Assembly: GCA_964344415.1 (NCBI GenBank)
Contig: CAYFMS010000002.1
Coordinates: 256,593-320,592 of the forward strand
Reading direction: 5' to 3'
DNA: 64,000 nucleotides
Source: an uncultured Gammaproteobacteria bacterium
GTDB lineage: Bacteria > Patescibacteriota > Patescibacteriia > UBA9934
Program-made: the position numbers and the translations under genes
Part shown: in pieces, positions 1 to 64,000 of the stretch
Position numbering within the stretch: the stretch's first letter is position 1
Layout of the letters: every line of letters starts with the position of its first letter
Notes under the pieces: generated by a model
The model's database searches: none
What the model was told of the DNA's origin: nothing
Seen by the model: the letters and a program-made list of their open reading frames with translations, nothing else

Positions 1-307
1 TAGGATGATGACGACTGCAGAATGGACATTCGAAGTCAGAATACTCAACGAGAATAACTTTGGCCTTATCGAGATCACCTCGAATATGATCATCATCTGT
101 CACAGGAGCTAGCACTACCGCTGATCCTCCGTCATCAGGAATGGTGTCATCGACAACCGTTCCTCCTGGCGCATTATCTCCACCCTTCTTCGCAGAAGGT
201 GCTGCACCAGACATGCTTGAAAATAGAAGCGCAAGTGCAATACCTGCCACGAGTCCAAAAGCGAATATTCCATTCGGACTTCCTTCAAAAAATCCCTTTT
301 TTTCCAT
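1..307 (-). CDS. DsbA/thioredoxin-family thiol:disulfide oxidoreductase, 3'-truncated by the window edge. The N-terminal TM anchor and the region through the CPFC active site are visible.
   Basis: Manual translation of the minus strand from ATG at 307..305 gives [30 protein letters not shown]...[19 protein letters not shown]. The CPFC motif preceded by VEYSDFE is the DsbA/BdbD-type active site. The ORF runs off the window start. The track ORF 141..323(+) on the opposite strand is judged spurious. Confidence 0.6.
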
Positions 308-309
308 AA

Positions 310-1092
310 TTAATGCTTATTGATTGAAAATGGCTGCCAAAATTGTTTTTGTTTCCTTCCCCTCATTTTGAACGCGACCCATAGCCCTGCGACGAATAGA
401 CAGGCAGCCAAATATTGCCCAGGGGTTAGTCCAGCGTATTTTACCTCATTTATACGGTAAAAGTCGAGAATAAACCTCACAATGCCATACCAGATCATGA
501 ATACTGATATGTATATTCCAAGTGGGCGCTTCTTTCTTGCGAGCCAGAAAAAGACAATTGCCATTGCAAGTCCATTCAATGAAAGATAGAGCCCATGATC
601 ATGGCGGATGACGCCATCCGGGTACTCCACGCCAAGTGCGAAGTCTGTTGCCGTCCCTGGGTGGTCATGAATGAGAAAGCATCCAATTCTGCCAATCCAC
701 AAACCAATTGGAAGTCCAAACAGCGATGCTTCAGCGTATCGGAACACGTCTACTTTTTTCTTTTTTAGATAGAGAATCGCTGTAATCAATGCTCCAATCA
801 GACCACCGAATACGGACATGCCCCCATTCCAAATTGCAAAAATCGCAGCAGGATTTTCTAAAACTTCACTCGCATCATAAAAGAAAATATATCCAAGACG
901 TCCACCAATAATGCCCGCGAGAATCACCCAAATAAGCAAATCGTAAATGATTTTTTCCTTCAGACCTTGCGATTTTGCAAAACGAGCTGAAACAAATCCA
1001 CCGATGATAAATCCGAGCGCAACAAAAAGACCCCAGACATATAATGTCAGAGGTCCTATGTGGAATTGCGTCCATTCAACATATGGAATCAT
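310..1092 (-). CDS. lgt: Prolipoprotein diacylglyceryl transferase
   Basis: 260 aa polytopic membrane protein. It has an Lgt-like N-terminus ([23 protein letters not shown]), the conserved HDHPG region and the GRIGCF motif. Confidence 0.85.
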
Positions 1093-2537
1093 AGCTTGGG
1101 CGCATTCTCGTGATGCCTTGTTATAGATTGGAATGCATGCGCAGCCCGAAGGACAACGTCATCACCATCCGCCGGCCCCATAATTTGCAACCCAATTGGT
1201 AGTCCTGAATCCGTCAGACCGCATGGGATGGAAATCGCTGGAATTCCAGCTATATTCGCTGTTGTCGTAAAGATATCAGCCAAATACATTTCTAGTGGAT
1301 CTTCTGATTTCTCTCCCAACTTCCAAGCCGGACTTGGTGTCGTTGGCGTTACGATGACATCAACATTCTCAAATGCTTCATTCATTTCCTTCTGAATGAC
1401 AGTGCGAACCGCCTGCGCCTTTTTATAGTACGCATCATAATAGCCAGCCGACAAAATATATGTCCCCAAAATAATTCTTCGCTTCACTTCCGTTCCAAGG
1501 CCTGTACCGCGCGCTTGCTTATAACTTTCAAGAAGAGGCCCCGCTGCACGATCGCCGTATCGCATGCCATCGAATCGAGCCAAATTCGAGCTCACCTCCG
1601 CTGGCATCGTGATGTAATAGGTTGGAAGTGCATATTCAGTAAGCGGCAGACTGATTTCTACAATAGTCGCACCTGCTTTTTCGAGTTCATTTATTGCCGT
1701 CTTGGTCCGCAATCGAACATCATCATCAATACCATCAATAAAGTACTCTTTCGGGATTCCAATACGCAGCCCTTTCACATCTTCATTCAAAAGCTCAGCA
1801 ATCGGAAGGTCCTTTACTTCCCTTGATGTCGCATCATTATCATCCTGACCATCAATTACTTCATGAATAAGGGCAATATCCTCTGCAGTATTTGCAAATG
1901 CGCCAATTTGGTCGAGGCTTGAAGCCATCGCAATGAGTCCATATCGAGAAACGCGACCATATGTTGGTTTGAAACCTGAAACACCACAAACAGCAGCCGG
2001 CTGACGAATTGATCCACCCGTATCCGAACCAAGCGCTACTGGAACAAGTCCCGCGGCAACCGCAGCGGCGCTTCCACCACTTGAACCTCCGGGAATGCGG
2101 TCAAGATCCCAAGGATTATGCGTTTTTTGGAATGCAGAACTTTCGGTACTGCTTCCCATTGCGAATTCGTCCATGTTCGTCCGACCGATAATCACGGCAC
2201 CAGCATCAATTAACTTTTGAACAGCAGTAGCCGTATAAGCTGCCTTATGACTCTTGAGCATATTCGAAGAAGCCGAACTCATGTGGGCCGCATAAAGCAA
2301 ATTGTCTTTAATTGCCACAGGAACACCAGCGAGTCGCGGGAGTGACTCACCGCTCGCTTTCATTTCATCGATTTTCTTTGCGGCTTCCAGTGCTTCATCT
2401 TCAAATACCTCCAGAAATGCACCAATTTTTTCATCGTGCAGCTTTATTTGATCCAAATAATACTTCGTAACTTCGGCCGAAGAAATATCTCCATTTGAAA
2501 TTGCATCTCGAATTTCTCTTGCTGTCTTATATTCCAT
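1089..2537 (-). CDS. gatA: Glutamyl-tRNA(Gln) amidotransferase subunit A
   Basis: 482 aa. Amidase signature GGSSGGSAAAVAAG and the motif AGVPVAIKDN. It overlaps lgt by 4 nt and lies directly downstream of gatC. Confidence 0.9.
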   Translation of the reverse strand: MEYKTAREIRDAISNGDISSAEVTKYYLDQIKLHDEKIGAFLEVFEDEALEAAKKIDEMKASGESLPRLAGVPVAIKDNLLYAAHMSSASSNMLKSHKAAYTATAVQKLIDAGAVIIGRTNMDEFAMGSSTESSAFQKTHNPWDLDRIPGGSSGGSAAAVAAGLVPVALGSDTGGSIRQPAAVCGVSGFKPTYGRVSRYGLIAMASSLDQIGAFANTAEDIALIHEVIDGQDDNDATSREVKDLPIAELLNEDVKGLRIGIPKEYFIDGIDDDVRLRTKTAINELEKAGATIVEISLPLTEYALPTYYITMPAEVSSNLARFDGMRYGDRAAGPLLESYKQARGTGLGTEVKRRIILGTYILSAGYYDAYYKKAQAVRTVIQKEMNEAFENVDVIVTPTTPSPAWKLGEKSEDPLEMYLADIFTTTANIAGIPAISIPCGLTDSGLPIGLQIMGPADGDDVVLRAAHAFQSITRHHENAPKL

Positions 2538-2546
2538 ATCTCACTT

Positions 2547-2840
2547 CTATTCAAAAACCGCTGGCACTTCAAGCGCGTCACCTGACTTTTTAGGGAAGGA
2601 TTCAATGACAGCAGATCGATCATCACCAGTCGTCGAATTGACTTCATCCTCAACAAAAACATTCTTGAGATCCGTCACATATGCTTTTGTCTGAACATCA
2701 GAAGTGTTAACCTCCGCTAATTTTCCAACATATTCAAGAATGGCAGGTATATCTTTTTCAAATCGCCTTTTTTCATCCTCCGACAATTCAAGACGTGCAA
2801 GCTGTGCCAAATGATCAATATTAATATCTTCCATACGCAA
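2547..2840 (-). CDS. gatC: Asp/Glu-tRNA amidotransferase subunit C
   Basis: 97 aa. The N-terminus (INIDHLAQLARLELSEDEKRRFEKDIPAILEYVGKL) is typical of GatC, and the gene sits immediately upstream of gatA. Confidence 0.8.
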   Translation of the reverse strand: MRMEDINIDHLAQLARLELSEDEKRRFEKDIPAILEYVGKLAEVNTSDVQTKAYVTDLKNVFVEDEVNSTTGDDRSAVIESFPKKSGDALEVPAVFE

Positions 2841-2857
2841 ATACTCTACCTTTGCTT

Positions 2858-4992
<2,135 letters not shown>

Positions 4993-5213
4993 GCAAAAGA
5001 ACGCCGCCAGTGCTCGCTTTGTCACATGCATAAGCGTCATCGCTCAGGCAAAACAGAGAGTAGAAATGTCTTTATTTTTCTTAATGCAATGATGCGTTCA
5101 TTCCTATCGGCTGTTTTGCAATTCCTCGCTCTTGCCGCATGCAGTGTGACAGTCTCACAGGTGGCGGCAGTTTCGGAAAGTACGCTTTGTTTGTGCGGTG
5201 AGTAGAACTTTAG

Positions 5214-5424
5214 AAAGTAATGAGTAATCATGTTCGTCCAGAGATCCTTCGACAAGCTCAGGATTTCAATCACGGTCGCACAGGATATTGGACGAACCCC
5301 GGTCGCGCAGTGAGTTAGATGAGATTTCGTTGAAGTTTGAGTAGTGGAATGAGCCGTACTGGAACGTACGGTGAATGAGCAACGGAAAACTGAAGCGAAA
5401 GATCGCTAACTCACAAGCGACTGC
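5214..5424. repeat. Dispersed intergenic repeat, family 2 (about 210 bp), beginning 2 nt after the pilD stop codon
   Basis: Shares gatccttcgacaagctcaggatttcaa, a cgtac...gtacg hairpin, ggtcgcgcagtgag and a terminal ctcacaagcgac motif with the copy at 16186..16396. Both copies end 1-2 nt from the stop of a minus-strand gene. Confidence 0.6.
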
Positions 5425-5425
5425 C

Positions 5426-6244
5426 CTAGAAGAAGGAGAGGTACCAGCCTAATATAACCTCCCCAAACAACATCACAACAATTGTAGAAATGGCGAGAAA
5501 TGTCCCAAATGGCATATGATCATGCAAACTTCGATGCTTTGCAAGAATAATATATATACCAATAATTGCACCTAAAATATAAGCAAAGAGAACAGAAATC
5601 ATGCCAAGAATAGGACCCAAGAGAAAACCGATGAGTAATCCCATGCGAATATCGCCTCCCCCAACCCAATGTCCATCGGATGCAAGAAATTGAATAGCAA
5701 AGAAAGCCCCTAGAATCAGCCCACCAAGCAGCATAACCGATGCATCTATGCCAAGCGCAATATTGAAAATGATAGTAAGAATAATTGCTGGAATGGTAAA
5801 TCGGTCTAAAATAACCTGCTTTTTGAAGTCAAAGACAAAAATGATTGTCAAGAAAATAACCATCACAGCATCTCGAACAAAAAGTGCCAGCCACTCCCCA
5901 TCCTCAACCCCGATCGGCAGTCCGTATCCAAATGCCGCACGCGCGAAAAAAGCAGCAAATAACACAGCCATCGCGAGTTCAATTGCTGGGTATTGCCATT
6001 CAATTGCCGTACTACAATGCCTACACCGCCCTTTTAATTTAAAAAAACTAAAAATGGGGATGCTATCCGTCCAGTGGATCGGGGTCAGACATGTTCTGCA
6101 TGACGATTTCTTTTTGAGCGAAAAAATCTCATCTTCTAAACGAAAAACCGTCACATTTACAATGCCACCGATCACAGCACCCAAGATCGATATTAAAATT
6201 AAATAAAGCCAAAACATATTACAAATCAAGGCAAGCTCCGGCAC
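5426..6244 (-). CDS. pilD: Type IV prepilin leader peptidase / N-methyltransferase (A24 family)
   Basis: 272 aa polytopic membrane protein. The tetracysteine zinc motif CRTC...CRHC lies in the first cytoplasmic loop and the conserved Asp-containing TM regions are present. An in-frame Met 9 codons downstream would remove the overlap with the upstream pilin-like gene. Confidence 0.85.
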   Translation of the reverse strand: MPELALICNMFWLYLILISILGAVIGGIVNVTVFRLEDEIFSLKKKSSCRTCLTPIHWTDSIPIFSFFKLKGRCRHCSTAIEWQYPAIELAMAVLFAAFFARAAFGYGLPIGVEDGEWLALFVRDAVMVIFLTIIFVFDFKKQVILDRFTIPAIILTIIFNIALGIDASVMLLGGLILGAFFAIQFLASDGHWVGGGDIRMGLLIGFLLGPILGMISVLFAYILGAIIGIYIILAKHRSLHDHMPFGTFLAISTIVVMLFGEVILGWYLSFF

Positions 6245-6725
6245 TAAATCCTGATGGTGTTAAACAATTAGCTCCTTTTTGAAGTCCAAGCGCCCTATTC
6301 GCTCCTTCCAGTTCGAATTGAATCCGAAAATCTTGCCCGTCAGAACTATAACAGTATGCATTTGCAATACCCCCACAGGACGATTTCTTCTTTAATTTCG
6401 CCTGAGGAGTTCCGGCGATAAATGGCGCATATACTGTTTCCTGCAGCGAACTGCACCCTGAAGTGAAACCAGACTGCGCAAGACAAGATGTGCTTATAGT
6501 TCCTAGTGGAATATATCCATCCGTGATGGGATATGTATTTAAATCATTAAAATAAAGCTCAAGCGACAGCTGACTTTGACGCACGTCGGAAAGTCGAACC
6601 GCATCACGCATACTCGATCGTGCCGTTGAAATCGCTAAAATGGCAAGCAATCCAAGCACACCAATAATAAATCCAATGATTAGCACCTCTGTTCGTAGTT
6701 TTTTATCCTCCAAAATCATAGTCAA
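6219..6725 (-). CDS. Type IV pilin-like / pseudopilin-like protein (non-canonical prepilin N-terminus)
   Basis: 168 aa. Single N-terminal hydrophobic helix (LIIGFIIGVLGLLAILAI) followed by ARSSMRDAVRLSDVRQSQLSLELYFND. This resembles the pilin alpha1 consensus (A.RD..R.SDIRQ...ALELY). Several Cys in the C-terminal half could form pilin-type disulfides. It lies between pilM and pilD. Confidence 0.5.
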   Translation of the reverse strand: MTMILEDKKLRTEVLIIGFIIGVLGLLAILAISTARSSMRDAVRLSDVRQSQLSLELYFNDLNTYPITDGYIPLGTISTSCLAQSGFTSGCSSLQETVYAPFIAGTPQAKLKKKSSCGGIANAYCYSSDGQDFRIQFELEGANRALGLQKGANCLTPSGFSAGACLDL

Positions 6726-6731
6726 AGTATA

Positions 6732-7901
6732 TCATGATTCTTTTTTCTTCTGTTTCATGCCGAGCCCGACCGCAACGGCAAAACGCGGACCGATGTCTTC
6801 AAGAGCCGGCTTCAAACCAGATGGGACAACGACCCTCGCCCATGGATTGCCAAGATAAACATTTTTATCGACATCTTTCGATATTGCCGAGACCAAATAC
6901 GGTAACTGAGCGCTTCCACCGGTTAAAATTATTTTCTCAATCGATTCTTTTCCAGCATTTTGCTGATCGTATAGAGATAGCGAATATCTAATTTCATGAA
7001 GAATTGGGTCAATCACATCTTTTAAAACGGCTGGCATTTCCCCTTGCGTGCCTCCAAGCGCCAAATCGAGCTTATACTGCTCAGCTTCCTCAAGTGAAAT
7101 ATTCATTGCCTTTGATAGACGCGATGTAATTTCACCACCACCTGCACGAATACTGCGATGCAAAAATGGAATTCCTTCATGCGTTACGGCAATATTCGTC
7201 CGCTCATGCCCAATGTCGACAATCATGATATGTGATTTGTCGTTCCCAATGAGTGAACGAATGAGGGCAAATGCTTCTGATTCAAGCGACGCCAATTCAA
7301 GCCCAGCCGCCTTAAATGTATCGACATATTTTTTGACCAATGTTTTTGGTGTGCCAAGAACAAGAACTCGAATATGCTTACGGGCGTCATCATCAGCAAG
7401 TGGAATATACGCATCATCCTTCCCTTTTTTCACCTTCTCTCCTTTTTTATCTTTCTTTTTCTCGGACTTTTTGAATAATCCCTCTTTTGGCAAAAGATGT
7501 CGATCAATAATCGTTGAGTCGAGTACCATTTCATTCATTGGAAGCGGAAGCAATTTCGCAACACGCCCTTCAATCATATGCTTCAATTGATCCTCGGGAC
7601 TTTTTGGCTGAGGAATCGTAATAATGGCATGAAAAATTTCATGGCTCGGCAGCGAAACATTCACAGCATTCACCTTAGCACCGCTACGTTTATGCAGCTC
7701 CTTCAAAACTCGACCAGCCAGGGCGGGATCATCAAGAAGAGACCCATCCATTGTAGCCTTGCGCCTTGAATAGCCATATGTCGTCAAATGCAAGCGAGAA
7801 TCTTTTTTCTGAAGCTCCGCAAGCTTTATCCCACCGGCGCCAATATCTACGCCAAGCAGCCCATCAATATGTTCCTTCTTTCCAAATAAACCCATGCGCA
7901 C
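6732..7901 (-). CDS. pilM: Type IV pilus assembly protein PilM (actin-like ATPase fold)
   Basis: 389 aa. The N-terminus (GLFGKKEHIDGLLGVDIGAGGIKLAEL) matches PilM/FtsA-like proteins. An internal Lys/Glu-rich insert is present. Confidence 0.7.
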   Translation of the reverse strand: MRMGLFGKKEHIDGLLGVDIGAGGIKLAELQKKDSRLHLTTYGYSRRKATMDGSLLDDPALAGRVLKELHKRSGAKVNAVNVSLPSHEIFHAIITIPQPKSPEDQLKHMIEGRVAKLLPLPMNEMVLDSTIIDRHLLPKEGLFKKSEKKKDKKGEKVKKGKDDAYIPLADDDARKHIRVLVLGTPKTLVKKYVDTFKAAGLELASLESEAFALIRSLIGNDKSHIMIVDIGHERTNIAVTHEGIPFLHRSIRAGGGEITSRLSKAMNISLEEAEQYKLDLALGGTQGEMPAVLKDVIDPILHEIRYSLSLYDQQNAGKESIEKIILTGGSAQLPYLVSAISKDVDKNVYLGNPWARVVVPSGLKPALEDIGPRFAVAVGLGMKQKKKES

Positions 7902-7907
7902 ATCATA

Positions 7908-8315
7908 TCATGCACCTAAATGCTGATCGATGGTTTGATTCACAAGCTCATCCGCTCGCTTATTCTGATCACGATAAACATGAGAAAAATGGATGCTCTT
8001 GAATTGCATTCGCAGATTATGAACTTCCAAAAAGAGCTTAGCGAGTCCGGGATTCTTCACTTTGTATTGACCATTGAGCTGCTTCACGGCTAGTTCGGAA
8101 TCTAAATATACTTCAAGTTCGTCAACCCCTAATTCAAGTGCTTTTTCAAGCCCAATAATAATCGCTGTATATTCCGCTTGGTTATTCGTAGCCGTTCCAA
8201 GATATTTTGTTGCTGTCGCCGTTTCCTCACCTTGAGCATTCAAGAGTGAAGCCCCACTCGCCGCTGGACCCGGATTCCCGCGTGAGCCACCATCTGCATA
8301 CATAATCATTTTCAT
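7908..8315 (-). CDS. rnhA: Ribonuclease HI
   Basis: 135 aa. YADGGSRGNPGPAASG, the TNNQAEYTAII segment and a C-terminal HVYRDQNKRADEL region carry the RNase H catalytic DEDD-type residues. Confidence 0.85.
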   Translation of the reverse strand: MKMIMYADGGSRGNPGPAASGASLLNAQGEETATATKYLGTATNNQAEYTAIIIGLEKALELGVDELEVYLDSELAVKQLNGQYKVKNPGLAKLFLEVHNLRMQFKSIHFSHVYRDQNKRADELVNQTIDQHLGA

Positions 8316-8321
8316 ATCATT

Positions 8322-10028
8322 CTATGATAACAAATTAATGTCGTTAACGGATAATTGTATCTGCCTTCGCCCATTCCATTCATTCACCCCAACTTCATAT
8401 ACCATATCAATCATAGTGCCCATATTGAGTTTTTCATGCAATGATCCAAGTCCAAATCCAATACACTCAAGCAAATCCCCTGACTGTGGATTGACGGTCA
8501 TTTTTAAATGTCGCCCCGTTTTCCCAACAGGCCTCGCATTCATGACTTGAACATTCTTTGATAGGAAAACTGGTTTAGGATTTTTATGACCAAATGGTTC
8601 CATTTTTTCGAGATTCTCAACCAAATGCCAATCAATATCCTGAATCGGGAATATGGCATCGACTTGCAGATGAGGCTTTGGGATATCTTCACCAAAATAT
8701 TCTAATGCGAAGGATTCCACGCCTTTTTGAAATTCTGCAATCGAATCAAGAGAAGGTAAAGTTAGCCCACATGCCTGAGGATGGCCACCCGCCTTAATAA
8801 AAATATCCCCACAAGACTGCATCGCCTCAACGAGATGCAGCCCTCCAACAGATCGCCCAGACCCAACATAATGATCACCAACTTTCGTGAGTGCGAAGGC
8901 AGGGACCCCGAATTCTGTCACAAGTTTTCCCGCAACGAGACCCACAATTCCAGGATTCCAATGATCCGTCCACACAACATGAATTGGTTTCTGCTCATTG
9001 ATTTCTTTGACAATTTTCTTTGCTTCGCGAAAAGCCCTGTCAGAGATTTGCTGACGCTCACGATTCAGCTGCTCAAGTTCCAGGGCGTGATCAGCGGCCG
9101 TGTCATATTCAGCGATAAGCGCTTTGAATGCCTTTTCGGCAGAGCTGATCCGGCCAGCGGCATTTAGACGCGGACCAATACGAAAACCAATGGCTGTCGT
9201 ATCAATCTGTTTTGGACTTGTTCTAGAGATTTCAAGAATACGCAAAAGTCCAGGTCTGCGTGTTTTTTTGAGAACAATCAGTCCGTACTTTTCAAGCGTT
9301 CTATTCTCGCCAAGAAGCGGCATGACATCCGTGACTGTCGCGATGGCTACAAAATCCAAATACCACTTTTCATGGCCAATCGGGAATTCCGCGCCTCTAT
9401 TGCGAGCTTCGCTGAAGAGCGCAGAGGCTAATTTAAAAGCAACGCCCGTCCCGCATAAATGCTTATTTGGATAATCCTCTCCAGGTGCAAGCGGATGAAT
9501 AATAATGGCATGATTCGGAATGTCACCATTAGCAGCCAACTGATGATGATCACAAATAATCGTTTGAATACCAAGCTCATGCGCTCGATTCAACTCAGCA
9601 ATATTCGCAATGCCGCAATCGACAGTGATCAAGACTGAAGTTTCTTCTTCCGCGAGACGTTCAATCGTATGCATCGCAACGCCGTATCCATCCTTCTCGC
9701 GATCAGGTAGAAAAACATGGATATTCGGATCGATGCTCATGCGGTCGGCTATTTCCCGAATCGACTGATAGAGCAGAGCACTCCCACAAACACCGTCAGC
9801 ATCGTAATCTCCGTGTATGACGATTTTCTTTTTATTTGAAAGCGCCTCAAAAATACAGTCCACCGCTTGATTCATCTGTTTAAATACAAATGCATCATAT
9901 GTATCCCGCTCCCAATTTGGATGCAAAAAATCGGGAATTTGCTCTTCATCCACTCCACGATCATCAAGAAGTGTAATAAGCAAATCCTCGACCTCATCAT
10001 GCTTCACCAACCATTCAAATTTCTGCAT
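8322..10028 (-). CDS. recJ: Single-stranded-DNA-specific exonuclease RecJ
   Basis: 568 aa. DHH-family motifs (IHGDYDADGVCGSALL, ICDHHQ), a DHHA1-like region and a C-terminal OB-like domain. Confidence 0.9.
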   Translation of the reverse strand: MQKFEWLVKHDEVEDLLITLLDDRGVDEEQIPDFLHPNWERDTYDAFVFKQMNQAVDCIFEALSNKKKIVIHGDYDADGVCGSALLYQSIREIADRMSIDPNIHVFLPDREKDGYGVAMHTIERLAEEETSVLITVDCGIANIAELNRAHELGIQTIICDHHQLAANGDIPNHAIIIHPLAPGEDYPNKHLCGTGVAFKLASALFSEARNRGAEFPIGHEKWYLDFVAIATVTDVMPLLGENRTLEKYGLIVLKKTRRPGLLRILEISRTSPKQIDTTAIGFRIGPRLNAAGRISSAEKAFKALIAEYDTAADHALELEQLNRERQQISDRAFREAKKIVKEINEQKPIHVVWTDHWNPGIVGLVAGKLVTEFGVPAFALTKVGDHYVGSGRSVGGLHLVEAMQSCGDIFIKAGGHPQACGLTLPSLDSIAEFQKGVESFALEYFGEDIPKPHLQVDAIFPIQDIDWHLVENLEKMEPFGHKNPKPVFLSKNVQVMNARPVGKTGRHLKMTVNPQSGDLLECIGFGLGSLHEKLNMGTMIDMVYEVGVNEWNGRRQIQLSVNDINLLS

Positions 10029-10081
10029 GCTGGTATTTTACACAGAGATCCGATCTCAGATCTGATCTCAAGTGTGGATAA

Positions 10082-11884
10082 CTAGCGTTTGAGAACTTTT
10101 AGATAGGCTTCACTTGGGATACGGACCTTCCCCGTTCCCATGGCAAGCATTTTCTTCTTTCCTTTCTTTTGTTTTTCGAGAAGCTTTCGTTTTCGTGTAA
10201 CATCTCCCCCATATAATTTAGCCGTAACGTCTTTGCGAAGCGCCGATAAACGCTCACCCGCGACAATTTTTCCACCAATGGCCGCCTGCAATTTAATCAC
10301 GAATTGCTGTCGAGGAATTGTTTCTTTCAATGTGTTTACAATCTTTTTTCCTACTCGATGTGCATCATCCCGATACACAAAAGTCGCCAAGGCCTCAACA
10401 GGATCTTCAGCGACCAGAATATCCATTCGAACCACGTCTGCTTGTCGATACTCAAAAACTTCGTAATTCATGGACCCATATCCACTCGTTACCGATTTCA
10501 AATTGTCATAAAAATCAACAATCAAACTCGCAAGTGGAATTTCATATTTCAAAATAGCACGACCCTCAGACAAAAACTCTGTCGTCTGATAAACGCCGCG
10601 TCGATCCTGCACAAATCCCATGACGTCACCAATATAATCCGATGGAATAATCACATCGAGCTTCGCCCATGGCTCTTCTATGCGCTCAATATGGCCAGCA
10701 TCGGGCAAATCGAGAGGAGATTTAATGATCTCAGCCTCATCAGAACCACGTTCAAATACATTATAAGCGACAGATGGTACCGTTACGACTAATTGAATAC
10801 CAAATTCGCGTTCCAATCGCTCTTTTAAGATTTCAAGATGCAGCATTCCAAGAAGTCCACATCGAAAACCATGTCCAAGCGCAGGAGAATGTTCTGGTTC
10901 GAAAACAAGCGCTGCATCACTCAATTTCAAACGATCCATTGCATCGCGAAGTGAGCTATAATCATCGCCCTCTTCAGGAAATACACCAGCAAAAACCATC
11001 GGCCGCACCTCTTTATACCCAGCAAGCGGACCAATATCCTTCGCCTGCTCAAGCGTCAATGTATCACCAACACGACAAGATGAAATGTCTTTAAATCCAG
11101 TCACAACATAGCCAATCTGCCCCGTCTCGAGCTCATTTTTAGGACTAAAACTTGGACTAAGCGCCCCAACCTCGAGTACATCCGATACGGCGCCAGTCGC
11201 AATCATTTTCATTTTATCTCTCTTGCGAAGCGCCCCATCAACCATACGCACATAAGCAACCACGCCTTTATAATCATCATAATAAGAATCAAAAACGAGT
11301 GCTCGCGTCGACGAAGCGTCAGCCCCCTTCGGTGGTGGAATCCGATCAATGACAGCATCGAGCAGCTGATCAACATTCTCACCCGTCTTCCCCGAAACAG
11401 AAAGAATCTCACTTGCATCACAGCCAATCAACTTCACAAGCTCCTCAGTTCGTTTTGGGATATCGGCAGCCGGCAAGTCAATTTTATTGAGCACAGGAAT
11501 GATTTCAAGATTCTGATCAAGAGCCAAATAGAGATTACCAATCGTTTGAGCCTGCACACCCTGCGTAGCGTCAACAAGAAGAATTGCCCCCTCTACCGCA
11601 GCAAGCGAACGCGAAACTTCATAGGTAAAATCAACATGCCCCGGAGTGTCGATAAGGTTGAGCGTAAACTCCTTCCCATCTTTGACATGCTTCATGCGCA
11701 CTGGCGCAAGTTTGATTGTAATTCCGCGCTCACGTTCAAGATCCATCGAATCGAGTACTTGCTGTTGCATTTTCCTTTCTTCAACCGTGCCCGTTTTTTC
11801 AAGCAAACGATCAGCAAGTGTTGACTTCCCATGATCAATATGTGCGATAATGCAGAAATTCCGAATTCTATCCTGACTTGTCAT
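10082..11884 (-). CDS. lepA: Elongation factor 4
   Basis: 600 aa. G-domain AHIDHGKSTLADRLL, DTPGHVDF, NKID, and the LepA-specific C-terminal region. Confidence 0.95.
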   Translation of the reverse strand: MTSQDRIRNFCIIAHIDHGKSTLADRLLEKTGTVEERKMQQQVLDSMDLERERGITIKLAPVRMKHVKDGKEFTLNLIDTPGHVDFTYEVSRSLAAVEGAILLVDATQGVQAQTIGNLYLALDQNLEIIPVLNKIDLPAADIPKRTEELVKLIGCDASEILSVSGKTGENVDQLLDAVIDRIPPPKGADASSTRALVFDSYYDDYKGVVAYVRMVDGALRKRDKMKMIATGAVSDVLEVGALSPSFSPKNELETGQIGYVVTGFKDISSCRVGDTLTLEQAKDIGPLAGYKEVRPMVFAGVFPEEGDDYSSLRDAMDRLKLSDAALVFEPEHSPALGHGFRCGLLGMLHLEILKERLEREFGIQLVVTVPSVAYNVFERGSDEAEIIKSPLDLPDAGHIERIEEPWAKLDVIIPSDYIGDVMGFVQDRRGVYQTTEFLSEGRAILKYEIPLASLIVDFYDNLKSVTSGYGSMNYEVFEYRQADVVRMDILVAEDPVEALATFVYRDDAHRVGKKIVNTLKETIPRQQFVIKLQAAIGGKIVAGERLSALRKDVTAKLYGGDVTRKRKLLEKQKKGKKKMLAMGTGKVRIPSEAYLKVLKR

Positions 11885-11977
11885 AATGAGCGTATACTAG
11901 CGGTTTTAATGCTTTTTGTCGAGATTGACAGAGAAGATTTCTCATGATAATGTGCCCAGTCCAGTCTTGGAGGTATC

Positions 11978-12232
11978 ATGGACGAGAATTGGAACTTTTG
12001 GGATGATGACATTCTCGAAACCGAGCATGAAGAGGCAGCAGCAAAGCTTGCTTCACTCGAAGAACAAGTATTACAACAGCGGCATCTGGCTGATGGCCTC
12101 CGTTTTCTCCTCCACGGAGGAAGCTATGGGAACTACAAAGTTGCATTTCGCGCAGCAACCGAGCACATGATGCGCAAATACCCAGAGGGAGGATCTGCGC
12201 CCGCAGACGTGACCGATCAGTCATCAGATTGA
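11978..12232 (+). CDS. Hypothetical small acidic protein
   Basis: 84 aa ORF with a GGAGG Shine-Dalgarno 6 nt upstream of the ATG. No recognisable motif. Confidence 0.4.
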   Translation: MDENWNFWDDDILETEHEEAAAKLASLEEQVLQQRHLADGLRFLLHGGSYGNYKVAFRAATEHMMRKYPEGGSAPADVTDQSSD

Positions 12233-12289
12233 TCGGTTTTCTATTTGACAGAATTCCAGTTCAGATGTTCTATACACTCGGAGGTGAGC

Positions 12290-12781
12290 ATGAAAAAAAC
12301 TCAAAAAGAGGGACCCTTCCATGCTGGCATGTGGTTCGACATGATCCGCACCAGTAAAGCAAATGATCTTCTTCAAGGAAGAATGGAGTCTATTCGACTC
12401 AAGGGGAAAGCACCCCCAAAATTGACGCCGGAGATTACAAAAAGAGATGAGGCATCCATTGATCGAGTCGTGAGATTCTTCGTAAATTCTGTACGCGAAG
12501 ATAGGCCGACTTCTGTACTTGAATGCCTCTGTTCAGATCTGAAACATCAGCTCTGTGATGCCTACGAGAATGAAAGCATCCCCGAGATCATTTCCGAAGC
12601 ATTACCACAGCTGTTCAGGTACATGCAACCATTCCACCCGGGTCAAATCATGCCACATGGCATTGGTGCGATCTGTCAGGTCTTCGTGTACGGTGACCAT
12701 GAGCCTTCCATCTACGTCCTATTCCTTATCAAAGAGAATGGGCTCTGGCATATCACAACGCTCAATCGGATCAAATCGTAG
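12290..12781 (+). CDS. Hypothetical protein
   Basis: Start chosen at the internal ATG (MKKTQKEG), which is preceded by GGAGGTGAGC. The track ORF begins at 12245. No recognisable motif. Confidence 0.45.
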   Translation: MKKTQKEGPFHAGMWFDMIRTSKANDLLQGRMESIRLKGKAPPKLTPEITKRDEASIDRVVRFFVNSVREDRPTSVLECLCSDLKHQLCDAYENESIPEIISEALPQLFRYMQPFHPGQIMPHGIGAICQVFVYGDHEPSIYVLFLIKENGLWHITTLNRIKS

Positions 12782-12796
12782 ACTTGATCCGTTTTT

Positions 12797-13870
12797 TTAT
12801 TTAACTGAATCGATGATGGCAGATCCAATAAGTTCATCGTCAATATAGAAAGCGATGAACTGCCCTGGTGCAATCGCTCTCTGATTTTCCGCAAATTCCG
12901 CAGAAATCGATTCGTCATTTAGCCTAAATGTACAATCCTGCAATGGCTGACGATATCGAATACGGGCTTTCACATTCTTCCCCTCGTACTTTTTCAGTAT
13001 TCCACCGATGGTCTCGGAAATATCAGACGCTCGAAGCGATGAAGAAAATAATGCAGGATCCTCATCACCAACTGCTACAACAATTTCATTTTTATATGGG
13101 CGGCGCTCAACGATAAAATACGGTGTACCTCCACCAATACCAAGTCCCGACCTCTGCCCAATCGTATAGTATGCATGCCCTTTATGCTGACCGATGACCT
13201 CGCCAGATGTTGTAATAATATTCCCGGGATTTTCTGGAATCTTTTCTTTGAGGAAATCAGACATTTGCACTTTCCCAATAAAACAAATCCCCTGGCTATC
13301 CTTTTTATCCGCTACATGCAAATCATGTTTTTCGGCGATTGATCGCACCTCTGACTTTTCCAGCTCACCAATTGGAAAGAGTGCCCGTGAAATTTGAGAT
13401 TGATTCAACTGACACAAAAAATAGCTTTGATCTTTATTTGCATCAATACCTGCAAGTAAATGCGACCCCTTATCATCACGTTTTACACGTGCATAATGCC
13501 CTGTCGCCACAAAATCACATCCGAGCTCATCAGCTTTTTCAAGCAAATATCCAAATTTCATGTATTTATTGCAAAGTACATCGGGATTCGGTGTTCTACC
13601 CGCTTTATATTCACGAATCATGTATTCATAAACATCAGCGCGATACTTGTCCTCGAAGTCGAATGTATGAAATTCTATACCGAGTTTCGCCGCTATGCGC
13701 ATAGCGTCACGTCGCTCTTTGCGCCATCCGCATTCCTCACCATCATTTCGGTCTGACCAGTTTTTCATGAACGCACCAATGACCTCGTAACCTTGTTCCA
13801 AAAGCAAAATAGCCGACACAGAAGAGTCGACACCTCCGGACATTCCAAGAAGTATTTTTTGCTTTTTCAT
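12797..13870 (-). CDS. mnmA: tRNA-specific 2-thiouridylase MnmA
   Basis: 357 aa. PP-loop SGGVDSSV and catalytic Cys residues in the MnmA arrangement (GHYAR...CFIG). Confidence 0.9.
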   Translation of the reverse strand: MKKQKILLGMSGGVDSSVSAILLLEQGYEVIGAFMKNWSDRNDGEECGWRKERRDAMRIAAKLGIEFHTFDFEDKYRADVYEYMIREYKAGRTPNPDVLCNKYMKFGYLLEKADELGCDFVATGHYARVKRDDKGSHLLAGIDANKDQSYFLCQLNQSQISRALFPIGELEKSEVRSIAEKHDLHVADKKDSQGICFIGKVQMSDFLKEKIPENPGNIITTSGEVIGQHKGHAYYTIGQRSGLGIGGGTPYFIVERRPYKNEIVVAVGDEDPALFSSSLRASDISETIGGILKKYEGKNVKARIRYRQPLQDCTFRLNDESISAEFAENQRAIAPGQFIAFYIDDELIGSAIIDSVK

Positions 13871-13943
13871 AGCGATGGAGTGTAGCAGATATTGACAATT
13901 TTGTCACGCATTGATAGTGTAATTCATCAACAGGAGGGATAAA

Positions 13944-14198
13944 ATGGACCTTCAATACTGGCGAGGAGCGCTAAAGCGAGCCTGGACAGTACGACGATGG
14001 ATTTTCATGCGAGAATCTACTCGACGTGAAGTCCTTGCCCAGCTCTTTGCGAGAGATGCTCATATTGATTGTATCGGCAACGGCAGCTCTGCGGAGCTTC
14101 GTGCTTATATCCTCGATGAGTCATTCGGTCGTGACCGCATGGTACGCGCTGCACAGTGGCGCGCAGGTGAAGCAATCGTGATCGATAATACGAAGTAA
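13944..14198 (+). CDS. Hypothetical small basic protein
   Basis: 84 aa ORF preceded by AGGAGGG. It is followed by a hairpin plus T-run. Confidence 0.4.
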   Translation: MDLQYWRGALKRAWTVRRWIFMRESTRREVLAQLFARDAHIDCIGNGSSAELRAYILDESFGRDRMVRAAQWRAGEAIVIDNTK

Positions 14199-14227
14199 AA
14201 AGCGGCACTCGGCCGCTTATTTTTATG
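14198..14227. terminator. Bidirectional rho-independent terminator-like hairpin
   Basis: aaaaagcggcactcggccgcttattttt: GCGGC/GCCGC stem flanked by A- and T-runs, lying between convergent genes. Confidence 0.5.
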
Positions 14228-15254
14228 CTCCAAATTTTCCTCTTCCGATATTTTTTGCTTTTTTTGCCGCCTTCTCATGACGATCACTCATTCGCTCTTT
14301 TGTTTTCGAGGCTATCTTTGAATCTGAACCCGCCACCGAAGTAAGACTACGTAAATACCCTTCAACAGATGCGATGAAACCAGCCTGCTCGTCAACTTGC
14401 GCCTGCATAGCTTGAATCTCTGCCTTTTTGCGTGAAATGTCAGTGTTAAACAGTCCACGGAAGAATCCAACAAACCCAGATGTTTGAATATTGACCTCGG
14501 CCTGCAGATCTTCTAACTCTTCTTGAAGAGATGCATATTCACTCTGCATTTTTCTATATCCCTTTCCAGTAATCCCATTCAGACTACCTCCGGCCGACTT
14601 TAATGCTGTATCGAGTTCCGCATCTGTCATCATCATTGACGGAGCCTGCATTCGAATCTCTTCCTGGTCTGCCGCTTCTTGGAGAGCTGCCATTCTTTCA
14701 TCTTCTACAGCAATTTGTTCAGCCTGTGCACGCTTCTCCTCTTGCAGCTTTTCACTCTTCTCAGCCGCGGCTGCTGATTTTTCATCTTCCTCGGCCTTCA
14801 TTTCGTCCTCCATTTGAGCCATAGCTTCGACAGATGTTGTCAGCGAATCATGCGCTTCTTCAAGCTGTTCACGCATATTTTCAAATTCGCCACCTTCGTC
14901 AGCATCTTCCAGCAAATCCTGATATACCTTATCGAGCTCCACTTTCAATGCATCATTAACTTCATACAAATTTTCAGCATTCGCTTTTGCCAGGTTAATA
15001 GCAAGTTCTTCCAGCTTTGCCGTATAGATAGCACCATCTTTCGGATCTTTATAATCATCTAAATTGAGATCTTTTACATCAAGATCACCCCGCTTCAGTG
15101 CAGACTCGACAGCTCCTGGTTCGGAAAACCAACCGATTCCCTCGATAGGTTCTTCTTTATGCTCCTCTGTTTTACCCTTAACACTCTCAGGTTGTCGCGG
15201 GCGACCAGTTTCAACCGGCATCACCCCCTTAATTGGCTTCATCTGTTTAACCAT
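14223..15254 (-). CDS. Hypothetical acidic coiled-coil protein
   Basis: 343 aa. Long Glu/Ala/Gln/Lys-rich heptad-like stretches and a basic C-terminus. No catalytic motif. Confidence 0.55.
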   Translation of the reverse strand: MVKQMKPIKGVMPVETGRPRQPESVKGKTEEHKEEPIEGIGWFSEPGAVESALKRGDLDVKDLNLDDYKDPKDGAIYTAKLEELAINLAKANAENLYEVNDALKVELDKVYQDLLEDADEGGEFENMREQLEEAHDSLTTSVEAMAQMEDEMKAEEDEKSAAAAEKSEKLQEEKRAQAEQIAVEDERMAALQEAADQEEIRMQAPSMMMTDAELDTALKSAGGSLNGITGKGYRKMQSEYASLQEELEDLQAEVNIQTSGFVGFFRGLFNTDISRKKAEIQAMQAQVDEQAGFIASVEGYLRSLTSVAGSDSKIASKTKERMSDRHEKAAKKAKNIGRGKFGA

Positions 15255-15360
15255 ACGTATTATTACTTCTTACGCATATATTATATGGGCCATTCGCTTA
15301 ATATGGCAAGTGTATATACTAATAAATATGGACCTGCATCTTTGATACAGGTCCGTAAGG

Positions 15361-15597
15361 TCATTCGGCGATAATTGTCAGGTCACCGAAGGGCGTACTC
15401 TGACAAACTGCTTCGTACGTAACCGCACAGCCGTTCTCATCGTCGAGGCAACGGAAGCTGAAGTAGCCTCCAGCCGCTTCGCACCACTCCCGTTCTCTGG
15501 CCTCGATCTCATCACACCGCTCACATGGACATCCGTCCATGGGTACGGTGACCGTACCCGTGAGCAGCAGGGTGATTGCCATCTGTTGCAACGTCAT
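15361..15597 (-). CDS. Small secreted Cys-rich protein encoded in a GC-rich island
   Basis: Start set at MTLQQMAITLLLTG, which is preceded by AAGGAGG. About 78 aa. Hydrophobic N-terminus, then 8 Cys (DGCPCERC...WCE...RCLDDENGC...AVC). The local GC content is conspicuously higher than in flanking genes. Confidence 0.5.
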   Translation of the reverse strand: MTLQQMAITLLLTGTVTVPMDGCPCERCDEIEAREREWCEAAGGYFSFRCLDDENGCAVTYEAVCQSTPFGDLTIIAE

Positions 15598-15731
15598 GCA
15601 CACCTCCTTGTTTATGTGCGCAAAACATTTACCAAATATTTCACGATCTGTCAAGAATTCAGACTTTCACCGCTCGGGAGGATCTCTGTCCAAAATATGA
15701 AAAACAGCCACTAAAAGGTGACTGTTTTTCA

Positions 15732-15752
15732 TGGTTCCCGGACAGGGATTCG
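15732..15752 (-). repeat. 21-nt copy of the tRNA-Gln 3' end (CGAATCCCTGTCCGGGAACCA on the minus strand). A tRNA-like terminus without the rest of the tRNA.
   Basis: An identical string occurs in the full tRNA at 15946..15966. The T-stem 5' half is absent (GAGGGCGAATCCCTG gives only a 5-nt loop). A bidirectional terminator hairpin (aaaaacagccactaaaaggtgactgttttt) abuts it. Confidence 0.6.
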
Positions 15753-15945
15753 CCCTCACCTCTCGGCTCTGCAGAGCCTCGGGATTCCCCGGCGGAGCCG
15801 GGTCAGGCTTCGCCTGAGGGTCCGGGCCTCGCCATGTTGTCTGCTGACAACATATGGCTCCGGCCGTTCGAATCGTCGCAAACCAAACTGTTGGTTTGCT
15901 CAACTGGTCACCATCAAAAAACCGCACTTGCGTGCGATTCTTTGA

Positions 15946-16019
15946 TGGTTCCCGGACAGGGATTCGAACCCCGATTTCTTGGACCAAAACCAAGCGTCCT
16001 GCCATTAGACGATCCGGGA
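15946..16019 (-). tRNA. tRNA-Gln (anticodon UUG)
   Basis: The minus-strand sequence TCCCGGATCGTCTAATGGCAGGACGCTTGGTTTTGGTCCAAGAAATCGGGGTTCGAATCCCTGTCCGGGAACCA folds as a cloverleaf. It has a 7-bp acceptor stem (U1-A72 as in bacterial tRNA-Gln), anticodon stem CTTGG/CCAAG with loop TTTTGGT, T-loop TTCGAAT and an encoded CCA. A terminator hairpin (CGCACgcaaGTGCG plus T6) follows. Confidence 0.8.
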
Positions 16020-16185
16020 GTGGAACACAATTGGATCGGTAAATTGTGCGGGGAGTGTACAAAAAATATGACTGTTAGTCAATGAGAAGTAAGGTGAGGA
16101 AGGTTAGTCAGGTTGGAGGAGGAGATAAAAGAGATTGAGTAGATTTACCAGCGTATAGGTTTTAGCTGGTAGCTTGTAGGTACAG

Positions 16186-16396
16186 AAAGATCCTTCGACA
16201 AGCTCAGGATTTCAAATGCGATCGTGCAGGATGCTGGATGCACAAACGAGATAAAGGAGATTGGAGAGATTCTGGTCGCGAAGTGAGCTTGATGCTATTG
16301 CTTTGACATGCGAGCACCAGAGTAAGACGTACTGAAAGGTACGTTGTCGAGGAGCGGAGCATGGAAATGCAAGAGCGCAAGCTCACAAGCGACGCT
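16186..16396. repeat. Dispersed intergenic repeat, family 2, ending at the dnaX stop codon
   Basis: See the copy at 5214..5424. Both share the 27-nt gatccttcgacaagctcaggatttcaa tract and the ctcacaagcgac tract adjacent to the stop codon. Confidence 0.6.
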
Positions 16397-17984
16397 AATC
16401 GACGATTTTTCCTCCAAATGCGCTCGCAATACTTTTTGCCGAAGCATCCGCATCATTTTCAATTAATATTGGCTTTACTTTAATATCAGATCGCATAATC
16501 TCATTAATCCCCTCAGCCAGCATATCCAAATTCTTCATCTGTGACATCGTGTCGAAATGAAATGAATGCTCAAAACCGACCATCACGATGCCATCCACAA
16601 TCGACTGAGGCTTCGCACTATGCAAAACAAGAGGCAAAGAAATGCTTCTCTTCCCTACCGCTTCGACACATCGCCCCCACTTTGACTGTAAATCAGCAAT
16701 ATCAATGGGTAAAACTTCTGAATCAGATTTCTCATCTTCCGTTTCAGCCTTCTCTTCGGAAACAGATTCATTCGAGTCCTTGACCTCATCCACACTCTCC
16801 TCTTCCATCACTTCAGGCTTGCGATCCGAATCCACTTCTTTATTCACAGTCTCTGGCGCTGAATATTCTTCTGTTTTCACCGATGCAGTCTCATGAGCTT
16901 GCGTCGATTCACACAGCCCCAGAAAAGCTAATTCAAGAGCTAATTGAGGAATGGAATCATGCCGAGGCTTCATCTTCGCATCGAGAAGTGCATCGAGAAG
17001 TGCATGCAATCGGTCGGAGCCAGCTTGAGCAATCTCATTAAGCCCCTCGGCCGTTTCACTGTCGAGCAAATCATTCTTCGGACCACCGAGAGCAAGAAAG
17101 AGGGCATCACGTGTTAAATCGATAAGGAGATTATGCAAATGTTTTACGGCAGCCCCCTGCTGAACATATTGTTCAAGCTCAGAAATAACCAGCTTCGTGT
17201 TACATGAAATCCCAGATTTCAGAATTTGCATAGCCGCATTCAAATCCGTCATCGGCAGAACTAAATCAGCGATATAAGACGTGATTTTTTTCTCCCCGAG
17301 CGCAAGTAATTGTCCTAGAAGACTCTCTGCATCTCGCAAGCACCCTTCCGAAACGCGAATGATCGTATTCAAAACATCGCCATCAGCCTCAACTTTTTCC
17401 TGTTCGAGTATGTATTTCAATCGAGATCGGATCTGTTCCGCATCAAGACGCTTAAAATCGAAACGCATGCAACGAGAAATAATCGTTTCAGGAATTTTAT
17501 GCAGTTCCGTTGTCGCTAAAATGAAAATAACATGAGCAGGTGGCTCTTCAATCGTCTTGAGAAGCGCATTGAATGCCGATGTTGAAAGCATATGAACCTC
17601 GTCAATGATATACACTTTGAACTTTCCTGTTGTCGGCATGAAACGAACAGCATCGATAATATTCTCACGCACATTATCAACGCCTGTATGACTCGCCGCA
17701 TCTATTTCAATGATGTCGATAGCGCGCCCAACATTTGCTTCCGTACAATTTTGACAATCATTACAAGGTTCGGAATCATCTGTCTTTCTATTTAAGCAAT
17801 TTAATGACTTCCCTATAAGCCTCGCAATTGTCGTTTTTCCGATCCCACGCGAACCTGAAAAAAGATAAGCATGGCCTATTTCACCTGTTTTTATTTGATT
17901 CTGAACGGTTCGCGAAACATGGTTCTGCCCTGTAATGCTTGCGAATGTCATCGGTCGATACTTTCTGTAAATTGCCTGTGCCAT
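16395..17984 (-). CDS. dnaX: DNA polymerase III subunit gamma/tau
   Basis: 529 aa. AAA+ clamp-loader motifs (GHAYLFSGSRGIGKTTIARL, Zn-module CNDCQNC, DEVHML, SRC motif ISRCMRF) and an acidic C-terminal extension. Confidence 0.9.
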   Translation of the reverse strand: MAQAIYRKYRPMTFASITGQNHVSRTVQNQIKTGEIGHAYLFSGSRGIGKTTIARLIGKSLNCLNRKTDDSEPCNDCQNCTEANVGRAIDIIEIDAASHTGVDNVRENIIDAVRFMPTTGKFKVYIIDEVHMLSTSAFNALLKTIEEPPAHVIFILATTELHKIPETIISRCMRFDFKRLDAEQIRSRLKYILEQEKVEADGDVLNTIIRVSEGCLRDAESLLGQLLALGEKKITSYIADLVLPMTDLNAAMQILKSGISCNTKLVISELEQYVQQGAAVKHLHNLLIDLTRDALFLALGGPKNDLLDSETAEGLNEIAQAGSDRLHALLDALLDAKMKPRHDSIPQLALELAFLGLCESTQAHETASVKTEEYSAPETVNKEVDSDRKPEVMEEESVDEVKDSNESVSEEKAETEDEKSDSEVLPIDIADLQSKWGRCVEAVGKRSISLPLVLHSAKPQSIVDGIVMVGFEHSFHFDTMSQMKNLDMLAEGINEIMRSDIKVKPILIENDADASAKSIASAFGGKIVD

Positions 17985-18060
17985 AGTGACGCTAGTTTAC
18001 CATACTCTAAGCAGGACCAAGTCATTGATTCTTCTGCACAAATATGATGATTGCTTCCAC

Positions 18061-18104
18061 AGGAACAAGGATTTTTTTGTACGAAAAAGCCACCCGATCT
18101 TTCG
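18061..18104 (-). terminator. Rho-independent terminator downstream of the GC-rich lipoprotein gene
   Basis: On the minus strand, GCCACCCtttcgaaagatcGGGTGGC is followed by TTTTT. Confidence 0.5.
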
Positions 18105-18143
18105 AAAGGGTGGCCGTTGGCTGAAGGTTGAGACTGATCTCGA

Positions 18144-18578
18144 CTAGAAGCCGAGCAGGTCGCCGTTCTCGCAGTCACCTGCGAGGCCGTCCGCCGTGGG
18201 GTAGATGTACACCCAGGCGTCACGCGTTCCGCAGTGCTCGTCGTTCGTGTCACCGCGGCCCGTGGGGTCGCAAATGACATTCGAACAGCCCATCGCGTAG
18301 ATCTCGGCATTGCCGTACGCGGGGGTCCAGGACTGATCGCAGCGGACTTCGATCATCTCGTCCGGCGTACCCTTGACGAACAAGGGAGCATCGCCCGGGA
18401 AGACGAACTGGTCAGAAATGATGCGATCGTTGTCGCCGGTCACCACACAGTTGCCCATGTGGATCTCGACGGAAGCGAAGGCCTCGTCCGCCGGAAGCTG
18501 ACTGCTGGGCAGCATATCGGCAGGGGCGACATCGCAGGCGGTCAGGACGAAGAGAACGGTAGTGAAGGTGCGGGTCAT
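18144..18578 (-). CDS. Small Cys-containing lipoprotein in a GC-rich island. Paralogous N-terminus to the gene at 51164..51499.
   Basis: Start set at MTRTFTTVLFVLTAC (lipobox LTAC), preceded by GGAG. About 144 aa with 7 Cys. Local GC is far above background. The first residues (MTRTF) are shared with the 51164 gene. Confidence 0.55.
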   Translation of the reverse strand: MTRTFTTVLFVLTACDVAPADMLPSSQLPADEAFASVEIHMGNCVVTGDNDRIISDQFVFPGDAPLFVKGTPDEMIEVRCDQSWTPAYGNAEIYAMGCSNVICDPTGRGDTNDEHCGTRDAWVYIYPTADGLAGDCENGDLLGF

Positions 18579-18728
18579 TGGAATCTCCAAAGGATTCATG
18601 GTTGTACAAATATGAGGCGAACCTCATGAACTAACAGGAACCACTGTACCATTTTTTTAGCCTATTGTCAAGGATTTTTAGTGTTTTTATCGCTAATATT
18701 AGCCAATTTAGGCATTCAAAATAAGTCA

Positions 18729-21212
18729 TCATCTCCCTATCGGTGCGGGTGGTGGGACGGTCTTTCTACGCTGGCCTATGCCAGCACGCTCTGCTATTTC
18801 AGATTCAACATTAGCTTTTGGCCGACCATAGCCCAAACGTGAAATATCTTTAAGTGTATGCATTAATTCTGCATTTGGATCTTCTGGAGCATTCGTTTTG
18901 AGCGTAAATGGCTTTAATTGTGCATTATTCGCAATAATTTTTGCATTCCAAGTATATTTATCGGTATTCATCAAATCATATGATGTAAAGATTGGGTCAA
19001 ATACCTTTCCGAGCACCTCAACATCTTCAGGACCAACTCGGGAAACAAGCATTGTTCCCACATTTCCAAGAACAGCGTCACGAATCTCCGTCTTCCCGTC
19101 CTGCACGAGCTGCCCCATATATTGATGCGCGAGTACCAAATTAAGGCGATATTTCCTCGCCTCGGACAGAATGGTCGCAATAGAAGGAGTAATAAAGTTC
19201 TGGAACTCATCAATGTAAAGGTAAAAATCACGGCGCTGATCTTCTGGCAAATCTGTTCGCGTAAATGCTGCCATTTGCAATTTTGCAACCAGAATCAATC
19301 CAAGAAGATTCGCATTGACCTCTCCCGTCGCGCCCTTTGAAAGATTCACGAGTAATATTTTGCCTTCGTCCATGATTTCACGAAAATCAAAAGCTGACTT
19401 TGATTGACCAATAATATTACGCATCATTTCATTCTCGACAAATCTACCGACCTTGGACACCAAATACCCCATCATTTCAGATTTGTGATAATCACTCGTT
19501 TTCGCCATTTCATCTTCCCAGAATGACCTCACAACTGGATCGGTTACTTTCGCCACCCATTCCTTCTGGAATTTCTCATCTGAAATCATGCGTGGAATTT
19601 CTGCAAGCGTACCCGGATTATCGAGATCCGCCATCAATGTGAGCATAAAATTACGCATATTGTGCTCAAACATTGGACCAATCATTTCCGGCGGGAAAAG
19701 CATATAGAAAATAGAAATCATTTCCTGCACGGCAAAATCGCGCATATTCTCATTCGGCGCTTCGAGCATATTAAGCCCCATTGGCCTTTCCATATCAGAT
19801 GGATTGAAATACACGACATCATCAATGCGTTCGCGCGGAATAGAACCCATAATGGCATCGACAAGATCTCCATGTGGATCAATCACTGCAACACCTTTGC
19901 CAGCCTTGATGTCCTGAAGGGCCATATATCGCAAAAAATACGATTTTCCAGATCCTGTTTTTCCAACAAGATACATATGCCGACGGCGATCTGCATCATC
20001 GAGGAATACTTCTGTTCTATCACCTCGATAGAGATTATAACCAAGATGAAGCCCATCCTGAGGAACTCCAGCTGGCACTGGTGCCGTCCGCGCTTGCAGC
20101 CAACGAATTCCCGGTGTTTCTGTTGTTGGGAGAGGTAAATGCCAAAGCGAGGCCATTTCTTCCGTATTCAAAATGACTTTCTGTGATTCATCGAATTGAC
20201 GATAAATATAGTCCCGCAAAAGCCGTTTTTTGCTTGAAGGAACTTTTACTTCAAATGCATTCCCAATTTCATAAATATTAAATTGACTGAATGCTTGCAG
20301 GACACGATTCATGTCTGCCTCAGCCGACGGAGCTGATTTGCTTGAAGCAATAATGCGAATATTCACATCCATGCCCGCCTTACTGACCTTTTCTGAAATA
20401 CCTTCCGCCATTTGCTCATCTGACTTGGTCGGTTGGCGACGCTCCATCTGTTCACGCTTTTGGTCTCGAGTTTCCTTTGACTGCAATGCAGAACTCCAAG
20501 ATTCACCTCCAGAACGAATCGCCTGATCATAATTCAAACCTTTACGTAAATTATCGGCAATACTTCTTGCGCGTGATCGCCAATCTTTCTTTGCACTGCG
20601 TACAATAAATTGCACGGCAAGCCCTTCATCATCCGACACTTTTGAAAGAGCATTCGTTAAACCACTGAGCGGATCACCTTCAATTGTCTTAAATGTGCGA
20701 ATAGGAAGTGTATGATGCCGTTTTAATTTCAAATACCCACCGACAATAACCCCCTGTGCATGGAAAATATTGTGATCCTGAACCAATTCAATATGAGCAT
20801 CAGGATACTGTGCATGTAATTGCTGCTCAACAAATTCCTGCATGTAAATAGGCGTCGTCACATAGAATGTGATTAATTTTTCATGAGCTACGATCTCAAG
20901 AGCGATTTGATCTGTTCGACCATAAAACCACGCCGAAAGACCTCGCTGCGCCTTCATTCCGCCAATGGCAGCATAAAATGTTTCTGCAATAGCTATTTTT
21001 TCATCAACTTGCTGCTGGCTGCTCGTTCCTCTATCTTCATCACTTTTATATTTCGGAACGGTGATCATGAATGTTTTCAGATAACTCGCACCCCCTTGAA
21101 CAAATTGTCGTCGACGTACAAATGAACGCAATAGCATCAGTACAAAAAATGCCAGGATAATCGCCCCCAGTACAATTCCGATCACAACAAATAACCGTAT
21201 AATTTCCTCCAT
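18729..21212 (-). CDS. Membrane-anchored P-loop ATPase of the FtsK/HerA/VirB4/VirD4 superfamily (type IV secretion / conjugative-transfer-like). In this copy the ATPase is fused to an N-terminal membrane plus soluble domain.
   Basis: 827 aa with an N-terminal TM helix. Residues 40-330 are homologous to the separate 527-aa protein at 55910..57493 (FYVTTPIYMQEFVEQQLHAQYPDAHI aligns with FYIRTQAKTRDLVEAALYAQYPEAQV). The C-terminal half carries Walker A YLVGKTGSGKSY, DPHGD, Walker B DFYLYIDEFQNF and SEARKYRLNLVLAHQYMGQL (Arg-finger / sensor region). This half is about 55-60% identical to the 687-aa protein at 53842..55905. Confidence 0.65.
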   Translation of the reverse strand: MEEIIRLFVVIGIVLGAIILAFFVLMLLRSFVRRRQFVQGGASYLKTFMITVPKYKSDEDRGTSSQQQVDEKIAIAETFYAAIGGMKAQRGLSAWFYGRTDQIALEIVAHEKLITFYVTTPIYMQEFVEQQLHAQYPDAHIELVQDHNIFHAQGVIVGGYLKLKRHHTLPIRTFKTIEGDPLSGLTNALSKVSDDEGLAVQFIVRSAKKDWRSRARSIADNLRKGLNYDQAIRSGGESWSSALQSKETRDQKREQMERRQPTKSDEQMAEGISEKVSKAGMDVNIRIIASSKSAPSAEADMNRVLQAFSQFNIYEIGNAFEVKVPSSKKRLLRDYIYRQFDESQKVILNTEEMASLWHLPLPTTETPGIRWLQARTAPVPAGVPQDGLHLGYNLYRGDRTEVFLDDADRRRHMYLVGKTGSGKSYFLRYMALQDIKAGKGVAVIDPHGDLVDAIMGSIPRERIDDVVYFNPSDMERPMGLNMLEAPNENMRDFAVQEMISIFYMLFPPEMIGPMFEHNMRNFMLTLMADLDNPGTLAEIPRMISDEKFQKEWVAKVTDPVVRSFWEDEMAKTSDYHKSEMMGYLVSKVGRFVENEMMRNIIGQSKSAFDFREIMDEGKILLVNLSKGATGEVNANLLGLILVAKLQMAAFTRTDLPEDQRRDFYLYIDEFQNFITPSIATILSEARKYRLNLVLAHQYMGQLVQDGKTEIRDAVLGNVGTMLVSRVGPEDVEVLGKVFDPIFTSYDLMNTDKYTWNAKIIANNAQLKPFTLKTNAPEDPNAELMHTLKDISRLGYGRPKANVESEIAERAGIGQRRKTVPPPAPIGR

Positions 21213-21213
21213 A

Positions 21214-21687
21214 TTAGCGATGACTTTGATAATAATTCAATATTTTATCTGTTTTTATTTTAGATTCTTGTTCAAGGAAAAAATGATTCACCCCTGGAAT
21301 CATGCCGAGCCATTCACGAATGAGGTCTAAAATCTTTTTCACTTTCATACGGCCAGATTCATACATTTGAACAATAGCCACTGCCACTTCTTCCCCTTTG
21401 ATCTTAAATTTTTGTTGTGATTCAGTATCCATCGAAAGGTATGCATCGAGTAAATCTTCTGCCAAAATATCCTCAACAGCCTGCAATACGACTGATTTCT
21501 GTGGAATATGTTCAGCCGGCTGAACAGCAGGAGCTTGGCGGCTTTCATGAATATCAACTGCTAATTCATGGTCAGTTTTTGGCTGCTCAGCGGTTGATTC
21601 CGGTTTTGATTCAAACTGAAAATCCGGCGAATGGTCAGCCTGTTCAACTTTTGGAATACTTACCTTCTCTTGACGCTCCTTTTCCAT
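21214..21687 (-). CDS. Hypothetical acidic protein, probably co-transcribed with the downstream ATPase (2-nt gap)
   Basis: 157 aa with no motifs. Tight coupling with the gene at 18729..21212. Confidence 0.45.
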   Translation of the reverse strand: MEKERQEKVSIPKVEQADHSPDFQFESKPESTAEQPKTDHELAVDIHESRQAPAVQPAEHIPQKSVVLQAVEDILAEDLLDAYLSMDTESQQKFKIKGEEVAVAIVQMYESGRMKVKKILDLIREWLGMIPGVNHFFLEQESKIKTDKILNYYQSHR

Positions 21688-21728
21688 GGTAGTATTGTAA
21701 CATGTCGTTCAATCGACGAGGAGGTTAT

Positions 21729-22103
21729 ATGCCAGATGAATTTAGCACATTGCACGTGATTCAAATGGTAGAGGAGAATTTCCTCTTCGCCATGATCACC
21801 ATCGGCAATCGTTTGCTTATCGTGTCTATTGATGGAAGCCTGTCAGTTGCATGGCCAGATGACGCTGTAGGGGTAAAGATGGACGAACATGTGCTGCTAC
21901 TAGAGCACCCACCCCCACTTCTGTTCAGCACATATGATGTTCAGCGTTGGCTTCAAATGATGCGATTGAGGCTGATTGACGGAATCATGCACGAACTCCG
22001 GCAATTGCTTCAAGCGGATCTCTCTCCTGAGCGCCGAAAAGACATCATGGAAAGCCTGCGCATCTATAACGAAGAGTGCAAGCGCTACACGCCGCCAAAC
22101 TAG
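21729..22103 (+). CDS. Hypothetical protein
   Basis: Start chosen at MPDEF, which follows GAGGAGG. The track ORF begins at 21702. No motifs. Confidence 0.4.
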   Translation: MPDEFSTLHVIQMVEENFLFAMITIGNRLLIVSIDGSLSVAWPDDAVGVKMDEHVLLLEHPPPLLFSTYDVQRWLQMMRLRLIDGIMHELRQLLQADLSPERRKDIMESLRIYNEECKRYTPPN

Positions 22104-22288
22104 GCGGTTTTTTGATTACAAATCTGTTTATGGTCCATAAAACAAGATTTGTAATCATCCTGAGCAAAGCGAGATCTTTGATCGAGTCTTTGGGAAGGAT
22201 CTTCGCGACTACGTCTCGTAATCCCAGCCTCCGAGCTACGGCGGGCAGGCAAGGCTGGGATTTCGCATTGCTATTTTCTGCTCCACGG

Positions 22289-22391
22289 GATTCCGGCTCG
22301 GAGGCCGGAATGACGAAGGGTTTCTTAGTACCTACACCCTACAACCTAAAGATCCGTATATTCGTAATATCCGTAAATCTGTAACGGTAAC
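22289..22391. repeat. Dispersed intergenic repeat, family 1 (about 103 bp), ending at the cysS stop codon
   Basis: gattccggctcggaggccggaatgacg hairpin, then tacaccctacaacct, then atccgtatattcgtaatatccgtaaatctgtaacggtaacc. The same modules occur at 57746..57969 and, inverted, at 4866..4953. An additional upstream hairpin CCCAGCC...GGCTGGG lies at 22225..22262. Confidence 0.6.
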
Positions 22392-23750
22392 CTACTTATC
22401 CTCAACCGAAAAGCCTTTTTCGATAATCTGATCACGAAGCGAATCAGCCTTTTCCCAATTTTTCTCTTCACGAGCCTGATTCCTCTCATCCATTAATTTC
22501 TGAATATCCTGTGGAATTTCAATTGGTTTTCCAATATATTTGCTTAAATCAAGTCCTAAAACCTCATCCATTTTCAGAAGCGTCGCAGACTTCTCCGCAG
22601 TATCAATATCACTGCCCATCATATTTTGTAGGACTGCAAGTGCTTGCGCAGAATTCAAATCTTCATTAATCGCAGCTCTAAATGTATCAATCCATTCAAC
22701 ATTTATCTCACCTGGATCTGGCAACTTTCTCGCCTTATCGCGCAGATTATCCAATGCATTCTGCGCAGACTGAAGCGCATCCCATGTGAAGTTAATCGGC
22801 GAAGCATAATGCGCCGTTAAAAACAGATACCTGAGTGACATCGGATCCATTCCATGCTCTTCAATGTCGGCAAGTGTGTACACATTGCCAAGTGATTTAG
22901 ACATTTTTCCACCATCAACCTTCAAAAATCCATTATGCATCCAAATATTTGCAAGCGCATGGCCTCGCGCGGCTTCCGTTTGAGCAATTTCATTCGTGTG
23001 ATGCACGGGGATATGGTCTATGCCACCCGTATGAATGTCGAATGGGCTATCGAGGTATCGCTCACTCATCGCGCTACATTCAATATGCCAACCCGGAAAA
23101 CCGATCCCCCAAGGAGATTCCCATTCCATATGTCGCTCACCTGGCTTTTCAGAGAATTTCCAAAGCGCAAAATCACTCGGATTTTTCTTCTCTTCATTCA
23201 CCTCAACGCGCGCACCCTCTTGTTTTTCATCTAAATTCTGTCCAGATAATTTTCCATAATCTGAAAGTTTTGATGTGTCAAAATAAATACCGTCAGATAT
23301 TTTATACGTGAAGCCTCGCTCTTCGAGATCTTTCACAAGGGCTATCTGTTCTGGAATATGATCCGTCGCCTTTGGCATTATATTCGGCGGAAGAATATTG
23401 AGCCGCGCCGAATCATTGGTAAATTGCTTTGTATAATATTCAGCGATATCCCAAGCCGTTTTCCCCTCCTTGATTGCCTGAGCCATGATTTTGTCATCAC
23501 CCATGCTTCCATCGCCAGATAAATGACCAACATCAGTGATATTCATTACTAGCTTCACTTCATAGCCATTGAAAGTAAGTGTTCTGTTGACTAAGTCCGA
23601 AAAGATAAAGCTTCTAAAATTCCCGATATGTGGCCGTCCATAAACCGTCGGACCGCAACTATATACACCCACCTTCCCATCGTGAATGGGTTTGAGTTCT
23701 TCAATATTCTTTGAAAGCGTGTTTTTGAGTCGTAATGCCATAATGATCAA
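22392..23750 (-). CDS. cysS: Cysteine--tRNA ligase
   Basis: 452 aa. HIGH-type motif (PHIGNFRS), zinc-binding Cys and KMSKS. Confidence 0.95.
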   Translation of the reverse strand: MIIMALRLKNTLSKNIEELKPIHDGKVGVYSCGPTVYGRPHIGNFRSFIFSDLVNRTLTFNGYEVKLVMNITDVGHLSGDGSMGDDKIMAQAIKEGKTAWDIAEYYTKQFTNDSARLNILPPNIMPKATDHIPEQIALVKDLEERGFTYKISDGIYFDTSKLSDYGKLSGQNLDEKQEGARVEVNEEKKNPSDFALWKFSEKPGERHMEWESPWGIGFPGWHIECSAMSERYLDSPFDIHTGGIDHIPVHHTNEIAQTEAARGHALANIWMHNGFLKVDGGKMSKSLGNVYTLADIEEHGMDPMSLRYLFLTAHYASPINFTWDALQSAQNALDNLRDKARKLPDPGEINVEWIDTFRAAINEDLNSAQALAVLQNMMGSDIDTAEKSATLLKMDEVLGLDLSKYIGKPIEIPQDIQKLMDERNQAREEKNWEKADSLRDQIIEKGFSVEDK

Positions 23751-23815
23751 AGTTTATCAGAGCCAAGCAAAAAGAAAAAGCGCTGAAACCAACGCTTGAG
23801 GAGCTTATTCGCGTC

Positions 23816-24082
23816 CTATTCGAAATCGCGGACGAGGTATTTCATGGCGACCTCATGCCGCTCAATGCTCGTCACGTCCGCATTGCGAGACCCCGCTTTG
23901 ACCAGCGTGGCCAGGCGGACACGGCCGAAAATGGCACCATTCGGGTATGTGTCCCGAATATCAACAACTTCGTACACAGAATCCAGATCGAAGTCCTCAA
24001 AATGGATTTCTGCTCCCATGTCTGACAATGTTTGCACTGGAACCACCCTCACGAGCGACCCAATCGTAATCTTATCCGACAT
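23816..24082 (-). CDS. Hypothetical small protein
   Basis: Start set at MSDKITIG, preceded by GGAGG 6 nt upstream. The track ORF starts 19 codons earlier. Confidence 0.45.
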   Translation of the reverse strand: MSDKITIGSLVRVVPVQTLSDMGAEIHFEDFDLDSVYEVVDIRDTYPNGAIFGRVRLATLVKAGSRNADVTSIERHEVAMKYLVRDFE

Positions 24083-24142
24083 ATCAACCTCCAATGTTAT
24101 GCGGCAATGAATACTAGCGTAACTATTGGTATTTGTCAATCA

Positions 24143-24166
24143 AAAAAGCCCCGTTTGGGGCCTTTT
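24143..24166. terminator. Bidirectional rho-independent terminator-like hairpin
   Basis: aaaaagccccgtttggggcctttt: GCCCC/GGGGC stem with A/T flanks. On the minus strand it lies just 3' of the 24182..24661 gene, which follows the giant gene on the same strand. The convergent gene opposite is 23816..24082. Confidence 0.5.
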
Positions 24167-24181
24167 CTGTTTGCGCATCAA

Positions 24182-24661
24182 TTATTCCGTCGCTGCTTCC
24201 TCTACTGGTTGAGCTTTATGCTCTGCAATTGCTTCAACAAGTGCAGAATCAGATTTTAGCTCTTCCGTGAAGATAACATGATCAGCATTTATCACCATTT
24301 CATCTTCCGGCCCATGCAATTCATCCCCAAGCTTCACAAGTGATGTATTTGTTTGCTGTTCAACGATTGGCTGACCAGCCGCATCAACTTGCCCGCTTTG
24401 CTGCAAAGCAGTTTGTACACGCAGATAGTAAATGTCTGAAAGAACAATGTACTCGTCTGATCGACTATCAACTATACCGAAATACACCTGCCCATTTGTA
24501 AGGAATACCGCTTGATGATCCCCTGAATCATTAATCGAACTAGCTCCACCTTTATTCCCCATAAGAAGGAAATATCCAGCTGCTAGAACCGCAGCAACAA
24601 TGACAACTGCGACAACAACTCCTCCTAATGCACTTTTATTATTACTCATTCCAGATTTCAT
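24182..24661 (-). CDS. Hypothetical membrane-anchored protein. Same-strand gene immediately downstream of the giant gene.
   Basis: 159 aa. Single N-terminal TM helix (GGVVVAVVIVAAVLAAGYFLLM) and a predicted extracytoplasmic C-terminal domain. Confidence 0.5.
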   Translation of the reverse strand: MKSGMSNNKSALGGVVVAVVIVAAVLAAGYFLLMGNKGGASSINDSGDHQAVFLTNGQVYFGIVDSRSDEYIVLSDIYYLRVQTALQQSGQVDAAGQPIVEQQTNTSLVKLGDELHGPEDEMVINADHVIFTEELKSDSALVEAIAEHKAQPVEEAATE

Positions 24662-24703
24662 AAAAAATATACTTATTAGATGGTAAAAGTTTATTCAACT
24701 CGA

Positions 24704-27700
24704 TTACTCCTGTAAAGATTCTGTGTTAATAGTTTCTTCTTCCGCTGGCGCTGGTTCAGGTGAAGATTCAACAATTGGCTCTTCGATAACCACTTCTTCA
24801 ATAATCTCCTCTACCTGAGGTGCTTCTTCTACCTCTTCAACCACCGGTTCGATAGTAGATGTTTCGACAACATCCACTACCTCTTCCGTTGTAACTTCAT
24901 CCTCTTCTTCAATCGTCTCCTCTTCGATTACTTCTTCGAGAACCGGTCCAAAGACCTCTTCTGTCACTTCTTCCGTGTTTTCAATTGATTCTTCTTGCGC
25001 TGGCTCTTCTTCTACGATTTCAGAAGAAGTTTCAGTCTCAGTAGAATCCTCTGTTACCTCTTGCTCAGTCGATTCTTCAACTTGCTCTTCAACAACCGGC
25101 ACATCTTCTACATCTATCGTTTCTGGCTGCTGAGGCACGATGATTTCAATTGTCGATTCCTGAGCGTTATCTGATCCATCCGCGATGACAATTTCAATTT
25201 CTTCTGTCGTACCATCACTCACGAAAATCTTTCCTTCCTCAACCGCGAATGCATGCCATGAGAAGTCAAGGTCATGTCGCACTTCCTGATTAATCTTGAT
25301 TCGGAATCCAGCCGTTGTTTCATCAAGTACCGTGTATTTGAAGCTTGCAAATAGATTCGCTTCGCCACGCGGAGACGCTGTTACAATTGGCTGATATTCA
25401 TATTCTTCTTCGAATTCAACTTGTACATATCGGTCGCCTTCCAAGATTCTAGCAATTCCGGCCGTATCAGCCCCGAATGTTGCATGCTTCTGCACATGAA
25501 TTCCTTCCGTGAATTCCTGCAATGAAGCAATCTCTACTGATTCTGAACCATCAACCGTAACACCAGCAGCCTCTTGAAGACGTTCGAGTACAGCGACACG
25601 TGCTTCGAGATCCGTGAATTCTTGCGCAAGATCATCAACGCTGATTACGAGATCCGCTACTGTCAATTCAAGTGCATCTATACGTCCATCCATCAGGCTC
25701 ATTTCTTCTTGACGTTGTAATTCTGAAGCCGTGACCGCATCATTGATCGCTGCATCAATACCGAGCTGATTAAGCGTCGCTTGCGTATCTGCCGTGAGAA
25801 CGGCGAAGACGTCGTAATTTTCAAGTGCCACATCAATTGAATTATCGATTCCAAGTCCGTCAATTCGCTGATCAATGGTGTCATTAATTGTCGTCGTAAG
25901 GTTGAGTCCAGCGATTTGTCCATCTACGATAGCCGTAATGTCTTCATCGAAGTTCAATGTTTCAAGCGCGCCGCTAATCATAAGCTCAACCTCATCCTCG
26001 ATTTCCATTGCTGCTACATGCTCCGCAACCTCTGCTTCAACTGATTCAACCGTCAAGCTCTTATTACGACGAGAAATGAGTACATTTACCATTCCCGTTT
26101 CTCCAGAGAGATCTTCGAGTGCAACACCGACGGTTGGGTCTCCCGGACTCGCTTTCATTGCATATCCTGGAATTGACGCTGATGTCAGTGAATCACCAAC
26201 ACGAATTTCACCATTTTCATTCGTCACATGTGCATCAACCTGTCCGAGCATACCTACGATTGCATAATGTGCATTGTCGACTGTTTCATCTGTTGTATTA
26301 CCGATAATGGATGGATTGTCAGAGATAATACCCATCACATTACCATCAGAAGCCCCAGAACATCGCTCTACCGCATTATCTCGTGTGATGTCCACACAAA
26401 CGATTTCACCGGCAGCAAGGTCAGACTGAACAGAGTAGAAACGCTCGGCATAGTCGGCTCCACCAGAGTTGTAAGCGACATCTGAGAATGTTTCACCATC
26501 CTGAGCAACACGCCATACAGAATCAGATGTTCCATCAATATCGACATTGAATGCTGCGAAGTTGAATGTGTCAGTTGTTTCTGAATTTGTTTCAATTTGC
26601 ATGATTCCCATTCGTCGACCAGTACCGTCACCCGTCATAGCAAGCGCTCCAGATTCTGCCATGATATGAAGTCCCGCTCCAGCCGTTGAAAGCGTTGCTG
26701 ATGCATAATCTACACTGATAGCTTGTACCGTTGCAGAAGCGATATCAACTGCGAGTGGCCCATCGAATCCAGCCGTACCAGTTCCTAAGAAGTCAAATGT
26801 TGGATTCGTCGTCGCATTTCCGAATGTAATCGCTTCAGATGAATTTGTCGTATTGATATTGATGTAATTATCACTTCCTTGCTGCAAGTCATATGCATCG
26901 GTTGTATTGTCAGTCATTGAAGGCGCAAGTGTATCTGAGAGATATGCCATGGTTCCTGCCGCATCCTGAAGTGTAATTGTTCGAGAAGCAGAGAATCCAG
27001 ATCCGTCGAGTACCAATCCCGTATTTGCTGCAACGCTGAAGTTCATGTTTGCATTTGGGAATGTAATTGTCTTATCTGTCGTTGTCGGTTCCGTAATAGA
27101 GAAGAATGTTTCTTTCGAATCCGCACCAGCCCCTTCAAATGCCAATGCCTGCGTTGTTCCCATGATTGCACCGTACATGTAGATCTTGTCTCCAAATCCA
27201 TTTCCAAAGGTAGAATTATCATAGACCGTCAAATCATCTACCGTAATATCTGAGGCTTGTGCCGTACCGATGTCAACACCATCAATTGTTCCACCGTCAA
27301 TATCAACATCACCCGTGAAGTGAATATCTCCTGTCGTACCAGCATCTGTAAGCGTCATGAGTGTATTTGTTCCATCGGTGAACGTGAGCACCCCTCCGTT
27401 ACCTATAGAGATGATTGGACTTGTTGTATCAAAACTCAAGTCTCTATCCCATCCATCTCCGATACGAATTGCCGACTCAAGTCCGTCAGCGTCAGCAGAT
27501 GCAATGTCATCGATATCGAGTCCAATGACTTCATCCGTTGATGCTGCATGATTCGCACTTGCAATATCGAGTACTAATGCTCGGTAAATGTCAGATCCAT
27601 CACCTGCACCGGCTGTAAAGTCAATTTCCATTCCCTCTTCTGAAGCAGCAACTGCAGCCGTCTTCACAAGATTTACATCATCTGCAGAGTCTAATGTGAT

Positions 27701-30700
27701 ATTGAAGTCTCCACCGGATAGATCGAAGTCGCCATCGCTGATTAGGATATCTCCAGCCGTGAGAACAAGAGCATCTGTTCCATCAGCAGATCCATTAATT
27801 GTCACCGCTCCGCTACCAAGGAATGAGAAGCTTGGATTTGTTGTTGCATTTCCGAAGGCGATATTCTCTGATGAATTTGTCGTATTGATATTGATGTAAT
27901 TATTGCTTCCTTCCTGAAGATCATATGCATCCGCCGTATTGTCAGTTAGACCACTACCACCGCCCGTTGAAATCGCCGCAAATGATCCACCATCATTTGA
28001 GAGCTCCCATTGGTCAGTTGAAGCATTGTAACGAATCTCTCCGTCACTGTCCGATCCCTGATTTGCCAAGATTCGTATATTTGCCCCTGACCCAGCATTA
28101 TCTTCATCAAGTTCTATAACCGTTCCATGAACATCGAAGTCTCCACCAGCCGTGAAGAGTCCTGTTCCTGTTGTAATTGCTTGATTATTTGTTGTATTGA
28201 AACTGAATGCTCCAGAACTATCGAGTGATCCGTCAGAGAGCGTCGTCGTTGCACCCGCAATGAATGATCCATCGGTATAAACACTTCCTTCAATACCTGC
28301 AGTTCCCGCAACAAAGAGGTCATCTCCTCCGAGTGAGAAGTCTCCATTTGCGAGAGTTTCAGATGTTGACGTTGAACCACCAACGATGAGGTCTTCGTCG
28401 AAAAGTACATCATCCGCATCTACATGAATGGCATATGTATCTGAACCCTCAATGTACAAACCAATATCCGTAGATCCAGCCGTTTGATCTTCAATTTGAA
28501 TACCGTAATTCGTTGTTAATGTCCCAGCTGGATTAAACGCCGACTGGACCTGGAGACCGGCACCAGTCGTGATCGTTCCTGTACTTGTGTTCATTACACG
28601 TCCGGCCAAACCAGCAGCTTCTGTGATTGTTCCCCCCGTCTGATGAATAACACGACCACCACCACCAGCAGCAAGTGTAACTGTACCAGCTGTACCAACA
28701 TTACTTGTCACAAAAGCTCCAAGGAAACCACCAGCCTCATTGACCGTTCCTGTTGATTCATGAGAGAAAATTCCCGTCGCACCTGTTGAGAACGTATTAC
28801 TGTCAAATGCACCTGACTGCACAGCCGCGCCATCCAATTGGAGTGTTGAATGAGAACCATGCGTGTACGTACTTACCGTCCCAGTATCTATCGTCAATTG
28901 CGCACCAACTCCATACCCATGCACATTCGTAGCTGAAATGTCAGCACCTCGTCCCGTTGCGCTTACCGTACCCGATGTCGCCGTTGCATTATAAGTAACA
29001 TCAAGTGCTGATCCAGAATCATTATATGTAGCTCCTGCATTGTTGACCGTAATATCTTTATCGATTCGAACAGTATCCGCCGTATCTGTGCGAGTAGCCG
29101 CTGCTGTCAATGTTCGATCTGAAACGAATCGTCCAATAGCTCCAGTCGCATCAGCTGTAATTCCTGACGCCGTGTGATCCACGTTAAAGACATTTGATGT
29201 AGTAATAGCATTACTCGTCGTACCAACATCAACCCCTATGCCACTTGTCAATCCATCAAAACTCAAAGATGCACCCGAATTTGTCGTGACCGAATCACCC
29301 GTCATTGTGAACAATGTTTCATTATTCGCACTTGTAATTGCATACTGAATGTCCGTTGCAACAACATCTCCATCTGAATCAATTCTCCAGTAATCCGTTC
29401 CTGAACTATCTTCAATTTCTATAATTTTCTGGTTTTGTGTGCTGTTTGCTTGAATGAGCAACTGCACCTCATCCGTATCACCATCGACAGAGAGTTTTGC
29501 AAGAGATGCTCCTCCAATACCGACATTGTCTGTAGAGGTTGAAAGGGTGATATCTGTTCCTCCATCTGTCCAACCAGCTGCTTCAGAGATACCTCCGTCT
29601 AGAATGGTGAATTCAGCCGCAGAAATAAGCGTTCCAGAGATGTCGAAGAGATTGGTGAATCCTCCGCCTGCATCTACCGTCTTGAAGACAGTACCAACAA
29701 CATCATCTGTGTCTGAGTTGTCTGCAACGAAGAGTGCGTCTAATCCTTCTGTACTTGCCGCATTGTCGAGATACAGTCCGTATTGAGCTGTCGTTGAACT
29801 TGTTGTGTCTTCAGCTGTGAATGTATGCACAACACCATTTTCACTTGTTGCATCCGTAAGCGTTCTTGCAATAGACCATGTTTCTCCTGCTGTACCGGTA
29901 ATACTAGTTGCAGCGTCGAGTGCAAGTGCATCTGCGAATTCTGTGAAGTCGAGTGTATCTGCTGTAAGGTCAGCTCCGTCTACATTAGATAGAGAATTTC
30001 CTGTTCCATTCGCATCAAAGGCTACACCTGTAATCGCTCCTGTTGTAGAAATATCCCAGTCAGATGTGTTGATCTGCATGGTGTCTCCACCGTCTCCAAG
30101 AAGAACAGCTCCGCCTGGTGTAAGAGTGAATGCTCCTGTTGTTGTGAACGTGGTAGAAGCTCCATCGAATGAGACGTCTGTATCTGCGACCGCAAGATCA
30201 CCGTTAAGATCAATGGTACTTGAGGCAAGAAGTGTTCCATCAAGCGTAACAGCTCCATCTACTTCAAGTTCACCCTCAATGTATGCATCTTCTCCGTCCA
30301 TGGATGCTGTTCCCGGTGTTCCATTTCCTACACGTAGATTTCCTGTTGAAATGCGGAAGCTGTCTGCTCCGGCTGCAAGTGAGAAGTCGAAGAGATCATC
30401 CGCATTCGCATCAGTGTCTGTGATAGATCCGTCTGCATAGGTCGTTGTAGACCCGGCGATGAATGATCCATCCGTATAGATGCTACCTTCTACACCAGCC
30501 GTTCCCGCAACGAAAAGGTCATCTCCGCCGAGTGAGAAGCTTCCATTTGAGAGGGTTTCTGTACTAGAAGTTGAACCTCCAACAATAAGGTCTTCGTCAA
30601 ATCGAACGTCATCGGCGTCAGCAAAGATGGCATATGTGTCACCACCTTGAACGCGAATACCATAGTTATTCGTATTTCCAGTTACATCTTCGATATCAAG

Positions 30701-33700
30701 TCCAACACTTGTACCCCCTGAAGCGATATTCATGAGCTTCACATTAATACCTTCTTCATTCGTCACCGTGTGACTACCGCTAGATTGATCTACATTTTGA
30801 ATATTGAGTCCTGAAACAGCCGTTGTTGTTCCACTTGCATGCTGAACAATCACACCCGCGAAATGCCCAAGTGCCTCATCAATCGTACCGGTACCCGCTG
30901 TTCGAACAATAGAAGCGCCACCAACCGCCTGACCAAGCTGCCCGAATGCAGCCGTATCTTCACCAGCAATAAGCAGATCTACGCTACCAAATAATGATCC
31001 AGTTGAAGCAGCCGTTGAATCATGTCGCATAACATTGCTTCCAGCTGAAATCGTAGCACCACCAGCAAGTGGATTTTGTGCTGTGCTTGCAGTACCACTA
31101 ACCGTCAATTCATTCGCAGCCGCATGCAATTCACCTGTCTGTGTACCTGAATTGATTGTCATGGCAACACTAAGTGGGAAATGCTGAGAAGATTGCGCTG
31201 CGAGGGTTTCGTCAATTGTAACCTTTCCGGTACTATTTAGATTTAATTCGATGTCATTTCCTTGTCCATCAGCCTTAATTTCTATATACGACGTAGAAGT
31301 TCCCTCATTTGTGCGTAATTGTAGGTTATTATCACCATTTGAACTGATATTTCCTGTTCCACCATTACCAACTACAATTTCAGAATCGGCATAAATATTA
31401 TCTTCAAATCCGGCAGATCCGGCCACGAAGAGATCATTCCCGCTCAAGCTGAAACTTGAATGTGCAATTGTCTCTGTTCTACTTGTCTCTCCACCGACAA
31501 TGACATCATCATCAAATGTTGCATTTCCTGCGTCCACAAGAAGTGCGTGAGCATTCGTAATAGTCTGATTCGTTCCTGCTGCAGGAGCATTATTGATGTA
31601 CCAAGTTGCAGCATCTGTCGTCGTTACACTTGAATTTGTTGCTGCAAGCGTTGGTTGCGCGAAAGCATTGAACCATACTTGAGTTGCCGTTCCTGACCCC
31701 GCCGTCGCCGTATCGGTGTATGTAGCACCACTTTGATCAAAGAGAACACCAACCGTTGAAATACCTCCGCTCGTCGCCTGTGGAGATTGTGCAATTGTTC
31801 CTGTATTGGTCACTGACCACAAGTCCGTACCACCAGAGTTCTCAATTACAGCAACATGTGAATTTTGTGTACTATTTGCCTGTACGAGAAGTTGAACCTC
31901 GTCCGCGCTTCCATCAATGAATACATCATTTGAAACGGTCAATGTTCCATCTGCCGTGATTGCTCCAGCGCCAGTAATGTCACCCGTTGTAGAAATATCC
32001 CAGTCAGATGAATTAATAGACACAGTATCTCCGCCGTCACCAAGGTCTACTTGTCCATTTGCTGTCACAACTCCAGCACCAGATACAGTGAAGAGATCAC
32101 CTCCGGCACTATCTTCAAATACGACAAGGTCAGAAGTTTGCGTTCCATTTCCTTGTACAAGGAATTGAATTTCATCAGCATTTCCATCTAATCCAAGATT
32201 CGCAGATAGATCAGATGCTGATCCAATCGTTACATTATCTGTCGCTGTTGTGAGTCGCACAACGGTTCCATCATCTGTCCAGCCACCTCCTCCGCCACCG
32301 CCTGAGGCTAGATCCGTCCACGTCGTTCCGTCATCTGTGTTCACATAAACTGCTCCAGCTTGATCAAGGAAAAGTGAACCAGCAGCAGCCGTCAATGCAC
32401 CATTTGGTGAGCCTGTTCCAGTATAAAAGCTTGCTGTATCAGCATTTGTAGTGTCACTAAGTGTCAAGAATGCCGTATCTTCAGCTTTACTCACAGTGAT
32501 AGTGCCATCCGTACCAACCGTTCCCAGCCCGGTTACTACTCCCGTCGTAGAGATATCCCAGTCAGATGTATCGATCGAGCCTGTCTCTCCATTATCCCCA
32601 AGGGTAAATGCACCATTATGAATAAGTGCTCCATCACCACGAACCTGGAAAAGCGTATTTCCACTATTATCTCGCACTCTTACATCTGTTGCTGAGGTAT
32701 CCGTTCCAAGCGAAAGACGAGTTGATCCAGCTGTAGATGTATTGTCGATATCGAAGAAATCGCTTGTTGCATCATATCCGAGTCGAATATCACTATCTGT
32801 ACCAAACCGAATCTGCTGGTCATCCTCAACGCGAACCTGAGAATGCAATCTAACCTTCTGTCTAAATCGCGTCCATTCAGATCCGTCTGTAGAGTCTATT
32901 TCAATGTAATTTGTTCCTCCCTGCCCGATCACAAATACATCACTGGTATTATCAACAATTTCCAGATGCGTCGTTCCAGTAGGATCCAAGTCGATATCTG
33001 AACCATTAAAGTCGAAAGATCCTCCAGTTACATTAATAGCAATGCCATCGCCAGCACCTGCATTTGCCGCGTCAACATTCAGTGCGACAATATTTGATGC
33101 ATTATTTCCATCTCGATCAATATTTACTGATGCGGTCGTTCCAGTATCATCATGGTCGATATTTAGTCCAATACCAGCCCCGTCTTGATCGATAGATACT
33201 CCAGTTCCTGCCGCATCCTGCCGAATAGCAAGTGGAATTGCGCCAACTGCAGCCGTATTATCATTAACGACATTTAATAGAGGGCGTGAATTTGTATCTG
33301 CACTGTCAGAACTAATACGCAAGCCATTTCCTGTTGTCAATGAATCGAATGTCATGGTTGCGCCGTGATTTGTTGTAGCGCTTGAAGTAAGGGCGAGAGC
33401 TGTTTCATTTGCAGTATCAGTAATAGAAAGAGCTCCGTCCGCAGTAATTGAACCAATACCTGTCAAATTACCTGTAGCAGAGATATCCCAGTCAGAAGAA
33501 TCTATAGCAACGGTATCTCCCCCATCACCAAGATCAACTTGACCATTCGCAGTAACCGTTCCTGTACCCGAAATTGTGAAGAGATCTGCACCTGCACTTG
33601 TTTCAAAAACGGCCAGATCAGATGTTTGTGTTCCATTCCCCTGAATAATAAGCTGTATTTCATCCGTATCACCATCAACAGTGAACTTACCAAGAGCTGT

Positions 33701-36700
33701 CGCTGTTCCGATAGAAACGCTGTCTGTCGATGTATTGAGCCTGATATTCGTCCCATCATCTACCCAACCTGCAGCACTAACCGCTGTCCCGATACCTAGG
33801 AATGCTCCTCCATCATTTGAAATCTCCCATTGATTATTTGACGCGCTATAACGAAGTGTTCCGTCACTGTCAGATCCTTGATTCGCAACAATATCGAGGT
33901 CTGCTCCAGAACCTGCATTATCTGCATCAAGAGTAAGCGTTGTTCCATTTGCAGATATAGCTCCTCCAGCCGTGAAGAGTCCAGTACCAGTCGTAATTGC
34001 CTGATTATTTGTGGTATTGAAGCTGAATGCCCCAGAGCTGTCGAGCGATCCATCAGAAAGTGTTGTTGTCGCTCCTGCAATGAATGAACCATCTGTGTAA
34101 ACACTTCCTTCAATTCCGGCTGTTCCTGCTACAAAGAGGTCATCTCCGCCGAGAGAGAAGCTTCCATTTGCAAGTGTCTCTGTTGCAGATGTTGAACCTC
34201 CAACAATAAGGTCTTCGTCGAATCGAACGTCATCAGCGTCAACAAATAGCGCATAAGTATCCGCGCCAGCGACATAAACACCATAGTCATTCGTTCCGGC
34301 TGTCATGTCCTCGACATATAATCCATAATTATTTGTCAAAGTCCCTGCAGCAATAATTGGCGCCTTTGCATAGTATGCCGATCCAAGCGTAATTGTTCCT
34401 GCGCCCGTCTGAATGATCTGACCACCGAATCCACTCGCAAGCGCCTGCGTCGCTGTTCCAGTGTTATTAACATACCCAATTGCACCAATCACTTCGCTAT
34501 CTACCGCCGTTGTTGTTGCTACACCAAACTGTCCACCCGAAATATCTTCTACGCTGCCAGATGTATTCACGCTCACATAACCATTTACACCCGTTGGAGC
34601 ATTAGAGGTAGTAAAATCACCCGAGTTTGTTGCACTGCCAGAAATTGATGTCTGTCCATGCAAACTATATGCCGCTCCAGATTGCGTACCTGATGTAAAG
34701 GTCAATGTATTTTGACTCAAAATTCTTGTTTCGGAACTTCCTTCAAGACCCGACCATCCAATATCAAGCGCATTTACTCCAGATCCATAGCCACCACCAC
34801 TCATCGAAACGTCGATTGCATCTGCCGTTATATTAAGCGTTCCAGATGTCTCTGTACCAACAACATCAATATTCACTACATCTCCGGAGTCATTCAATGT
34901 ACCCGAGGCATTATTCACCGTTGGGCGACGTTCAATGAATATATTGCTTCCTGAGTCCGTACGTGTCGTTGCTGCTGTTAATGTTCGATTACTGATCACA
35001 CGTGCAATTTCACCACTAAAATCGGCTGTTATTCCGCTTGCTTCATGATCGAGGTTAAGCAATCGACCACTTGTAAGTCCATTACTTGCAACACTGATAT
35101 TTGCAGCCGTTCCAGAAGTAAGTGATTCAGCAGCAATATCAATACCAGCTCCGCTATCCGTTGTTGCTGATGATGAAATGTCCAATGCACTAATATCACG
35201 GGATTCTGTAATTGAAGCACCACCACTACCAATATTCAACCCGCGTGATCCACTACTTATCCCGTCTCCTGAAGTTGAAATATTCAATACATGCCCCGTC
35301 CAATCAAGTGTCCCTGCCGTCTCGACACCCCCATAAGACAAGTCCATCACATGCCCAGAATCATTCAATGTTCCACTCGCATTATTCACGGTAGGGCTCT
35401 TCGCAATAGATACGATATTACCTGAGTCATTTCGCGTTGCCGCTGCAGTCAAGGTTCGCGTTTGATTGATGCTAAATAGCGTTCCCGAATAATCAGCCGT
35501 TATAGCTGTTGGTTGATGGAAGATATTAAATGCCGTTCCACTTGTAAGTGCATTATTATTGAAATTGTATTCGATTCCAGATCCAGTAGTCACGCTATCA
35601 CCTGTAATATTTAATATGCTACCAGATGTCGTTGCTGCACTAGACACAACCGATAATGCAGATTCATCCGCCGTATCCGTTATGTTCACAGCACCATCTG
35701 AAACAGTGAAATCATTCGCAAATGTTACATTTCCATTATCAGCAAAGGTTGCAAATGGCGTACTTGCATCTTGAATCACGAAATCCTCTGTATTGTTTAG
35801 ATTAATGACAAGGTCTCCTGAACCATCAACCGTAATCGACTGACCATTATTATATGCATCATCGAGTGTCGTACTTCCACCACCTGTACTAATAGCCGCA
35901 AAACTGCCGCCATCATTACTAATTTCCCAGCGATTATTCGCTGCACTATAACGAAGTGTTCCATCGCTGTCAGACCCTTGATTCGCTACAATATCGAGGT
36001 CCGCTCCAGAACCTGCATTATCTTCATCTAGTTCAATTGTTGTTCCGTGTACGTCAATATCTCCACCGGCGGTAAAGAGCCCAGTTCCTGTAGTGATTGC
36101 TTGATTATTTGTCGTATTGAAACTGAATGCTCCTGAAGAGTCTAGTGATCCGTCGGAAAGTGTTGTTGTCGCTCCTGCAATGAATGATCCATCCGTGTAC
36201 ACGCTTCCTTCAATACCGGCTGTTCCTGCTACGAAGAGGTCATCTCCTCCAAGTGAGAAGCTTCCATTTGAAAGGGTCTCTGTTGCAGATGTTGAACCTC
36301 CAACAATAAGATCTTCATCGAAACGACCATCACCCTGATCAACCAATAATGAAAGTCCTGTTCCTGCATTCTGGATACTAAGCGCAACCGGATTATTCGT
36401 CGTGTCATCCATGTCAATCAATACACCAATCTCATCATCCGTATCATCGACTTGAACCTCTAATCGCGCACCCGGAGTCGTCGTACCAATACCAAACTCA
36501 CCCGTATCTTCAATACGAGCCTTCTCATCATTATTAACAGAGAATTCAATATAGTCGTCATGAACAAGACTGATAGCAAATTGGCCATCCGCATCAGCAA
36601 TACCGAATTGTGGATTTGATGCCGCGCCATCACCGATAATTCGCCCCTGAGATCGGTCTCCACCGTCATCGTCTGCATTGAAAATAATTCCACCAGTAGA

Positions 36701-39700
36701 AGTGTCATCCCACTTATAGTAGATATAGTTATCATCACCATTTGAAACAAAACGCGTTGCATTTCCAGGGGTGTTTGAATCATGGAACTCAATACGTTCA
36801 ACTTGACCAATAGTACCAGCAGTTCCAATTCCAAGAGTATCTTGGAAAAGAAGATTACCATCAATATATACATGATTTTCTACACCAAGACTGTCTGCAA
36901 TAAAGACATCGTCACCACCAAGCGAGAAAGAGGCATTTTCAATTGTTTCTGTAGCAGATCCAACCGTAAGATCGCTTCCAAAGTCAGCATCGCCGTCAAC
37001 ATCAAGCGTGCCATCAATGAATGTTGCACCTTCGATTCCAGCTGTTCCCGCTACAAATAGATCATCTCCTCCAAGAGTAAATCCGGCCTCATCAATCGTT
37101 TCCGTACTAGAAGTTGAACCTCCAACGATAAGATCTTCGTCAAATCGAACATCTGCAGCATCTGCCCAAAGCGCATATGTATTTGCGCCGGCAATATATG
37201 TTCCATAATCAAATGTAGACGCATCGATTCGAATACCGGTACCAATACCACCCGTTTCCGTTGTTTGTGTAATCTTAATTGCATCAATTTCACTTGTTGC
37301 ATTATCTGAAGCATTTCCGTCTAGATCGATAGATAGCGCACCCTTTTGAATACCTGCACTCAATGCATTGATCACGTCGGATTCTATTCCAACCGCGAAT
37401 TGATCATCAGATGTACCTGTATATAAATTGTGAGAGAATGTCGTTTTTGCCTGGCTCGCCTCATTCGTATTCCCGCTGAAAGTAAGTTCATCATCAGCAC
37501 CACCGACATTAACAAGAAGATTTTCTCCCGGTGCAATCGTAAAGCGATTTGCGGTAGCTATTGACGTATTTCCGCTGCCAGATTCAGAAATGCTAAAAAT
37601 ATCAGTACCGGCGCTATTTTCAAATATAGCAAGTTCATTTGTTTGCGTTGAGTGACCCTGCACCAAGAACTGCACCTCATCCGTATCACCATCTACTGAG
37701 AGTTTTGCAAGAGAAGCTCCTCCAATACCAACATTGTCTGTCGAAGTAGTGAGAGTGATATCTGTTCCTCCGTCTGTCCATCCTGCTGCCTCAGAAATAC
37801 CTCCATCAAGGATGGTGAACTCAGCCGCAGAAATAAGTGTTCCGCCTATATCGAAGAGATTCGTGAATCCTCCACCAGCGTCAATAGTCTTGAAGACGGT
37901 TCCGACAGCGTCATCTGTGTCTGAGTTATCTGCAACAAAGAGAGCGTCGAGACCTTCTGTAGAAGCTGCATTATCTAGATAAAGTCCATATTGAGCTGTC
38001 GTTGAACTTGTTGTGTCTTCTGCTGTGAAGGTATGTACAACTCCATTTTCGCTCGTTGCATCTGTAAGCGTTCGAGCTATAGACCATGTTTCTCCTGCTG
38101 TACCAGTGATGCTCGTTGCAGCATCGAGGGCCAATGCATCTGCAAATTCTGTAAAGTCAAGAGTGTCTGCCGTAAGATCTGCTCCGTCTACATTAGATAG
38201 AGAGTTTCCTGTTCCATTCGCGTCGAAGGCAACGCCTGTGATTGCTCCTGTCGTTGAGATGTCCCAGTCAGAAGAGTTTACAGAAACCGTTCCATTATTA
38301 TCACCAAGTGTAATTGTATTTGACCCACTTACAACGAATGCTCCGTCTGTTGTATCAATGGTAACTTGATCAAGAGTTGTCGCTCCATCCGCATCAAGTG
38401 TTGATCCAAGCGTTGTTGCACCAACAACATCAAGTGCTCCGTCTGTATAGATATTTCCCTCAATTCCAGCCGTTCCTGCAACGAAGAGATCATCTCCACC
38501 AAGTGAGAAGCTTCCATTTGAGAGTGTTTCTGTAGCTGATGTCGATCCACCAACAACCAGATTTTCATCGAAGCGCACATCATCGGCGTCTACGAAAAGT
38601 GCCAATGTATCCGCACCTGCTACGTAAATACCATAATCAGTAGTGGCAGATGTTTGATCATCAACATATACACCATATGCCGTTGTAACAGCAGCCGTTC
38701 CGCCAAGGTTTGGATCCGCGACATTCAAACCACGAAAATCAGTAACCGCGGTAGCACCTGCAATAGTTGAAGATGCGTCAAAAATAGTTAAGCTTGGCAT
38801 GGTCGCGTCACCAGAAAGAGATGTATAAGCTCGGACAACATCTGCCTCTGTAATAGTGTGCGCATCACCCGCAGCTAAATCAACAACAGAGAAAACACCA
38901 CCACGAGCATCAGAAACCGTACCGGTGAATCCGTCATCGATCCAAGCCTCACCCACAATACCGTTTATTGAGTTAATTGTACCTGCGGACTGTCTTACAT
39001 TTGCACGTGCGGCATTTCCATAGTATGTACCGGTATCATTTGTTCCATTATCTGCAATGGAAAGGTTAACTGCACCCCAGTTATATGAACCCGTGTCATC
39101 ACTACTTACACTTCGGATGTTCTTTGTTGTAAAAATACGTGTGTTATTTTCAGACACCTCGTCGAACACATTTGAAACGAATGCAACTGTATTATTTCGA
39201 ACAAATGGATATGTGTCAGAGAAATCATTACCAAGTGCCCAAATCGCATCAATCCCAGTAGATCCCCCCAGTCCAAAATCTTCTGGATCACCCAAGCGCA
39301 TGACTTCAGTGCTGTTAATATTCCAAAGCTGAGATGTGTCATCATTCATGTCAATGACCAAATCATTACCAGTTGCATCCCAAGAAATAGCAGCATCGGG
39401 ATCAGCAGCCGTATTACCAAATGTTAATTCAATATCATCAGCTAGATGAGCCTGACTATTTACCAAAATATCACCACTAACCGTCAGTTCATTCGCAAAC
39501 GTTACATTTCCGTTATCTGCGAAGGTTGCAAAAGGAGTTCCAGCATCTTGAATAACAAAATCCTCAGTATTATTGAGGTTTACGACTAAATCACCAGATC
39601 CATCCACCGTAATTGACTGGCCATTATTGTATGCATCATCAAGAGATGTATCCGTTGTTAACGCCAATGTCCCTGTTGAGGTTGGAAGTGTAAGCGTAAT

Positions 39701-40420
39701 GTCCGATCCGGGATCAGCACCGAGTGCAATCGTTACTTCATTCGTGTCATCTGTCGCACCGTCGAGAATAAATGCATTTGTTCCTTGAATTGCGCCAGTA
39801 ATCGTGATGCTGTCCGTCACCGCATTTCCGAGCGTTACATCACCATTTCCGGTAAATGATCCAGCAAATACCGCCTCGGTTGCTGATATATCACCAGCAC
39901 CAAGGTCGAAATCTAGGTCAGCGTCAAGTGCGAGTAATTGATTTGCCGTTGCCGTTGAAGCAGCGCTAATACCGTCTACCGTATCAGCATTATAAGCATA
40001 TGCTGCTGCACCCATTTGATGGCGCGGCGTCATCTCGGCATTCGTTTCAACTAAAACACCAAGGTAAACGTCAGCGCTATTGAAATCGACCCCCGTCAAT
40101 GCATTCGTTCCAGTACCACCAAGAATGATGGAGAATTGACCATTCGTAACAGTTACTGAAATTTGCGTCGGAGTCCCACAAGTACCTCCCGCAGAATAGA
40201 GACATGTTCCGGCAGTAGAAGCGTCATACAATCGAAATGTCATGTCATATGTCCCATCAGGAACAGCATCGTCTGCCGAGTCTAGCAGCGTACCCGTGAA
40301 AGGAATTTCTTGATTAATTTCCGCATGCGCGATTTGCACATTTGAGAGCAACGGATAGAATACAAGGCTCGCAATAAAGAACGTATTTACAAGCTTTGTT
40401 AGACGGTTATGAAAAGTCAC
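24704..40420 (-). CDS. Giant (5238 aa) repetitive secreted/surface protein. Thr/Gly/Ser/Asp-rich beta-rich repeats, with a coiled-coil and a very acidic C-terminal tail.
   Basis: Single uninterrupted 15,717-nt ORF starting with GTG after AAGGAG. Signal peptide MTFHNRLTKLVNTFFIASLVFYPLLSNVQIAHA. A module of about 40 aa (RFDEDLIVGGSTSATETLSNGSFSLGGDDLFVAGTAGIEG.VYTDG) recurs at least 9 times. A near-identical repeat of about 175 aa occurs twice. The C-terminus runs EEVEESTEQEVTEDSTETETSSEIVEEEPAQEE. All antisense ORFs in the track within this span are treated as artefacts. Confidence 0.85.
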   Translation of the reverse strand: MTFHNRLTKLVNTFFIASLVFYPLLSNVQIAHAEINQEIPFTGTLLDSADDAVPDGTYDMTFRLYDASTAGTCLYSAGGTCGTPTQISVTVTNGQFSIILGGTGTNALTGVDFNSADVYLGVLVETNAEMTPRHQMGAAAYAYNADTVDGISAASTATANQLLALDADLDFDLGAGDISATEAVFAGSFTGNGDVTLGNAVTDSITITGAIQGTNAFILDGATDDTNEVTIALGADPGSDITLTLPTSTGTLALTTDTSLDDAYNNGQSITVDGSGDLVVNLNNTEDFVIQDAGTPFATFADNGNVTFANELTVSGDILVNSQAHLADDIELTFGNTAADPDAAISWDATGNDLVIDMNDDTSQLWNINSTEVMRLGDPEDFGLGGSTGIDAIWALGNDFSDTYPFVRNNTVAFVSNVFDEVSENNTRIFTTKNIRSVSSDDTGSYNWGAVNLSIADNGTNDTGTYYGNAARANVRQSAGTINSINGIVGEAWIDDGFTGTVSDARGGVFSVVDLAAGDAHTITEADVVRAYTSLSGDATMPSLTIFDASSTIAGATAVTDFRGLNVADPNLGGTAAVTTAYGVYVDDQTSATTDYGIYVAGADTLALFVDADDVRFDENLVVGGSTSATETLSNGSFSLGGDDLFVAGTAGIEGNIYTDGALDVVGATTLGSTLDADGATTLDQVTIDTTDGAFVVSGSNTITLGDNNGTVSVNSSDWDISTTGAITGVAFDANGTGNSLSNVDGADLTADTLDFTEFADALALDAATSITGTAGETWSIARTLTDATSENGVVHTFTAEDTTSSTTAQYGLYLDNAASTEGLDALFVADNSDTDDAVGTVFKTIDAGGGFTNLFDIGGTLISAAEFTILDGGISEAAGWTDGGTDITLTTSTDNVGIGGASLAKLSVDGDTDEVQFLVQGHSTQTNELAIFENSAGTDIFSISESGSGNTSIATANRFTIAPGENLLVNVGGADDELTFSGNTNEASQAKTTFSHNLYTGTSDDQFAVGIESDVINALSAGIQKGALSIDLDGNASDNATSEIDAIKITQTTETGGIGTGIRIDASTFDYGTYIAGANTYALWADAADVRFDEDLIVGGSTSSTETIDEAGFTLGGDDLFVAGTAGIEGATFIDGTLDVDGDADFGSDLTVGSATETIENASFSLGGDDVFIADSLGVENHVYIDGNLLFQDTLGIGTAGTIGQVERIEFHDSNTPGNATRFVSNGDDNYIYYKWDDTSTGGIIFNADDDGGDRSQGRIIGDGAASNPQFGIADADGQFAISLVHDDYIEFSVNNDEKARIEDTGEFGIGTTTPGARLEVQVDDTDDEIGVLIDMDDTTNNPVALSIQNAGTGLSLLVDQGDGRFDEDLIVGGSTSATETLSNGSFSLGGDDLFVAGTAGIEGSVYTDGSFIAGATTTLSDGSLDSSGAFSFNTTNNQAITTGTGLFTAGGDIDVHGTTIELDEDNAGSGADLDIVANQGSDSDGTLRYSAANNRWEISNDGGSFAAISTGGGSTTLDDAYNNGQSITVDGSGDLVINLNNTEDFVIQDASTPFATFADNGNVTFANDFTVSDGAVNITDTADESALSVVSSAATTSGSILNITGDSVTTGSGIEYNFNNNALTSGTAFNIFHQPTAITADYSGTLFSINQTRTLTAAATRNDSGNIVSIAKSPTVNNASGTLNDSGHVMDLSYGGVETAGTLDWTGHVLNISTSGDGISSGSRGLNIGSGGASITESRDISALDISSSATTDSGAGIDIAAESLTSGTAANISVASNGLTSGRLLNLDHEASGITADFSGEIARVISNRTLTAATTRTDSGSNIFIERRPTVNNASGTLNDSGDVVNIDVVGTETSGTLNITADAIDVSMSGGGYGSGVNALDIGWSGLEGSSETRILSQNTLTFTSGTQSGAAYSLHGQTSISGSATNSGDFTTSNAPTGVNGYVSVNTSGSVEDISGGQFGVATTTAVDSEVIGAIGYVNNTGTATQALASGFGGQIIQTGAGTITLGSAYYAKAPIIAAGTLTNNYGLYVEDMTAGTNDYGVYVAGADTYALFVDADDVRFDEDLIVGGSTSATETLANGSFSLGGDDLFVAGTAGIEGSVYTDGSFIAGATTTLSDGSLDSSGAFSFNTTNNQAITTGTGLFTAGGAISANGTTLTLDADNAGSGADLDIVANQGSDSDGTLRYSASNNQWEISNDGGAFLGIGTAVSAAGWVDDGTNIRLNTSTDSVSIGTATALGKFTVDGDTDEIQLIIQGNGTQTSDLAVFETSAGADLFTISGTGTVTANGQVDLGDGGDTVAIDSSDWDISATGNLTGIGSITADGALSITDTANETALALTSSATTNHGATMTFDSLTTGNGLRISSDSADTNSRPLLNVVNDNTAAVGAIPLAIRQDAAGTGVSIDQDGAGIGLNIDHDDTGTTASVNIDRDGNNASNIVALNVDAANAGAGDGIAINVTGGSFDFNGSDIDLDPTGTTHLEIVDNTSDVFVIGQGGTNYIEIDSTDGSEWTRFRQKVRLHSQVRVEDDQQIRFGTDSDIRLGYDATSDFFDIDNTSTAGSTRLSLGTDTSATDVRVRDNSGNTLFQVRGDGALIHNGAFTLGDNGETGSIDTSDWDISTTGVVTGLGTVGTDGTITVSKAEDTAFLTLSDTTNADTASFYTGTGSPNGALTAAAGSLFLDQAGAVYVNTDDGTTWTDLASGGGGGGGWTDDGTVVRLTTATDNVTIGSASDLSANLGLDGNADEIQFLVQGNGTQTSDLVVFEDSAGGDLFTVSGAGVVTANGQVDLGDGGDTVSINSSDWDISTTGDITGAGAITADGTLTVSNDVFIDGSADEVQLLVQANSTQNSHVAVIENSGGTDLWSVTNTGTIAQSPQATSGGISTVGVLFDQSGATYTDTATAGSGTATQVWFNAFAQPTLAATNSSVTTTDAATWYINNAPAAGTNQTITNAHALLVDAGNATFDDDVIVGGETSRTETIAHSSFSLSGNDLFVAGSAGFEDNIYADSEIVVGNGGTGNISSNGDNNLQLRTNEGTSTSYIEIKADGQGNDIELNLNSTGKVTIDETLAAQSSQHFPLSVAMTINSGTQTGELHAAANELTVSGTASTAQNPLAGGATISAGSNVMRHDSTAASTGSLFGSVDLLIAGEDTAAFGQLGQAVGGASIVRTAGTGTIDEALGHFAGVIVQHASGTTTAVSGLNIQNVDQSSGSHTVTNEEGINVKLMNIASGGTSVGLDIEDVTGNTNNYGIRVQGGDTYAIFADADDVRFDEDLIVGGSTSSTETLSNGSFSLGGDDLFVAGTAGVEGSIYTDGSFIAGSTTTYADGSITDTDANADDLFDFSLAAGADSFRISTGNLRVGNGTPGTASMDGEDAYIEGELEVDGAVTLDGTLLASSTIDLNGDLAVADTDVSFDGASTTFTTTGAFTLTPGGAVLLGDGGDTMQINTSDWDISTTGAITGVAFDANGTGNSLSNVDGADLTADTLDFTEFADALALDAATSITGTAGETWSIARTLTDATSENGVVHTFTAEDTTSSTTAQYGLYLDNAASTEGLDALFVADNSDTDDVVGTVFKTVDAGGGFTNLFDISGTLISAAEFTILDGGISEAAGWTDGGTDITLSTSTDNVGIGGASLAKLSVDGDTDEVQLLIQANSTQNQKIIEIEDSSGTDYWRIDSDGDVVATDIQYAITSANNETLFTMTGDSVTTNSGASLSFDGLTSGIGVDVGTTSNAITTSNVFNVDHTASGITADATGAIGRFVSDRTLTAAATRTDTADTVRIDKDITVNNAGATYNDSGSALDVTYNATATSGTVSATGRGADISATNVHGYGVGAQLTIDTGTVSTYTHGSHSTLQLDGAAVQSGAFDSNTFSTGATGIFSHESTGTVNEAGGFLGAFVTSNVGTAGTVTLAAGGGGRVIHQTGGTITEAAGLAGRVMNTSTGTITTGAGLQVQSAFNPAGTLTTNYGIQIEDQTAGSTDIGLYIEGSDTYAIHVDADDVLFDEDLIVGGSTSTSETLANGDFSLGGDDLFVAGTAGIEGSVYTDGSFIAGATTTLSDGSLDSSGAFSFNTTNNQAITTGTGLFTAGGDFDVHGTVIELDEDNAGSGANIRILANQGSDSDGEIRYNASTDQWELSNDGGSFAAISTGGGSGLTDNTADAYDLQEGSNNYININTTNSSENIAFGNATTNPSFSFLGSGAVTINGSADGTDALVLTAGDILISDGDFDLSGGDFNITLDSADDVNLVKTAAVAASEEGMEIDFTAGAGDGSDIYRALVLDIASANHAASTDEVIGLDIDDIASADADGLESAIRIGDGWDRDLSFDTTSPIISIGNGGVLTFTDGTNTLMTLTDAGTTGDIHFTGDVDIDGGTIDGVDIGTAQASDITVDDLTVYDNSTFGNGFGDKIYMYGAIMGTTQALAFEGAGADSKETFFSITEPTTTDKTITFPNANMNFSVAANTGLVLDGSGFSASRTITLQDAAGTMAYLSDTLAPSMTDNTTDAYDLQQGSDNYININTTNSSEAITFGNATTNPTFDFLGTGTAGFDGPLAVDIASATVQAISVDYASATLSTAGAGLHIMAESGALAMTGDGTGRRMGIMQIETNSETTDTFNFAAFNVDIDGTSDSVWRVAQDGETFSDVAYNSGGADYAERFYSVQSDLAAGEIVCVDITRDNAVERCSGASDGNVMGIISDNPSIIGNTTDETVDNAHYAIVGMLGQVDAHVTNENGEIRVGDSLTSASIPGYAMKASPGDPTVGVALEDLSGETGMVNVLISRRNKSLTVESVEAEVAEHVAAMEIEDEVELMISGALETLNFDEDITAIVDGQIAGLNLTTTINDTIDQRIDGLGIDNSIDVALENYDVFAVLTADTQATLNQLGIDAAINDAVTASELQRQEEMSLMDGRIDALELTVADLVISVDDLAQEFTDLEARVAVLERLQEAAGVTVDGSESVEIASLQEFTEGIHVQKHATFGADTAGIARILEGDRYVQVEFEEEYEYQPIVTASPRGEANLFASFKYTVLDETTAGFRIKINQEVRHDLDFSWHAFAVEEGKIFVSDGTTEEIEIVIADGSDNAQESTIEIIVPQQPETIDVEDVPVVEEQVEESTEQEVTEDSTETETSSEIVEEEPAQEESIENTEEVTEEVFGPVLEEVIEEETIEEEDEVTTEEVVDVVETSTIEPVVEEVEEAPQVEEIIEEVVIEEPIVESSPEPAPAEEETINTESLQE

Positions 40421-40538
40421 ATTCTCCTTGTTAATTTAACAAATCACACGCATGGAGCGCTTATGAAGATATTATAACATTTGAAGAAACGGATCTTGAA
40501 TCGCTCGTGGATAACTTTTTAGCCAATATTCGCTAAAA

Positions 40539-41852
40539 TCATCGTCGTTTTTGCCGTAACATTCGTAGAAGAATTCGCAGGATTGCCCATAGCCCGACAA
40601 TGCCCGCAATGATTGGTATTGCCAGTCTTGCTTTGGAAAAATCAGCAAATGCGCCCCGATACGGCATCGCGTCAACCTGGGACTGAATTTCATCACTTCC
40701 GAGCAATAATGTAGACAGCGTTTCATTTCCAGCTTTATCTACCGCAACAATTGTCACTGAGTTACGTTGCAGATCAGATGCATTCATTTTATATGGGCTT
40801 TCAACCGAAATAGCTTCGTCAGCATTGTCGTCAAAATAAATCCTATAGCTATCAATACCAGACAACTCATCAAATGCTGCAAAGTAAATTTCATAAACTT
40901 TCTGCCCCCATGCATTCGTATGACTTTCAAAGAAAAGATCAAATGAATCCGGCGGCGTTTGATCAACCTTTAAAGTATATCTACCAATATTTGTGTAATC
41001 TTGGCCAATAATTCCACGCAGTGCAAAGTACCAAATTCCTTCATCAAGTAAATCAATATTGAATAATTCTGCCGAAATTACTTCATCAAGAGGAATGGCA
41101 TCATGATCTTTGCCAAGTGTATACACATACCTGTCTACATCTAATGCCGCCCATTCTAGTTGAACAGTGCGGTCCGAGTACCAATTCTCACTTTCTGGAT
41201 GTGTAGGTGAAGAAATAATAGGTGTAGAAATTTGTGTCGCTACTTCTTCGGTCGGTACATCGTCCCCATCTTCCACCTCTGGATCTGGATCAGTTGTCTC
41301 CGTTCCAGAGGGATCATCTTCCTCTGACACCGGAGTATCCACCTCATCGCAAATTTGCACCGTTACCTGACCACCTGAATCGAAATGATTGATTTGATCC
41401 GTGTCAATCAGTAAAGATCCACCATTAACAGAAATAATCGCATTACCGCAAGCCTCAGCCTCGAAGAAAACTGTCATGAGCATTGTTGAGGTCTCTACGC
41501 CAGTCGTTAAATTATATGACCCAATAGAGAGTGAAGAATCACCAATCACCGTTCCGGGACTCTGATACGGAAGGGCTGATCCTAGCGAAAAATGAGAGTA
41601 AGAAAGTATATCTGCCGAATATGATATTTCACTACGTGCGACAATAATATCTTCGCCATCAGGATTCACGCTGACCGTAATTGCTACCGTATCACCGATT
41701 TCATAGACACTCTTATCTGCAGAAGTGGATATCGAAGCAGCTTGAGAAATAAATGGAAGCGTCGCAAAATAAAGTACGGCCAGCAGACCAATTAGTGTTT
41801 TAAAAGTGAAAAATGTGAGTGTATTCATATTATTGTCCCCAATGAGCGGCAA
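40539..41852 (-). CDS. Surface protein with signal peptide, cohesin-like beta domain, acidic linker and C-terminal TM anchor
   Basis: 437 aa. N-terminal signal/TM, then an Ig/cohesin-like region (ISTSADKSVYEIGDTVAITVSVNPDGEDIIVARSEISYSADIL), an acidic Pro/Glu/Asp linker and a C-terminal hydrophobic helix followed by RQKRR. The cohesin call is a pattern-level inference only. Confidence 0.5.
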   Translation of the reverse strand: MPLIGDNNMNTLTFFTFKTLIGLLAVLYFATLPFISQAASISTSADKSVYEIGDTVAITVSVNPDGEDIIVARSEISYSADILSYSHFSLGSALPYQSPGTVIGDSSLSIGSYNLTTGVETSTMLMTVFFEAEACGNAIISVNGGSLLIDTDQINHFDSGGQVTVQICDEVDTPVSEEDDPSGTETTDPDPEVEDGDDVPTEEVATQISTPIISSPTHPESENWYSDRTVQLEWAALDVDRYVYTLGKDHDAIPLDEVISAELFNIDLLDEGIWYFALRGIIGQDYTNIGRYTLKVDQTPPDSFDLFFESHTNAWGQKVYEIYFAAFDELSGIDSYRIYFDDNADEAISVESPYKMNASDLQRNSVTIVAVDKAGNETLSTLLLGSDEIQSQVDAMPYRGAFADFSKARLAIPIIAGIVGLWAILRILLRMLRQKRR

Positions 41853-42786
41853 GGCCCGCTAAATCAAAATCATTAACAATACCGTCAGCATTGAAATCTG
41901 ATCGACATGCACTCCCTCCCCAATTTGTAGCCAAAAAGGCCAAATCGAAATCATTAATACCGCTATCACCGTCTGTATCCCCGATCATTCTTCGTTCAAT
42001 TTCAAATGAAACCGTGTCGCTATTTTCTCCAGATCGTCTAGCATAAGCCGAAAATTCATTCTCACCATAAGCAAGTGATTGATTAATTGACCACACTCCT
42101 GTTGACGAATCATGATCTACTCCCTCAGAACTATCATTGAGATAGACAGTTGAGCTCGATGAATATGTTCCGTAAATATCCATCACAGATGCAAAGACTG
42201 GACAGACATTACCTTCACCATCCATTGTCAAAACAACGTCAATTGTTGGCTCAGGTATATAAGAATCACCACTACTCGTTGTTGACGAAGCCACTCCACT
42301 GACCGTCCATGTTGCTGTGGTTGGAGCAGTGGTCGGTTGAAAATTTCCCCCAGCATCGCCACCAATAACATTGAGTGTGTACACCTGATCCGTCATGCCA
42401 CTCAATGAAATTGGTGTCGCAATCACAGCTGCAGTGGAGTATGCGGACCCATTCAAACTGTATCGATACTGCGTCACATTTGGACCACCAACCGTAATGG
42501 TCGCCGTAGCACTACCATGAGGTGTTGTCGGGGTACCCGTTAATGTTGCAACCGCGCCATTATAGTCAAAAATGGTATCAGGCGATTGTGGCTGAAATTG
42601 ATAATCTGCAGAAGATCCCGTGCCTCCAATCGGATTTTCGGACGGCGCAATAATTCTGTAATCGGTCGAGCTCATGTCCTGCGCGAATGCACTCGGTAAA
42701 AATACAAAGAAAACCAAGCATGCGATAAGCGCGCTCGATAATACAATATCTCCCGATAAACTGAATCGTGATTTCATTCTGAACAT
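41830..42786 (-). CDS. Secreted protein with a C-terminal dockerin type I repeat pair
   Basis: 318 aa. Signal peptide, Thr/Ser-rich region, and a C-terminus (DTDGDSGINDFDLAFLATNWG...DFNADGIVNDFDLAGLAAHWG) matching the duplicated Ca-binding dockerin repeat (DxDxDGxIxxxDxxxL). It overlaps the cohesin-like gene by 23 nt. Confidence 0.65.
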   Translation of the reverse strand: MFRMKSRFSLSGDIVLSSALIACLVFFVFLPSAFAQDMSSTDYRIIAPSENPIGGTGSSADYQFQPQSPDTIFDYNGAVATLTGTPTTPHGSATATITVGGPNVTQYRYSLNGSAYSTAAVIATPISLSGMTDQVYTLNVIGGDAGGNFQPTTAPTTATWTVSGVASSTTSSGDSYIPEPTIDVVLTMDGEGNVCPVFASVMDIYGTYSSSSTVYLNDSSEGVDHDSSTGVWSINQSLAYGENEFSAYARRSGENSDTVSFEIERRMIGDTDGDSGINDFDLAFLATNWGGSACRSDFNADGIVNDFDLAGLAAHWGQ

Positions 42787-42860
42787 ATTATATATCGCAC
42801 ATTCAAAAAGAAAAAACCCTGCTGTGCAGAGCTTTGATCATCGATCAAACGCCAAACTCA

Positions 42861-43400
42861 TTAGTCACCCTTCACAATAAGAGCAAGAATTGCCGGGACC
42901 GCCATGAAAACACTTGCCCATGGCTGACTTAGAAAAACGAGTTTTGTCCATTCGGACAACTCAAGGATAACCTCTTCTGGAAGAATTGTCATGCCGAGCG
43001 ACACGACGAGCCCAACAAATGCGATGGAAAAAATTGCCAAATGCATCCCATCAGGAACGGTATATGGCTCAAAATAAGGGTTTTTCAACAATATCCAGCT
43101 GATCATTGCGATAAGCGCAGCAAAGATTCCAAGATGAATAATATAATCCGGCTGACCGATATCAATTGGTAATTCTTTCAAATATGGAATGGTCGTAAAA
43201 ATGACGAATGCGATATATGCAGCAATAATCGCCGTCATGACATGGTCCTTTCCAATTGTATAAAAATATAAAATAGCTGCCGCTAAAAAAATAGCGATAA
43301 ATAATAAGTCAAATTGCGCAATGAAATCAGCTATCGCCGGCTGTTCTGCTATTGCAGGAACTTCAAGGCTGAAATCCGGCATTGTCATTTCTTCCTCCAT
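42861..43400 (-). CDS. Hypothetical polytopic membrane protein
   Basis: 179 aa with 5-6 hydrophobic segments and no catalytic motif. Confidence 0.5.
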   Translation of the reverse strand: MEEEMTMPDFSLEVPAIAEQPAIADFIAQFDLLFIAIFLAAAILYFYTIGKDHVMTAIIAAYIAFVIFTTIPYLKELPIDIGQPDYIIHLGIFAALIAMISWILLKNPYFEPYTVPDGMHLAIFSIAFVGLVVSLGMTILPEEVILELSEWTKLVFLSQPWASVFMAVPAILALIVKGD

Positions 43401-43463
43401 GCATGCATTATACCCTGTTTGATTATTTCAAAAAATAGTTTAAGCTACAGACGGAGGGTTATC

Positions 43464-43799
43464 ATGCCTATTTCGCCAAGCATCGAGCTCGGCAGGCAGC
43501 CGAGCCGAGTCATTCGAGATTCACCCCATTTCCGAGAGGCACTCATCGAGGCTTTGACATGTCTCGACATTGCATCCGCAGCGCGAATCACCAATTTGCT
43601 CATCCATGACACCATCATGGATACCGTGGAAATCAAAGCGGATGTCTTGTGTCAAAACGGTGAGATTGCTCAAGTCCGCGTCACTTCGGCCAAAAAACGA
43701 CCAGCGTCGTGGGCAGAGCGGCGTGAGATGAAACGGGGCTTTCACGGAGGAAAAGTCGTGCCACTCCGAGGCCGACGCAAACGCAAGTTTATGCAGTAA
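43464..43799 (+). CDS. Hypothetical small basic protein
   Basis: Start at MPISPSIE, preceded by GGAGGG. The track ORF begins at 43314. Basic C-terminus (RGRRKRKFMQ). A terminator follows. Confidence 0.4.
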   Translation: MPISPSIELGRQPSRVIRDSPHFREALIEALTCLDIASAARITNLLIHDTIMDTVEIKADVLCQNGEIAQVRVTSAKKRPASWAERREMKRGFHGGKVVPLRGRRKRKFMQ

Positions 43800-43817
43800 A
43801 CAGACTGCATAAATAGC

Positions 43818-43843
43818 AAAACCGCCACACGGGCGGTTTTTTT
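43818..43843. terminator. Bidirectional rho-independent terminator
   Basis: aaaaccgccacacgggcggttttttt between convergent genes. On the minus strand it terminates the dnaJ operon. Confidence 0.6.
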
Positions 43844-43865
43844 ATGTCCCAACTTGAAGTAATGA

Positions 43866-44906
43866 TTAAGCCCTCAAATCCAATTCTTCGAGAATTTTTC
43901 GCTCTTTTCTACCTAGTTTTGTCGGCGTTTTGACCTGAATGACAACAATCATATCACCTCGTCCGCGGCCATGTGGGACCCCCTTCCCTCGTAATCGCAA
44001 TTTTTCACCAGACTGAGTTCCAGCTGGAATTTTCATTTTCACGTCACCGTCAAGCGTTTCAACCTGCACTTCATCACCAAGCGCAGCCTGCGTAAATCCA
44101 ATCTCTTTCGTCGTAATAAGACGATCATTCACACGCTCAAATCTACTGTCATTTTTAACATGGAGCATGATATATAAATCACCCGGTTGTCCGCCAGAAA
44201 GTGCCTCTCCCTGACCGCGCAATCGAATGCGCATACCATTTTCAACACCAGGCGGCACATCTACGCGAATTGTTTTTCGCCCATATTCAATTCCAATTCC
44301 ATCGCAATTCGTGCAAGCATCTTCTGGCTTTTCACCATTTCCATGACATTCAACACAAACTTGACGCTGCTGAATTGCCCCGAGCATCGTTTGTCGAACA
44401 TTCACCGTCATTCCAGTTCCATCACATGTTTTACATGTGTGCATGGTCGTTCCGGGCTCACCTCCATTCCCCGCGCAACGTTCACATGTATTGTTTTTCG
44501 AAACCGACACCTCTTTTTCAATTCCAAAAATCGCATCCTTGAAATCAAGCGTCATGTCAATTTGAATATCCTGCCCTTTTTGCACGCGACCGCGTCCACC
44601 GCCAAATCCCCCGCCAAAAAAGTCACCGAAAATATCACCAAGATCTTCAAAATTCATGCCCTGAAATCCACCAGCACCACCAAAGCCGCCAGCACCGTCA
44701 AAGGTCTGGCCGAATTGATCATACTGAGATCGCTTCTGGTCATCGGAAAGAACCTGATAAGCTTCATTAATTTCTTTGAATTTTGCCTCATCACCCCCCT
44801 CTTTGTCGGGATGATATTGATGCGCTTTCTTCCGAAATGCCTTTTTGATCTCGTCCTTCGAAGCCCCTTTCTCAATGTCTAGAATTTTGTAATAGTCTTT
44901 GGCCAT
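43866..44906 (-). CDS. dnaJ: Chaperone DnaJ
   Basis: 346 aa. J-domain (YYKILDIEKGASKDEIKKAFRKKAHQYHPDK), Gly/Phe-rich region and four CxxCxGxG zinc-finger repeats. Confidence 0.95.
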   Translation of the reverse strand: MAKDYYKILDIEKGASKDEIKKAFRKKAHQYHPDKEGGDEAKFKEINEAYQVLSDDQKRSQYDQFGQTFDGAGGFGGAGGFQGMNFEDLGDIFGDFFGGGFGGGRGRVQKGQDIQIDMTLDFKDAIFGIEKEVSVSKNNTCERCAGNGGEPGTTMHTCKTCDGTGMTVNVRQTMLGAIQQRQVCVECHGNGEKPEDACTNCDGIGIEYGRKTIRVDVPPGVENGMRIRLRGQGEALSGGQPGDLYIMLHVKNDSRFERVNDRLITTKEIGFTQAALGDEVQVETLDGDVKMKIPAGTQSGEKLRLRGKGVPHGRGRGDMIVVIQVKTPTKLGRKERKILEELDLRA

Positions 44907-44949
44907 ACTTGATATACATCTTGCCCTTGGTCAAAACGAAAGAGGGTGA

Positions 44950-46857
44950 TTACTCACCCTTCTTTTCATCAGCAGCCTCGTCTTTCACCTCTTCAAAATC
45001 GGCGTCTTTTGCATCATCAGATGCCTCAGCTTGCTGATCCGCTGGAGCTTCCTGCTGCGTTTGCTGATACAATTTTGCACCAACGGTTTGCGCTGCTTGT
45101 GACAATTCTTCCGAAGCTTTCTTAATTGCCTCAATATCGTCGCCGTCCTTCACATCCTCGACAGCCTTCATTTTTGCTTCGATATCAGCTTTTTCTTCAT
45201 CAGACACCTTATCTTTATGCTCATCGAGCATTTTCTTCGCCGTGTACACCATAGTGTCCGCCGTATTCTTCACTTCAATAGCTTCACGCTTTTTCTTATC
45301 CTCATCAGCATGCGTCTCTGCATCCGCTTTCATTTTTTCGATTTCTTCATCAGAAAGTCCAGAAGATGCCGTGATTGTAATTGTTTGCTCTTTTCCAGTT
45401 CCTTTATCAACCGCTTTCACATTTAGAATTCCGTTCGCATCAATGTCAAAACTTACTTCAATCTGAGGGACACCGCGTGGAGCTGGCGCAATTCCAGTAA
45501 GACTGAATGTCCCAAGTACCTTATTGTCGGCTGCCATTTCACGCTCACCTTGCAGAACTTTAATGTCCACAGATGGCTGATTATCAGCAGCCGTTGAGAA
45601 TATTTGAGATTTTGATGTTGGGATCGTTGTATTACGCTCAATAAGTTTGGTTGAAATACCACCCATTGTTTCAATTCCAAGAGAAAGTGGCGTGACATCA
45701 AGAAGCAATACATCTTTCACATCACCCTGCAAAACTCCAGCCTGAACAGCAGCGCCAAGAGCAACAACCTCATCTGGATTTACACTTGCATTTGGCTTTT
45801 TTCCAAAGAATTCTTCTACTTTCTTCTGTACAAGCGGCATGCGCGTCATACCACCAACCATAACGATTTCTTCAATGTCAGATGGCTGTAATTTCGCATC
45901 AGAAAGAGCTTTTTTCACTGGTTCAAGCGTTTTATCGACAAGAGAAGCAACCAATTCTTCAAGCTTAGCTCGTGTGAGCGTCAAAACAAGATGCTTTGGA
46001 CCATCAGCCCCCTGAGAAATGAATGGCTGATTAATTTCTGTCTGTGCAGCTGTCGAAAGTTCGATTTTCGCACGCTCAGCAGCATCTTTTACGCGCTGCA
46101 ATGCAAGCGCATCTGCACCGAGGTCAACACCTTCCTGCTTTTTAAATTCTTCAATAATCCAATCGATAATTGCTTTATCGAAGTCATCTCCACCAAGATG
46201 CGTATCACCATTCGTAGAAATCACCTCGACTGTGCCCTCGGAAACATCGAGCACAGAAACGTCAAATGTACCACCACCAAGGTCATACACAAAGATTTGC
46301 TGACCGACATTTTTATCGAATCCATAAGCAAGCGCTGCTGCCGTAGGTTCATTAATAATCCGCTCAACTTTAAGTCCAGCAATCTCACCAGCATCTTTTG
46401 TTGCTTGTCGTTGTGCATCGTCGAAGTAAGCCGGTACTGTAATAACGGCAGATTCAATCTTTTCACCAATCTTTGCTTCAGCATCCGCCTTTAATTTCTG
46501 CAGAACCTGAGCTCCAATTTCTTGCGGAGTATATTCTTTATCACCCATTTTTACCGCAACACCCTCACCTCGCTGAACGATTTCATATGGCATGGTTTCT
46601 TTATCCGTCTTCACTTCTTCATCCGTCCAACGTCGACCAATCAATCGCTTAATTGAGTACAATGTGTTCTTTGGATTCGTTACTGCCTGACGCTTCGCAG
46701 GAAGTCCGGCAAGCCGCTCGCCATTCTTATCAACGGCAACCATAGAAGGCGTCGTTCGCACACCTTCAGCATTTTCTAAAATTTTTGGCTTACCACCTTC
46801 AATGATGGCCATCGCCGAATTTGTTGTTCCTAAATCAATTCCTAAAATTTTACTCAT
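44950..46857 (-). CDS. dnaK: Chaperone DnaK (Hsp70)
   Basis: 635 aa. Begins [18 protein letters not shown] and carries DLGGGTFD and the other Hsp70 signatures. Confidence 0.97.
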
Positions 46858-46865
46858 ATTTTTTA

Positions 46866-47399
46866 TTATTCAGTTTCTGTAATTTGATTGATAATAACTT
46901 TCGCAGGTCGCAGGACATGATCACCGATTTTCCAGCCCGGTAGAACCACTTCCAGTATTTTACCGTCTTCTCTGCCGCTCTCAGATCGCGTTCCAGCCGC
47001 TTCGTGAACATTTGCATCAAATGAACCATCCGTCGCAATTGGACTAATTCCAAGCCCATTCATCACTGCTTCAAATTGCTTCTGTATGAACATGACTCCC
47101 TGAAACCAAGGCTTCATGTCATCTGGCAATGCATCCTCTGCGGGAGCGAACTTTACCGCCTGTGCGAAATTATCGATAACTGGCAGTAAATCCTCCGCAA
47201 AACCGATCTTGATCTGATCCCGCGCCTTTGCAGCCGACGCTAACTGATCTTTTTTCAGGTTTTCATAATCAGCGAGAGCGCGCCTCCATCCAGATTCGAG
47301 TTCAGCGCATTTTGTTTTCAATTCATCAATTTGATTTATTTCCTTCTCTTTTTGTTTTTTCGGCATATTATTCTTCAAGCAATCGCTTTGTTTCAGCAA
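46866..47399 (-). CDS. grpE: Nucleotide exchange factor GrpE
   Basis: 177 aa. Coiled-coil N-terminus and a GrpE beta-domain C-terminus ([14 protein letters not shown]). An alternative start at MPKKQ (47366) would remove the 32-nt overlap with hrcA. Confidence 0.85.
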
Positions 47400-48057
47400 G
47401 TAGCCTCATATTTTTTTGATAATCCATACGGAGCGGCCCAGTCAGCCCAACCATTCCCGTCATACCATTTGGCAATGTATATTTCACCATTACTGTTGCC
47501 ATTTTCTGACTAAATGGATTTTCGCTTCCAATCCAGATATTCATGTCACTTTTTGCTTCCTTGAAATATCCACGCATGACTTCATCGAATCGATCGACAA
47601 CGGCCGACAAATCCCGAAGCTCTGAAACATCATTGAAATCTGGCTTATTAAAGAGTTCAGAAAATCCTGTGTAATAACGCCAATCCTGCCCCATGGTCGC
47701 CATCGCTGTTTCGCCAGAAAGCTTCACAAGTGCCTTGGCCACTTCACGCATGCGGTCTTTCTTATCTTCCACTTCACGCGCTTGAATCAACTGTGCATGC
47801 CGTTTTTTGATTCGAGCTGGTCGATGTAGAAGTTCTAGATAGTACCGATACCCCTCCTCAGTCGGGATGCGTCCAGATGACGTATGCGGTTGGCGCAAGA
47901 ATCCAGCATCTTCGAGTGCAGCCATATCATTACGCACCGTTGCTGGCGACACATTGAATGCAAAGTTTTCGACAATGCATTTTGAAGAAACCGGCTGAGC
48001 CGTTTCGATATAGTGGCGTATAACCGCCGCGAGAATGTGCGTTTGTCGATCGTTCAC
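47368..48057 (-). CDS. hrcA: Heat-inducible transcription repressor HrcA (compact, 229 aa)
   Basis: N-terminal wHTH (RQTHILAAVIRHYIETAQPVSSKCIVE...SPATVRNDMAALEDAGFL.QPHTSSGRIPT). It is the first gene of the hrcA-grpE-dnaK-dnaJ operon, and a perfect CIRCE lies upstream. Confidence 0.8.
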   Translation of the reverse strand: MNDRQTHILAAVIRHYIETAQPVSSKCIVENFAFNVSPATVRNDMAALEDAGFLRQPHTSSGRIPTEEGYRYYLELLHRPARIKKRHAQLIQAREVEDKKDRMREVAKALVKLSGETAMATMGQDWRYYTGFSELFNKPDFNDVSELRDLSAVVDRFDEVMRGYFKEAKSDMNIWIGSENPFSQKMATVMVKYTLPNGMTGMVGLTGPLRMDYQKNMRLLAETKRLLEE

Positions 48058-48261
48058 AGGAAAATGAATTCGTTATTTCTGAGGAAAATTGTTTTAGCTG
48101 GCGGAACAAAACGAGCTTCACATCGAAATCGCTGTTTTTTCTTGGAAAATGAGATGAGATATTGGTACAGATCAAGCGACGAAGCGATGCGTACTTGAAA
48201 CGTACGAAGAGCTAGGAGCGCAGATGTAAGCCAATATATCGCTCATTTAATAGAAAAAACA

Positions 48262-48288
48262 TTAGCACTCTGCATTGTAGAGTGCTAA
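48262..48288. promoter_or_regulatory. CIRCE operator (HrcA binding site): TTAGCACTC-N9-GAGTGCTAA, perfect inverted repeat
   Basis: ttagcactctgcattgtagagtgctaa lies about 205 nt upstream of the hrcA start. Confidence 0.85.
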
Positions 48289-48301
48289 TTCTGCCCTGTC
48301 A
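48274..48301 (-). promoter_or_regulatory. Sigma70-like promoter of the hrcA operon interlocked with CIRCE (TTGACA-N17-TACAAT)
   Basis: The minus strand reads TTGACAgggcagaattagcactcTACAAT. The -10 hexamer lies inside the CIRCE spacer and the left CIRCE arm lies inside the promoter spacer. Confidence 0.55.
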
Positions 48302-48332
48302 AGAGTTTTGTGACCTTATGCAAACCAAGTTG

Positions 48333-48377
48333 AAGTGCCGACTGAATCCGTTTCACGGATTGAAGTCGGACTTCTCA
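48333..48377. other. Imperfect long inverted repeat between the antiporter stop and the hrcA promoter. Likely a terminator or insulator hairpin.
   Basis: gaagtgccgactgaatccgtttcacggattgaagtcggacttc. There is no clear T-run. Confidence 0.3.
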
Positions 48378-48379
48378 AA

Positions 48380-50050
48380 TCAAATCGAAAACTGCCTTTT
48401 CTGTCGTTTTGCTTCTGCCTTCCATGAAACCTTACGAATCGTTTTCTTCTGAAGCATATCTGCAAATAACTTCCCACCCAAATCATTTGGAAGCATGACA
48501 TATGTCGCACCAAGAGCATACAAATCCGCTGCTTGATGATGATCCTTCGCTGTCACAATAATCGATGACTGCCCACTGCGTTTCTTCACATAACGAATCA
48601 GGTCCGTATTCACGGCAATATCGCGAATGGTAGAAATAATAAGTTTCGATCGATGAATGCGAATATATTTCAAAAACTCTTCACTTCCGACATCGCCGTA
48701 TTCAACATTGATTTTCTGATTTCGAAGATGGCGTACATTCACGGGGTCAAAATCAACAACAAGGTATTTTTTCTTCATTTTCATCACCGAAGGCAGAATA
48801 GATCGCCCTAAATACCCATAACCAAATAGGACAACTTCGGCAGCAGAATCGATTCGCTTATGGTCAGGGTCTCCTTTCGTTTCAAGGAATGCAAAAAGCC
48901 ATTCAAGCTTGCTGTAAATCTGTTCATTGTATTTGATCAGATAGGTCGAGAATAGAATCGTAATGAGCCCCACCATCGTTGTAAGCGTCAATACATCATT
49001 GCTCACAAAATTACCTGCAACAGCAGCCGTGATGAGAATAAACGAGAACTCACTCACCTGAGCCATTGTCACACCGACCATAAATCCTGTACGCGGGTGA
49101 TAACCAAGAATGCGCATAATCACAAGAACAATCAGAGGATTCCCAAGCAGAATAAATCCACTAAGCAGTAGAGACTGCTGCCAAACCATGGCAATGCTAT
49201 CAATGGAAAGATGCGTTCCAAGAACAATGAAGAAAATGACAATGAAGAAGTCCCGGAGTGGACTGATTTTATGATCAATCTCACGGTGAAAATTACTTCC
49301 CGCAAGAGAAATACCTGCAAGCAATGCTCCGATTTCAATACCAAAGCCAATAAAATGTAGAGTCGATGCAACAGCAAAACACCAAGCAATCGCTGTCAAA
49401 AAGAGCATTTCCTGATCTCTTGCCGCAAAATTGAAGACAAATGGCAATACTTTTTTGGCGAGGAACCAGAGGACAAATAATACAATCAAAACCTTCCCTG
49501 CTGACAGAAGAAGCGCCTCGCTCAAATCTCCTCCTCCATCGGAAAGCGTTGCAACAACGAGAAGAACAAGCATGGCGACCAAATCCTGAACAATCAGTAC
49601 ACCAACGGAAATTCGGCCATAGAATCGTTCAATGTCTTTCTTATCCGAAAGTAATTTGACGATAATAATCGTACTTGAAAAGGCAAAACCGACCCCGATA
49701 AAAAGACTGGTGACCGGATCAAACCCGAGCTGAATCGATATGAGGTATCCGATAGCGGATGTAAAAATCACCTGGCCGAGACCTACAAGAACAGAAACAA
49801 TTCCAACATCTTTGATATTGCGCCAATTCAAATGAAGTCCTACCAAAAACAGCAGAAATGCTACACCAATTTCAGACATTGCTTGGAAAAATTCCGGTGA
49901 TTGGGCAAATCCCAGCAAGCTCGGTCCTGCGATCAAACCAGTCAAGATATACGCGATAATAAGCGGCTGGCGCAATAAATAAACAATCAGCGACAATGCT
50001 CCCGCCGTTACAATAATGATCGCAATTTCATTGAATAATAAGTCAAACAT
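48380..50050 (-). CDS. Monovalent cation:proton antiporter (CPA2 / Kef-type) with C-terminal RCK (TrkA-N) domain
   Basis: 556 aa. About 12 TM helices, then the Rossmann motif VVLFGYGYLGRSI and an NAD-binding-like fold. Confidence 0.8.
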   Translation of the reverse strand: MFDLLFNEIAIIIVTAGALSLIVYLLRQPLIIAYILTGLIAGPSLLGFAQSPEFFQAMSEIGVAFLLFLVGLHLNWRNIKDVGIVSVLVGLGQVIFTSAIGYLISIQLGFDPVTSLFIGVGFAFSSTIIIVKLLSDKKDIERFYGRISVGVLIVQDLVAMLVLLVVATLSDGGGDLSEALLLSAGKVLIVLFVLWFLAKKVLPFVFNFAARDQEMLFLTAIAWCFAVASTLHFIGFGIEIGALLAGISLAGSNFHREIDHKISPLRDFFIVIFFIVLGTHLSIDSIAMVWQQSLLLSGFILLGNPLIVLVIMRILGYHPRTGFMVGVTMAQVSEFSFILITAAVAGNFVSNDVLTLTTMVGLITILFSTYLIKYNEQIYSKLEWLFAFLETKGDPDHKRIDSAAEVVLFGYGYLGRSILPSVMKMKKKYLVVDFDPVNVRHLRNQKINVEYGDVGSEEFLKYIRIHRSKLIISTIRDIAVNTDLIRYVKKRSGQSSIIVTAKDHHQAADLYALGATYVMLPNDLGGKLFADMLQKKTIRKVSWKAEAKRQKRQFSI

Positions 50051-50055
50051 CCTCC

Positions 50056-50370
50056 CTATTTCTTTTTCTTATGCTTTAAAACGTATTCTTCTGCCACAAT
50101 GCCAATACCGACAAGAATCATCGGCACCACCAAAACCATATAGATGGTAGCAATGATTTTCGCGATATCCGTCGTTGGCACTAAATCACCATAACCAACC
50201 GTCGTGAGCGTTGCTACTGTGAAGTAAAGAGAATCAACGAAGCTCCAGTCCTCGAGATGAGAGAAAAGGAAGACTCCAAGAATCACCAAAGCAATAAAGA
50301 ACAGAATCACCGCTTTCATTCGCGGATGTTTGAATACGCGCATCATATGCAAGTAGTATACAATACACAC
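50056..50370 (-). CDS. Minimal two-TM potassium channel (ion_trans_2-like)
   Basis: 104 aa. Two TM helices flank the K+ selectivity filter TTVGYGD. A later Met (MKAVILFF) is an alternative start. Confidence 0.7.
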   Translation of the reverse strand: MCIVYYLHMMRVFKHPRMKAVILFFIALVILGVFLFSHLEDWSFVDSLYFTVATLTTVGYGDLVPTTDIAKIIATIYMVLVVPMILVGIGIVAEEYVLKHKKKK

Positions 50371-50391
50371 AGCAGATATACATACACAGCC

Positions 50392-51060
50392 ATGAAATAC
50401 ACGTTAAAACGTACAAAAAGAAGGACGATCGCCTTACAAATAGACAAAGGTGGTGATTTGATTGTGCGCGCGCCAATCAGGGCAAGTCAGAATTTGATTG
50501 ATGCGTTTATCGTGGAGAAGAAGGACTGGATAGAAAAGCATATCAAGCGTGCCAAGGAACGCGCTCTACAAAAACCTATATTTTATTTTCGCGATGGTGA
50601 AGAACATCTCTATCTTGGGAAATATTTTGAAATACAAACGGCAATTGAATTATCGAAACCTCTGATTTTTGATGATGGATTCTATTTTGACCCAGGCATC
50701 AAGATGAGTAAACGCGGCGAGGCAATGAAGCGCTGGTATAGAATGCAGGCAAAAAAATATGCTCGGGATCGACTGGATTATTTTGCCGAGAAAATGAATG
50801 TACGATTTTTAAGCTTTCGTTTGTCGAATGCAAAAACGTATTGGGGTGTTTGCAATGGAAAGAAAGCTATTGGAATTAGCTGGCGATTGATTATGGCGCC
50901 TGAATTTGTTTTTGATGCCATTATCGTCCATGAGCTTGCACACTTGCGCTACCGTAATCATGGTAAGGATTTCTGGAGCTTTGTAGAGCAATACTCCCCC
51001 GACCACAAACTCGCCTCGGAATGGCTGAAGGAGTATCAGGAGCGATTGAATTGTATGTAA
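50392..51060 (+). CDS. DUF45/YgjP-like zinc metallohydrolase (M48-like HExxH)
   Basis: Start set at MKYTLKRTKRRTIALQIDKGG, the typical DUF45 N-terminus. Carries the HELAHL metal-binding motif. The track ORF starts at 50257 but that portion overlaps the convergent channel gene. Confidence 0.65.
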   Translation: MKYTLKRTKRRTIALQIDKGGDLIVRAPIRASQNLIDAFIVEKKDWIEKHIKRAKERALQKPIFYFRDGEEHLYLGKYFEIQTAIELSKPLIFDDGFYFDPGIKMSKRGEAMKRWYRMQAKKYARDRLDYFAEKMNVRFLSFRLSNAKTYWGVCNGKKAIGISWRLIMAPEFVFDAIIVHELAHLRYRNHGKDFWSFVEQYSPDHKLASEWLKEYQERLNCM

Positions 51061-51163
51061 ATACAAAAACACGCCCCTACGACGAGTCACAGTTTGCCCT
51101 TCATAGCTCCGAAAGGAGCGACGTAGGGAAACGTGTCTCTGCCGTACAGGGCGTGCGAGGTGT

Positions 51164-51499
51164 TCAGTCAGCGTAATCCGGACACCCGACGTTGCGATGA
51201 CCGATGTTGTCGCACCATGCGAGGTGGTCAGCTTCTTGCCGAGCCAGCACCGCCGGTGGAACCTCGATCTCCCCGTGCTTGGGGCAACCGACGTTCTGGT
51301 GGTAGATGCTGTCGCACCATGCGAGGTGGTCAGCTTCTTGCCGAGCCAGCACCGCCGGTGGAACCTCGATCTCCCCGTGCTTGGGGCAACCGACGTTCTG
51401 GTGGTAGATGCTGTCGCACCATGCATCATGTCCGATGGTGTCGACGGAATCTCTGCAGGCAGCGAGGACGGTGATCACGATGAGAACAAGTGTGCGCAT
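51164..51499 (-). CDS. Small lipoprotein with internal 34-aa tandem repeats, in a GC-rich island
   Basis: Start set at MRTLVLIVITVLAAC (lipobox LAAC), preceded by AGGGAG. The HLAWCDSIYHQNVGCPKHGEIEVPPAVLARQEAD repeat occurs twice exactly plus a divergent third copy. GC-rich relative to the flanks. Confidence 0.5.
   Translation of the reverse strand: MRTLVLIVITVLAACRDSVDTIGHDAWCDSIYHQNVGCPKHGEIEVPPAVLARQEADHLAWCDSIYHQNVGCPKHGEIEVPPAVLARQEADHLAWCDNIGHRNVGCPDYAD
51211..51414. repeat. Perfect 102-bp tandem duplication (2 copies plus partial flanking copies) inside the lipoprotein gene
   Basis: tcgcaccatgcgaggtggtcagcttcttgccgagccagcaccgccggtggaacctcgatctccccgtgcttggggcaaccgacgttctggtggtagatgctg is repeated identically at 51211..51312 and 51313..51414. 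Confidence 0.8.
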
Positions 51500-51697
51500 T
51501 GGAACTCCCTGAATGAAAGTGCGTGTCATTACGACGTGTGAATATAGCATAAAATAGACCTTTTGTCAATGCAAAAAGGCCAAAATCGCTGTAAAATAGG
51601 CACATTCTTTAGATATTCACATCGGATATAAATACACCGTTTTATATCGGATATGCTTCTAAAACAAAAAGAACCCATCGTTCTAATGAGCTCTTTT

Positions 51698-51716
51698 TGG
51701 TGACCCCACGGGGAAT
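51698..51716 (-). repeat. 19-nt copy of the tRNA-Glu 3' end (ATTCCCCGTGGGGTCACCA on the minus strand), plus shared 3'-flanking A-run
   Basis: Identical to 51873..51891 of the full tRNA. No T-stem 5' half is present upstream. It sits about 150 nt 3' of the intact tRNA, beyond the tRNA terminator and a GC-rich structured spacer. Confidence 0.6.
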
Positions 51717-51872
51717 ATCCTTCGCTACGCTCGGATATGTCTGTTCCTCGCTCGGGAATGTCAAAGTAAACTTTGCCACTCCTCTCGCTTCGTCGCGGCA
51801 TCGAACCCACAGGGTCTGCATTCACCCAGAAGAGTACCAACAAAAAACCAGAGGCAAGCTCTGATTTTTTGT

Positions 51873-51947
51873 TGGTGACCCCACGGGGAATCGAACCCCG
51901 ATTTCCAGGATGAGAACCTGGCGTCCTAACCGTTAGACGATGGGGCC
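51873..51947 (-). tRNA. tRNA-Glu (anticodon CUC)
   Basis: The minus strand reads GGCCCCATCGTCTAACGGTTAGGACGCCAGGTTCTCATCCTGGAAATCGGGGTTCGATTCCCCGTGGGGTCACCA. It has a 7-bp acceptor stem, anticodon stem CCAGG/CCTGG with loop TTCTCAT, T-loop TTCGATT and an encoded CCA. A terminator hairpin (CAGAGcttgcCTCTG plus T6) follows. Confidence 0.75.
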
Positions 51948-52067
51948 ATGACTGGCCAAATGTGATGCGAGTATATGGGAAAAATAAGTGAATGTCAATC
52001 CTACGCTCTGCTTACACGTTTATGATAAATTAAAAACCCAGTATTTTCATACCAGGTTCGACGCCCC

Positions 52068-52319
52068 CTACGTCCGCACTTTTTTCATTACCGGCAGCTC
52101 ATTTGCCTCTGCCACATAAGACAGAGTTGGCATCGCCCCGTTGATTCGGAGCTTTTGACCAGCGAACTTTTTGATTACGGCATCACGACATGGCTGGCCA
52201 TATTGTACATTTACACGTCCATGCACCCATCCCTTTACCTTTCCATTCACAGCCACTTTCTGCCCACGCCCAAGCGGGATGTTGTGACCGCAGTGAATGC
52301 ACTTCTCGATCGTTGGCAT
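52068..52319 (-). CDS. Hypothetical small zinc-ribbon-like protein
   Basis: Start set at MPTIEKCIHCGHN, preceded by GAGGAGG. The Cys/His pairs (CIHC...H...C) suggest a zinc ribbon. Confidence 0.4.
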   Translation of the reverse strand: MPTIEKCIHCGHNIPLGRGQKVAVNGKVKGWVHGRVNVQYGQPCRDAVIKKFAGQKLRINGAMPTLSYVAEANELPVMKKVRT

Positions 52320-52490
52320 ACTTTCCTCCTCATATGCAACGTAAAGCCTAAATATAATACAAAATTGGGCTAAAAAGTCAATAACCAAAGCATAAAATGA
52401 AAAGTGAGTAAATGTGCTTATCTTTTATAATTTTTAAGATAATGGTTTTAAATAATATAGCTAATATTAGTATGAAAATCATCTTTTGCG

Positions 52491-52519
52491 ATTGACACAT
52501 CCCTTGAATCATGCTAATA
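52491..52519 (+). promoter_or_regulatory. Candidate sigma70-like promoter (TTGACA-N17-TAATAT) for the 52582 gene
   Basis: ttgacacatcccttgaatcatgctaatat lies in an AT-rich spacer about 60 nt upstream of the GTG start. Confidence 0.35.
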
Positions 52520-52581
52520 TTTTGAGTCATTGTTTGACTGAGGGCTTCGTATTGACACCCTTGTAAAAAATTGGAGGAACG

Positions 52582-53007
52582 GTGCAAAACAATCTTGAAA
52601 TCAACATCGCTCGTGACGAGCTTGCGTCCCTTGTGGATGCTCGCTACAAAATGCGCGAGATGACAAAACGTGTAGACGAGGCAAGTAATCGACTCGCCTA
52701 CCTCACCGCTACGGCGATGGTGGTAGTCGACAACGGACAAGATGTCAGGTGCCTGGGGGTTTCTCCCGAGGCCGAGGCCAAACTGATGAGGTTGCGATTC
52801 AACATCATCAGCAACGACATCATCTCCGTCACCTTCTACGCTGGTGACGAGAAGGTGTCCTTCCACCTGCAGCCCGGAGGGATGATGAGCTTCATCATCA
52901 CCGACATGCAAAACGATACTCGGATCTACAAGATCTGGGCTTTCGAAAACGAGGTCGATGCCGGAGCGTGGATGTCCAAACGACTGGCGGACTACTCGGC
53001 GCGCTAG
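52582..53007 (+). CDS. Hypothetical protein encoded in a moderately GC-rich segment. Probable GTG start.
   Basis: 141 aa ORF. GGAGGAAC lies upstream of the GTG. No motifs. Its composition is GC-richer than neighbouring housekeeping genes. Confidence 0.45.
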   Translation: MQNNLEINIARDELASLVDARYKMREMTKRVDEASNRLAYLTATAMVVVDNGQDVRCLGVSPEAEAKLMRLRFNIISNDIISVTFYAGDEKVSFHLQPGGMMSFIITDMQNDTRIYKIWAFENEVDAGAWMSKRLADYSAR

Positions 53008-53069
53008 CACACCTTACACGTCTCAGCAATTCTATTGCAGGGGCGTGTTTTTTTATTTGTTCAACTTCC

Positions 53070-53852
53070 TCAAACAAAGAAAAGCAATAGTACTAATCCA
53101 AGTACTATCCGATATATGGCGAACCATTTATAACTCATTCTTTGTATGAGTTTGAGGAGAAAATGAATGGCAAGAGCTCCGAAAATAGCAGAAGACACAA
53201 ATCCGATCGTAAGAATTGGCATCGAGGTGACAAATCCTGTCTGCATAGCATCAATGAGTGTCATAAATCCTGCGCCGGCGACGGCAGGTATCGCAAGTAA
53301 AAATGAGAAGCGAGCAGCTGCCCTGCGGTCAAGGCCCGCGAATAAGCCAGCTGTCATTGTGATCCCAGAACGCGATGTTCCGGGAATCAATGCTATCACT
53401 TGCGCTACTCCAATAATTGCAGCTTTTCCTAAACTCATTTTTTCTATATTGGCAATATGCCCCTTAATCTTATCGCTATACAAATCGGCAATCCACAAAA
53501 TAATTCCCCAGAAAATAAGAGAAGCTGCCACAATCGTCGTCGTTCGAGTTATTAGGAGGAAATCATCAGTAATAAATAGCCCCGCTAGTACAATTGGAAC
53601 AGTAGCTAATCCAATTGCAAGTAAAAGCCTCGGCTTTTTTATTGCTAAAATGATGTCTGACCGCATCATCCAACAAATCGCAAGAAGCGTGCCCAAGTGA
53701 ACCATGACATCAAAATCGATCGACTGCTGCTCCCAGCCGAATATCGACGGTAATGCGATCAAGTGTCCCGAACTCGAAATCGGTAAAAACTCCGTTATTC
53801 CTTGAATAGCGCCAAGGACAATGGCCTGAATCACGGTCATATTAATTATCAA
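53070..53852 (-). CDS. uppP: Undecaprenyl-diphosphatase
   Basis: 260 aa. BacA/UppP signatures: GITEFLPISSSGHL and PGTSRSGITMTAG. Confidence 0.9.
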   Translation of the reverse strand: MIINMTVIQAIVLGAIQGITEFLPISSSGHLIALPSIFGWEQQSIDFDVMVHLGTLLAICWMMRSDIILAIKKPRLLLAIGLATVPIVLAGLFITDDFLLITRTTTIVAASLIFWGIILWIADLYSDKIKGHIANIEKMSLGKAAIIGVAQVIALIPGTSRSGITMTAGLFAGLDRRAAARFSFLLAIPAVAGAGFMTLIDAMQTGFVTSMPILTIGFVSSAIFGALAIHFLLKLIQRMSYKWFAIYRIVLGLVLLLFFV

Positions 53853-55905
53853 AGTTTATGATTTTCCCCGGTTTCAGAGGCTTTGCATTATTCGCATCCG
53901 ATTGCACTTCTGTCTGCCCAGACTTTTTTCGACGACGCCGTCTTCTTTTTCGCTTTTTCGAAGGCTTTTGATCAGAAGGGAGGTTTTCTAGTTGTTCAGG
54001 ATCTGATCTTTCAGGGCTTGGCTCTTTCACATCAGTAGGGGGATTTGACGGCTCTGATACTGGCGCATCATCTGAAACCGTATCAGCAATCGTGGCCACA
54101 TGCTTATCTTCGCCAACACGCAAATCAGAAAGCGCTTTTCCAACTTCGCTCGCCTTGCTGAATTTCGCATCCTCGTTCGGCGTCATTGGTCGCTTTCCGA
54201 CATATTCAAGCTGATGTTCATGATCGTCTGACTGACCTGTCGGATCCGCTGCTTTATCCTCGACTTTCTTCTCATCTTTCTGTGAGTTGTCTTTCTTCGT
54301 CAATTCTTGAAGTGAAATCTCTTTTCCAACCTTTTTTTCAACAACCTCTCCCTCTTTCACACTTGGAGGTTTTTTAACAATATTCTTCTCCTTTTTCTTT
54401 GACTCTGCTTTACGGACCTTACCCTTCGTACGCTCCTCTTTAATAATCGGATGGCAATCCTCGCAATAAATAGGCCGCGAACGATCAAGCTCAACCGGCA
54501 ATTCAAATTCCTTATCGCAGCGCGTGCAATTATATTTATGCATGTATTTCTGCTTCTTGGCTGCCTTTTTGGCCGCTTTCACCTCAGCCATCTTTTCCTC
54601 GACATCAATATCGGCACCGAAACCACTCCACTCAAATACACGTTCTTCAATTTTTTCGCGAGGCTTCGCATAGCGCTCGCGAGTCTGTTCAACAATTTTC
54701 GGCGTACTTTCTGTTTCATGCGCCACCGGAGGCAGTGTCACCGCAGAAAATGGCTGTGATGTTACACCATCAATCATCAATTTCAAATATACATTGAATT
54801 TCGGCAAATTAATGAGATCTTCCGGAACAAAGCGAGGAGCAAACTCATCCTCCATAAACTGTGCATCGGGCGCACCGACACGGAATGTCACAATGGTTCC
54901 AACGTTCCCAAAAACCGCATCCCGCACCTCTTCCGTCAATTGCGCAATATATTGATGCGCCATGATCAAATTCAGACGATATTTCCGAGCCTCAGACAGA
55001 ATCGATGCAAAAGATTCAACGGCAAAGTTCTGAAATTCATCAACATAGAGATAGAAATCCTGACGTTCCTCCTCTTTCATATCGACACGCTCCATCGCCG
55101 CCATCTGGATTTTTGTAATAAGCATTCCACCAAGTAGCCGAGATGCATCCTCACCAATTGCACCCTTTGAAAGGTTTACGATGAAGATTTTCTGACTATC
55201 CATGATATTACGTATATCAATCGTTGACTTCGCTTGCGCAACAATATTTCGAATAATGGCAGCAGAAATGAATTGACCAACTTTGTTCTGAATCGGCGCA
55301 ACCGCTTCTGTAGCAAATTTACTCTGATAGGACCCGAATTCTTGAACCCAAAACTGCTTAACGATTGGGTCTTTAATATTCCCGATGATTTTCTTTCGAT
55401 AATCCTCATCAGAAAGCATGCGATTAATGCCTAGCAGCGTCGTCCCAGGCGTATCAAGAAGCGCCAGAATAGTGTTATTCATGATGTATTCCATTCGAGC
55501 CGACCAAACACCTTCCCAAATTTTCTTAAACACGCCCATCAATCCAGCAGCAACCAAATGCTTCTTATCTTCTTCAACCGCCTCCAAAATATTAAAGCCG
55601 ATTGGGAATTTTAAATCAGCCGGATTGAAATATACGACATCATTTATACGCCATGACGGAATGCGGTCAACGATTTTCTCAGCAGTATCTCCATGCGGAT
55701 CAATATAGCAACAGCCATGCCCCGCATAAATATCAGAAAGAATGAGATTTTCAAGCAGCGTCGTCTTTCCCATTCCGGTTTTACCAATGACATACATATG
55801 CCGACGACGATCGTCAGTTTTAATACCGAATACTTTCATCTGATTTCGGAAATTCACCTTTCCAAAATAGATGATGTCATTTTCGTGATCATGTTCGTAT
55901 TGCAT
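53842..55905 (-). CDS. P-loop ATPase of the FtsK/HerA/VirB4/VirD4 superfamily (type IV secretion / conjugative-transfer-like) with C-terminal zinc ribbon and poly-Lys/Arg tail. Paralog of the C-terminal half of the 827-aa protein.
   Basis: 687 aa. Walker A YVIGKTGMGKTT, DPHGD, Walker B DFYLYVDEFQNF and SEARKYRLNLIMAHQY. Then CTRCD...CEDCH (a four-Cys/His ribbon), a long Lys/Glu-rich disordered tail and a terminal KKRKRRRRRRKK. Confidence 0.65.
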   Translation of the reverse strand: MQYEHDHENDIIYFGKVNFRNQMKVFGIKTDDRRRHMYVIGKTGMGKTTLLENLILSDIYAGHGCCYIDPHGDTAEKIVDRIPSWRINDVVYFNPADLKFPIGFNILEAVEEDKKHLVAAGLMGVFKKIWEGVWSARMEYIMNNTILALLDTPGTTLLGINRMLSDEDYRKKIIGNIKDPIVKQFWVQEFGSYQSKFATEAVAPIQNKVGQFISAAIIRNIVAQAKSTIDIRNIMDSQKIFIVNLSKGAIGEDASRLLGGMLITKIQMAAMERVDMKEEERQDFYLYVDEFQNFAVESFASILSEARKYRLNLIMAHQYIAQLTEEVRDAVFGNVGTIVTFRVGAPDAQFMEDEFAPRFVPEDLINLPKFNVYLKLMIDGVTSQPFSAVTLPPVAHETESTPKIVEQTRERYAKPREKIEERVFEWSGFGADIDVEEKMAEVKAAKKAAKKQKYMHKYNCTRCDKEFELPVELDRSRPIYCEDCHPIIKEERTKGKVRKAESKKKEKNIVKKPPSVKEGEVVEKKVGKEISLQELTKKDNSQKDEKKVEDKAADPTGQSDDHEHQLEYVGKRPMTPNEDAKFSKASEVGKALSDLRVGEDKHVATIADTVSDDAPVSEPSNPPTDVKEPSPERSDPEQLENLPSDQKPSKKRKRRRRRRKKSGQTEVQSDANNAKPLKPGKIINFDN

Positions 55906-55909
55906 GTGA

Positions 55910-57493
55910 TCAGGTTGGTAAATTAGTAGGAGGCTCGTGATTCGCTTCTATTTGAGCAATATCGAGTCCTGGCGGAAGTGGTGCCGGCATTCCAGCGCGA
56001 GGCATGCGGTCTACGCTTTCTTTTGGCGATGTGTCGACAGGCGGCTGAACCGAATCTGAAAAAGCTGTATCCGCTTCTGGCTTCTGATGACCAATTCCCG
56101 GAACAGCAAGAGGCTTTCGCTGCGGTAATGATGTTGCCTTCTCACCGGCAGTAATGCTCTTCGGCGCAGAAAAGTCAGGAAGCAGATTTTCATCAGATTC
56201 ACTAAATGCCAATTCCACCGGAGCCTCGGCTCGACGTGCTTGAACAGATGTAAGCACAGGAGTACGTGCATCTGCAGCAGGGAAATGCCAAAGCGTAGCA
56301 AGCTCCTCGACATTCATAATAAATGGCGTAGACCCTACTCCCATTGTCCGTTTTTTATAACGACGTACCAGTTCGCGCTGACGACCTGGTAATTGCCATT
56401 CAAGCCATGGATAGTCATCCTGCGGAGTTGCCTTTGCCCAGAAACCAAGTCCATTCAACCCCTCATAAGAATACTGGTTAAACAGCCCTTTAGACATCGC
56501 TGAAATAGAAGACTTATTAAACACTTCATGTTTTGCGAAATACACAAAGCGCATCTTTGCGCGGAATCCATATTTCGATATTTTTCGGTTTACCGCCTCA
56601 ATCTGCTCCTTTTCACGCGGCGTAATTTTAAATGCAACGAAATCGTCCTGTTTCTTTTCTTCCGCGCCACTTGGCAATGCATAACCAACCGTCTGATTCA
56701 ACGCCTCATTCACCCACCAACCACCGACACCTTCCATCATACCTTTTTTCTTCGGAGCTTCTCGGCCAAAAACCTTATCAATGAATTCGACTCCCTTCTT
56801 TTGCCATTCCTGTTCAGCAGGCGGCATAATCATGAGTTGAATGAAGTAATTCTCCCCCTCCTTCATGGACCCAAGAATTTCAAGCAAACCGAGAAGTGGA
56901 TCTTTCAATCTCTGGTCTTTTTCCCCCTGATGTTCAAAATCAACCCAAGTCTTAATTGGCTTAAAATTCTCAGCCTTCATTCGAATCTCACTCCCCCACA
57001 TATCCCATGTATCATTCGGATAGTCCGTCGGGATCATATCAACATAGTCCTCCACCTCTGTGACCTGCGCTTCTGGATACTGTGCATAAAGTGCCGCTTC
57101 AACGAGATCTCGTGTTTTGGCCTGTGTTCGAATATAAAAACTAATGCGACCACCCACACTCACAATTTCGAATGAGTACCAAGCTTGGAATTTTCCATCA
57201 AACCATTTTTCTTTAAATGTAACAGCAGATTTTGCACCGTGAAGCGTGAGGAAAAAATTCTCAATTCCTTTTGGCGTCTGAACAGCATCTTTTGGCACAT
57301 TTACATGAAGCAGATGCCATTTTATACGGCCCGCAAATTGCCCCTGCCTTCGGTCAAGCCATAACTGCAGGAATCCCCAAACAAGCACTCCAAAAATGAC
57401 AACAGGAAAAATAAAAAACAAAATATAGGCTCCAATAACATCAGGTGGAGTTGTCTGAACCAGATTTACAAAATTCGCTAGCCACTGAGGCAT
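55910..57493 (-). CDS. Membrane protein partner of the ATPase, homologous to the N-terminal half of the 827-aa protein
   Basis: 527 aa. N-terminal TM helix (VIGAYILFFIFPVVIFGVLVWGF), then a soluble domain with HVNVPKD...FYIRTQAKTRDLVEAALYAQYPEAQV that aligns to residues 40-330 of the 18729..21212 product. Pro-rich C-terminus. The 5-nt gap to the ATPase gene implies co-transcription. Confidence 0.6.
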   Translation of the reverse strand: MPQWLANFVNLVQTTPPDVIGAYILFFIFPVVIFGVLVWGFLQLWLDRRQGQFAGRIKWHLLHVNVPKDAVQTPKGIENFFLTLHGAKSAVTFKEKWFDGKFQAWYSFEIVSVGGRISFYIRTQAKTRDLVEAALYAQYPEAQVTEVEDYVDMIPTDYPNDTWDMWGSEIRMKAENFKPIKTWVDFEHQGEKDQRLKDPLLGLLEILGSMKEGENYFIQLMIMPPAEQEWQKKGVEFIDKVFGREAPKKKGMMEGVGGWWVNEALNQTVGYALPSGAEEKKQDDFVAFKITPREKEQIEAVNRKISKYGFRAKMRFVYFAKHEVFNKSSISAMSKGLFNQYSYEGLNGLGFWAKATPQDDYPWLEWQLPGRQRELVRRYKKRTMGVGSTPFIMNVEELATLWHFPAADARTPVLTSVQARRAEAPVELAFSESDENLLPDFSAPKSITAGEKATSLPQRKPLAVPGIGHQKPEADTAFSDSVQPPVDTSPKESVDRMPRAGMPAPLPPGLDIAQIEANHEPPTNLPT

Positions 57494-57745
57494 AATCAGG
57501 GCCAGTATACCATGATTTGTTTTGCGGCAGAGAGGGAGATAAAAGAGATTTAGGAGATTGAAGAGATTCTGGTCGTGCAGTGAACTTTATTTACGCAGCA
57601 ATTAGGGAGTAGAAAATAGCACGTATACATAAAATAGTCCGTACGGACGAAAAAGTGCAGAACTTTTAATGGCTCACTCGTCTCGAGCATTCCATATAAG
57701 TACCGATCGACACTTAAGCTCGGAAGGATCATTTGAACTCCACGG

Positions 57746-57969
57746 GATTCCGGCTCAGAGGCTGGAATGACGATTTCTGATGGATCCCGGATCTCCGCTT
57801 CGCTTCGTCCGGGATGACACCGTATCTTGGTTTATGAAACATAAACAGATACCGTGTCAACTGCGTTCTATGTTCTACTCCATCATTGCTACGCAAACGA
57901 TAATCCGTATATCCGCATCATCCGTAAATCTGTAACGGCAACACTACACCCTACACCCTACAACCTAAC
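57746..57969. repeat. Dispersed intergenic repeat, family 1 (extended copy with extra internal hairpins), ending at the secF stop codon
   Basis: gattccggctcagaggctggaatgacg, then inserted hairpins (CCCGGAtctccgcttcgcttcgTCCGGG and gacaccgtatc...gataccgtgtc), then atccgtatatccgcatcatccgtaaatctgtaacggcaac, then ctacaccctacaccctacaacct. Upstream at 57530..57745 are family-2-like motifs (gagataaaagagatt, agagattctggtcgtgcagtga). Confidence 0.6.
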
Positions 57970-58861
57970 TAGACCGTTTCTTCTGCCAAAGAACAAGAAG
58001 TGGGCTTGCTAGGAAGATCGAGCTATATGCACCAGAAGCTACACCAATAATGAGCGCCAAAACAAATGACTTTGTCGTCTCTCCGCCAAAAAAGTAAACA
58101 GCGAGCAAAACAAGCAATGTCGTAAGAGATGTATTGATAGACCTTGCAAAACTTTGCACAACACTTCGATTCACAATTTCTGAAAATTTTGTGTCAGCAT
58201 GACGATCTTCAATCAGATTTTCACGCGTTCGGTCGAAAACAACAATTGTGTCATTAATCGAGTAACCGAGAATGGTAAGCATCGCCGCGACAAAAGCCGT
58301 ACCGATCTGATATCCCATCACTTCACCAAGAAGCGCGAAAATACCGAGCGGAATCATGATGTCATGAAGCGCTGCAACAATAGTCAGAATTCCATATTTC
58401 CATGACGATACAGGTTCAGAAACCTTTCGGAATGCCCATGCGACGTAAAGAATAATTAGCAGAATCAATATTCCAACAGCGATAAAAGATTTTCGCTTCA
58501 GCTCTTCGCCGATAACCGGACCAATCGATTCAAATCGTAATTCTTCGAATGCTCCAATTCGCTCCTCGAGTGCCGTCAAAAGCGATGAATGCTCTTCCGG
58601 AGTCAATGTTTGCAATCGAATCAAGGCATCGCCGCTCTCCCCTGGCTGAACCGTGCTCACATATCCAATCTCATCAATATATTCACCCAAGACAACAGAA
58701 TCGATTTCTTGCTCCATTCGAAGCTCGATGAGACTTCCACCCGTGAATTCAATACCAAGATTCAGACCAAAGACAGAAATACTGATAATCGATGCAATGA
58801 CAAGGAGTGTAGAAATCCCTAACCAAATCTTTGTTTTTCCAATGACGTCAAAATACTTCAT
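57965..58861 (-). CDS. secF: Protein translocase subunit SecF
   Basis: 298 aa. Typical SecF N-terminus (LGIEFTGGSLIE) and six TM helices. Confidence 0.9.
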   Translation of the reverse strand: MKYFDVIGKTKIWLGISTLLVIASIISISVFGLNLGIEFTGGSLIELRMEQEIDSVVLGEYIDEIGYVSTVQPGESGDALIRLQTLTPEEHSSLLTALEERIGAFEELRFESIGPVIGEELKRKSFIAVGILILLIILYVAWAFRKVSEPVSSWKYGILTIVAALHDIMIPLGIFALLGEVMGYQIGTAFVAAMLTILGYSINDTIVVFDRTRENLIEDRHADTKFSEIVNRSVVQSFARSINTSLTTLLVLLAVYFFGGETTKSFVLALIIGVASGAYSSIFLASPLLVLWQKKRSS

Positions 58862-58862
58862 A

Positions 58863-60836
58863 TTATTTCTTCTTTACTCCATAGAGCCAGTTCTTTTTGA
58901 ATGGCTTCAATGAACTTGTGAATTGCAAGAGTACACGCGTACCAAGAATTGCTGTTAGCATCGAAACGATAATACCAATCGACAATGTAAGTGCGAATCC
59001 CTTAATGAAACTCGTACTCATTGTGAATAGGACAACGGCGGCAATAAGTGTCGTGAAGTTTCCGTCACGAATCGATGTCCAAGCGCGGCGGAACCCTTCA
59101 TCAATCGCCGTACGCAAGTCTCGTCCACTTCTCAACTCCTCTTTCAGCCGCTCGAAAATAAGCACATTTGCATCAACCGCCATACCAATCGACAGCACAA
59201 ATCCGGCAATTCCAGCGAGAGAAATAGTCACACCAAGTAATTTATAGAGAGCTAAGTTAACTCCCGTGTAGAGCATAAGCGCTAGAACAGCGAGGAATCC
59301 CGCAAGGCGATAATATGCTGTCATGAAGAGTGCAACCAGAATGAGTCCAATAATTGCCGCTTGAATACTGCGCTGCAATGACTCCTGACCGAGCGTTGGA
59401 CCGACGGTTTGTTCACTCAGAAGGTCAATCGGTACCGGAAGTGCTCCGGCATTTAAACGCTGCGCCAAAAGCCGAGCATCCTCGAGCGTAAATTGCCCCG
59501 TTATTGTTGCGCTTCCTCCGTAAATAGCCTGCTGAACAACTGGAGTGGAAATTGCCTGCCCATCAAGGAAAATTCCGATCACATTTCCAACATGACTTTC
59601 GGTAATTTCCTCAAACAATTGTCCGCCCTCTGAATCAAAATCGAGAATGACATATGGCGCGCCCGTTAACTGATCAAATCCAACCGAGGCATTACGAATT
59701 TGCTTTCCAGAAAGATCCGTATTCTCCCATGGATCTACCTGCAAAATATCAGATGACGTCGTCCACGGCATTTCAATATGCGCAATTTCGTATTCTGGAA
59801 TAATAATTGTGTCCTGACGATAAATAATGTGATACCCAAATTCCGTTTCAACGATACTTGAAATATCGCCATCATCGAGCGCCTTGTAAGCATCTTCGAA
59901 TGCTGAAACCATTTCACCTGACTTCACAATACCGAGTGACCCACCATTCGTAGCAGAAGGCCCATCAGAATTCTCTTCGGCTAAAGTGGCGAAATTTCTC
60001 GTCGTCGCATCTTGTTGAAGGTCGCGAGCGATAACCTCGGCCTCAACTTTATTTCTTGTTTCAGAACAACGACTCGCACCGTCATAACAGATGAGAATAT
60101 GTGAAAGTTCCACCTCTTCACGCTCACGTTCAGAAAGGAAATTCACAATATGCATTGCACTTGTTGATTCATATAGACCATCAATGACACCCGTTTTCAA
60201 TCTGTCATCCGTAATGCGCTCAGCCAAACCATCAAAAATCGAATGATTCTCGTCAATATATCCGATGTATCCATTATTTGAATTTGTTGATTCATCGATA
60301 GATAATTCGCCGACCAAGTCGTCAAAGCTCTCACCATCAAGCGCACGGTCAAGGGCATCAAGTGCATTCGATCGCTCAATTTCTTGTGCCTCGTCTATTT
60401 CAATCTGTTGTTCATCCGTCAATTCCGCCTCAACAATGTCAACAGGCACTTTGAACTCCAAGATTGGCGTTTCTCCAATCAAACTAATCGCTTCATTGAC
60501 ATCAAAAATCCCCGCCAATTCGATAATAACTCGATAATGTCCACCAGAAATATTTGTTTGTACAACCGGTTCAGATACACCATACGCATTCACGCGGCGT
60601 TCAATAACATCGCGAACACCTTCAAGTGCAGATACACGATCCCCTTGCGGAATCTCTGTCATGTCCGCTTCGTACACAAGGTGAACTCCGCCTTGTAAAT
60701 CAAGACCAAGCTTAAATGGCTCACCGCCATCTTTTGGACCAAGGCCTATAGCATTCAAACTCGTCGGGAATGCAATTCCTATCGATGTAAGGAAAATGAG
60801 CAAAAGTGCGACAACTCCAATAATTCGTCCTTTCAT
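58863..60836 (-). CDS. secD: Protein translocase subunit SecD with a parvulin-type PPIase domain inserted in the periplasmic region
   Basis: 657 aa. SecD N-terminal TM helix and periplasmic P1 region (GLDLQGGVHLVYEAD), then a C-terminal 6-TM bundle. In between, HILICYDGASRCSETRNKVEAEVIARDL...GGSLGIVKSGEMVSAFEDAYKAL...ETEFGYHIIYRQD matches the PpiC/parvulin rotamase signature (GG.LG ... FG.H.I). Confidence 0.85.
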   Translation of the reverse strand: MKGRIIGVVALLLIFLTSIGIAFPTSLNAIGLGPKDGGEPFKLGLDLQGGVHLVYEADMTEIPQGDRVSALEGVRDVIERRVNAYGVSEPVVQTNISGGHYRVIIELAGIFDVNEAISLIGETPILEFKVPVDIVEAELTDEQQIEIDEAQEIERSNALDALDRALDGESFDDLVGELSIDESTNSNNGYIGYIDENHSIFDGLAERITDDRLKTGVIDGLYESTSAMHIVNFLSEREREEVELSHILICYDGASRCSETRNKVEAEVIARDLQQDATTRNFATLAEENSDGPSATNGGSLGIVKSGEMVSAFEDAYKALDDGDISSIVETEFGYHIIYRQDTIIIPEYEIAHIEMPWTTSSDILQVDPWENTDLSGKQIRNASVGFDQLTGAPYVILDFDSEGGQLFEEITESHVGNVIGIFLDGQAISTPVVQQAIYGGSATITGQFTLEDARLLAQRLNAGALPVPIDLLSEQTVGPTLGQESLQRSIQAAIIGLILVALFMTAYYRLAGFLAVLALMLYTGVNLALYKLLGVTISLAGIAGFVLSIGMAVDANVLIFERLKEELRSGRDLRTAIDEGFRRAWTSIRDGNFTTLIAAVVLFTMSTSFIKGFALTLSIGIIVSMLTAILGTRVLLQFTSSLKPFKKNWLYGVKKK

Positions 60837-60960
60837 AATTTCATTTGGATTCTAAGTGGCATTATCTTAACATTCACAAGCATTTATTCAAGGGAGCTGT
60901 GAATCAACTTGCATACATGTCTAAATGACTCTAATGTGAATATGTTGATTTGGAGGGAAT

Positions 60961-61491
60961 ATGACATCAACACTCTTGCTGCTTTGGCTGACCATGACCG
61001 CATGGGCGCAAAGTACCATCGAGCTGGCGCAGGAAGAGTCTGTGCGGCTGAATCAGGAGATTAGGAAAAAATGCGAGGAGGCGGTAACGACTCGGGACAT
61101 GATACGAATCTATCAGGTGTATTTCCCACTGATGACCGGCGTCATCGACCGCATTAATGTCGAACAAAACACCATTCTTGAGGCGCGTATGCGTATTTAT
61201 GAACGCAAATTCTCGCTTCCTCATGACGAGGTACGTTACATTGCGCTCGCAAGTATTCGAGATGAAGCTTGGGCATTTCAACTCGAAGTCATGAATGAAC
61301 TCGACGAATATAAGGGCATTCTTCGACTCATCGAGCGAGGCACACTCAGCATGCATACGACCATCGGGCAGGGTGAGTGCATGGCGCGCCTCTCCTATAT
61401 CCCGCAAATCGTTGTCGAGTCGGCAGATCTCGACAAAAGGATCACAGAACTCACGAATCCCCAAAAATTAGAGGCCGATAAATGGCACTGA
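60961..61491 (+). CDS. Hypothetical secreted protein
   Basis: 176 aa. Signal peptide MTSTLLLLWLTMTAWAQS. Helical and charged, with no motifs. Moderately GC-rich. Confidence 0.45.
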   Translation: MTSTLLLLWLTMTAWAQSTIELAQEESVRLNQEIRKKCEEAVTTRDMIRIYQVYFPLMTGVIDRINVEQNTILEARMRIYERKFSLPHDEVRYIALASIRDEAWAFQLEVMNELDEYKGILRLIERGTLSMHTTIGQGECMARLSYIPQIVVESADLDKRITELTNPQKLEADKWH

Positions 61492-61508
61492 TGATGGGGA
61501 CTTTTTAT

Positions 61509-62657
61509 TTATCTCTTATCCCAAATATTTTGCTTAAAGATATAGCCAACTGTACCAATACCCACAAGAACGAACACAGCCTTTGCAAGCCATCCGATGA
61601 TAGGAATCATGCCGAGAATGAACATAATAATCGCACCAATGAGAGCCACTCTCCAATCAACATTGTGCACCTTCTTTTTCCCTTGCTGGAAAAGTCCCCA
61701 AAAGAGCGATCCCAGAATCACCGCACCAACAATGCGCCCGATAAACCAGATCAGTCCAAATAGCAGGCCGGCAGCCGTCGCAAGTCCCGAACCGATAATC
61801 GTTCCAAAAGCGACAAGAAGTACGATTGGAATCACAATAACCATGACAAGCCCATGGAAGAATTGACGACCAAATTTTTCTTTACCTATTTTTGTTGCAT
61901 CTTTGAAGAAATGACCGAAGAGAATGACCAGAACTACTGTCGTGATCGCAAGTGTCAGCAATTTAATAAGTGCAAAAACGGTGAAATATCCAGCAAATAA
62001 TCCCTTCATTGGCTTATGAACATTCCGTTCAAATTCAGTAGGATTGAATTCGATATTCGCAAGCTGGGCACTGGCGGCAATCACCGCTTCATTCTCCGCT
62101 TCATAATAAACATTTCCCATTACAATGGCATTCTCCCCAAACTCAACCTCGCCGGCATAAATCGTTAGATTTCCATTAATTACTCCATCAATGTGAACGA
62201 CTTCTCCAGCAATTTGGACATCACTATTTGATGTTCCAAAGAAGTCCACCTGTGCACCCGCAAGATATGACTTACCCTCGAGAATCGCCTGATTACCAAT
62301 TGTAACGACGGACCCCGCAAGCATTGTTTCGCCATTCACGGTTGATTCAAGACGCACAAGAGATCCAGCTGCACGAATATCATCCCCAATCGTATTTTCA
62401 ATCGTGACGCTACTTCCAGCAATGAATGCATCATTTGCAATATCACCCCGTATATCTACCAAAGAACCGACAGCAAATACATCTCCAAATGCCTCCGAAG
62501 CAATATCAACCATCGACGCTGCGATATATGCATTTTCCGTAAATGGATCACTTGGTGAGAAACGAAGCTTTTCAGCAGCATTGAATTCCGCTGCCGAAGC
62601 CAATTGCGGGAGCAGCAAAATACTGCAAATCCCTAAAAACGATAGTACTTTTTTCAT
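61509..62657 (-). CDS. Membrane protein with an N-terminal signal, left-handed beta-helix (bactofilin/DUF342-like) repeats and C-terminal TM helices
   Basis: 382 aa. Repeated AGS.V.I.G..... motifs (AGSSVTIENTIGDDIRAAGSLVRLESTVNGETMLAGSVVTIGNQAILEGKSYLAGAQVDF) and 4-5 hydrophobic helices at the C-terminus. Confidence 0.5.
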   Translation of the reverse strand: MKKVLSFLGICSILLLPQLASAAEFNAAEKLRFSPSDPFTENAYIAASMVDIASEAFGDVFAVGSLVDIRGDIANDAFIAGSSVTIENTIGDDIRAAGSLVRLESTVNGETMLAGSVVTIGNQAILEGKSYLAGAQVDFFGTSNSDVQIAGEVVHIDGVINGNLTIYAGEVEFGENAIVMGNVYYEAENEAVIAASAQLANIEFNPTEFERNVHKPMKGLFAGYFTVFALIKLLTLAITTVVLVILFGHFFKDATKIGKEKFGRQFFHGLVMVIVIPIVLLVAFGTIIGSGLATAAGLLFGLIWFIGRIVGAVILGSLFWGLFQQGKKKVHNVDWRVALIGAIIMFILGMIPIIGWLAKAVFVLVGIGTVGYIFKQNIWDKR

Positions 62658-62676
62658 ATACTTCGATTATAATGCA

Positions 62677-63030
62677 TTAATTCCCTCTCTTGAATGTTAC
62701 TTTGAATTGCGGGTACCAAGGTTGGTCAAATTCATCAATAATTTCAACCGTTTCATCTTTCACATACATATTGAGCGCAATATCCGCAAGCAATTCAGTG
62801 TCAGTCTGAACATCTAATTTGAGTTCATCGATTTGATCGACCTCGCTCTGAGAATTTGACTTCACTTCATTTTCGATTGATTTCAATTCCTCGCGAAGCC
62901 CTTTGATTTCATCCTTTAATTCACCATAACGCTGAAAATGCGACAATTCATCCGCAATCATTTTCCGCAATTCACGTAGCTGTTTTTTATTTTTGATTAA
63001 CCGCTTATAGACCTCTTCAAGTTTTGGCAT
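62677..63030 (-). CDS. Hypothetical coiled-coil protein
   Basis: Start set at MPKLEEVYKRL. Heptad-rich charged sequence. The track ORF starts 13 codons earlier. Confidence 0.4.
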   Translation of the reverse strand: MPKLEEVYKRLIKNKKQLRELRKMIADELSHFQRYGELKDEIKGLREELKSIENEVKSNSQSEVDQIDELKLDVQTDTELLADIALNMYVKDETVEIIDEFDQPWYPQFKVTFKRGN

Positions 63031-63075
63031 AGTTGATAATTTACGGGCGTGATTATAGCATAACAGCAATACACC

Positions 63076-63635
63076 CTATGAAATGGAAATACTCATCAAA
63101 TACAAATGAAGTACTGGCAGAGCTACGAAAACACCTGCCGCCCTTTATGCTCCCCACTCTAGAACTCACGCAGCAGTACCATAAAAATCAAAATCGATTT
63201 CAAGAATCGCAGCTCGTTCATGTATACCGAGTGCTGCTTTCAGCAATCTTAGAATTTCGTATTACAGACATGTCTGCGCTAAAGGCTTTATGTATGCATG
63301 ATCTTATTGAAGATACGAAAATCAGCGATCAAGAAATCCTATCCGTTTCAGATCGGGAGACATTGGATTTAATTCGATGGGTTTCGTCCGAATCAGAACG
63401 TATCGATACGGATACATTTTTGAATAAAATTCAAAAAAGTCCGAAAAAAGCTAAAATGATAAAATTAATTGACCGCTTAGATAATTGTCGTGCAATGCAT
63501 GCAATCAAACACAGCCATGGAGACTTTGTTCGGTCTTATGCACAGAAAACAATTGACTTTTTCCTCCCAATCGCAGAAAACATAGATACGCACCTTTACA
63601 CGAAACTGAAACACGAAGTTGAGGATAAGAGATGA
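63076..63635 (+). CDS. Stand-alone HD-domain (p)ppGpp hydrolase-like protein (small alarmone hydrolase family)
   Basis: Carries HDLIEDT (the SpoT/Rel hydrolase HD motif) and KLIDRLDNCRAMH (cf. KLADRLHNMR). About 186 aa from MKWKYSS. The track ORF starts at 63033. Confidence 0.55.
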
Positions 63636-64000
63636 AACAAGTCTTTTTTGACCGTTTTCGTCATGCGATCCTCTCTACGAGTCGCACGGCAAAATCTGGG
63701 ATCATCAGCGGCCAACAACGACCAAAGAAACCGAGCTCACATCTGAATCCGAGGGACCTGATTGCACAAGTAGATAGAAATATCGATGACAGTGCATCGT
63801 TCATTTGGAACAATCGACTGAGCGAACTTTCAGAATCTACACTCTTCCAATTTGAGTGTGATCTATTCCAGATTACCTCTCGGGGCATAGATACCAACAA
63901 ACTATATCGAACGGGAGAAACAGGAGCACATTACGGCATTACGTCTAGCTCTATCCCCACTCGAATGCGTGACCTGAGGAATTGGATTATCGCTGAACAC
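63633..64000 (+). CDS. Hypothetical protein, 3'-truncated by the window end
   Basis: Manual translation gives MKQVFFDRFRHAILSTSRTAKSG... with no stop before the window end. Its ATG overlaps the preceding TGA (ATGA coupling). Confidence 0.35.

Follow-up and report, generated by a model that had tools for sequence, protein, structure and literature searches.

The intergenic repeat found beside pilD and dnaX in this genome (family-2) is a non-coding, mobile and mosaic element that is not one unit but consists of two parts, a short hairpin module, termed T1, and an imperfect hairpin of about 124 nt. The long hairpin constitutes a previously undescribed family of its own that is kept folded by selection, and its new copies come about through insertion at gene boundaries, into DNA that is not translated. 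T1, on the other part, is a REP-like module which is pan-bacterial and not specific to family-2. As an overall explanation we favor, at about even confidence, a repeat of the ERIC/BIME/MITE kind that is carried in untranslated regions as a stem-loop, with the long hairpin as its core and with T1 and a linker attached in two of the copies.

Genomic setting of the repeat copies

The window, i.e. the whole stretch of 64 kb analyzed here, is part of the ENA metagenome contig ERZ930065 (PRJEB17505; 744 kb). Based on the homologues of DnaX, PilD and HrcA, the source organism is placed within the Patescibacteria, near Candidatus Uhrbacteria. The GC content of the window is 44%, nearly all of its genes are carried by the minus strand, and the GC skew of the plus strand is negative and uniform throughout. 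The copy located after dnaX reads identically in a contig of 768 kb from a sister sample. At the gathering threshold, Rfam 15 yielded two tRNAs in the window and nothing else.

The names pilD and dnaX, which an earlier note on this DNA had assigned from the sequence, are correct and supported by protein domains, with both genes on the minus strand (Table 1). The same note had described the repeat as fused directly to the stop codons of these genes; it does adjoin both stops, at a distance of 4 nt and 1 nt, respectively. The spacers holding copies 1 and 2 measure 579 nt (pilD locus) and 375 nt (dnaX locus), and rough arithmetic from these lengths gives a chance of ~1% per locus for a repeat edge this near to the stop if placement were uniform.

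Table 1 Features of the composite repeat and its surroundings in the window
Feature	Position	Strand	Remarks
Composite copy 1 (T1 hairpin, linker and long hairpin)	5239..5421	+	pilD-ligA spacer; purine-rich strand, antisense to pilD
T1, copy 1: AGATCC-TTCGACAAGCTCA-GGATTT short hairpin	5242..5266		REP-like; the 27-nt identical tract
Long hairpin, copy 1	5300..5423	+	model score 141.8 bits
pilD stop codon TAG	5426-5428	-	4 nt beyond repeat end
pilD, prepilin peptidase	5426..6217/6244	-	Peptidase_A24 and A24_N domains
Composite copy 2	16183..16393	+	dnaX to tRNA-Gln spacer
T1, copy 2	16188..16212		identical to T1 of copy 1
GAGAT-rich insert GAGATAAAGGAGATTGGAGAGATT, ~27 nt, copy 2 only	16241..16270	+	from alignment with copy 1
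Long hairpin, copy 2	16273..16395	+	orthologous to L124 11611-11735
dnaX stop codon TAG	16395-16397	-	1 nt beyond repeat end
dnaX	16395..17984	-	DNA_pol3_delta2, AAA and DNAX lid domains
Long hairpin, copy 3, intact, without T1	48135..48259	+	covariance model 50.1 bits, E 2e-10
CIRCE operator, perfect: TTAGCACTC-N9-GAGTGCTAA	48262..48288		upstream of hrcA-grpE-dnaK
Promoter TTGACA-17-TACAAT, overlapping CIRCE	48302-48274	-	upstream of copy 3
Decayed copy: GAGAT module and GGTCGTGCAGTGAA kept, hairpin unrecognizable	57530..57700	+	84% to copy 2, 50 nt

Mosaic make-up of the repeat

A blastn comparison within the window aligned copies 1 and 2 with 64% identity over ~207-220 columns (E 1e-17). 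The repeat of ~210 bp reported earlier at 5214-5424 and 16186-16396 is therefore real and non-random, with the correction that the homology of copy 1 starts at ~5239 and not at 5214. All identical tracts quoted for it were found in both copies, namely the 27-mer GATCCTTCGACAAGCTCAGGATTTCAA (5243-5269 and 16189-16215), GGTCGCG(C/A)AGTGAG (5301-5314 and 16274-16287), CGTAC-N6-GTACG (5355-5370 and 16328-16343) and CTCACAAGCGAC (5410-5421 and 16382-16393). The notion of a single 210-bp unit had to be abandoned, since its best-conserved tract is the separately recurring, invertible and pan-bacterial T1 module. Similarly, the GAGAT-rich insert of copy 2 is a recurring module by itself, which is also present at 16116-16145, at 57530-57568 and at 11994-12040 of L138, a locus of the source genome situated 10 kb left of the window.

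Three further fragments had been attributed to the same family. The one at 57530-57590 is genuine (84% over 50 nt, E 7e-9) and belongs to a decayed copy that covariance models miss, with just the GAGAT module and the first half of the stem left; the one at 48120-48230 represents a full third hairpin (copy 3); and no family-2 membership was found for 22180-22288, where other repeat modules are located. Altogether, three hairpins in the 64 kb window are intact and a fourth copy is decayed; no other intact copies were seen in the ~84 kb examined. No conserved ORF is shared between the copies, leaving the repeat without coding capacity, and a coding role is further disfavored because the copies differ by a 1-nt indel and by compensatory changes.

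Other repeats were also observed in the spacers of this genome and its relatives. A repeat of ~230 nt (family X) occurs at 4955-5190 (minus-strand reading) and at L138 14628-14848, ~90% identical by eye; it has a GCCGCCAC/TGGCGGC closing stem, ends with the perfect palindrome CTTACTTTTCTTTAAAGAAAAGTAAG and holds an ORF of 59 aa (5026..5205; gene-caller annotation) with no Pfam match. The hairpin module GA(A/G)GTCCGACTTCAATC-loop-GATTCAGTCGGCAC(T/C)TC is found at 48330-48372 and, at a different locus, at ~11838-11880 of L124, a contig from a relative with a 60% identical DnaX, the apical parts being different. A spacer hairpin module, TCGTCATTCCGGCC..GCCGGAATGACGA (4925-4958, 22284-22316 and 57741-57774), and a G-run module, GGGTGTAGGGGGTAGGGTT with ATCCGTA repeats after it (4866-4929, 57897-57960 and 22330-22390), both occur in the two orientations. 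At L138 12268-12530, a tRNA-Ser is followed by duplicated fragments resembling a tRNA 3' end (TCCTCTCCGCCA twice), maybe an integration scar, and at L143 5463-5800, in a relative at 50% identity, the 3' part of tRNA-Gln and a terminator-like hairpin are duplicated around an insert of ~190 nt. Within the window, the minus strand also carries an ORF of 5238 aa (24704-40420) with extensive internal repeats and no Pfam match in the precomputed table, and a tandem 102-nt unit (two full units and the start of a third) lies in or beside a small minus-strand ORF at 51180-51424.

Structural conservation of the long hairpin

From GGTCGCG.AGTGAG to CTCACAAGCGAC, copies 1 and 2 each form a single imperfect stem-loop of ~124 nt with the CGTAC/GTACG motif at its apex, which is predicted on both strands of both copies. 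The hairpin of copy 1 is closed by GUCGC/GCGAC and GUGAGUUAG/CUAACUCAC, and its apex reads CCGUAC-UGGAAC-GUACGG. All 45 modelled pairs (45/45) are kept between copy 1 and copy 2, with 11 pairs changed on both sides, compared with 0-1 double-changed pairs in the slid-partner controls. A covariance model built from these two copies alone (R1) gave two new full-length matches: copy 3 in the window, and a hairpin at L124 11611-11735 (54.5 bits, E 1.6e-11), located between dnaX and tRNA-Gln, just past the stop of dnaX, in the relative with 60% DnaX identity. Over 0.94 Mb of unrelated control loci, the same model had zero matches. The alignment of the four sequences has 94.8% of its cells paired and shows compensatory change in 26/39 pairs, these counts leaning towards structure as a consequence of fitting the alignment to the model. 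We conclude that the hairpin is kept by selection, since a change in one arm is matched by a compensating change in the opposite arm, and a conserved secondary structure, as suspected in the earlier note, is borne out. All four copies, including the L124 orthologue, have one orientation.

A second covariance model built from the four sequences (R2) revealed no additional copies over 182 kb, and searches of 4840-5440 and 16020-16400 against Rfam gave nothing relevant at E<=10. The closing-stem pattern GGTCGYGNAGTGA...CTCACNNGCGAC had no exact-pattern match in IMG/VR; ten matches in JGI metagenomes were rejected as GC-rich chance matches with unrelated interiors.

T1, a widespread short hairpin

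The 18-mer core of T1 has at least 120 exact matches in IMG/VR viral contigs with GC contents of 31-72%, and the sequence of its loop is conserved across this whole range. In these contigs the extended consensus is RY-CCTTCGACAAGCTCAGGA-YGA(R)CGG, and a wider set follows ATCCTTCG-NNNN-GCTCAGGAT(GACA), where NNNN is CTGC, CTTC, ACAA, ACAG or CTCC. The viral occurrences are mainly intergenic and show no orientation bias with respect to genes (21 vs 21 downstream of genes). Megaplasmids of Comamonas and Sphingobium carry the consensus hairpin at 6-20 unannotated places each. Among GTDB representative genomes, the 27-mer shared by copies 1 and 2 has a single match, in a Sphingomonas MAG of 62% GC; it comprises T1 only and not family-2, and lies in a spacer adjoining an apparent ribosomal-protein gene (judged by eye). 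In the source genome itself, T1 stands alone at L138 14588-14615, where it is inverted relative to the adjoining 230-nt repeat as compared with the arrangement in the pilD spacer.

Four viral loci carrying T1 matched no Rfam family. Neither DNA sequences nor spurious-peptide strings led to anything relevant in the literature, and no paper with the T1 sequence was found in the library searched. The 3' part of T1 resembles the 5' end of 16S rRNA (GCTCAGGAYGAACG), possibly by coincidence. An inverted pair at 22122-22172 and 57800-57850, a module with GTAATCATCCTGAGCAAAGCGAGATC, is another variant of the T1 superfamily. The T1 family, with a loop conserved in sequence between Sphingomonas, CPR and phages, has no Rfam entry.

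Insertion of hairpin copies at gene boundaries

The relative with 60% DnaX identity has the same pilD-ligA synteny with a spacer of 591 nt, but no hairpin is located there. Copy 3 sits between a Na+/H+ exchanger gene and hrcA-grpE-dnaK and begins 2 nt from the CIRCE operator. Here, the distance from CIRCE to the hrcA start is ~205 nt, vs roughly 10-35 nt at two loci of relatives (L246 and L247; HrcA 72% and 63% identical), in which the promoter-CIRCE unit is conserved and no hairpin precedes hrcA. In a more distant relative, at 50% identity, tRNA-Gln follows dnaX almost directly. Because relatives lack the copies at pilD-ligA and at CIRCE-hrcA, the element inserts, as the earlier note had proposed. 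From this pattern of presence and absence it follows that the dnaX copy is old, whereas the insertions at pilD and hrcA are specific to the lineage.

Targeting of stop codons, proposed on the basis of the first two copies, does not hold as a rule: copy 3 falls within the predicted 5' UTR of the hrcA-grpE-dnaK operon, where the nearest stop codon is ~120 nt away, and no target-site duplication was detected, the flanks of the copies sharing no direct repeat (L246 was included in the comparison). Likewise, no common target sequence is visible at the insertion sites, no terminal inverted repeats were found beyond the hairpin itself, and the gene calls from the ~84 kb examined include no transposase, tnpA, tnpB or RAYT.

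In three assemblies of the relative with 60% DnaX identity, the contigs (L124, L125 and L126) stop ~140-500 nt downstream of dnaX, in the case of L125 inside the long hairpin. The repeats in the spacer after dnaX may be the cause of these assembly breaks.

Strand preference and possible functions

The two strands of the long hairpin differ markedly in their pairing. All 10 G·U pairs fall on the strand antisense to the flanking genes, the purine-rich one, and A·C cells number zero; the remaining mismatches are all purine-purine, and purines make up 78% of the unpaired bases on this strand. Its predicted fold is 8-19 kcal/mol more stable than that of the sense strand, with plus-strand z-scores of -6.1 and -5.7 for copies 1 and 2 (minus strand: -2.1 and -4.6). 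This strand also contains more G than C, opposing the genomic GC skew. By the usual criterion, such a pattern points to the antisense strand, and not the mRNA, as the one on which the structure is selected, which conflicts with a stem-loop acting in UTRs. This asymmetry, the conserved purine-rich internal loops and the common orientation of the four copies would all suit a family of small structured RNA genes or a cis-antisense RNA, read from the plus strand convergently with pilD, dnaX and hrcA and with its 3' end at the stop of the neighboring gene. We nevertheless regard such genes as somewhat unlikely: a sigma-70-like promoter was found on the antisense strand at none of the four hairpin loci, despite the textbook TTGACA/TACAAT consensus clearly in use by the organism, no terminator follows the hairpin, the upstream sequence differs between subfamilies, with T1 and the linker in copies 1 and 2 only, and no Rfam family corresponds. 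A more far-reaching proposal, which we consider unlikely, is that, in Uhrbacteria-like CPR, the 124-nt hairpin represents a new structured-RNA class or else a transposition intermediate of ssDNA or RNA that is specific to one strand. It would be read antisense to gene ends, present its purine-rich loops as protein-binding sites and multiply by duplication-free insertion aimed at gene boundaries, and T1 would be the local member of an undescribed hairpin repeat crossing phyla of bacteria and phages.

Strand-specific pairing that tolerates G·T is also expected of a non-autonomous ssDNA transposon of the IS200/IS605 type (PATE-like), whose HUH transposase would read the terminal hairpins of one strand (T1 and the long hairpin) and insert the element without duplication and in one orientation relative to replication. 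Consistently, copies 1 and 2 have a hairpin at each end and neither TIR nor TSD, insertions are polymorphic between relatives, and the orientation is uniform within a region of uniform GC skew. However, IS608-type elements use the lagging-strand template, whereas the better-pairing strand here would, judged by GC skew, be the lagging-strand sequence. With T1 missing from copy 3 and from the orthologue, tnpA and tnpB not seen in the 84 kb, and no shared target tetranucleotide, an origin of this type appears quite improbable. Least probable, and very much so, is a role in ending transcription of the upstream gene, as a terminator or as a Rho-loading (rut) region, the signal being a C-rich, G-poor sense RNA after the stop. 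The location directly 3' of stop codons, the CU-rich tracts after copy 2 and a sense-strand C/G ratio of 1.6-1.8, as against the G-rich coding strand of the genome, would agree with it, but rut sites are unstructured, quite the reverse of the long helix conserved here. In copies 1 and 2, no T-run follows the long hairpin on either strand, and ordinary canonical intrinsic terminators are present elsewhere in the genome. Moreover, the position of copy 3 in the leader of the essential chaperone operon hrcA-grpE-dnaK, which termination would silence, argues against any terminator role; an intrinsic terminator was rejected on these grounds.

Since the promoter overlapping CIRCE is directly upstream, copy 3 is predicted to be transcribed in sense as a leader of the hrcA operon. 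This sense promoter, together with the lack of an antisense promoter and of a U-tract, favors the UTR-borne stem-loop of the ERIC/BIME/MITE kind. In such a repeat, the copies would be transcribed with the flanking genes, and the stem-loop would form at the very start of the 3' UTR (pilD and dnaX) or near the 5' end of the mRNA (hrcA operon). By analogy with REP/BIME, ERIC and Correia elements, it would most likely be a passive structure for stability or processing, or it may merely be tolerated. The closeness to stop codons would then mark where insertions are tolerated or first land, and not a targeting process.

CPR/Patescibacteria have tiny genomes that are usually described as repeat-poor. 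Here, several hundred spacer bases beside the essential dnaX, pilD and hrcA-dnaK consist of stacked hairpin modules, one of which is structurally selected and has recently moved. Should the hairpin work at the RNA level, it would represent a new element of regulation or stability for organisms that cannot be cultured; a purely selfish hairpin would be useful for tracing recent mobility within a reduced genome.

Comparison with known systems

TIGR-Tas guide arrays, described from CPR and phages, are composed of tandem dual repeats of 8-12 nt with spacers of ~9 nt next to a Nop-domain gene (PMC12045711). This architecture is absent here, the element being a dispersed single hairpin, and a TIGR-Tas array was discarded. 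The toxin-antitoxin-like RNA considered in the earlier note, or any type I toxin-antitoxin or small-RNA locus, is not supported, given that the copies contain no toxin ORF or other conserved ORF and that no antisense promoter-like site is present at the four loci; nothing points to the ribosome-rescue signal considered alongside it. Also set aside were the VR/TR of a DGR and the msr-msd of a retron, with no reverse transcriptase seen in the sequence and called genes of the 84 kb, an SRP- or 6S-like RNA, with no Rfam match, and read-through or recoding of the TAG stops of pilD and dnaX, both of which are followed by an in-frame TGA (by inspection).

Among mobile elements, bacterial MITEs are similar in being small, non-coding, multi-copy, hairpin-folding and insertion-polymorphic, but differ in that no target-site duplication, discrete terminal inverted repeats or parent IS was found here. 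With IS200/IS605 PATEs, the repeat shares terminal hairpins, the lack of TIR and TSD and the single orientation; no transposase was seen in the 84 kb, however, and the strand predicted to be active is the wrong one relative to replication.

ERIC/IRU sequences of Enterobacteria are imperfect palindromes of ~127 bp. The long hairpin is of near-equal size, and it is likewise non-coding, with the whole element forming one imperfect palindrome, located in transcribed untranslated DNA beside genes, variable in its presence between related genomes and modest in copy number. As a single imperfect hairpin of ~125 nt in intergenic DNA predicted to be transcribed, it is ERIC-like in form only, and the phylum is another. 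Furthermore, ERIC elements are found in either orientation; the four copies described here all have the same one, and the strand-asymmetric pairing of this hairpin is unlike ERIC.

T1 corresponds to REPs in being a short, multi-copy, intergenic and orientation-free hairpin, and it fits the 20-40-nt palindrome of REP/REPIN sequences, whereas the 124-nt hairpin is far longer and does not; neither a RAYT nor an IHF site nor a TA duplication was identified. REPs are normally species-specific, in contrast to the 13-nt loop of T1, which is conserved across phyla. REP/BIME of E. coli and NIME/Correia of Neisseria form mosaic spacers of short hairpin modules at 3' gene ends, and their stem-loops can stabilize the upstream mRNA. 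The spacers described here resemble these mosaics in that their hairpin modules occur in variable order and orientation, at 3' gene ends.

Follow-up and report, generated by a model that had tools for sequence, protein, structure and literature searches.

Phages encode small surface lipoproteins, Llp and Cor among them, that act in superinfection exclusion. Lipoproteins of the Ltp type are likewise small, phage-encoded and located at the surface, where they exclude superinfecting phages (PMC3952083). [quoted passage not shown] Finally, genomic islands and islets are found associated with tRNA genes, and integrative elements of this kind that have decayed are known as CIMEs (PMC5704250).

Here we analyze a small gene in a 64-kb window (the whole stretch of DNA under study, 64,000 nucleotides) that shares features with each of these systems. 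The window comes from a CPR/Patescibacteria contig of at least 768 kb (ENA ERZ930061, k127_100043), and the entries nearest to its DnaX are those of Candidatus Uhrbacteria. CPR bacteria, whose genomes are tiny, are believed to live attached to other cells. To our knowledge, the surface proteins that they deploy and the routes by which they gain genes are poorly known. The locus described below offers a clean case in which a single gene of foreign composition, with a relative in a phage context, is inserted in a block of housekeeping genes. Taken as a whole, we read it as a real, foreign, moron-like gene whose product would be exported, stapled by disulfides and active at the envelope, a reading to which we give a probability of roughly 0.6.

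Like a moron, the gene is single, ends in its own terminator (called by a scan), is preceded by a putative promoter and deviates in composition (GC 0.565, GC3 0.641). It differs from a moron in that it lies in no recognizable prophage, with no phage genes within 10 kb on either side, and in that its homolog, P0004, is not free-standing but embedded in an operon via overlapping stop and start codons. With the Ltp type it shares small size, a predicted N-terminal export-type leader, an association with phages and an expression expected from the resident genome. It differs from that type in showing no sequence or profile similarity (PHROGs), in departing from the lipobox rule and in having a Cys-rich acidic domain unlike the Ltp repeat domains. 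As in tRNA-associated islands and CIMEs, the locus adjoins a tRNA gene with a direct repeat of its 3' end, its composition is atypical and its presence varies among relatives. However, the repeats bracket 193 nt without a gene, the ORF lies outside them and there is no integrase; moreover, the segment between the repeats is kept in other genomes and shows covariation, unlike what one expects of a decaying scar. The small gene is thus a fresh example of a familiar kind, a moron-like and horizontally acquired orphan gene, and not a new system. More unusual are two other features of the window, the recurrence of GC-rich genes for leader-bearing proteins with seven Cys and a conserved structured element that shares the 3' end of a tRNA.

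A self-contained gene for a small Cys-rich protein

The ORF at 15361-15597 is a genuine gene complete in itself, in which a promoter-like site and a strong ribosome-binding site precede 78 codons and a terminator follows them:

15626..15654, minus strand: promoter-like site with a perfect -35 TTGACA (15654-15649), a 17-nt spacer with TGG at its end and then a weak -10, TAAATG (15631-15626)
15601..15609, minus strand: Shine-Dalgarno sequence AAGGAGGTG, read from the sequence, whose AAGGAGG core ends 5 nt ahead of the ATG
15361..15597, minus strand: coding sequence of the small gene from the ORF list, 78 codons, with the ATG at 15597 and the stop at 15361-15363
15330..15354, minus strand: intrinsic-terminator-like hairpin from the terminator scan, 11 pairs and a T-rich tail, beginning 7 nt past the stop

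The promoter-like site was read by eye; it escaped the consensus scan for want of a final T in its -10, and the promoter of the small gene is a putative assignment from the sequence. The mechanical ORF list also contains an alternative, TTG-initiated form of 97 aa. We rejected this start, as its TTG belongs to the TTGACA hexamer and has no ribosome-binding site, while the ATG has AAGGAGG at 5 nt.

The protein begins with MTLQQMAITLLLTGTVTVPMDGCPCERC, and the full 78-aa product is MTLQQMAITLLLTGTVTVPMDGCPCERCDEIEAREREWCEAAGGYFSFRCLDDENGCAVTYEAVCQSTPFGDLTIIAE. A hydrophobic N-terminal leader (about residues 6-19) is followed by an acidic part that contains seven Cys in the spacing C-x-C-xx-C-x10-C-x10-C-x6-C-x7-C. 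Acidic residues (D+E = 14) far outnumber basic ones (K+R = 4), and the net charge of the mature part is near -10. The initial annotation, made from the sequence alone, had described a small protein with eight Cys; the product is indeed short and Cys-rich, with seven.

Composition of the islet

The GC content at 15361-15597 is 56.5%, against 44.4% for the whole window (z = 3.0, top 1.3% of 237-bp windows). We compared the gene with 1,496 in-frame windows of 78 codons taken from 28 genes of at least 200 aa. Its GC of 0.565 lies above all of these controls (background 0.443 ± 0.032, maximum 0.560; z 3.8), as does its GC3 of 0.641 (background 0.356 ± 0.067, maximum 0.615; z 4.2). By codon position, GC1/2/3 is 0.57/0.49/0.63, and the excess is greatest at synonymous sites. 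Among the surrounding genes, mnmA, dnaX, a 343-aa neighbor and a VirD4-like gene have GC3 values of 0.37-0.40, compared with 0.63-0.64 for the small gene, and the per-gene GC3 of long genes spans 0.31-0.48. Several other small ORFs within the window also show raised GC3.

The GC anomaly claimed by the initial annotation is therefore borne out. The annotation had held that the claim would fall if GC did not deviate beyond the variance from gene to gene, and both GC (0.565) and GC3 (0.641) exceed every control. Two details needed correction. The surroundings, described as AT-rich, are at 44% GC only moderately so; and the GC-rich region, given as 15370..15620, is the coding sequence alone, with 41% GC in the upstream flank (15598-15726) and 35% in the downstream one (15255-15360). 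The flanks that hold the promoter and the terminator are thus AT-rich like the host, and the foreign look is confined to the coding sequence, an observation that counts against our overall reading.

The islet is not an assembly chimera or artefact, because seven contigs read from the same project carry the protein, and the five places shown, from four sequencing runs, match the window at 99.9-100% identity.

One homolog among 1.84 billion proteins

Searched exhaustively with HMMER, 1.84 billion representative proteins yielded five matches, of which one, P0004, is a true homolog. P0004 has 77 aa (E 1.7e-4 library-wide), and pairwise BLASTP aligns it to the window protein with 38% identity over 63 residues (E 3e-12). 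The two proteins are alike in length and in their hydrophobic N-terminus, and they have in common the pattern ...PM..DGC...C(x10)CE..GG...C..D..G....E.VCQS.P. In the codon alignment, nucleotide identity at positions 1/2/3 is 0.52/0.60/0.38, and 14 of the 24 identical residues use different codons. Since the third position is the least conserved and identical residues are often encoded differently, the comparison reveals selection on the protein.

P0004 has five Cys, all common to both proteins, and the window protein has seven. The additional two are Cys57 and either Cys23 or Cys25, depending on the alignment; they occur as a pair, and their joint gain is as expected for an added disulfide.

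This homolog also bears on whether the ORF could have arisen by chance in GC-rich non-coding DNA, such as a structured RNA like the element described below. From base composition, we estimate the probability of a stop-free run of about 97 codons at 56% GC at around 0.03 per frame, and the neighboring GC-rich segment is non-coding. A homolog at the protein level with a coding pattern of substitution, a strong and correctly spaced Shine-Dalgarno sequence and a terminator right after the stop nevertheless make such an origin hardly credible.

P0003, P0005 and P0006, which also matched, were rejected as homologs. All are long repeat proteins that carry a strand-turn-strand motif of about 28 residues (G.Y......DD.NGC.VT.EAV), with scores summed over 7-14 repeats; P0003 and P0005 match through SprB repeats, and P0006 is a basic repeat protein. 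P0003 carries the SprB repeats of PF13573. Residues 43-70 of the window protein, GGYFSFRCLDDENGCAVTYEAV, do resemble the G.YTVTVTDDNGC.VTTEAV motif that follows each repeat in the PKD-like SprB gliding proteins, with a summed E of 1.6e-15 over 14 repeats. However, the resemblance covers the motif of about 28 residues only, its score comes from adding repeats and no Pfam match is found at E ≤ 10. We therefore treat it as a local motif resemblance and not as family membership.

Other searches added nothing to the family, which has two members, the 78-aa protein and P0004; this small size also counts against our reading. The 78-aa protein has no match in Pfam, even at E ≤ 10, and none in PHROGs or PADLOC, and these three collections hold no family for P0004 or for the products of the other islets. 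A word-indexed search of 5.8e9 proteins returned only the query itself for the single sequence and only the two members for a two-sequence profile. Against 50,697 phage genomes, tblastn gave chance-level matches only (E ≥ 4). Scans of IMG/VR and JGI metagenomes with back-translated patterns found no relatives, and a profile search of 919 ORFs on 24 IMG/VR contigs with relatives of the ERF recombinase described below found no family member upstream of erf. Searches with the two lipoprotein islets (see below) likewise gave nothing useful. The expectation that a remote-homology search would probably return nothing came close to the outcome, a single true homolog, P0004.

P0004 lies in a phage recombination module

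The homolog is encoded on contig L086 (ENA ERZ24794642, NODE_172113), 3 kb in length, where GC in sliding windows ranges over about 56-70% and is mostly within 61-70%. The P0004 gene has ATGA overlaps with both of its neighbors, at the stop codon of the gene before it and at the start codon of erf after it, and is thus translationally coupled to them. Immediately downstream are genes for an ERF recombinase, an SSB, an HTH protein and a RusA resolvase; the ERF has relatives in 1,256 phage records and the RusA matches phrog_140 (1.2e-22). L086 thus holds a phage early module for recombination and replication, from a high-GC host. P0004 thus stands among cytoplasmic DNA-metabolism genes, where a cytoplasmic Cys- or Zn-binding protein or an acidic anti-host protein might be expected; this setting, too, counts against our reading.

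A lineage-specific gain between dnaX and mnmA

Among GTDB species representatives, the closest DnaX is merely 40% identical. Nearer relatives were found in the protein database, with DnaX 48-60% and MnmA 62-74% identical. They keep the gene order CysS / small gene / VirD4-like / DnaX / tRNA-Gln / ... / MnmA / LepA / RecJ / RNase H / PilM. The content of the dnaX-mnmA interval, however, is different in each genome (a phosphatase, an ABC transporter or orphan genes). By tblastn, the 78-aa protein is encoded by none of the five Uhrbacteria-like relatives whose contigs span dnaX-tRNA-Gln-mnmA. The tRNA-Gln itself is found in every relative whose contig covers the interval, at the same position (L091, L092, L094, L093, L095 and L006), and in L092 the next gene follows it after 107 bp. 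Given the absence of the gene from five spanning relatives and the varying content of the interval, the small gene is a gain specific to its lineage, located in a plasticity zone that extends from dnaX/tRNA-Gln to mnmA.

The neighbors within 10 kb on either side are DnaX, MnmA, LepA, RecJ, PilM and the like, and the gene table with Pfam (5361-25597) lists no integrase, transposase or phage gene in this interval. That no such gene is near the small gene or the other islets also counts against the overall reading.

Acquisition of the small gene by horizontal transfer from a high-GC mobile source, most likely a phage-related one, is well supported. It is the best reading because the GC3 is foreign, the gene is absent from five relatives and P0004 lies in a phage module, and the intermediate GC3 fits a partial amelioration of a high-GC import. 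In this respect the initial annotation, which suggested horizontally acquired cargo, agrees with what we find: foreign GC3, presence in 0 of 5 relatives spanning the same interval and a sole relative in a phage recombination module of 61-70% GC. The comparison with related genomes that it had proposed speaks the same way, with the gene missing from all five.

Alternatively, the gene could be a native, fast-evolving and lineage-specific one that owes its GC to amino-acid content or to local mutation bias, with no transfer. Host-like, AT-rich flanks around the promoter and terminator would fit this view, as would the lack of mobility genes or flanking repeats, the raised GC2 (0.49) and the several small ORFs with raised GC3. 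We consider it quite improbable, as the excess is largest at synonymous sites and above all control windows, the gene is missing from every relative spanning the interval, its sole relative is on a phage-like contig of 61-70% GC, and a second islet in the window is an insertion between genes that are adjacent in 7/7 relatives.

The tRNA-Gln copy belongs to an older structured element

The initial annotation had placed the gene next to a tRNA-Gln scar, which corresponds to a partial copy of the tRNA. The features concerned are the following:

15946..16019, minus strand: intact tRNA-Gln(UUG), found by ARAGORN and Rfam; it is ancestral at this place, downstream of dnaX
15732..15916, minus strand: element X (earlier the "scar"), 185 nt and about 60% GC, with three hairpins followed by a copy of the tRNA-Gln 3' end
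15697..15732, minus strand: terminator-like structure of A-tract, hairpin and T-tract (inverted repeat and sequence), which comes after X and separates it from the promoter region of the small gene

A perfect second copy of the final 21 nt of tRNA-Gln stands at 15732-15752, as part of a 26-nt direct repeat. The two copies (15732-15752 and 15946-15966) bracket 193 nt of 60% GC without a gene, the ORF at 15361-15597 falls outside the pair and there is no third copy of the repeat with up to 5 mismatches. Because the ORF lies outside and a third copy is lacking, the repeats cannot be the att pair of a gene-bearing island.

Element X also follows tRNA-Gln(UUG) in L091 (a locus of 35% GC) and in L094, both of which are without the small gene. 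In these genomes, a near-perfect duplication takes in the tRNA 3' end together with the terminator, and X has long near-identical stretches together with three hairpins that are altered by compensatory substitutions. In the alignment of the three sequences, both sides have changed in 16 of 47 predicted pairs, compared with 5.3 ± 1.9 in shuffles (0/500 reach 16) and 0-2 in slid controls. Folding z scores are -4.4 for the window copy and -3.1 for L094. An indel of 39 nt falls at 15780-15818. Element X has no Rfam match even at E ≤ 10, no copy came up when viral and metagenome collections were scanned for its pattern, and a covariance model recovers only the three known copies and tRNA-Gln 3' ends.

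Element X is therefore older than the small gene and unconnected with it, and the scar does not serve as evidence for an island: the ORF is outside the repeats and X is kept in two relatives that lack the ORF. On three copies, X may be either a conserved non-coding RNA that shares the tRNA 3' end or a conserved arm of an integrative element, miniature and decayed in the manner of a CIME. The partial tRNA copy is in any case a conserved, covarying structured element and not a decaying att scar, and it may merit a study of its own.

Possible export and role of the product

Proteins exported by Sec are expected to begin with a hydrophobic h-region of about 7-15 residues and to continue with a polar c-region. 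In both homologs, a hydrophobic N-terminal run of 13-15 residues is followed by Pro and small residues. The 11-residue Kyte-Doolittle mean peaks at 1.9 in the 78-aa protein and at 2.3 in P0004, and P-M-(S-G)-D-G comes next. There is no K or R ahead of the run in the 78-aa protein. By the lipobox rule (PROSITE PS51257), a leader with a basic N-region and a hydrophobic stretch precedes [LVI][ASTVI][GAS]C. The 78-aa protein instead reads ...TVPMDG-C, with D at -2 and M at -3, and P0004 reads ...PMSGDG-C. An AlphaFold2 model of the 78-aa protein (pLDDT 59) has a strand at 11-19, a helix at 24-41 and a hairpin at 44-52/58-67, with the leader within the sheet. Foldseek against the PDB with this model gave nothing under E 0.4, and we assign no fold. 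The weak model with the leader in its sheet, the lack of a basic residue before the hydrophobic run and the deviation from the lipobox count against our overall reading.

Export of the product is plausible, and we consider that it is probably an exported, disulfide-rich acidic mini-protein, because the leader is conserved, the Cys count is odd with a conserved DGC, and two lipoproteins with seven Cys are encoded in sister islets. The hydrophobic N-terminal segment would direct Sec-dependent export. The acidic remainder of about 56 residues would then form one helix packed on a β-hairpin, as in the low-confidence model, and be stapled by disulfides, the window protein having presumably gained one extra Cys pair beyond the five Cys of P0004. 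Given the odd number, the first Cys (that of the conserved DGC) may be free or lipid-modified. By analogy, and with low confidence, the product may act at the cell envelope, where it could mask or block a surface structure in the manner of superinfection exclusion, at a receptor or at the injection step; alternatively, it could mediate contact with a host cell, as in an episymbiont. The gene itself resembles a phage moron whose phage has otherwise been lost or never arrived with it.

The main rival to the exported mini-protein is a small, acidic, Cys-rich protein of phage origin that stays in the cytoplasm, for instance a zinc-binding or DNA-mimic-like anti-host factor, with the N-terminus being a β-strand. 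Small anti-host factors are often encoded beside erf in phage early operons, and P0004 is found in just such an erf-ssb-rusA operon. The AlphaFold model, which places residues 11-19 as a strand of the sheet, agrees with this, as do the lack of a basic residue before the hydrophobic run, the CxCxxC cluster and the net charge of about -10. However, the confidence of the model is low, and a hydrophobic run of 13-15 residues followed by Pro and small residues is conserved at the extreme N-terminus of both proteins. In addition, the second CxxC/CxxH knuckle typical of zinc ribbons is missing, the extra Cys come as a pair, as for a disulfide, and the other two GC-rich proteins with seven Cys are clearly lipoproteins. 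We regard a cytoplasmic protein as possible but distinctly the less likely of the two.

The product could also be a secreted toxin, bacteriocin or effector, as the initial annotation proposed, since it is small, Cys-rich and horizontally acquired and has a leader-like N-terminus. Disulfide-rich bacteriocins and defensin-like peptides are typically cationic. The mature part here is strongly acidic (14 D+E against 4 K+R; net charge about -10), there is neither a double-glycine leader nor a CxxxC...CxC pattern, and no immunity, ABC-transporter, modification or processing genes are found within 10 kb on either side. The CS-αβ bacteriocins and defensins differ from the acidic 78-aa protein in the same way, with another Cys pattern and partner genes that are missing here, and its best fold match has an E of 0.4. 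Together with the lack of a Pfam, PHROGs, PADLOC or PDB fold match, these features speak against the toxin or bacteriocin proposal, and we think a role of this kind improbable; an effector role is conceivable. The exported mini-protein remains our preferred reading of the product.

Other GC-rich islets in the window

The window holds at least three GC-rich genes for Cys-rich, leader-bearing proteins, the small gene among them, and synteny identifies one of these as an insertion. Further islets are:

18144-18599, minus strand: islet 2, acidic lipoprotein MTRTFTTVLFVLTAC..., lipobox LTAC, GC3 0.82
51164-51550, minus strand: islet 3, acidic lipoprotein MRTLVLIVITVLAAC..., lipobox LAAC, GC3 0.71, three tandem repeats of 34 residues
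52582-53007, plus strand: islet 4, GC-rich orphan without a leader

The proteins of islets 2 and 3 agree with the lipobox rule, and each has exactly seven Cys, the lipobox Cys plus six. Islet 2 lies between the VirD4-like gene and dnaX, in a spacer of 744 bp. It is an insertion, because these two genes are 38-118 bp apart in 7/7 relatives. Two further proposals were rejected. The three islet proteins with seven Cys are not paralogs by BLASTP (E > 1), and a flanking duplication at 18144-18599, consisting of 11-nt and 13-nt colinear direct repeats, is near chance by our own estimate and finds no support in the alignment of the relatives. No mobility genes are found beside any of the GC-rich islets.

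A more speculative reading, which we hold to be a long shot, is that the window contains three GC-rich single-gene cassettes, unrelated to each other but alike in encoding acidic proteins with a leader and seven Cys, that were captured from phages or high-GC donors at preferred landing sites. The elements sharing tRNA 3' ends would then serve as pads for recombination or landing, or else represent a tRNA-mimicking RNA of a new class, and the cassettes would make up a surface repertoire of an episymbiont with fast turnover. Islet 3 sits just beyond a duplication at tRNA-Glu (51873-51947), a copy of whose last 19 nt lies 175 nt downstream. Two of the three cassettes are thus found just downstream of tRNA genes, and behind each of these tRNAs lies a segment, for tRNA-Gln the conserved element X, whose end repeats the 3' end of the tRNA itself.

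Element X, a conserved structured segment sharing the 3' end of tRNA-Gln

Between tRNA-Gln (15946-16019) and the GC-rich 78-codon gene lies a segment that the initial annotation had called a tRNA scar, here element X. Copies are also found in L091 and L094, two loci of related genomes that have no 78-codon gene.

Copies of element X
15732-15916, minus strand: window copy, structured, directly 3' of tRNA-Gln(UUG)
L091, 5570-5725: copy in a relative
L094, 8577-8731: copy in a relative

Element X is about 155-185 nt long, has a terminator of its own, and its 3' end is a perfect copy of the last 21 nt of tRNA-Gln(UUG). It has been kept in three Uhrbacteria-like genomes, and covariation is seen in 16 of its 47 pairs, a level attained by none of 500 shuffles. 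Comparison with Rfam gave no match. Element X is either a new non-coding RNA that shares the 3' end of a tRNA or a miniature integrative element's conserved arm.

Neither L091 nor L094 has the extra 39-nt GC-rich hairpin (15780-15818) carried by the window copy. Loci L002 and L004, two Logan contigs that are independent of each other, both stop precisely at 15779, on the border of the insert, a hint of an indel polymorphism within the population.

A long-range helix, GGCCGCCGCCCA...TTGGGCGGCGGC, closes a further GC-rich segment (8790-8900) downstream of element X in L094; Rfam gave no match for this segment, which may be another structured RNA. Contigs from several related genomes (L089, L090, L097, L098) end inside or shortly after tRNA-Gln or dnaX, consistent with a hotspot downstream of dnaX that is variable or difficult to assemble.

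A lipoprotein islet upstream of dnaX

Genes upstream of dnaX, with a second coupling-protein homologue
18144-18599, minus strand: GC-rich islet, acidic lipoprotein gene (GC3 0.82, lipobox LTAC, 7 Cys)
18729-21212, minus strand: first VirD4/TrwB-like coupling-protein homologue (DUF87/T4SS-DNA_transf)
~24704 to beyond 25597, minus strand: giant gene, called 5,238 aa
53842-55905, minus strand: second VirD4/TrwB-like coupling-protein homologue (DUF87/T4SS-DNA_transf)

The lipoprotein gene, whose strand is wrong in the public gene call, comes with a terminator and with a promoter-like TTGACA. It occupies a 744-bp spacer between the first VirD4-like gene and dnaX; because the same distance is 38-118 bp in 7/7 relatives, the islet is clearly an insertion. 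Synteny of this VirD4-like gene is conserved in all relatives examined. The genome is very small, and a single 64-kb window of it holds two such homologues. The giant gene, upstream of the CysS / VirD4-like / DnaX block, has no Pfam match in the contig's public annotation.

A tRNA-Glu 3'-end copy and further GC-rich reading frames

Features around tRNA-Glu and beyond
51873-51947, minus strand: tRNA-Glu(CUC)
51698-51716, minus strand: copy of its last 19 nt, 175 nt downstream of the tRNA
51164-51550, minus strand: GC-rich islet, lipoprotein gene (GC3 0.71, lipobox LAAC)
52582-53007, plus strand: fourth GC-rich orphan ORF, 141 aa (GC3 0.72)
60961-61491, plus strand: 176-aa ORF

The segment between tRNA-Glu and its 3'-end copy includes a degenerate T-arm-like stretch (51794-51808). 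In one possible fold the copied 3' end lies in a helix of ~11 bp with an ACCA overhang, the folding z score being just -1.1. Just past this duplication sits the second lipoprotein islet, whose product consists of three tandem 34-aa (102-nt) repeats with two Cys per repeat and 7 Cys in total.

For the 141-aa ORF, which is overlapped by a longer antisense ORF, neither a leader nor a family match was found. The 176-aa ORF begins like a signal peptide (MTSTLLLLWLTMTAWAQS...) and its GC3 is raised (0.58); it may encode a further acquired secreted protein.

What the first reader, a model, noticed from the sequence alone, without database searches (positions are those of the whole stretch)
15732..16019. 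tRNA-Gln, terminator, about 120 nt of GC-rich multi-hairpin spacer, then a 21-nt copy of the tRNA 3' end
The last 21 nt of tRNA-Gln (CGAATCCCTGTCCGGGAACCA) recur about 195 bp downstream. A run of perfect short hairpins lies between them (GCAAACCAAcagTTTGGTTTGC, TCAGGcgaagCCTGA, CCCGGctccgCCGGG, GGCTCtgcaGAGCC). The second copy is followed immediately by another terminator-like hairpin. A 3'-end duplication is the classic attL/attR scar of integration into a tRNA gene. However, only about 195 bp lie between the copies, which is too short for an element. Alternatives are a decayed remnant, a tiny non-autonomous element, or a structured tRNA-like RNA. The same architecture recurs at tRNA-Glu.
Basis: seen in the sequence. 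Interest (0 to 1): 0.6.

Follow-up and report, generated by a model that had tools for sequence, protein, structure and literature searches.

The report
Structured tRNA-derived module behind tRNA-Gln
Just after a glutamine tRNA gene of an uncultured Uhrbacteria (CPR) bacterium lies a hairpin-rich non-coding module of about 175 bases that ends in an exact copy of the tRNA's last 21 bases; it is conserved with compensatory base changes in distant relatives, so it looks like a remodelled partial tRNA duplicate kept by selection rather than the scar of an inserted virus or island.

Summary
tRNA-Gln(UUG) lies at 15946-16019(-). Its last 21 nt recur exactly at 15732-15752, each copy is followed by a terminator hairpin, and the 193 nt between them fold far better than shuffles (z -7.3). 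tRNA-Glu has the same layout.

The classic attL/attR reading is only partly right. The repeat does start in the T-loop and end at CCA, and some relatives have "empty" sites. But no integrase or other mobile-element gene was found in 64 kb, and no phage copy turned up.

The spacer is homologous in at least four deeply diverged Uhrbacteria lineages (DnaX 48-50% identical). It has invariant unpaired blocks and 17 base pairs with changes on both sides (0/500 shuffles).

The segments that pair with the 3' copy correspond to the tRNA's own acceptor-5' and T-stem-5' strands. One hairpin sits where the anticodon arm would be, and two sit inside the T-loop.

Best reading (about 0.5): a tRNA-Gln-derived structured RNA that arose by tandem partial duplication including the terminator, is made by read-through, and ends like a tRNA. 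It matches no Rfam family and its function is unknown. Rivals are a miniature att-bounded element and a DNA-level structured site. Transcription was not tested.

The parts
16054..16082 (-). Sigma-70-like promoter candidate (TTGACT-17-TACACT) upstream of tRNA-Gln. It is the only promoter-like site on this strand in 15300-16500.
15946..16019 (-). tRNA-Gln(UUG) with encoded CCA. Its last 21 nt (15946-15966) form repeat copy A1.
15910..15949 (-). T1: terminator-type hairpin (A-tract, 18-nt arms, T-tract) that starts inside the ACCA of the tRNA. It has two G.U pairs on the tRNA-sense strand.
   Evidence: I1
15878..15899 (-). H1 hairpin (GCAAACCAA-CAG-TTTGGTTTGC). It lies between the two segments that pair with the 3' copy, in the position of the D/anticodon arms of a tRNA.
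   Evidence: (helix 2: 4 pairs changed on both sides)
15858..15876 (-). Conserved block ACGATTCGAACGGCCGGAG (sense strand). GATTCG can pair with CGAATC of the 3' copy and is equivalent to T-stem-5'/T-loop. GAACGGCCGGAG is invariant in 3 lineages.
   Evidence: helix 3
15825..15865 (-). H2 domain: an invariant GGCC/GGCC helix, a GGAG/CGA internal loop, and a long hairpin at 15832-15857 with loop CAGCAG.
   Evidence: helices 4, 5: 6 pairs changed on both sides
15788..15818 (-). 31-nt insertion of two GC-rich hairpins (TCAGG-CGAAG-CCTGA and CCCGG-CTCCG-CCGGG). It is absent from the homologues in L171 and L176.
   Evidence: the same 13-mer occurs in inverted orientation in L001
15765..15778 (-). 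H3 hairpin GGCTC-TGCA-GAGCC. The palindromic CTGCAG apex is invariant in 4 lineages and the stem covaries.
   Evidence: helix 6: 7 pairs changed on both sides
15732..15752 (-). A2: exact copy of tRNA-Gln positions 56-76 (CGAATCCCTGTCCGGGAACCA). It forms the 3' strand of the closing helix plus a single-stranded GGGAACCA tail.
15690..15732 (-). T2: second terminator hairpin plus T-tract. It is alignable with the terminator of L176.
   Evidence: (I2)
51873..51947 (-). tRNA-Glu(CUC), followed by T1 at 51836-51876.
51697..51835 (-). Analogous module at tRNA-Glu. It has a spacer with a segment GACCCTGTGGG (51806-51816) that can pair with the copy through 3 G.U pairs, a T-loop-like GGGTTCGATG, and the 20-nt 3'-end copy at 51697-51716. 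T2 at 51665-51699 follows.

Best explanation
The interval is a tRNA-Gln-derived structured non-coding module, not an inserted element. SHOWN: it keeps the tRNA's last 21 nt (the 3' part of the T-loop, the T-stem 3' strand, the acceptor 3' strand and ACCA) and a terminator. In relatives the whole 61-64 nt 'tRNA 3' end plus terminator' unit is repeated. Upstream segments (GGACA ... GGGATTCGAA) are complementary to that 3' strand. They correspond to the tRNA's own acceptor-5' and T-stem-5'/T-loop strands. Hairpin H1 occupies the place of the D/anticodon arms. Hairpins H2 and H3 (85-120 nt) sit inside what was the T-loop. Stems covary while junction and loop sequences stay fixed across deeply diverged Uhrbacteria. 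INFERRED: the module arose by tandem partial duplication of tRNA-Gln with its terminator. The second copy lost the top of its 5' acceptor strand and its D arm, and expanded its T-loop. It is transcribed from the tRNA promoter by read-through of T1 and ends at T2. It folds into a closed multi-hairpin domain clamped by a helix resembling a tRNA 'top half', with a free ...ACCA tail. Its 3' end is therefore matured and protected by the tRNA 3'-processing machinery. The conserved loops (CUGCAG, CAGCAG, GGAG/CGA) would be the functional surface, for protein binding or RNA pairing. What the RNA does is unknown. The near-identity of the flanking repeats within each genome is attributed to gene conversion. 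The 'empty' relatives are attributed to deletion between those repeats.
For: The spacer is homologous in the window, L171, L176 and partially in L183, although DnaX is only 47-50% identical. RNAalifold finds 16 of 47 pairs with compensatory changes in 3 sequences. On 4 sequences, 94% of cells are paired and 17 pairs changed on both sides, against 6.3 +/- 1.9 in shuffles (0/500) and at most 2 in the slid controls. The blocks GAACGGCCGGAG and CGAGGCC and the CTGCAG loop are invariant. The model built from the element aligns real tRNA-Gln genes with H1 over the anticodon arm and the 87-nt H2-H3 domain as an insertion in the T-loop. L081, L171, L176 and a Eubacteriaceae tRNA-Ser analogue (L021) all fold with a closing helix made of the 5' segment and the 3' copy, leaving a free 3' tail (z -4.5, -4.9, -2.6, -6.5). 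The 61-64-nt direct repeats include the terminator. The window's T2 is alignable with the terminator of L176. By my reading, G.U pairs lie on the tRNA-sense strand (about 11, against 1 A.C). The only promoter-like site is upstream of the tRNA. No mobile-element genes were found. No Rfam family matches. The locus is identical in two samples.
Against: There is no expression data, and T1 looks like a competent terminator, so read-through may be low. The long-range closing helix is invariant, so covariation cannot test it, and it is weakest in the window itself (helices 1 and 3). Only 3.4 sequences are available. The tRNA-Glu module is neither detectably homologous nor significantly structured. 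Distribution among relatives is patchy: absent in L168 and L180, degenerate in L001 and L173, and with a GIY-YIG ORF inside the interval in L178. Perfect 61-64-nt direct repeats 120 nt apart should delete easily. Structure conservation would also fit a single-stranded-DNA recombination site.
Confidence: 0.5

Rival explanations
1. It is a miniature, non-autonomous integrative element (att-only, or CIME-like). It would have inserted by site-specific recombination in the T-loop of tRNA-Gln, supplying a replacement tRNA 3' end plus its own terminator. It would be mobilised in trans by an integrase encoded elsewhere.
For: The identity block starts in the T-loop (C56 for Gln, A58 for Glu) and ends at or just past CCA, as in T-loop-class att sites (Williams 2002, cited via PMC9897764). 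Relatives with tRNA-Gln and a single terminator exist. The module's distribution on the DnaX tree is patchy. In L178/L179 the interval can hold a gene, a GIY-YIG ORF. In the window, T1 differs from T2, as expected if the element brought its own terminator. The element is GC-rich relative to the genome. Several assemblies break at this locus.
Against: No integrase or recombinase was found in 64 kb. There is one copy per tRNA, and the model finds no other copy in the window or in 158 other loci. No phage or viral-contig relative or attP-like partial copy was found. Stems have diverged with compensation while the junctions are fixed, which indicates long residence under selection and not recent mobility. 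In L171, L176 and L081 the 'element' terminator equals the 'host' terminator although terminators differ between lineages. A horizontally moving element would not show that. The internal segments equivalent to the tRNA's 5' strands, and the position of H1, are not explained by an attP. The contig breaks can equally come from a second tRNA-Gln gene that shares the 3' half.
Confidence: 0.2
2. It is a DNA-level structured site. The hairpins and the inverted/direct tRNA-end segments would fold in single-stranded DNA. They would serve as a recombination, nicking or replication-related site, comparable to an integron attC or the CTX-phage attP(+).
For: Structure is conserved while stem sequence varies and short motifs stay fixed, as known for attC sites (my own knowledge). 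The A1-T1-A' segment forms a palindrome with arms of up to 40 nt in L081 (I2). VirD4/TrwB-like ATPase genes lie 2-3 kb upstream of both tRNA loci.
Against: G.U pairs are concentrated on the tRNA-sense strand, including in the terminators. The orientation is always that of the tRNA, and terminators follow both copies. These features point to RNA. No recombinase or relaxase partner was identified. No second site was found.
Confidence: 0.1
3. It is a neutral relic: either the decayed remnant of a once larger integrated element, or a dying tandem tRNA pseudogene with no present function.
For: Partial tRNA copies left by integration are common in prokaryotes (PMC9897764). In my sample of 82 tRNA genes, three other phyla show short-range partial 3' copies (L013, L021, L098). 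ARAGORN and Rfam do not call the second copy a tRNA.
Against: Neutral DNA would be unalignable at 48-50% DnaX identity, and the flanking intergenic DNA is indeed unalignable. The module, by contrast, keeps invariant blocks and 17 compensated pairs. The 21-nt copy is perfect in every lineage.
Confidence: 0.07

Closest known systems
attL/attR duplication of a tRNA 3' end by tyrosine-integrase elements (T-loop sublocation class; Williams 2002; Islander-type islands)
   Same: It is a direct repeat of the tRNA 3' end. The identity block begins in the T-loop and runs to or through CCA. The intact tRNA lies on one side and a partial copy on the other. Empty sites occur in some relatives.
   Different: The interval is 193 nt rather than 9-120 kb and holds no integrase or any other gene. 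The interior is conserved with compensatory changes over deep divergence. In relatives the repeat also covers the host-specific terminator.
tmRNA tRNA-like domain and other tRNA 'top-half' mimics (acceptor/T minihelix, mascRNA-type 3' tRNA-like structures)
   Same: An RNA whose 5' and 3' ends form a tRNA-type closing helix with a free ...ACCA tail, while a large foreign structured domain replaces the interior. In the L021 analogue the first 6 bp are the true acceptor stem.
   Different: The insertion sits in the T-loop, not in place of the anticodon arm. In the Gln modules the top 4 bp of the acceptor stem are missing, leaving an 8-nt tail. No T-loop remains. tmRNA, tRNA and Rfam models do not match.
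sRNAs derived from tRNA 3' external transcribed spacers (for example 3'ETS-leuZ of E. coli)
   Same: It would be a functional RNA taken from the 3' trailer of a tRNA transcript, sharing the tRNA promoter and ending at a terminator.
   Different: Here the module lies beyond a first terminator and carries its own copy of the tRNA 3' end and a second terminator. It is much more structured. No Hfq/sRNA context is known in CPR bacteria.
CIMEs and other non-autonomous att-bounded elements; integron attC sites
   Same: These are short gene-less DNA bounded by recombination-site repeats (CIME), or sites with conserved structure, variable sequence and short fixed motifs (attC).
   Different: CIMEs are kilobases long and recognisably derived from ICE/IME ends. 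attC sites come in arrays next to an integrase. Neither condition is met here.

Membership tests
tRNA-integrated genetic element (attL/attR) | A direct repeat consisting of the tRNA 3' end, starting in the anticodon loop, T-loop or acceptor and reaching the 3' end | tested here: met
   The 21-nt repeat covers C56-A76 plus 1 nt. The Glu repeat is 20 nt, starting at A58.
tRNA-integrated genetic element (attL/attR) | An integrase or recombinase gene inside or next to the bounded interval | tested here: not met
   The 193-nt interval holds only spurious ORFs that overlap the tRNA. No recombinase-type Pfam domain was found in 37 window ORFs.
tRNA-integrated genetic element (attL/attR) | Presence/absence polymorphism with precise empty sites in close relatives | tested here: inconclusive
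   Empty configurations were found only in distant relatives (L168, L180; DnaX 47-48%). Two samples of the same organism are identical. No close relative was available.
tRNA-integrated genetic element (attL/attR) | A matching attP on a phage, plasmid or ICE | tested here: not met
   Five IMG/VR pattern scans and a phage blastn gave only chance hits.
MITE / REP-type repeat | Many dispersed copies per genome | tested here: not met
   Model R1 finds one copy in the 64-kb window and none in 158 unrelated loci. The rest of the 744-kb contig could not be read.
MITE / REP-type repeat | Terminal inverted repeats with a short target-site duplication | tested here: inconclusive
   Inverted segments exist (A' and A2), but they equal the tRNA's own complementary strands. 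The flanking duplication is 21-64 nt, not 2-10 nt.
Known RNA family (Rfam 15, including tmRNA, tRNA-like, SRP, 6S) | A score at or above the family gathering threshold | tested here: not met
   Only the two tRNAs pass. Permissive scans of both spacers give only hairpin noise at 20 bits or less.
Conserved structured non-coding RNA (new family) | Compensatory base changes supporting helices across homologues | tested here: met
   17 pairs changed on both sides; 0/500 shuffles reach this; slid controls give at most 2. Only 4 sequences were available.
Conserved structured non-coding RNA (new family) | Evidence of transcription with defined ends | not testable with these tools
   No RNA-seq is available. 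Only indirect evidence exists: terminators after both copies, sense-strand G.U pairs, and a promoter-like site only upstream of the tRNA.
tRNA gene or tRNA pseudogene (tandem duplicate) | Recognisable cloverleaf by tRNA finders | tested here: not met
   ARAGORN and RF00005 call only the upstream gene.
tRNA gene or tRNA pseudogene (tandem duplicate) | Collinear remnants of tRNA parts in the order of a tRNA | tested here: inconclusive
   The element model aligns real tRNA-Gln genes with H1 over the anticodon arm and H2-H3 as a T-loop insertion. The scores are only 13-16 bits, mostly from the shared 3' end.

The most novel reading that the evidence does not exclude
tRNA genes of CPR bacteria, and perhaps of other phyla (the Eubacteriaceae tRNA-Ser analogue L021), carry a previously undescribed class of cis-linked 'tRNA top-half' RNAs. 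Each would be born from a partial tandem duplicate of its own tRNA plus terminator. Each would be clamped by the tRNA's acceptor/T strands, end in the tRNA's own ...NCCA, and carry a large structured domain in place of the T-loop. Both tRNAs in this window (Gln and Glu) have one. They could act as dedicated partners of their tRNA, for example as decoys or sensors for enzymes that handle tRNA 3' ends. Alternatively, they could be a new kind of tiny tRNA-riding genetic element.
Probability: 0.3. Interest if true: 0.75.

Novelty: new variant of a known kind. Interest (0 to 1): 0.6.

Why it matters
Partial tRNA copies are routinely read as footprints of integrated islands. Here the footprint brackets a short interval that selection has kept structured across deep CPR divergence. 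If it is expressed, it adds a new tRNA-derived RNA family in bacteria with very small genomes, where a retained 175 nt of non-coding sequence is notable. It would also give a concrete example of a tRNA duplicate evolving into a new structured RNA by expansion of the T-loop. If it is instead a tiny mobile unit, it would be an unusually small att-bounded element. Either way, it warns annotation pipelines against calling islands from tRNA 3' repeats alone.

Tried and rejected
1. Known RNA families. A whole-window Rfam scan and permissive scans of both spacers found nothing.

2. Phage or attP origin. Five IMG/VR scans and a phage blastn were run (83). The hits were AT-rich coding regions, chance GC-rich matches with no model score, or one phage's structural gene.

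3. REP/RAYT link. L081 has an IS200/RAYT-like gene next to its module, but tblastn found none in the window or any other locus, so the association is incidental.

4. GIY-YIG link. The ORF inside the L178 interval has no homologue in the window.

5. Homology between the Gln and Glu spacers. None was detected by alignment, local alignment against shuffles, or the covariance model.

6. A tRNA-like 3' minihelix formed with an upstream TCCCGAG. This segment is not conserved in L171 or L176, so the idea was dropped.

7. A primer-binding-site or retroelement reading of the complementary segment. The segment does not cover the CCA end, and no reverse transcriptase is present.

8. Using YgjP as a handle on the tRNA-Glu locus. 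The gene is not syntenic in relatives, with a best hit of 41% identity, so that search was wasted.

9. Contig breaks at the locus as evidence of heterogeneity. They are ambiguous, because a second tRNA-Gln isoacceptor sharing the 3' half would also break assemblies.

10. Complementarity of the L171 linker to its tRNA anticodon arm (I5). It is not conserved in the other lineages.

Full report
THE OBSERVATION

ARAGORN and Rfam find two tRNA genes in the window, both on the minus strand: tRNA-Gln(UUG) at 15946-16019 and tRNA-Glu(CUC) at 51873-51947.

The last 21 nt of tRNA-Gln, CGAATCCCTGTCCGGGAACCA, recur exactly at 15732-15752. No such match, even with 3 mismatches, arose in 100 shuffles. blastn finds no further copy.

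Each copy is followed at once by an A-tract/hairpin/T-tract terminator whose stem includes the ACCA (I1 at 15910-15949, I2 at 15697-15732).

It folds with z = -7.3. Its GC content is 0.62, against 0.44 for the window.

tRNA-Glu shows the same layout, with a 20-nt copy at 51697-51716, spacing 175, and two terminators. Its spacer, however, is not significantly structured.

CONTEXT

The window comes from a 744-kb metagenomic contig (ENA ERZ930065, PRJEB17505). DnaX hits place the organism in Candidatus Uhrbacteria (Patescibacteria/CPR).

The neighbours are housekeeping genes: dnaX is upstream and mnmA is downstream. Further away lie lgt, ligA, recJ, lepA, cysS, the dnaK operon and secDF.

Pfam scans of 37 ORFs found no integrase, recombinase, transposase or reverse transcriptase. 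The only promoter-like site on the tRNA strand lies just upstream of tRNA-Gln.

RELATIVES

The gene order dnaX then tRNA-Gln is conserved in Uhrbacteria, which made comparison possible. The loci fall into several groups.

- L171 (DnaX 50% identical) and L176 (48%) have the same architecture, and their spacers align with the window's.
- L183 (MnmA 75%) begins inside the module and matches its last 54 positions.
- L081 (DnaX about 42%) has the same architecture, with a spacer that is only faintly similar.
- L168 and L180/L181 have a plain tRNA-Gln with one terminator.
- L001 and L173 have degenerate hairpin clusters.
- L178/L179 have a 19-nt copy with spacing 458. The interval holds an 86-aa GIY-YIG ORF and a short module of the same type: complementary segment, hairpin, copy.

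In L171, L176 and L081 the direct repeat spans the tRNA 3' end plus the entire terminator (63, 61 and 64 nt, one mismatch each). The terminators nevertheless differ between lineages. In the window T1 and T2 differ, and T2 aligns with the terminator of L176.

CONSERVATION PATTERN

Across the homologues, unpaired blocks are invariant: GAACGGCCGGAG, CGAGGCC, the CTGCAG apex of H3, and GG before the copy. The stems change with compensation.

- RNAalifold finds 16 of 47 pairs with changes on both sides.
- On four sequences, 94% of cells pair and 17 pairs changed on both sides. Shuffles give 6.3 +/- 1.9 (0/500 reach the observed value), and the slid controls give at most 2.
- Hairpins H1, H2 and H3 are therefore supported.
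- The long-range helices never vary, because the 3' copy is fixed, so they remain untested.

Flanking intergenic DNA is not alignable between these genomes. This is the signature of purifying selection on a folded nucleic acid. It fits neither a recent insertion nor a neutral scar.

By my count, G.U pairs fall on the tRNA-sense strand in the helices, in both terminators and in the Glu pairing (about 11, against one A.C). This favours RNA of the tRNA's polarity, though weakly.

ANATOMY

The segments that pair with the 3' copy are GGACA and GGGATTCG (window: a weaker CCAGTTG and ACGATTCG). At first they looked like an inverted copy of the tRNA end. They are equally the tRNA's own acceptor-5' and T-stem-5'/T-loop strands, since those strands are complementary to the 3' strand.

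The covariance model built from the module aligns genuine tRNA-Gln genes with H1 over the anticodon arm and the 87-nt H2-H3 domain as an insertion in the T-loop. The scores are low, at 13-16 bits.

Single-sequence folds of L081, L171 and L176 all give the same picture: a closing helix made of the 5' segment and the 3' copy, an internal multi-hairpin domain, and a free 3' tail. The Eubacteriaceae tRNA-Ser analogue L021 folds the same way. In L021 the first six nucleotides are the true acceptor 5' strand.

The simplest origin is a tandem partial duplication of the tRNA together with its terminator, followed by remodelling of the second copy. This explains the direct repeat, the shared orientation, the repeated terminator, the complementary segments and the position of H1.

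MECHANISM (INFERRED)

I propose the following sequence of events.

1. Transcription from the tRNA promoter reads through T1.
2. The module folds and terminates at T2.
3. Its tRNA-type 3' end is trimmed and protected like that of a tRNA.
4. The conserved loops form the functional surface.

Gene conversion keeps the two repeat units alike. Deletion between them yields the 'empty' relatives.

Function is unknown. The nearby mnmA acts on tRNA-Gln, tRNA-Glu and tRNA-Lys, and the loops contain CAG. I note both, but I could not test either.

RIVALS

A miniature att-bounded element remains possible. In its favour:

- the T-loop start of the identity block;
- empty sites in some relatives and a patchy distribution;
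- a gene inside the L178 interval;
- the difference between T1 and T2 in the window.

Against it:

- there is no recombinase, no second copy and no phage counterpart;
- it does not explain the covariation pattern;
- it does not explain why each lineage's two terminators are alike.

A single-stranded-DNA site and a neutral relic are less likely, for the reasons given in the rival entries.

BACKGROUND RATE

Among 82 tRNA genes in 161 loci, three genes outside the Uhrbacteria have a short-range partial 3' copy that is not a neighbouring tRNA: L013, L021 and L098. The phenomenon is therefore not confined to CPR bacteria. Only L021 shares the full layout.

LIMITS

- Only 3.4 homologous sequences were available.
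- There are no expression data.
- No close relatives were available.
- The rest of the source contig could not be read.
- The Glu module was not studied comparatively.

Noticed in passing
window 16050-16390: The 375-nt dnaX-tRNA-Gln intergenic region is strongly purine-rich on the plus strand (GC skew up to +0.7). It carries repeated GAGATAAAGGAGATT-type motifs. It has no counterpart in L171, where the same spacer is 48 nt.
   Followed up: no
window 15361-15597 (-) and 51164-51499 (-): Each tRNA module is followed by a small gene for a secreted or lipoprotein-like Cys-containing protein. The second protein has a lipobox and 34-aa tandem repeats (AWCDSIYHQNVGCPKHGEIEV...), encoded by a 102-nt repeat of 2.2 copies at 99% identity (51203-51424).
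   Followed up: partly
window 18729-21212 (-) and 53842-55905 (-): Two VirD4/TrwB-like (DUF87, T4SS-DNA_transf) ATPase genes each lie 2-3 kb upstream of one of the two tRNA loci. The one upstream of dnaX is syntenic in all Uhrbacteria relatives examined.
   Followed up: no
window 24704-40420 (-): A single ORF of 5238 aa. Giant proteins are typical of CPR genomes. It was not analysed.
   Followed up: no
L178/L179 5520-5780 (-): An 86-aa GIY-YIG nuclease-family ORF sits between tRNA-Gln and its 19-nt 3'-end copy. It is followed by a short module of complementary segment, hairpin and copy. T1 there is a complex of three nested inverted repeats.
   Followed up: partly
L081 5937-6812: An IS200/RAYT-like Y1 transposase gene (292 aa) lies immediately downstream of the second terminator. 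It has no homologue in the window or in the other loci.
   Followed up: yes
L163-L165 (ends), L172, L177, L182, L183 (starts): Independent assemblies of several relatives break within or beside the tRNA-Gln/module locus. L163-165 end exactly at ...AATCGGGGTT, the start of the repeated block. L183 starts at the position where the window has its extra 31-nt hairpin insertion. The cause could be repeats, a second tRNA-Gln gene or strain heterogeneity.
   Followed up: partly
L021 about 6830-7252 (-); L013 about 1900-2243 (-); L098 about 5550-5932 (-): Other phyla show short-range partial tRNA 3' copies. A Eubacteriaceae tRNA-Ser has the full layout of terminator, 5'-strand-like segment, hairpins and copy (fold z -6.5). 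A Coriobacteriaceae tRNA-Val has nested repeats. One tRNA-Glu has 104-nt tandem units, each carrying the 3' end.
   Followed up: partly
L168 4680-5140: Between dnaX and tRNA-Gln of Uhrbacteria CG_4_9_41_35 there are several copies of a repeat of about 40 nt (GTCATTCTGAGCCTGGCGTGAACCACGGCGAAGAATC), resembling a dispersed palindromic repeat family.
   Followed up: no
window 15789-15801 and L001 11888-11900: The 13-mer CCGGCGGAGCCGG (a small GC hairpin) is shared by the window's extra insertion and the tRNA-Gln downstream region of L001, in opposite orientation relative to the tRNA. It is absent from the 159 other loci. Small GC hairpins may move or arise repeatedly within these modules.
   Followed up: partly
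window 12797-13870 (-) and 1089-2537 (-): mnmA, the 2-thiouridylase acting on tRNA-Gln, tRNA-Glu and tRNA-Lys, is syntenic downstream of tRNA-Gln in all relatives. An amidase-family (GatA-like) gene is also in the window. A functional link to the modules at the Gln and Glu tRNAs is conceivable but untested.
   Followed up: no

Follow-up and report, generated by a model that had tools for sequence, protein, structure and literature searches.

What is a VirD4/TrwB-like ATPase doing between two housekeeping genes of a reduced bacterial genome? Patescibacteria account for a large part of bacterial diversity; their genomes are pared to essentials and still retain about two orphan T4CP-like ATPases each, the function of which is unexplained in the available text of a recent survey (Quiñonero-Coronel et al. 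2025; PMC12102498). According to that text, 2,918 Patescibacteria genomes encode 5,713 VirD4-type T4CP homologs, of which only 148 are near virB4 and 5,565 are not, and exaptation of Patescibacteria T4CPs "cannot be ruled out." The stretch of DNA analyzed here (64,000 nt, referred to as the window) carries two such ATPases, one fused to an N-terminal module and preceded by a small gene, and one encoded separately from its N-terminal module (table 1). Both are almost certainly among the orphan homologs of that survey, the available text of which counts the homologs but does not describe their DUF8128/VirB4-like N-module, the fused and split groups, their neighborhoods, or the small partner.

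Table 1. Features of the fused and split ATPase systems and of their surroundings, in window coordinates.
Feature	Coordinates	Strand	Basis
dnaX, downstream neighbor of the pair	16395..17984	-	Pfam DNA_pol3_delta2, E=1.5e-42
151-aa GC-rich lipoprotein-like ORF	18144..18599	-	GC content and lipobox
827-aa fused protein gene (TM helix, DUF8128 module, VirD4/TrwB-like ATPase)	18729..21212	-	ORF
ATPase core, residues 386-815	18768..20057	-	Motif positions and Pfam matches
AHQY motif, residues 695-698	19119..19130	-	Sequence
Walker B YLYIDE, residues 664-669	19206..19223	-	Sequence
Walker A GKTGSGKS, residues 417-424	19941..19964	-	Sequence
DUF8128 N-module, residues 37-385	20058..21104	-	AF2 model
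N-terminal TM helix, residues 5-28, IRLFVVIGIVLGAIILAFFVLMLL, then RSFVRRRQF	21129..21200	-	Sequence
157-aa partner gene	21214..21687	-	ORF
Partner conserved helical bundle, residues 65-157	21217..21495	-	AF2 model and alignments
Partner family motif W-L-x-x-IPGVNxFFLEQExKIKTDKI, residues 126-149	21241..21312	-	Alignment
Partner disordered, acidic, Pro-containing region, residues 1-64	21496..21687	-	AF2 model and sequence
cysS, upstream neighbor of the pair	22392..23750	-	Pfam tRNA-synt_1e, E=2e-104
687-aa soluble ATPase, split system part 2; no TM helix	53842..55905	-	BLASTP and Pfam
Split ATPase C-terminal CxxC-x17-CxxC zinc finger, residues 460-484	54454..54528	-	Sequence
527-aa DUF8128 protein, split system part 1; TM helix residues 23-46	55910..57493	-	BLASTP

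The core of the fused protein exceeds the curated Pfam cutoffs of TrwB_AAD_bind (PF10412; 41.3 bits against 20.5), T4SS-DNA_transf (PF02534; 34.9 against 20.1), TraG-D_C (PF12696; 24.4 against 22), and DUF87 (40.8 bits, also above cutoff), and TrwB is its sole match by sequence in the PDB (E=2e-6). The Walker A, Walker B, and AHQ motifs are all intact, and all three are also kept in the split paralog. As in VirD4/TrwB coupling proteins (R388 TrwB, PDB 1E9R), the membrane anchor is N-terminal; the AF2 model renders it as a single continuous helix (residues 2-36), and on the positive-inside rule the remainder of the protein is predicted to be cytoplasmic. In contrast to T4CPs, which typically have two TM helices, the fused protein has only one, and the VirB4-NTD-like DUF8128 module occupies the ~350 residues between this lone helix and the motor. 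None of the NCBIfam equivalog or subfamily cutoffs for T4CPs (TraD, TrbC, CD1115, MobC) was reached, the best score being 45.6 bits against 366 for TIGR03743, and no DNA-binding appendage was recognizable in the fused protein.

Precomputed database records assign PF26449 (DUF8128) both to this exact 827-aa protein and to the 527-aa paralog. The AF2 model of the module has a mean pLDDT of 92.7 and a pTM of 0.88. When it was compared with the PDB by Foldseek, the best 11 matches were all chains of R388 TrwK/VirB4 (E 1e-6 to 2e-5, probability 1.00, TM 0.36-0.40), the next was an unrelated structure at E=6e-3, and the best 50 included no motor-domain structure of TrwB, FtsK, or HerA. The modeled fold of DUF8128 resembles that of the VirB4 N-terminal domain, a likeness that is moderate and holds at the fold level only (TM about 0.40, rmsd about 9 Å, with aligned VirB4 residue ranges not given). 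At the level of sequence, a profile search of the PDB with DUF8128 returned no matches, and hhalign found nothing between DUF8128 and a plasmid VirB4-like protein. The overall layout also recalls VirB4 (TrwK of R388; PDB 7O43, 7O41, 8RTD), in which a VirB4 N-terminal domain is followed by a C-terminal FtsK/HerA-type ATPase in a total of about 800 aa. However, the ATPase half of the fused protein fits VirD4/TrwB profiles and not VirB4 profiles: CagE_TrbE_VirB and AAA_10 have no match in it at E<=0.01 (Pfam), and VirB4_plasma (NF045975) scores 18 bits against a cutoff of 590, over the P-loop only. Furthermore, virB3, virB4, virB6, and virB8 were not found among the scanned ORFs of the window, nor were they recognized in related loci.

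The original prediction held that the 827-aa protein fuses both modules of the split system, that the two ATPase cores are 55-60% identical, and that the copies do not stem from a recent duplication. By BLASTP, fused residues 5-380 match the 527-aa protein (24% identity, E=3e-24) and residues 386-813 match the 687-aa ATPase (42% identity over 429 aa, E=4e-111). The fusion is thereby borne out and homology extends over the whole ATPase core rather than the generic P-loop, whereas the identity had been overestimated. The alignment and phylogeny of the two cores that had been suggested as a check, run on split ATPases of six genomes and fused ATPases of the same or closely related genomes, place the homologous cores in separate clades, each with 100/100 bootstrap support; in the trimmed 422-column alignment, identity is 40% between the groups and 76-77% within a clade. 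We interpret the two copies as separate orthologous groups, and their separation in the bootstrapped tree indicates that the duplication is ancient and not recent. Many genomes have both paralogs together on one long contig. The two groups are exclusive sisters in 0/100 bootstraps; in the tree, the split clade falls within the fused types, and almost all of the best 150 of 22,817 cluster representatives are full-length fused proteins. Given this predominance and this nesting, the fused form, which is the common architecture, is probably also the ancestral one, and the split copy would be derived.

Each copy has its own conserved neighborhood. Among 80 related loci, the order around the fused copy is cysS, small gene, fused gene, optionally a conserved gene of ~205 aa that we call c3, and dnaX, with cysS present in 56 loci, dnaX in 55, and c3 in 41. 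Recurrent neighbors in these sampled loci look like housekeeping genes, by Pfam or by eye, for the part of the neighbors that was scanned. The pair of partner and fused genes occurs in ABY1-type Patescibacteria (Uhr-, Magasanik-, Falkow-, Komeili-, Kerfeld-, and Buchananbacteria). Mean pairwise identity is 0.54 for the fused ATPase, 0.53 for CysS, and 0.44 for DnaX, and the distance matrices of the fused ATPase and the housekeeping genes are correlated (Spearman 0.35-0.57). By these comparisons, the pair is a vertically inherited unit between cysS and dnaX and is conserved as strongly as CysS. The split copy is flanked in the window by secD/secF and uppP, as had been noted, and the order secD-secF-DUF8128-ATPase-uppP is kept in all seven loci checked. 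The differing contexts that were originally described are therefore both distinct and conserved in other genomes, and together with the distinct accessories of the two copies they suggest functional specialization.

One explanation is that the fused protein is an ordinary VirD4 coupling protein of a Patescibacteria T4SS encoded elsewhere in the genome, with the small protein as a substrate-recruiting adaptor. The T4CP families that exceed their Pfam cutoffs agree with this, and relatives on plasmids point the same way: one from Bacillus subtilis adjoins genes for a replication-relaxation (relaxase-like) protein and Tcp conjugation genes, and haloarchaeal homologs sit in pilin/ATPase clusters. 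In addition, according to the available text of PMC12102498, virB4 and the T4CP gene often lie far apart, and the genes surveyed here span 64 kb only. Yet the fused gene is chromosomal, has a paralog and a dedicated small partner, and lies in deeply conserved housekeeping synteny with conservation equal to that of CysS, and the NCBIfam T4CP equivalog cutoffs are nowhere near reached. No T4SS, MPF, or relaxase genes were recognized among the scanned ORFs of the 64-kb window. Phylum-wide, the copy number of about two per genome and the 5,565 of 5,713 homologs away from virB4 also argue against this explanation, as do further statements in the available text of the survey, namely that only 109 relaxases were detected phylum-wide and that in Southlakia t4cp is not essential whereas T4SS genes are (PMC12102498). 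We consider an ordinary coupling protein unlikely. The full-length fused architecture is shared by phrog_5156, which matches residues 97-809 of the fused protein (E=3e-83; PHROGs), by Bacillus phage G gp156 (24% identity over 88% of the length), and by plasmid "DUF87 domain-containing proteins." Unlike the fused protein, these relatives, which are 21-30% identical, are borne on mobile elements, and no homolog of the 157-aa partner was found at the phage and plasmid loci inspected.

Homologs of the partner do lie beside such ATPases in other genomes. Of 80 species loci, 76 have the small gene immediately 5' of a fused gene and in the same orientation; four have no downstream match, and in three of these the contig stops within about 410 nt, so that the informative loci number 76. 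The translational coupling proposed at the outset holds up as a tight and conserved arrangement, but the junction (...CGC TAA t ATG GAG...) has a spacer of 1 nt and not 2. Of the 66 pairs that could be measured, 57 are spaced by -11 to +23 nt, and 12 of these 57 have a 4-nt ATGA overlap. Such spacing is typical of translational coupling, and the partner and the fused ATPase are predicted to form a two-gene operon. The protein is mildly acidic, as stated (pI 5.16, net charge -9), but pI in the family ranges from 4.4 to 9.5 with a median of 5.5, and acidity is therefore not a constant feature. The family is found in at least 515 species genomes. All 217 homologs examined are unnamed or hypothetical with no Pfam recorded, the partner has no match in Pfam, NCBIfam, or PHROGs, and a fold search against the PDB gave nothing better than E=0.35; the 157-aa protein represents a new, previously undescribed family. 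In the AF2 model, residues 66-156 form five helices with pLDDT above 90, and residues 1-60 fall below 55. Invariant across our alignments A1 and A3 are G98, W126, P131, N134, F136, Q140, K143, I144, K145, and D147. That the ORF is a mere conserved neighbor or leader-like gene with no functional tie to the ATPase seems to us very improbable: although the distance matrices of partner and ATPase correlate only moderately (Spearman 0.47), same-strand adjacency holds in 76/76 informative loci even where cysS, corA, and others vary, the spacing is that expected of coupled genes, and the C-terminal domain has both a confidently predicted fold and strong conservation.

The split system carries features of its own. 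Its 527-aa protein ends in an acidic Pro-rich tail with a conserved terminal GMPAPLPPGLD...NLP motif (residues 501-527; alignment A4), and its 2,910 homologs all have PF26449 and no other Pfam domain. The 687-aa ATPase matches TrwB_AAD_bind, T4SS-DNA_transf, TraG-D_C, and zf_Tbcl_2 in Pfam and TIGR04272 in NCBIfam, and has a basic tail (residues 431-687, pI 9.06) that includes KKRKRRRRRRKK at residues 650-661. The constant position of this copy between secDF and uppP would fit equally well a motor for the export or assembly of proteins or envelope components, for instance in secretion or surface structures, with the small protein as a chaperone-like adaptor. The partner, being small, mildly acidic, and encoded ahead of the ATPase, is faintly reminiscent of secretion chaperones. 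About 10 of the 80 loci have type IV pilus genes 5' of cysS, pilD and pilM are 11-13 kb away in the window, and proteins are among the substrates of some T4CPs and some ATPases of the VirB4 family (review PMC12857230). Nevertheless, synteny in tiny genomes may stem from history and not function, the split ATPase has a zinc finger and a poly-basic tail, which suggest nucleic acid, and the fold of the partner matches no chaperone in the PDB search, and we regard an export motor as rather improbable. A chromosome-handling translocase like FtsK/SpoIIIE at the division septum could, for its part, account for the place beside dnaX, and the FtsK-HerA superfamily membership, membrane anchor, and high conservation are in keeping with it. 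The split ATPase even has a weak FtsK_SpoIIIE match, but at 20 bits this is under the cutoff of 24, and the fused protein has none. Since the best matches are instead T4CP families and TrwB, and no FtsK gamma (KOPS-reading) domain was found in the fused or split proteins, we find little to recommend this explanation.

Our leading hypothesis, which we hold tentatively and at somewhat less than an even chance, is that the two genes form an operon for a translocation ATPase, tethered to the membrane and of the FtsK-HerA superfamily, and for its dedicated small cytoplasmic accessory subunit, and that this pair acts independently of a T4SS. The constantly adjoining partner and the housekeeping context, in which no secretion or plasmid genes were seen, indicate that the fused copy probably has a core transport role. 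The motor would be a hexamer on the cytoplasmic face of the membrane, anchored through the TM helix and the VirB4-like N-domain, and would spend ATP on driving a polymer, of which DNA is the likeliest, through the membrane or along it without a conjugative T4SS. The helical bundle of the small protein may dock on the motor as an adaptor or regulator, an accessory role that would set the fused system apart, as the split ATPase bears its own putative nucleic-acid-binding tail.

Such a mechanism would be akin to that of the archaeal chromosomal DNA importers CedB and CedD. These crenarchaeal chromosomal paralogs combine a TM segment, a VirB4-NTD-like domain, and an FtsK/HerA-type ATPase; both are required for DNA import, CedD for that of chromosomal DNA, and they work outside mobile elements (PMC11868833). 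The fused and split systems are likewise two co-occurring chromosomal paralogs with these same three parts, and by analogy CedB/CedD appear to offer the closest layout and the best functional comparison. They differ in that the Ced proteins are archaeal and ours bacterial, and in that each paralog here has a complete N-terminal domain, while either Ced protein corresponds to only a part of that of VirB4. Moreover, the adjacent genes include none for a CedA-like channel or for Ups-like pili, and the NCBIfam models of CedD (NF053655) and CedB (NF041017) score 19.7-24.5 bits against cutoffs of 600-700, with mainly the P-loop covered. A bolder and more doubtful proposal is that Patescibacteria have two near-universal T4SS-independent translocases, one fused with a helical-bundle adaptor and one split with a zinc-finger/basic tail, that together form a chromosomal nucleic-acid import/export machine, a bacterial counterpart of Ced, to which the 157-aa family would contribute a novel accessory subunit, as might the ~205-aa c3 family. 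If true, such a machine could bring DNA or nucleotides to epibionts that are auxotrophic, or serve in exchange with their hosts. The Ced importers in any case provide a concrete analogy for the movement of DNA or another polymer across the membrane of ultra-small symbionts. The analysis brings out two ancient orthologous groups of ATPases, each with a fixed housekeeping neighborhood, conservation on a par with an aminoacyl-tRNA synthetase, the joining of a predicted VirB4-like N-domain with a VirD4-like motor, and, in one group, an obligate small partner of no described family; the vague label of orphan T4CP thus gives way to a defined system with named parts.

The GC-rich lipoprotein ORF that was first noticed beside the fused gene is indeed present. 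This 151-aa ORF fills the slot that c3 occupies elsewhere, and no remnant of c3 was found in the window. Its region has a GC content of 0.52-0.62, it has an L-T-A-C lipobox, and its GC content by codon position is 0.59/0.45/0.80, against a third-position value of about 0.37 in host genes. It has no relative among the 80 loci and is probably foreign, standing outside the conserved system. The gene caller of the source assembly placed an antisense ORF in place of this one.

The 827-aa fused ATPase of the window is a hybrid, with a VirB4-like layout and a VirD4-like motor. Its residues 386-813 align with the 687-aa ATPase of the split system at 42% identity over 429 aa (E=4e-111), and its residues 5-380 align with the 527-aa protein of that system at 24% identity (E=3e-24). 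Because both halves align to the split pair, the original prediction that the protein fuses both modules is borne out, and the pairwise alignment shows the two ATPases to be homologous across the whole core, although the 55-60% identity estimated for them was too high. Both paralogues retain intact Walker A and Walker B motifs and, downstream of these, an intact AHQY motif. The fused ATPase scores above the Pfam cut-offs for the T4CP families TrwB_AAD_bind, T4SS-DNA_transf, and TraG-D_C as well as for DUF87, and TrwB is its sole PDB match by sequence; in an NCBIfam scan no equivalog cut-off was approached. The protein has one N-terminal TM helix (residues 5-28), which is followed by an Arg cluster, and we infer that everything beyond the helix is cytoplasmic.

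Features of the window and coordinates of two c3 examples from related loci
Feature	Coordinates	Strand	Remark
Prepilin peptidase gene	5426..6244		type IV pilus gene
PilM gene	6732..7901		type IV pilus gene
Second GC-elevated patch	15361..16085		GC 0.50-0.57
Cys-rich 97-aa ORF	15361..15654		inside second GC-elevated patch
tRNA-Gln	15946..16019		in second GC-elevated patch
GC-rich stretch, ~600 bp	18000..18650		GC 0.52-0.62, background 0.44
151-aa ORF	18144..18599	-	lipobox (VLFVLTAC), pI 4.05
Fused ATPase gene	18729..21212	-	827-aa ORF
Partner gene	21214..21687	-	157-aa ORF
Two ORFs (133 aa, 102 aa)	21702..22384	+	between cysS and partner gene
Giant ORF	24704..40420		5,238 aa
Split ATPase gene	53842..55905	-	687 aa
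Split DUF8128 gene	55910..57493	-	527 aa
SecD gene	58863..60836		inserted PPIC-type domain
c3 gene, locus L035	10120..10743		missing from window at c3 position
c3 gene, locus L089	378..956		missing from window at c3 position

The N-terminal module corresponds to DUF8128 (PF26449) in precomputed Pfam annotation, and neither "DUF8128" nor "PF26449" was found in the searchable literature. AF2 models residues 1-385 with very high confidence (pLDDT 92.7, pTM 0.88), and a Foldseek search of the PDB with this model gave 11 significant matches, all of them to TrwK/VirB4 from the T4SS of R388 (E 1e-6 to 2e-5, probability 1.00, TM 0.36-0.40), after which E jumps to 6e-3 and the folds are unrelated. Given that the matches are to VirB4 only, that motor-domain structures of TrwB, FtsK, and HerA are missing from the Foldseek top 50, and that Walker motifs are absent from the module, the part matched is probably the VirB4 N-terminal domain. 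A profile search of the PDB with DUF8128 gave 0 sequence-level matches and hhalign of DUF8128 against a VirB4-like protein from a B. subtilis plasmid gave a probability of 0.3%; it is therefore in the fold only that the relationship is seen. Some fused homologues are 1,400-2,000 aa long (P0382, P0387-P0395, and others), and the extra length is mostly C-terminal to the ATPase, with N-terminal extensions in P0488, P0504, and P0508.

The two systems separated long ago. A tree built by neighbour joining from 60 ATPase cores (422 columns, 100 bootstrap replicates) places split ATPases from six genomes in one clade and the fused ATPases of the window and four other genomes in another, each with 100/100 support; these four genomes apparently also have split-type homologues, on contigs of matching length. 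Identity is 76-77% within each clade and 40% between them, which agrees with the earlier view of two diverged paralogues rather than a recent duplication. The two clades are exclusive sisters in 0/100 replicates, and the split clade is nested among fused-type representatives. A library-wide search matched 22,817 cluster representatives, 6,051 of them with E<=1e-30; among the 150 top-ranking ones nearly all are fused proteins of full length. Based on this nesting and on the dominance of the fused form among the best 150, the fused form is the commoner one and probably ancestral, and the split form was probably derived from it by fission. The full-length fused architecture also occurs in phrog_5156, in Bacillus phage G gp156, on Streptomyces and Embleya replicons, and on Bacillus plasmids, where the gene adjoins those for a replication-relaxation protein, TcpE, and a VirB4-like ATPase. 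On haloarchaeal plasmids the family is present as a split pair inside pilin/ATPase clusters. Another homologue, 37% identical, adjoins a T4SS_pilin-like gene. By their gene neighbours, the members on mobile elements act as conjugative coupling ATPases; in Patescibacteria the family has been domesticated.

The paralogues carry distinct accessories. The 527-aa protein of the split system retains the TM helix and DUF8128 and adds an acidic, Pro-rich tail with a conserved GMPAPLPPGLD...NLP motif at its end, perhaps a peptide that docks it to the separate ATPase. The 687-aa ATPase is without a TM helix; it has in addition a treble-clef zinc finger of the form CxxC-x17-CxxC at residues 460-484, and its long basic tail (pI 9.06) includes KKRKRRRRRRKK. 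The order secD(+PPIase)-secF-DUF8128-ATPase-uppP is kept in 7/7 other genomes inspected. This synteny, together with the nearby type IV pilus genes, speaks for a protein or envelope export motor, which we nevertheless regard as unlikely. SecD in the window has an inserted PPIC-type peptidyl-prolyl isomerase (rotamase) domain, and the same fusion lies upstream of the split system in 7/7 other Patescibacteria loci inspected.

The fused ATPase is accompanied by the 157-aa partner, and the two genes appear to form an obligate operon. Their junction reads TAA-t-ATG, so that the spacer is 1 nt and not 2 nt as first reported. At least 515 genomes encode a relative of the partner in a scan of species-representative genomes, and 80 of these loci were fetched. 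In 76/80, the very next gene downstream, in the same orientation, encodes a fused DUF8128-ATPase, which answers the question raised earlier of whether the partner has homologues beside such ATPases in other genomes, and it seems to us very improbable that the partner is a mere neighbour. The other four loci have no downstream match; three end at a contig edge within about 410 nt and the fourth (L014) has about 960 nt of sequence remaining downstream. Spacing is between -11 and +23 nt in 57 of 66 measurable pairs, with ATGA overlaps in 12 pairs. When the six-frame translation of the window was searched with the family HMM, the known gene was the sole match; therefore, the split system is without such a partner.

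The partner has 217 detectable homologues, all unnamed and none with a Pfam family on record, and the protein itself has no match in Pfam, NCBIfam, or PHROGs. Its N-terminal half is variable and predicted to be disordered, and residues 65-157 are modelled by AF2 as a five-helix bundle (pLDDT above 90) with the almost invariant motif W-L-x-x-IPGVNxFFLEQEAKIKTDKI. Foldseek of this model against the PDB returned generic helical bundles only (E>=0.35) and no meaningful neighbour. The partner lacks a TM segment, and we rejected it as a VirB3 analogue.

Clustering the ORFs of the 80 partner loci revealed the recurrent order cysS > [corA <] small > fused ATPase > [methyltransferase-like] [c3, ~205 aa] > dnaX, in which "small" is the partner gene, with cysS in 56 loci, dnaX in 55, and c3 in 41. 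The c3 protein is encoded directly behind the fused ATPase in these 41 loci. Its N-terminal half varies and is often acidic, whereas its core, NYASKS..VEGD.LKL..KQIGP, is invariant; the system may have c3 as a third component. Nothing significant was found for c3 in Pfam, NCBIfam, or a PDB profile search, and a match to DotY (E=0.12) was treated as noise. One c3 homologue, on the opposite strand, adjoins a 40%-identical fused homologue among rpmE, prfA, and prmC. In the window, tblastn found no remnants of c3, corA (cluster c4), or the methyltransferase-like gene (c13). Among 31 genomes carrying all four genes, mean pairwise identity is 0.54 for the fused ATPase, 0.53 for CysS, 0.52 for the partner (C-terminal 95 aa), and 0.44 for DnaX, and the Spearman correlations of the distance matrices are 0.57 for ATPase-DnaX, 0.47 for partner-ATPase, and 0.40 for CysS-DnaX. 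The ATPase and partner matrices correlate with the housekeeping ones about as well as the housekeeping ones do among themselves. Such a pattern fits a vertically inherited core gene rather than a mobile element.

We tentatively favor the hypothesis that the pair is a T4SS-independent polymer translocase with a small accessory protein. The fused ATPase would form a membrane-tethered hexameric motor that acts independently of a conjugative T4SS, with the partner as adaptor or regulator, and the most likely substrate would be DNA, given the ancestry of the family, the nucleic-acid-binding-type tail of the split paralogue, and the analogy to the Ced system. Of this explanation the anatomy is nearly certain; we are much less sure of the substrate and of whether the motor works without a T4SS. 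Among the window ORFs scanned, no T4SS or relaxase genes were recognised as neighbours. We think it rather unlikely that the protein is a canonical T4CP working with a T4SS from a distant locus, and quite improbable that it is an FtsK-like chromosome translocase. In function, the nearest analogues are the crenarchaeal paralogues CedB and CedD, which are encoded on the chromosome and needed for DNA import; each consists of a TM segment, a VirB4-NTD-like domain, and an FtsK/HerA ATPase (PMC11868833). The original interpretation was essentially right once the spacer and identity are corrected.

The locus belongs to a very large, uncharacterised family already flagged in the literature as orphan T4CPs. 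In Patescibacteria, 5,713 VirD4-type T4CP homologues were reported in 2,918 genomes, of which 148 are near virB4, and 109 relaxases were found in the whole phylum (Quiñonero-Coronel et al., PMC12102498). In Southlakia, t4cp is not essential and T4SS genes are, and according to the authors exaptation "cannot be ruled out" (PMC12102498). Two T4CP homologues per genome fit the fused and split paralogues described here. The available passages of that paper are silent on the N-module, on the two orthologous groups and their contexts, and on the partner. New in this analysis are the hybrid VirB4-like/VirD4-like architecture, the existence of two fixed orthologous systems, and a partner family that always accompanies the fused ATPase. 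DUF8128 is unlikely to be the 'TrsD' of that paper, as TrsD homologues there lie mostly next to virB4.

The window looks like part of a small Patescibacteria chromosome of roughly 44% GC. The pair is surrounded by cysS, dnaX, mnmA, lepA, recJ, ligA, gatA, dnaK/dnaJ/grpE/hrcA, secDF, and uppP, and the closest named relatives are Candidatus Uhrbacteria and "Patescibacteria group" MAGs. Identical proteins were found on a metagenomic contig of 768,188 bp. A promoter and terminator scan of 16000..24200 gave counts not above those of shuffled sequence. The 151-aa ORF in the GC-rich stretch sits in the slot held by c3 in related genomes. Its codon-position GC is 0.59/0.45/0.80, compared with about 0.37 at the third position of host codons, and by this contrast and its GC content it looks horizontally acquired. 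The source assembly calls an antisense 131-aa ORF at this position, and the 151-aa sequence has no exact entry in the protein collection. The 97-aa ORF of the second patch has no family match, is absent from the protein collection, and shows no similarity to the 151-aa ORF. Many relatives have a divergently oriented corA where the window has the 133-aa and 102-aa ORFs; these have no family match, no corA remnant was detected, and the source annotation has one 124-aa gene there.

The giant ORF is rich in Thr, Gly, Asp, and Ala and has long internal repeats, a signal-like N-terminal segment, and an acidic C-terminal tail; it has no Pfam family on record and is probably a giant surface protein. 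In the window, 11-13 kb separate the type IV pilus genes from the fused system, and a pilD-pilin-response regulator-pilM cluster is found directly upstream of cysS in about 10/80 related loci (L025, L028, L031, L036, L038, L045, L058, L063, and L080); this proximity may be no more than synteny, or it may point to a function in DNA uptake. Many records with a typical locus are titled 'uncultured Gammaproteobacteria bacterium' (binchicken, SRP co-assembly MAGs; L005, L007, L008, L010, L017, L019, L022, and others) and one is titled 'Candidatus Udaeobacter sp.'; on Patescibacteria loci these titles look like taxonomy mislabels in public records.
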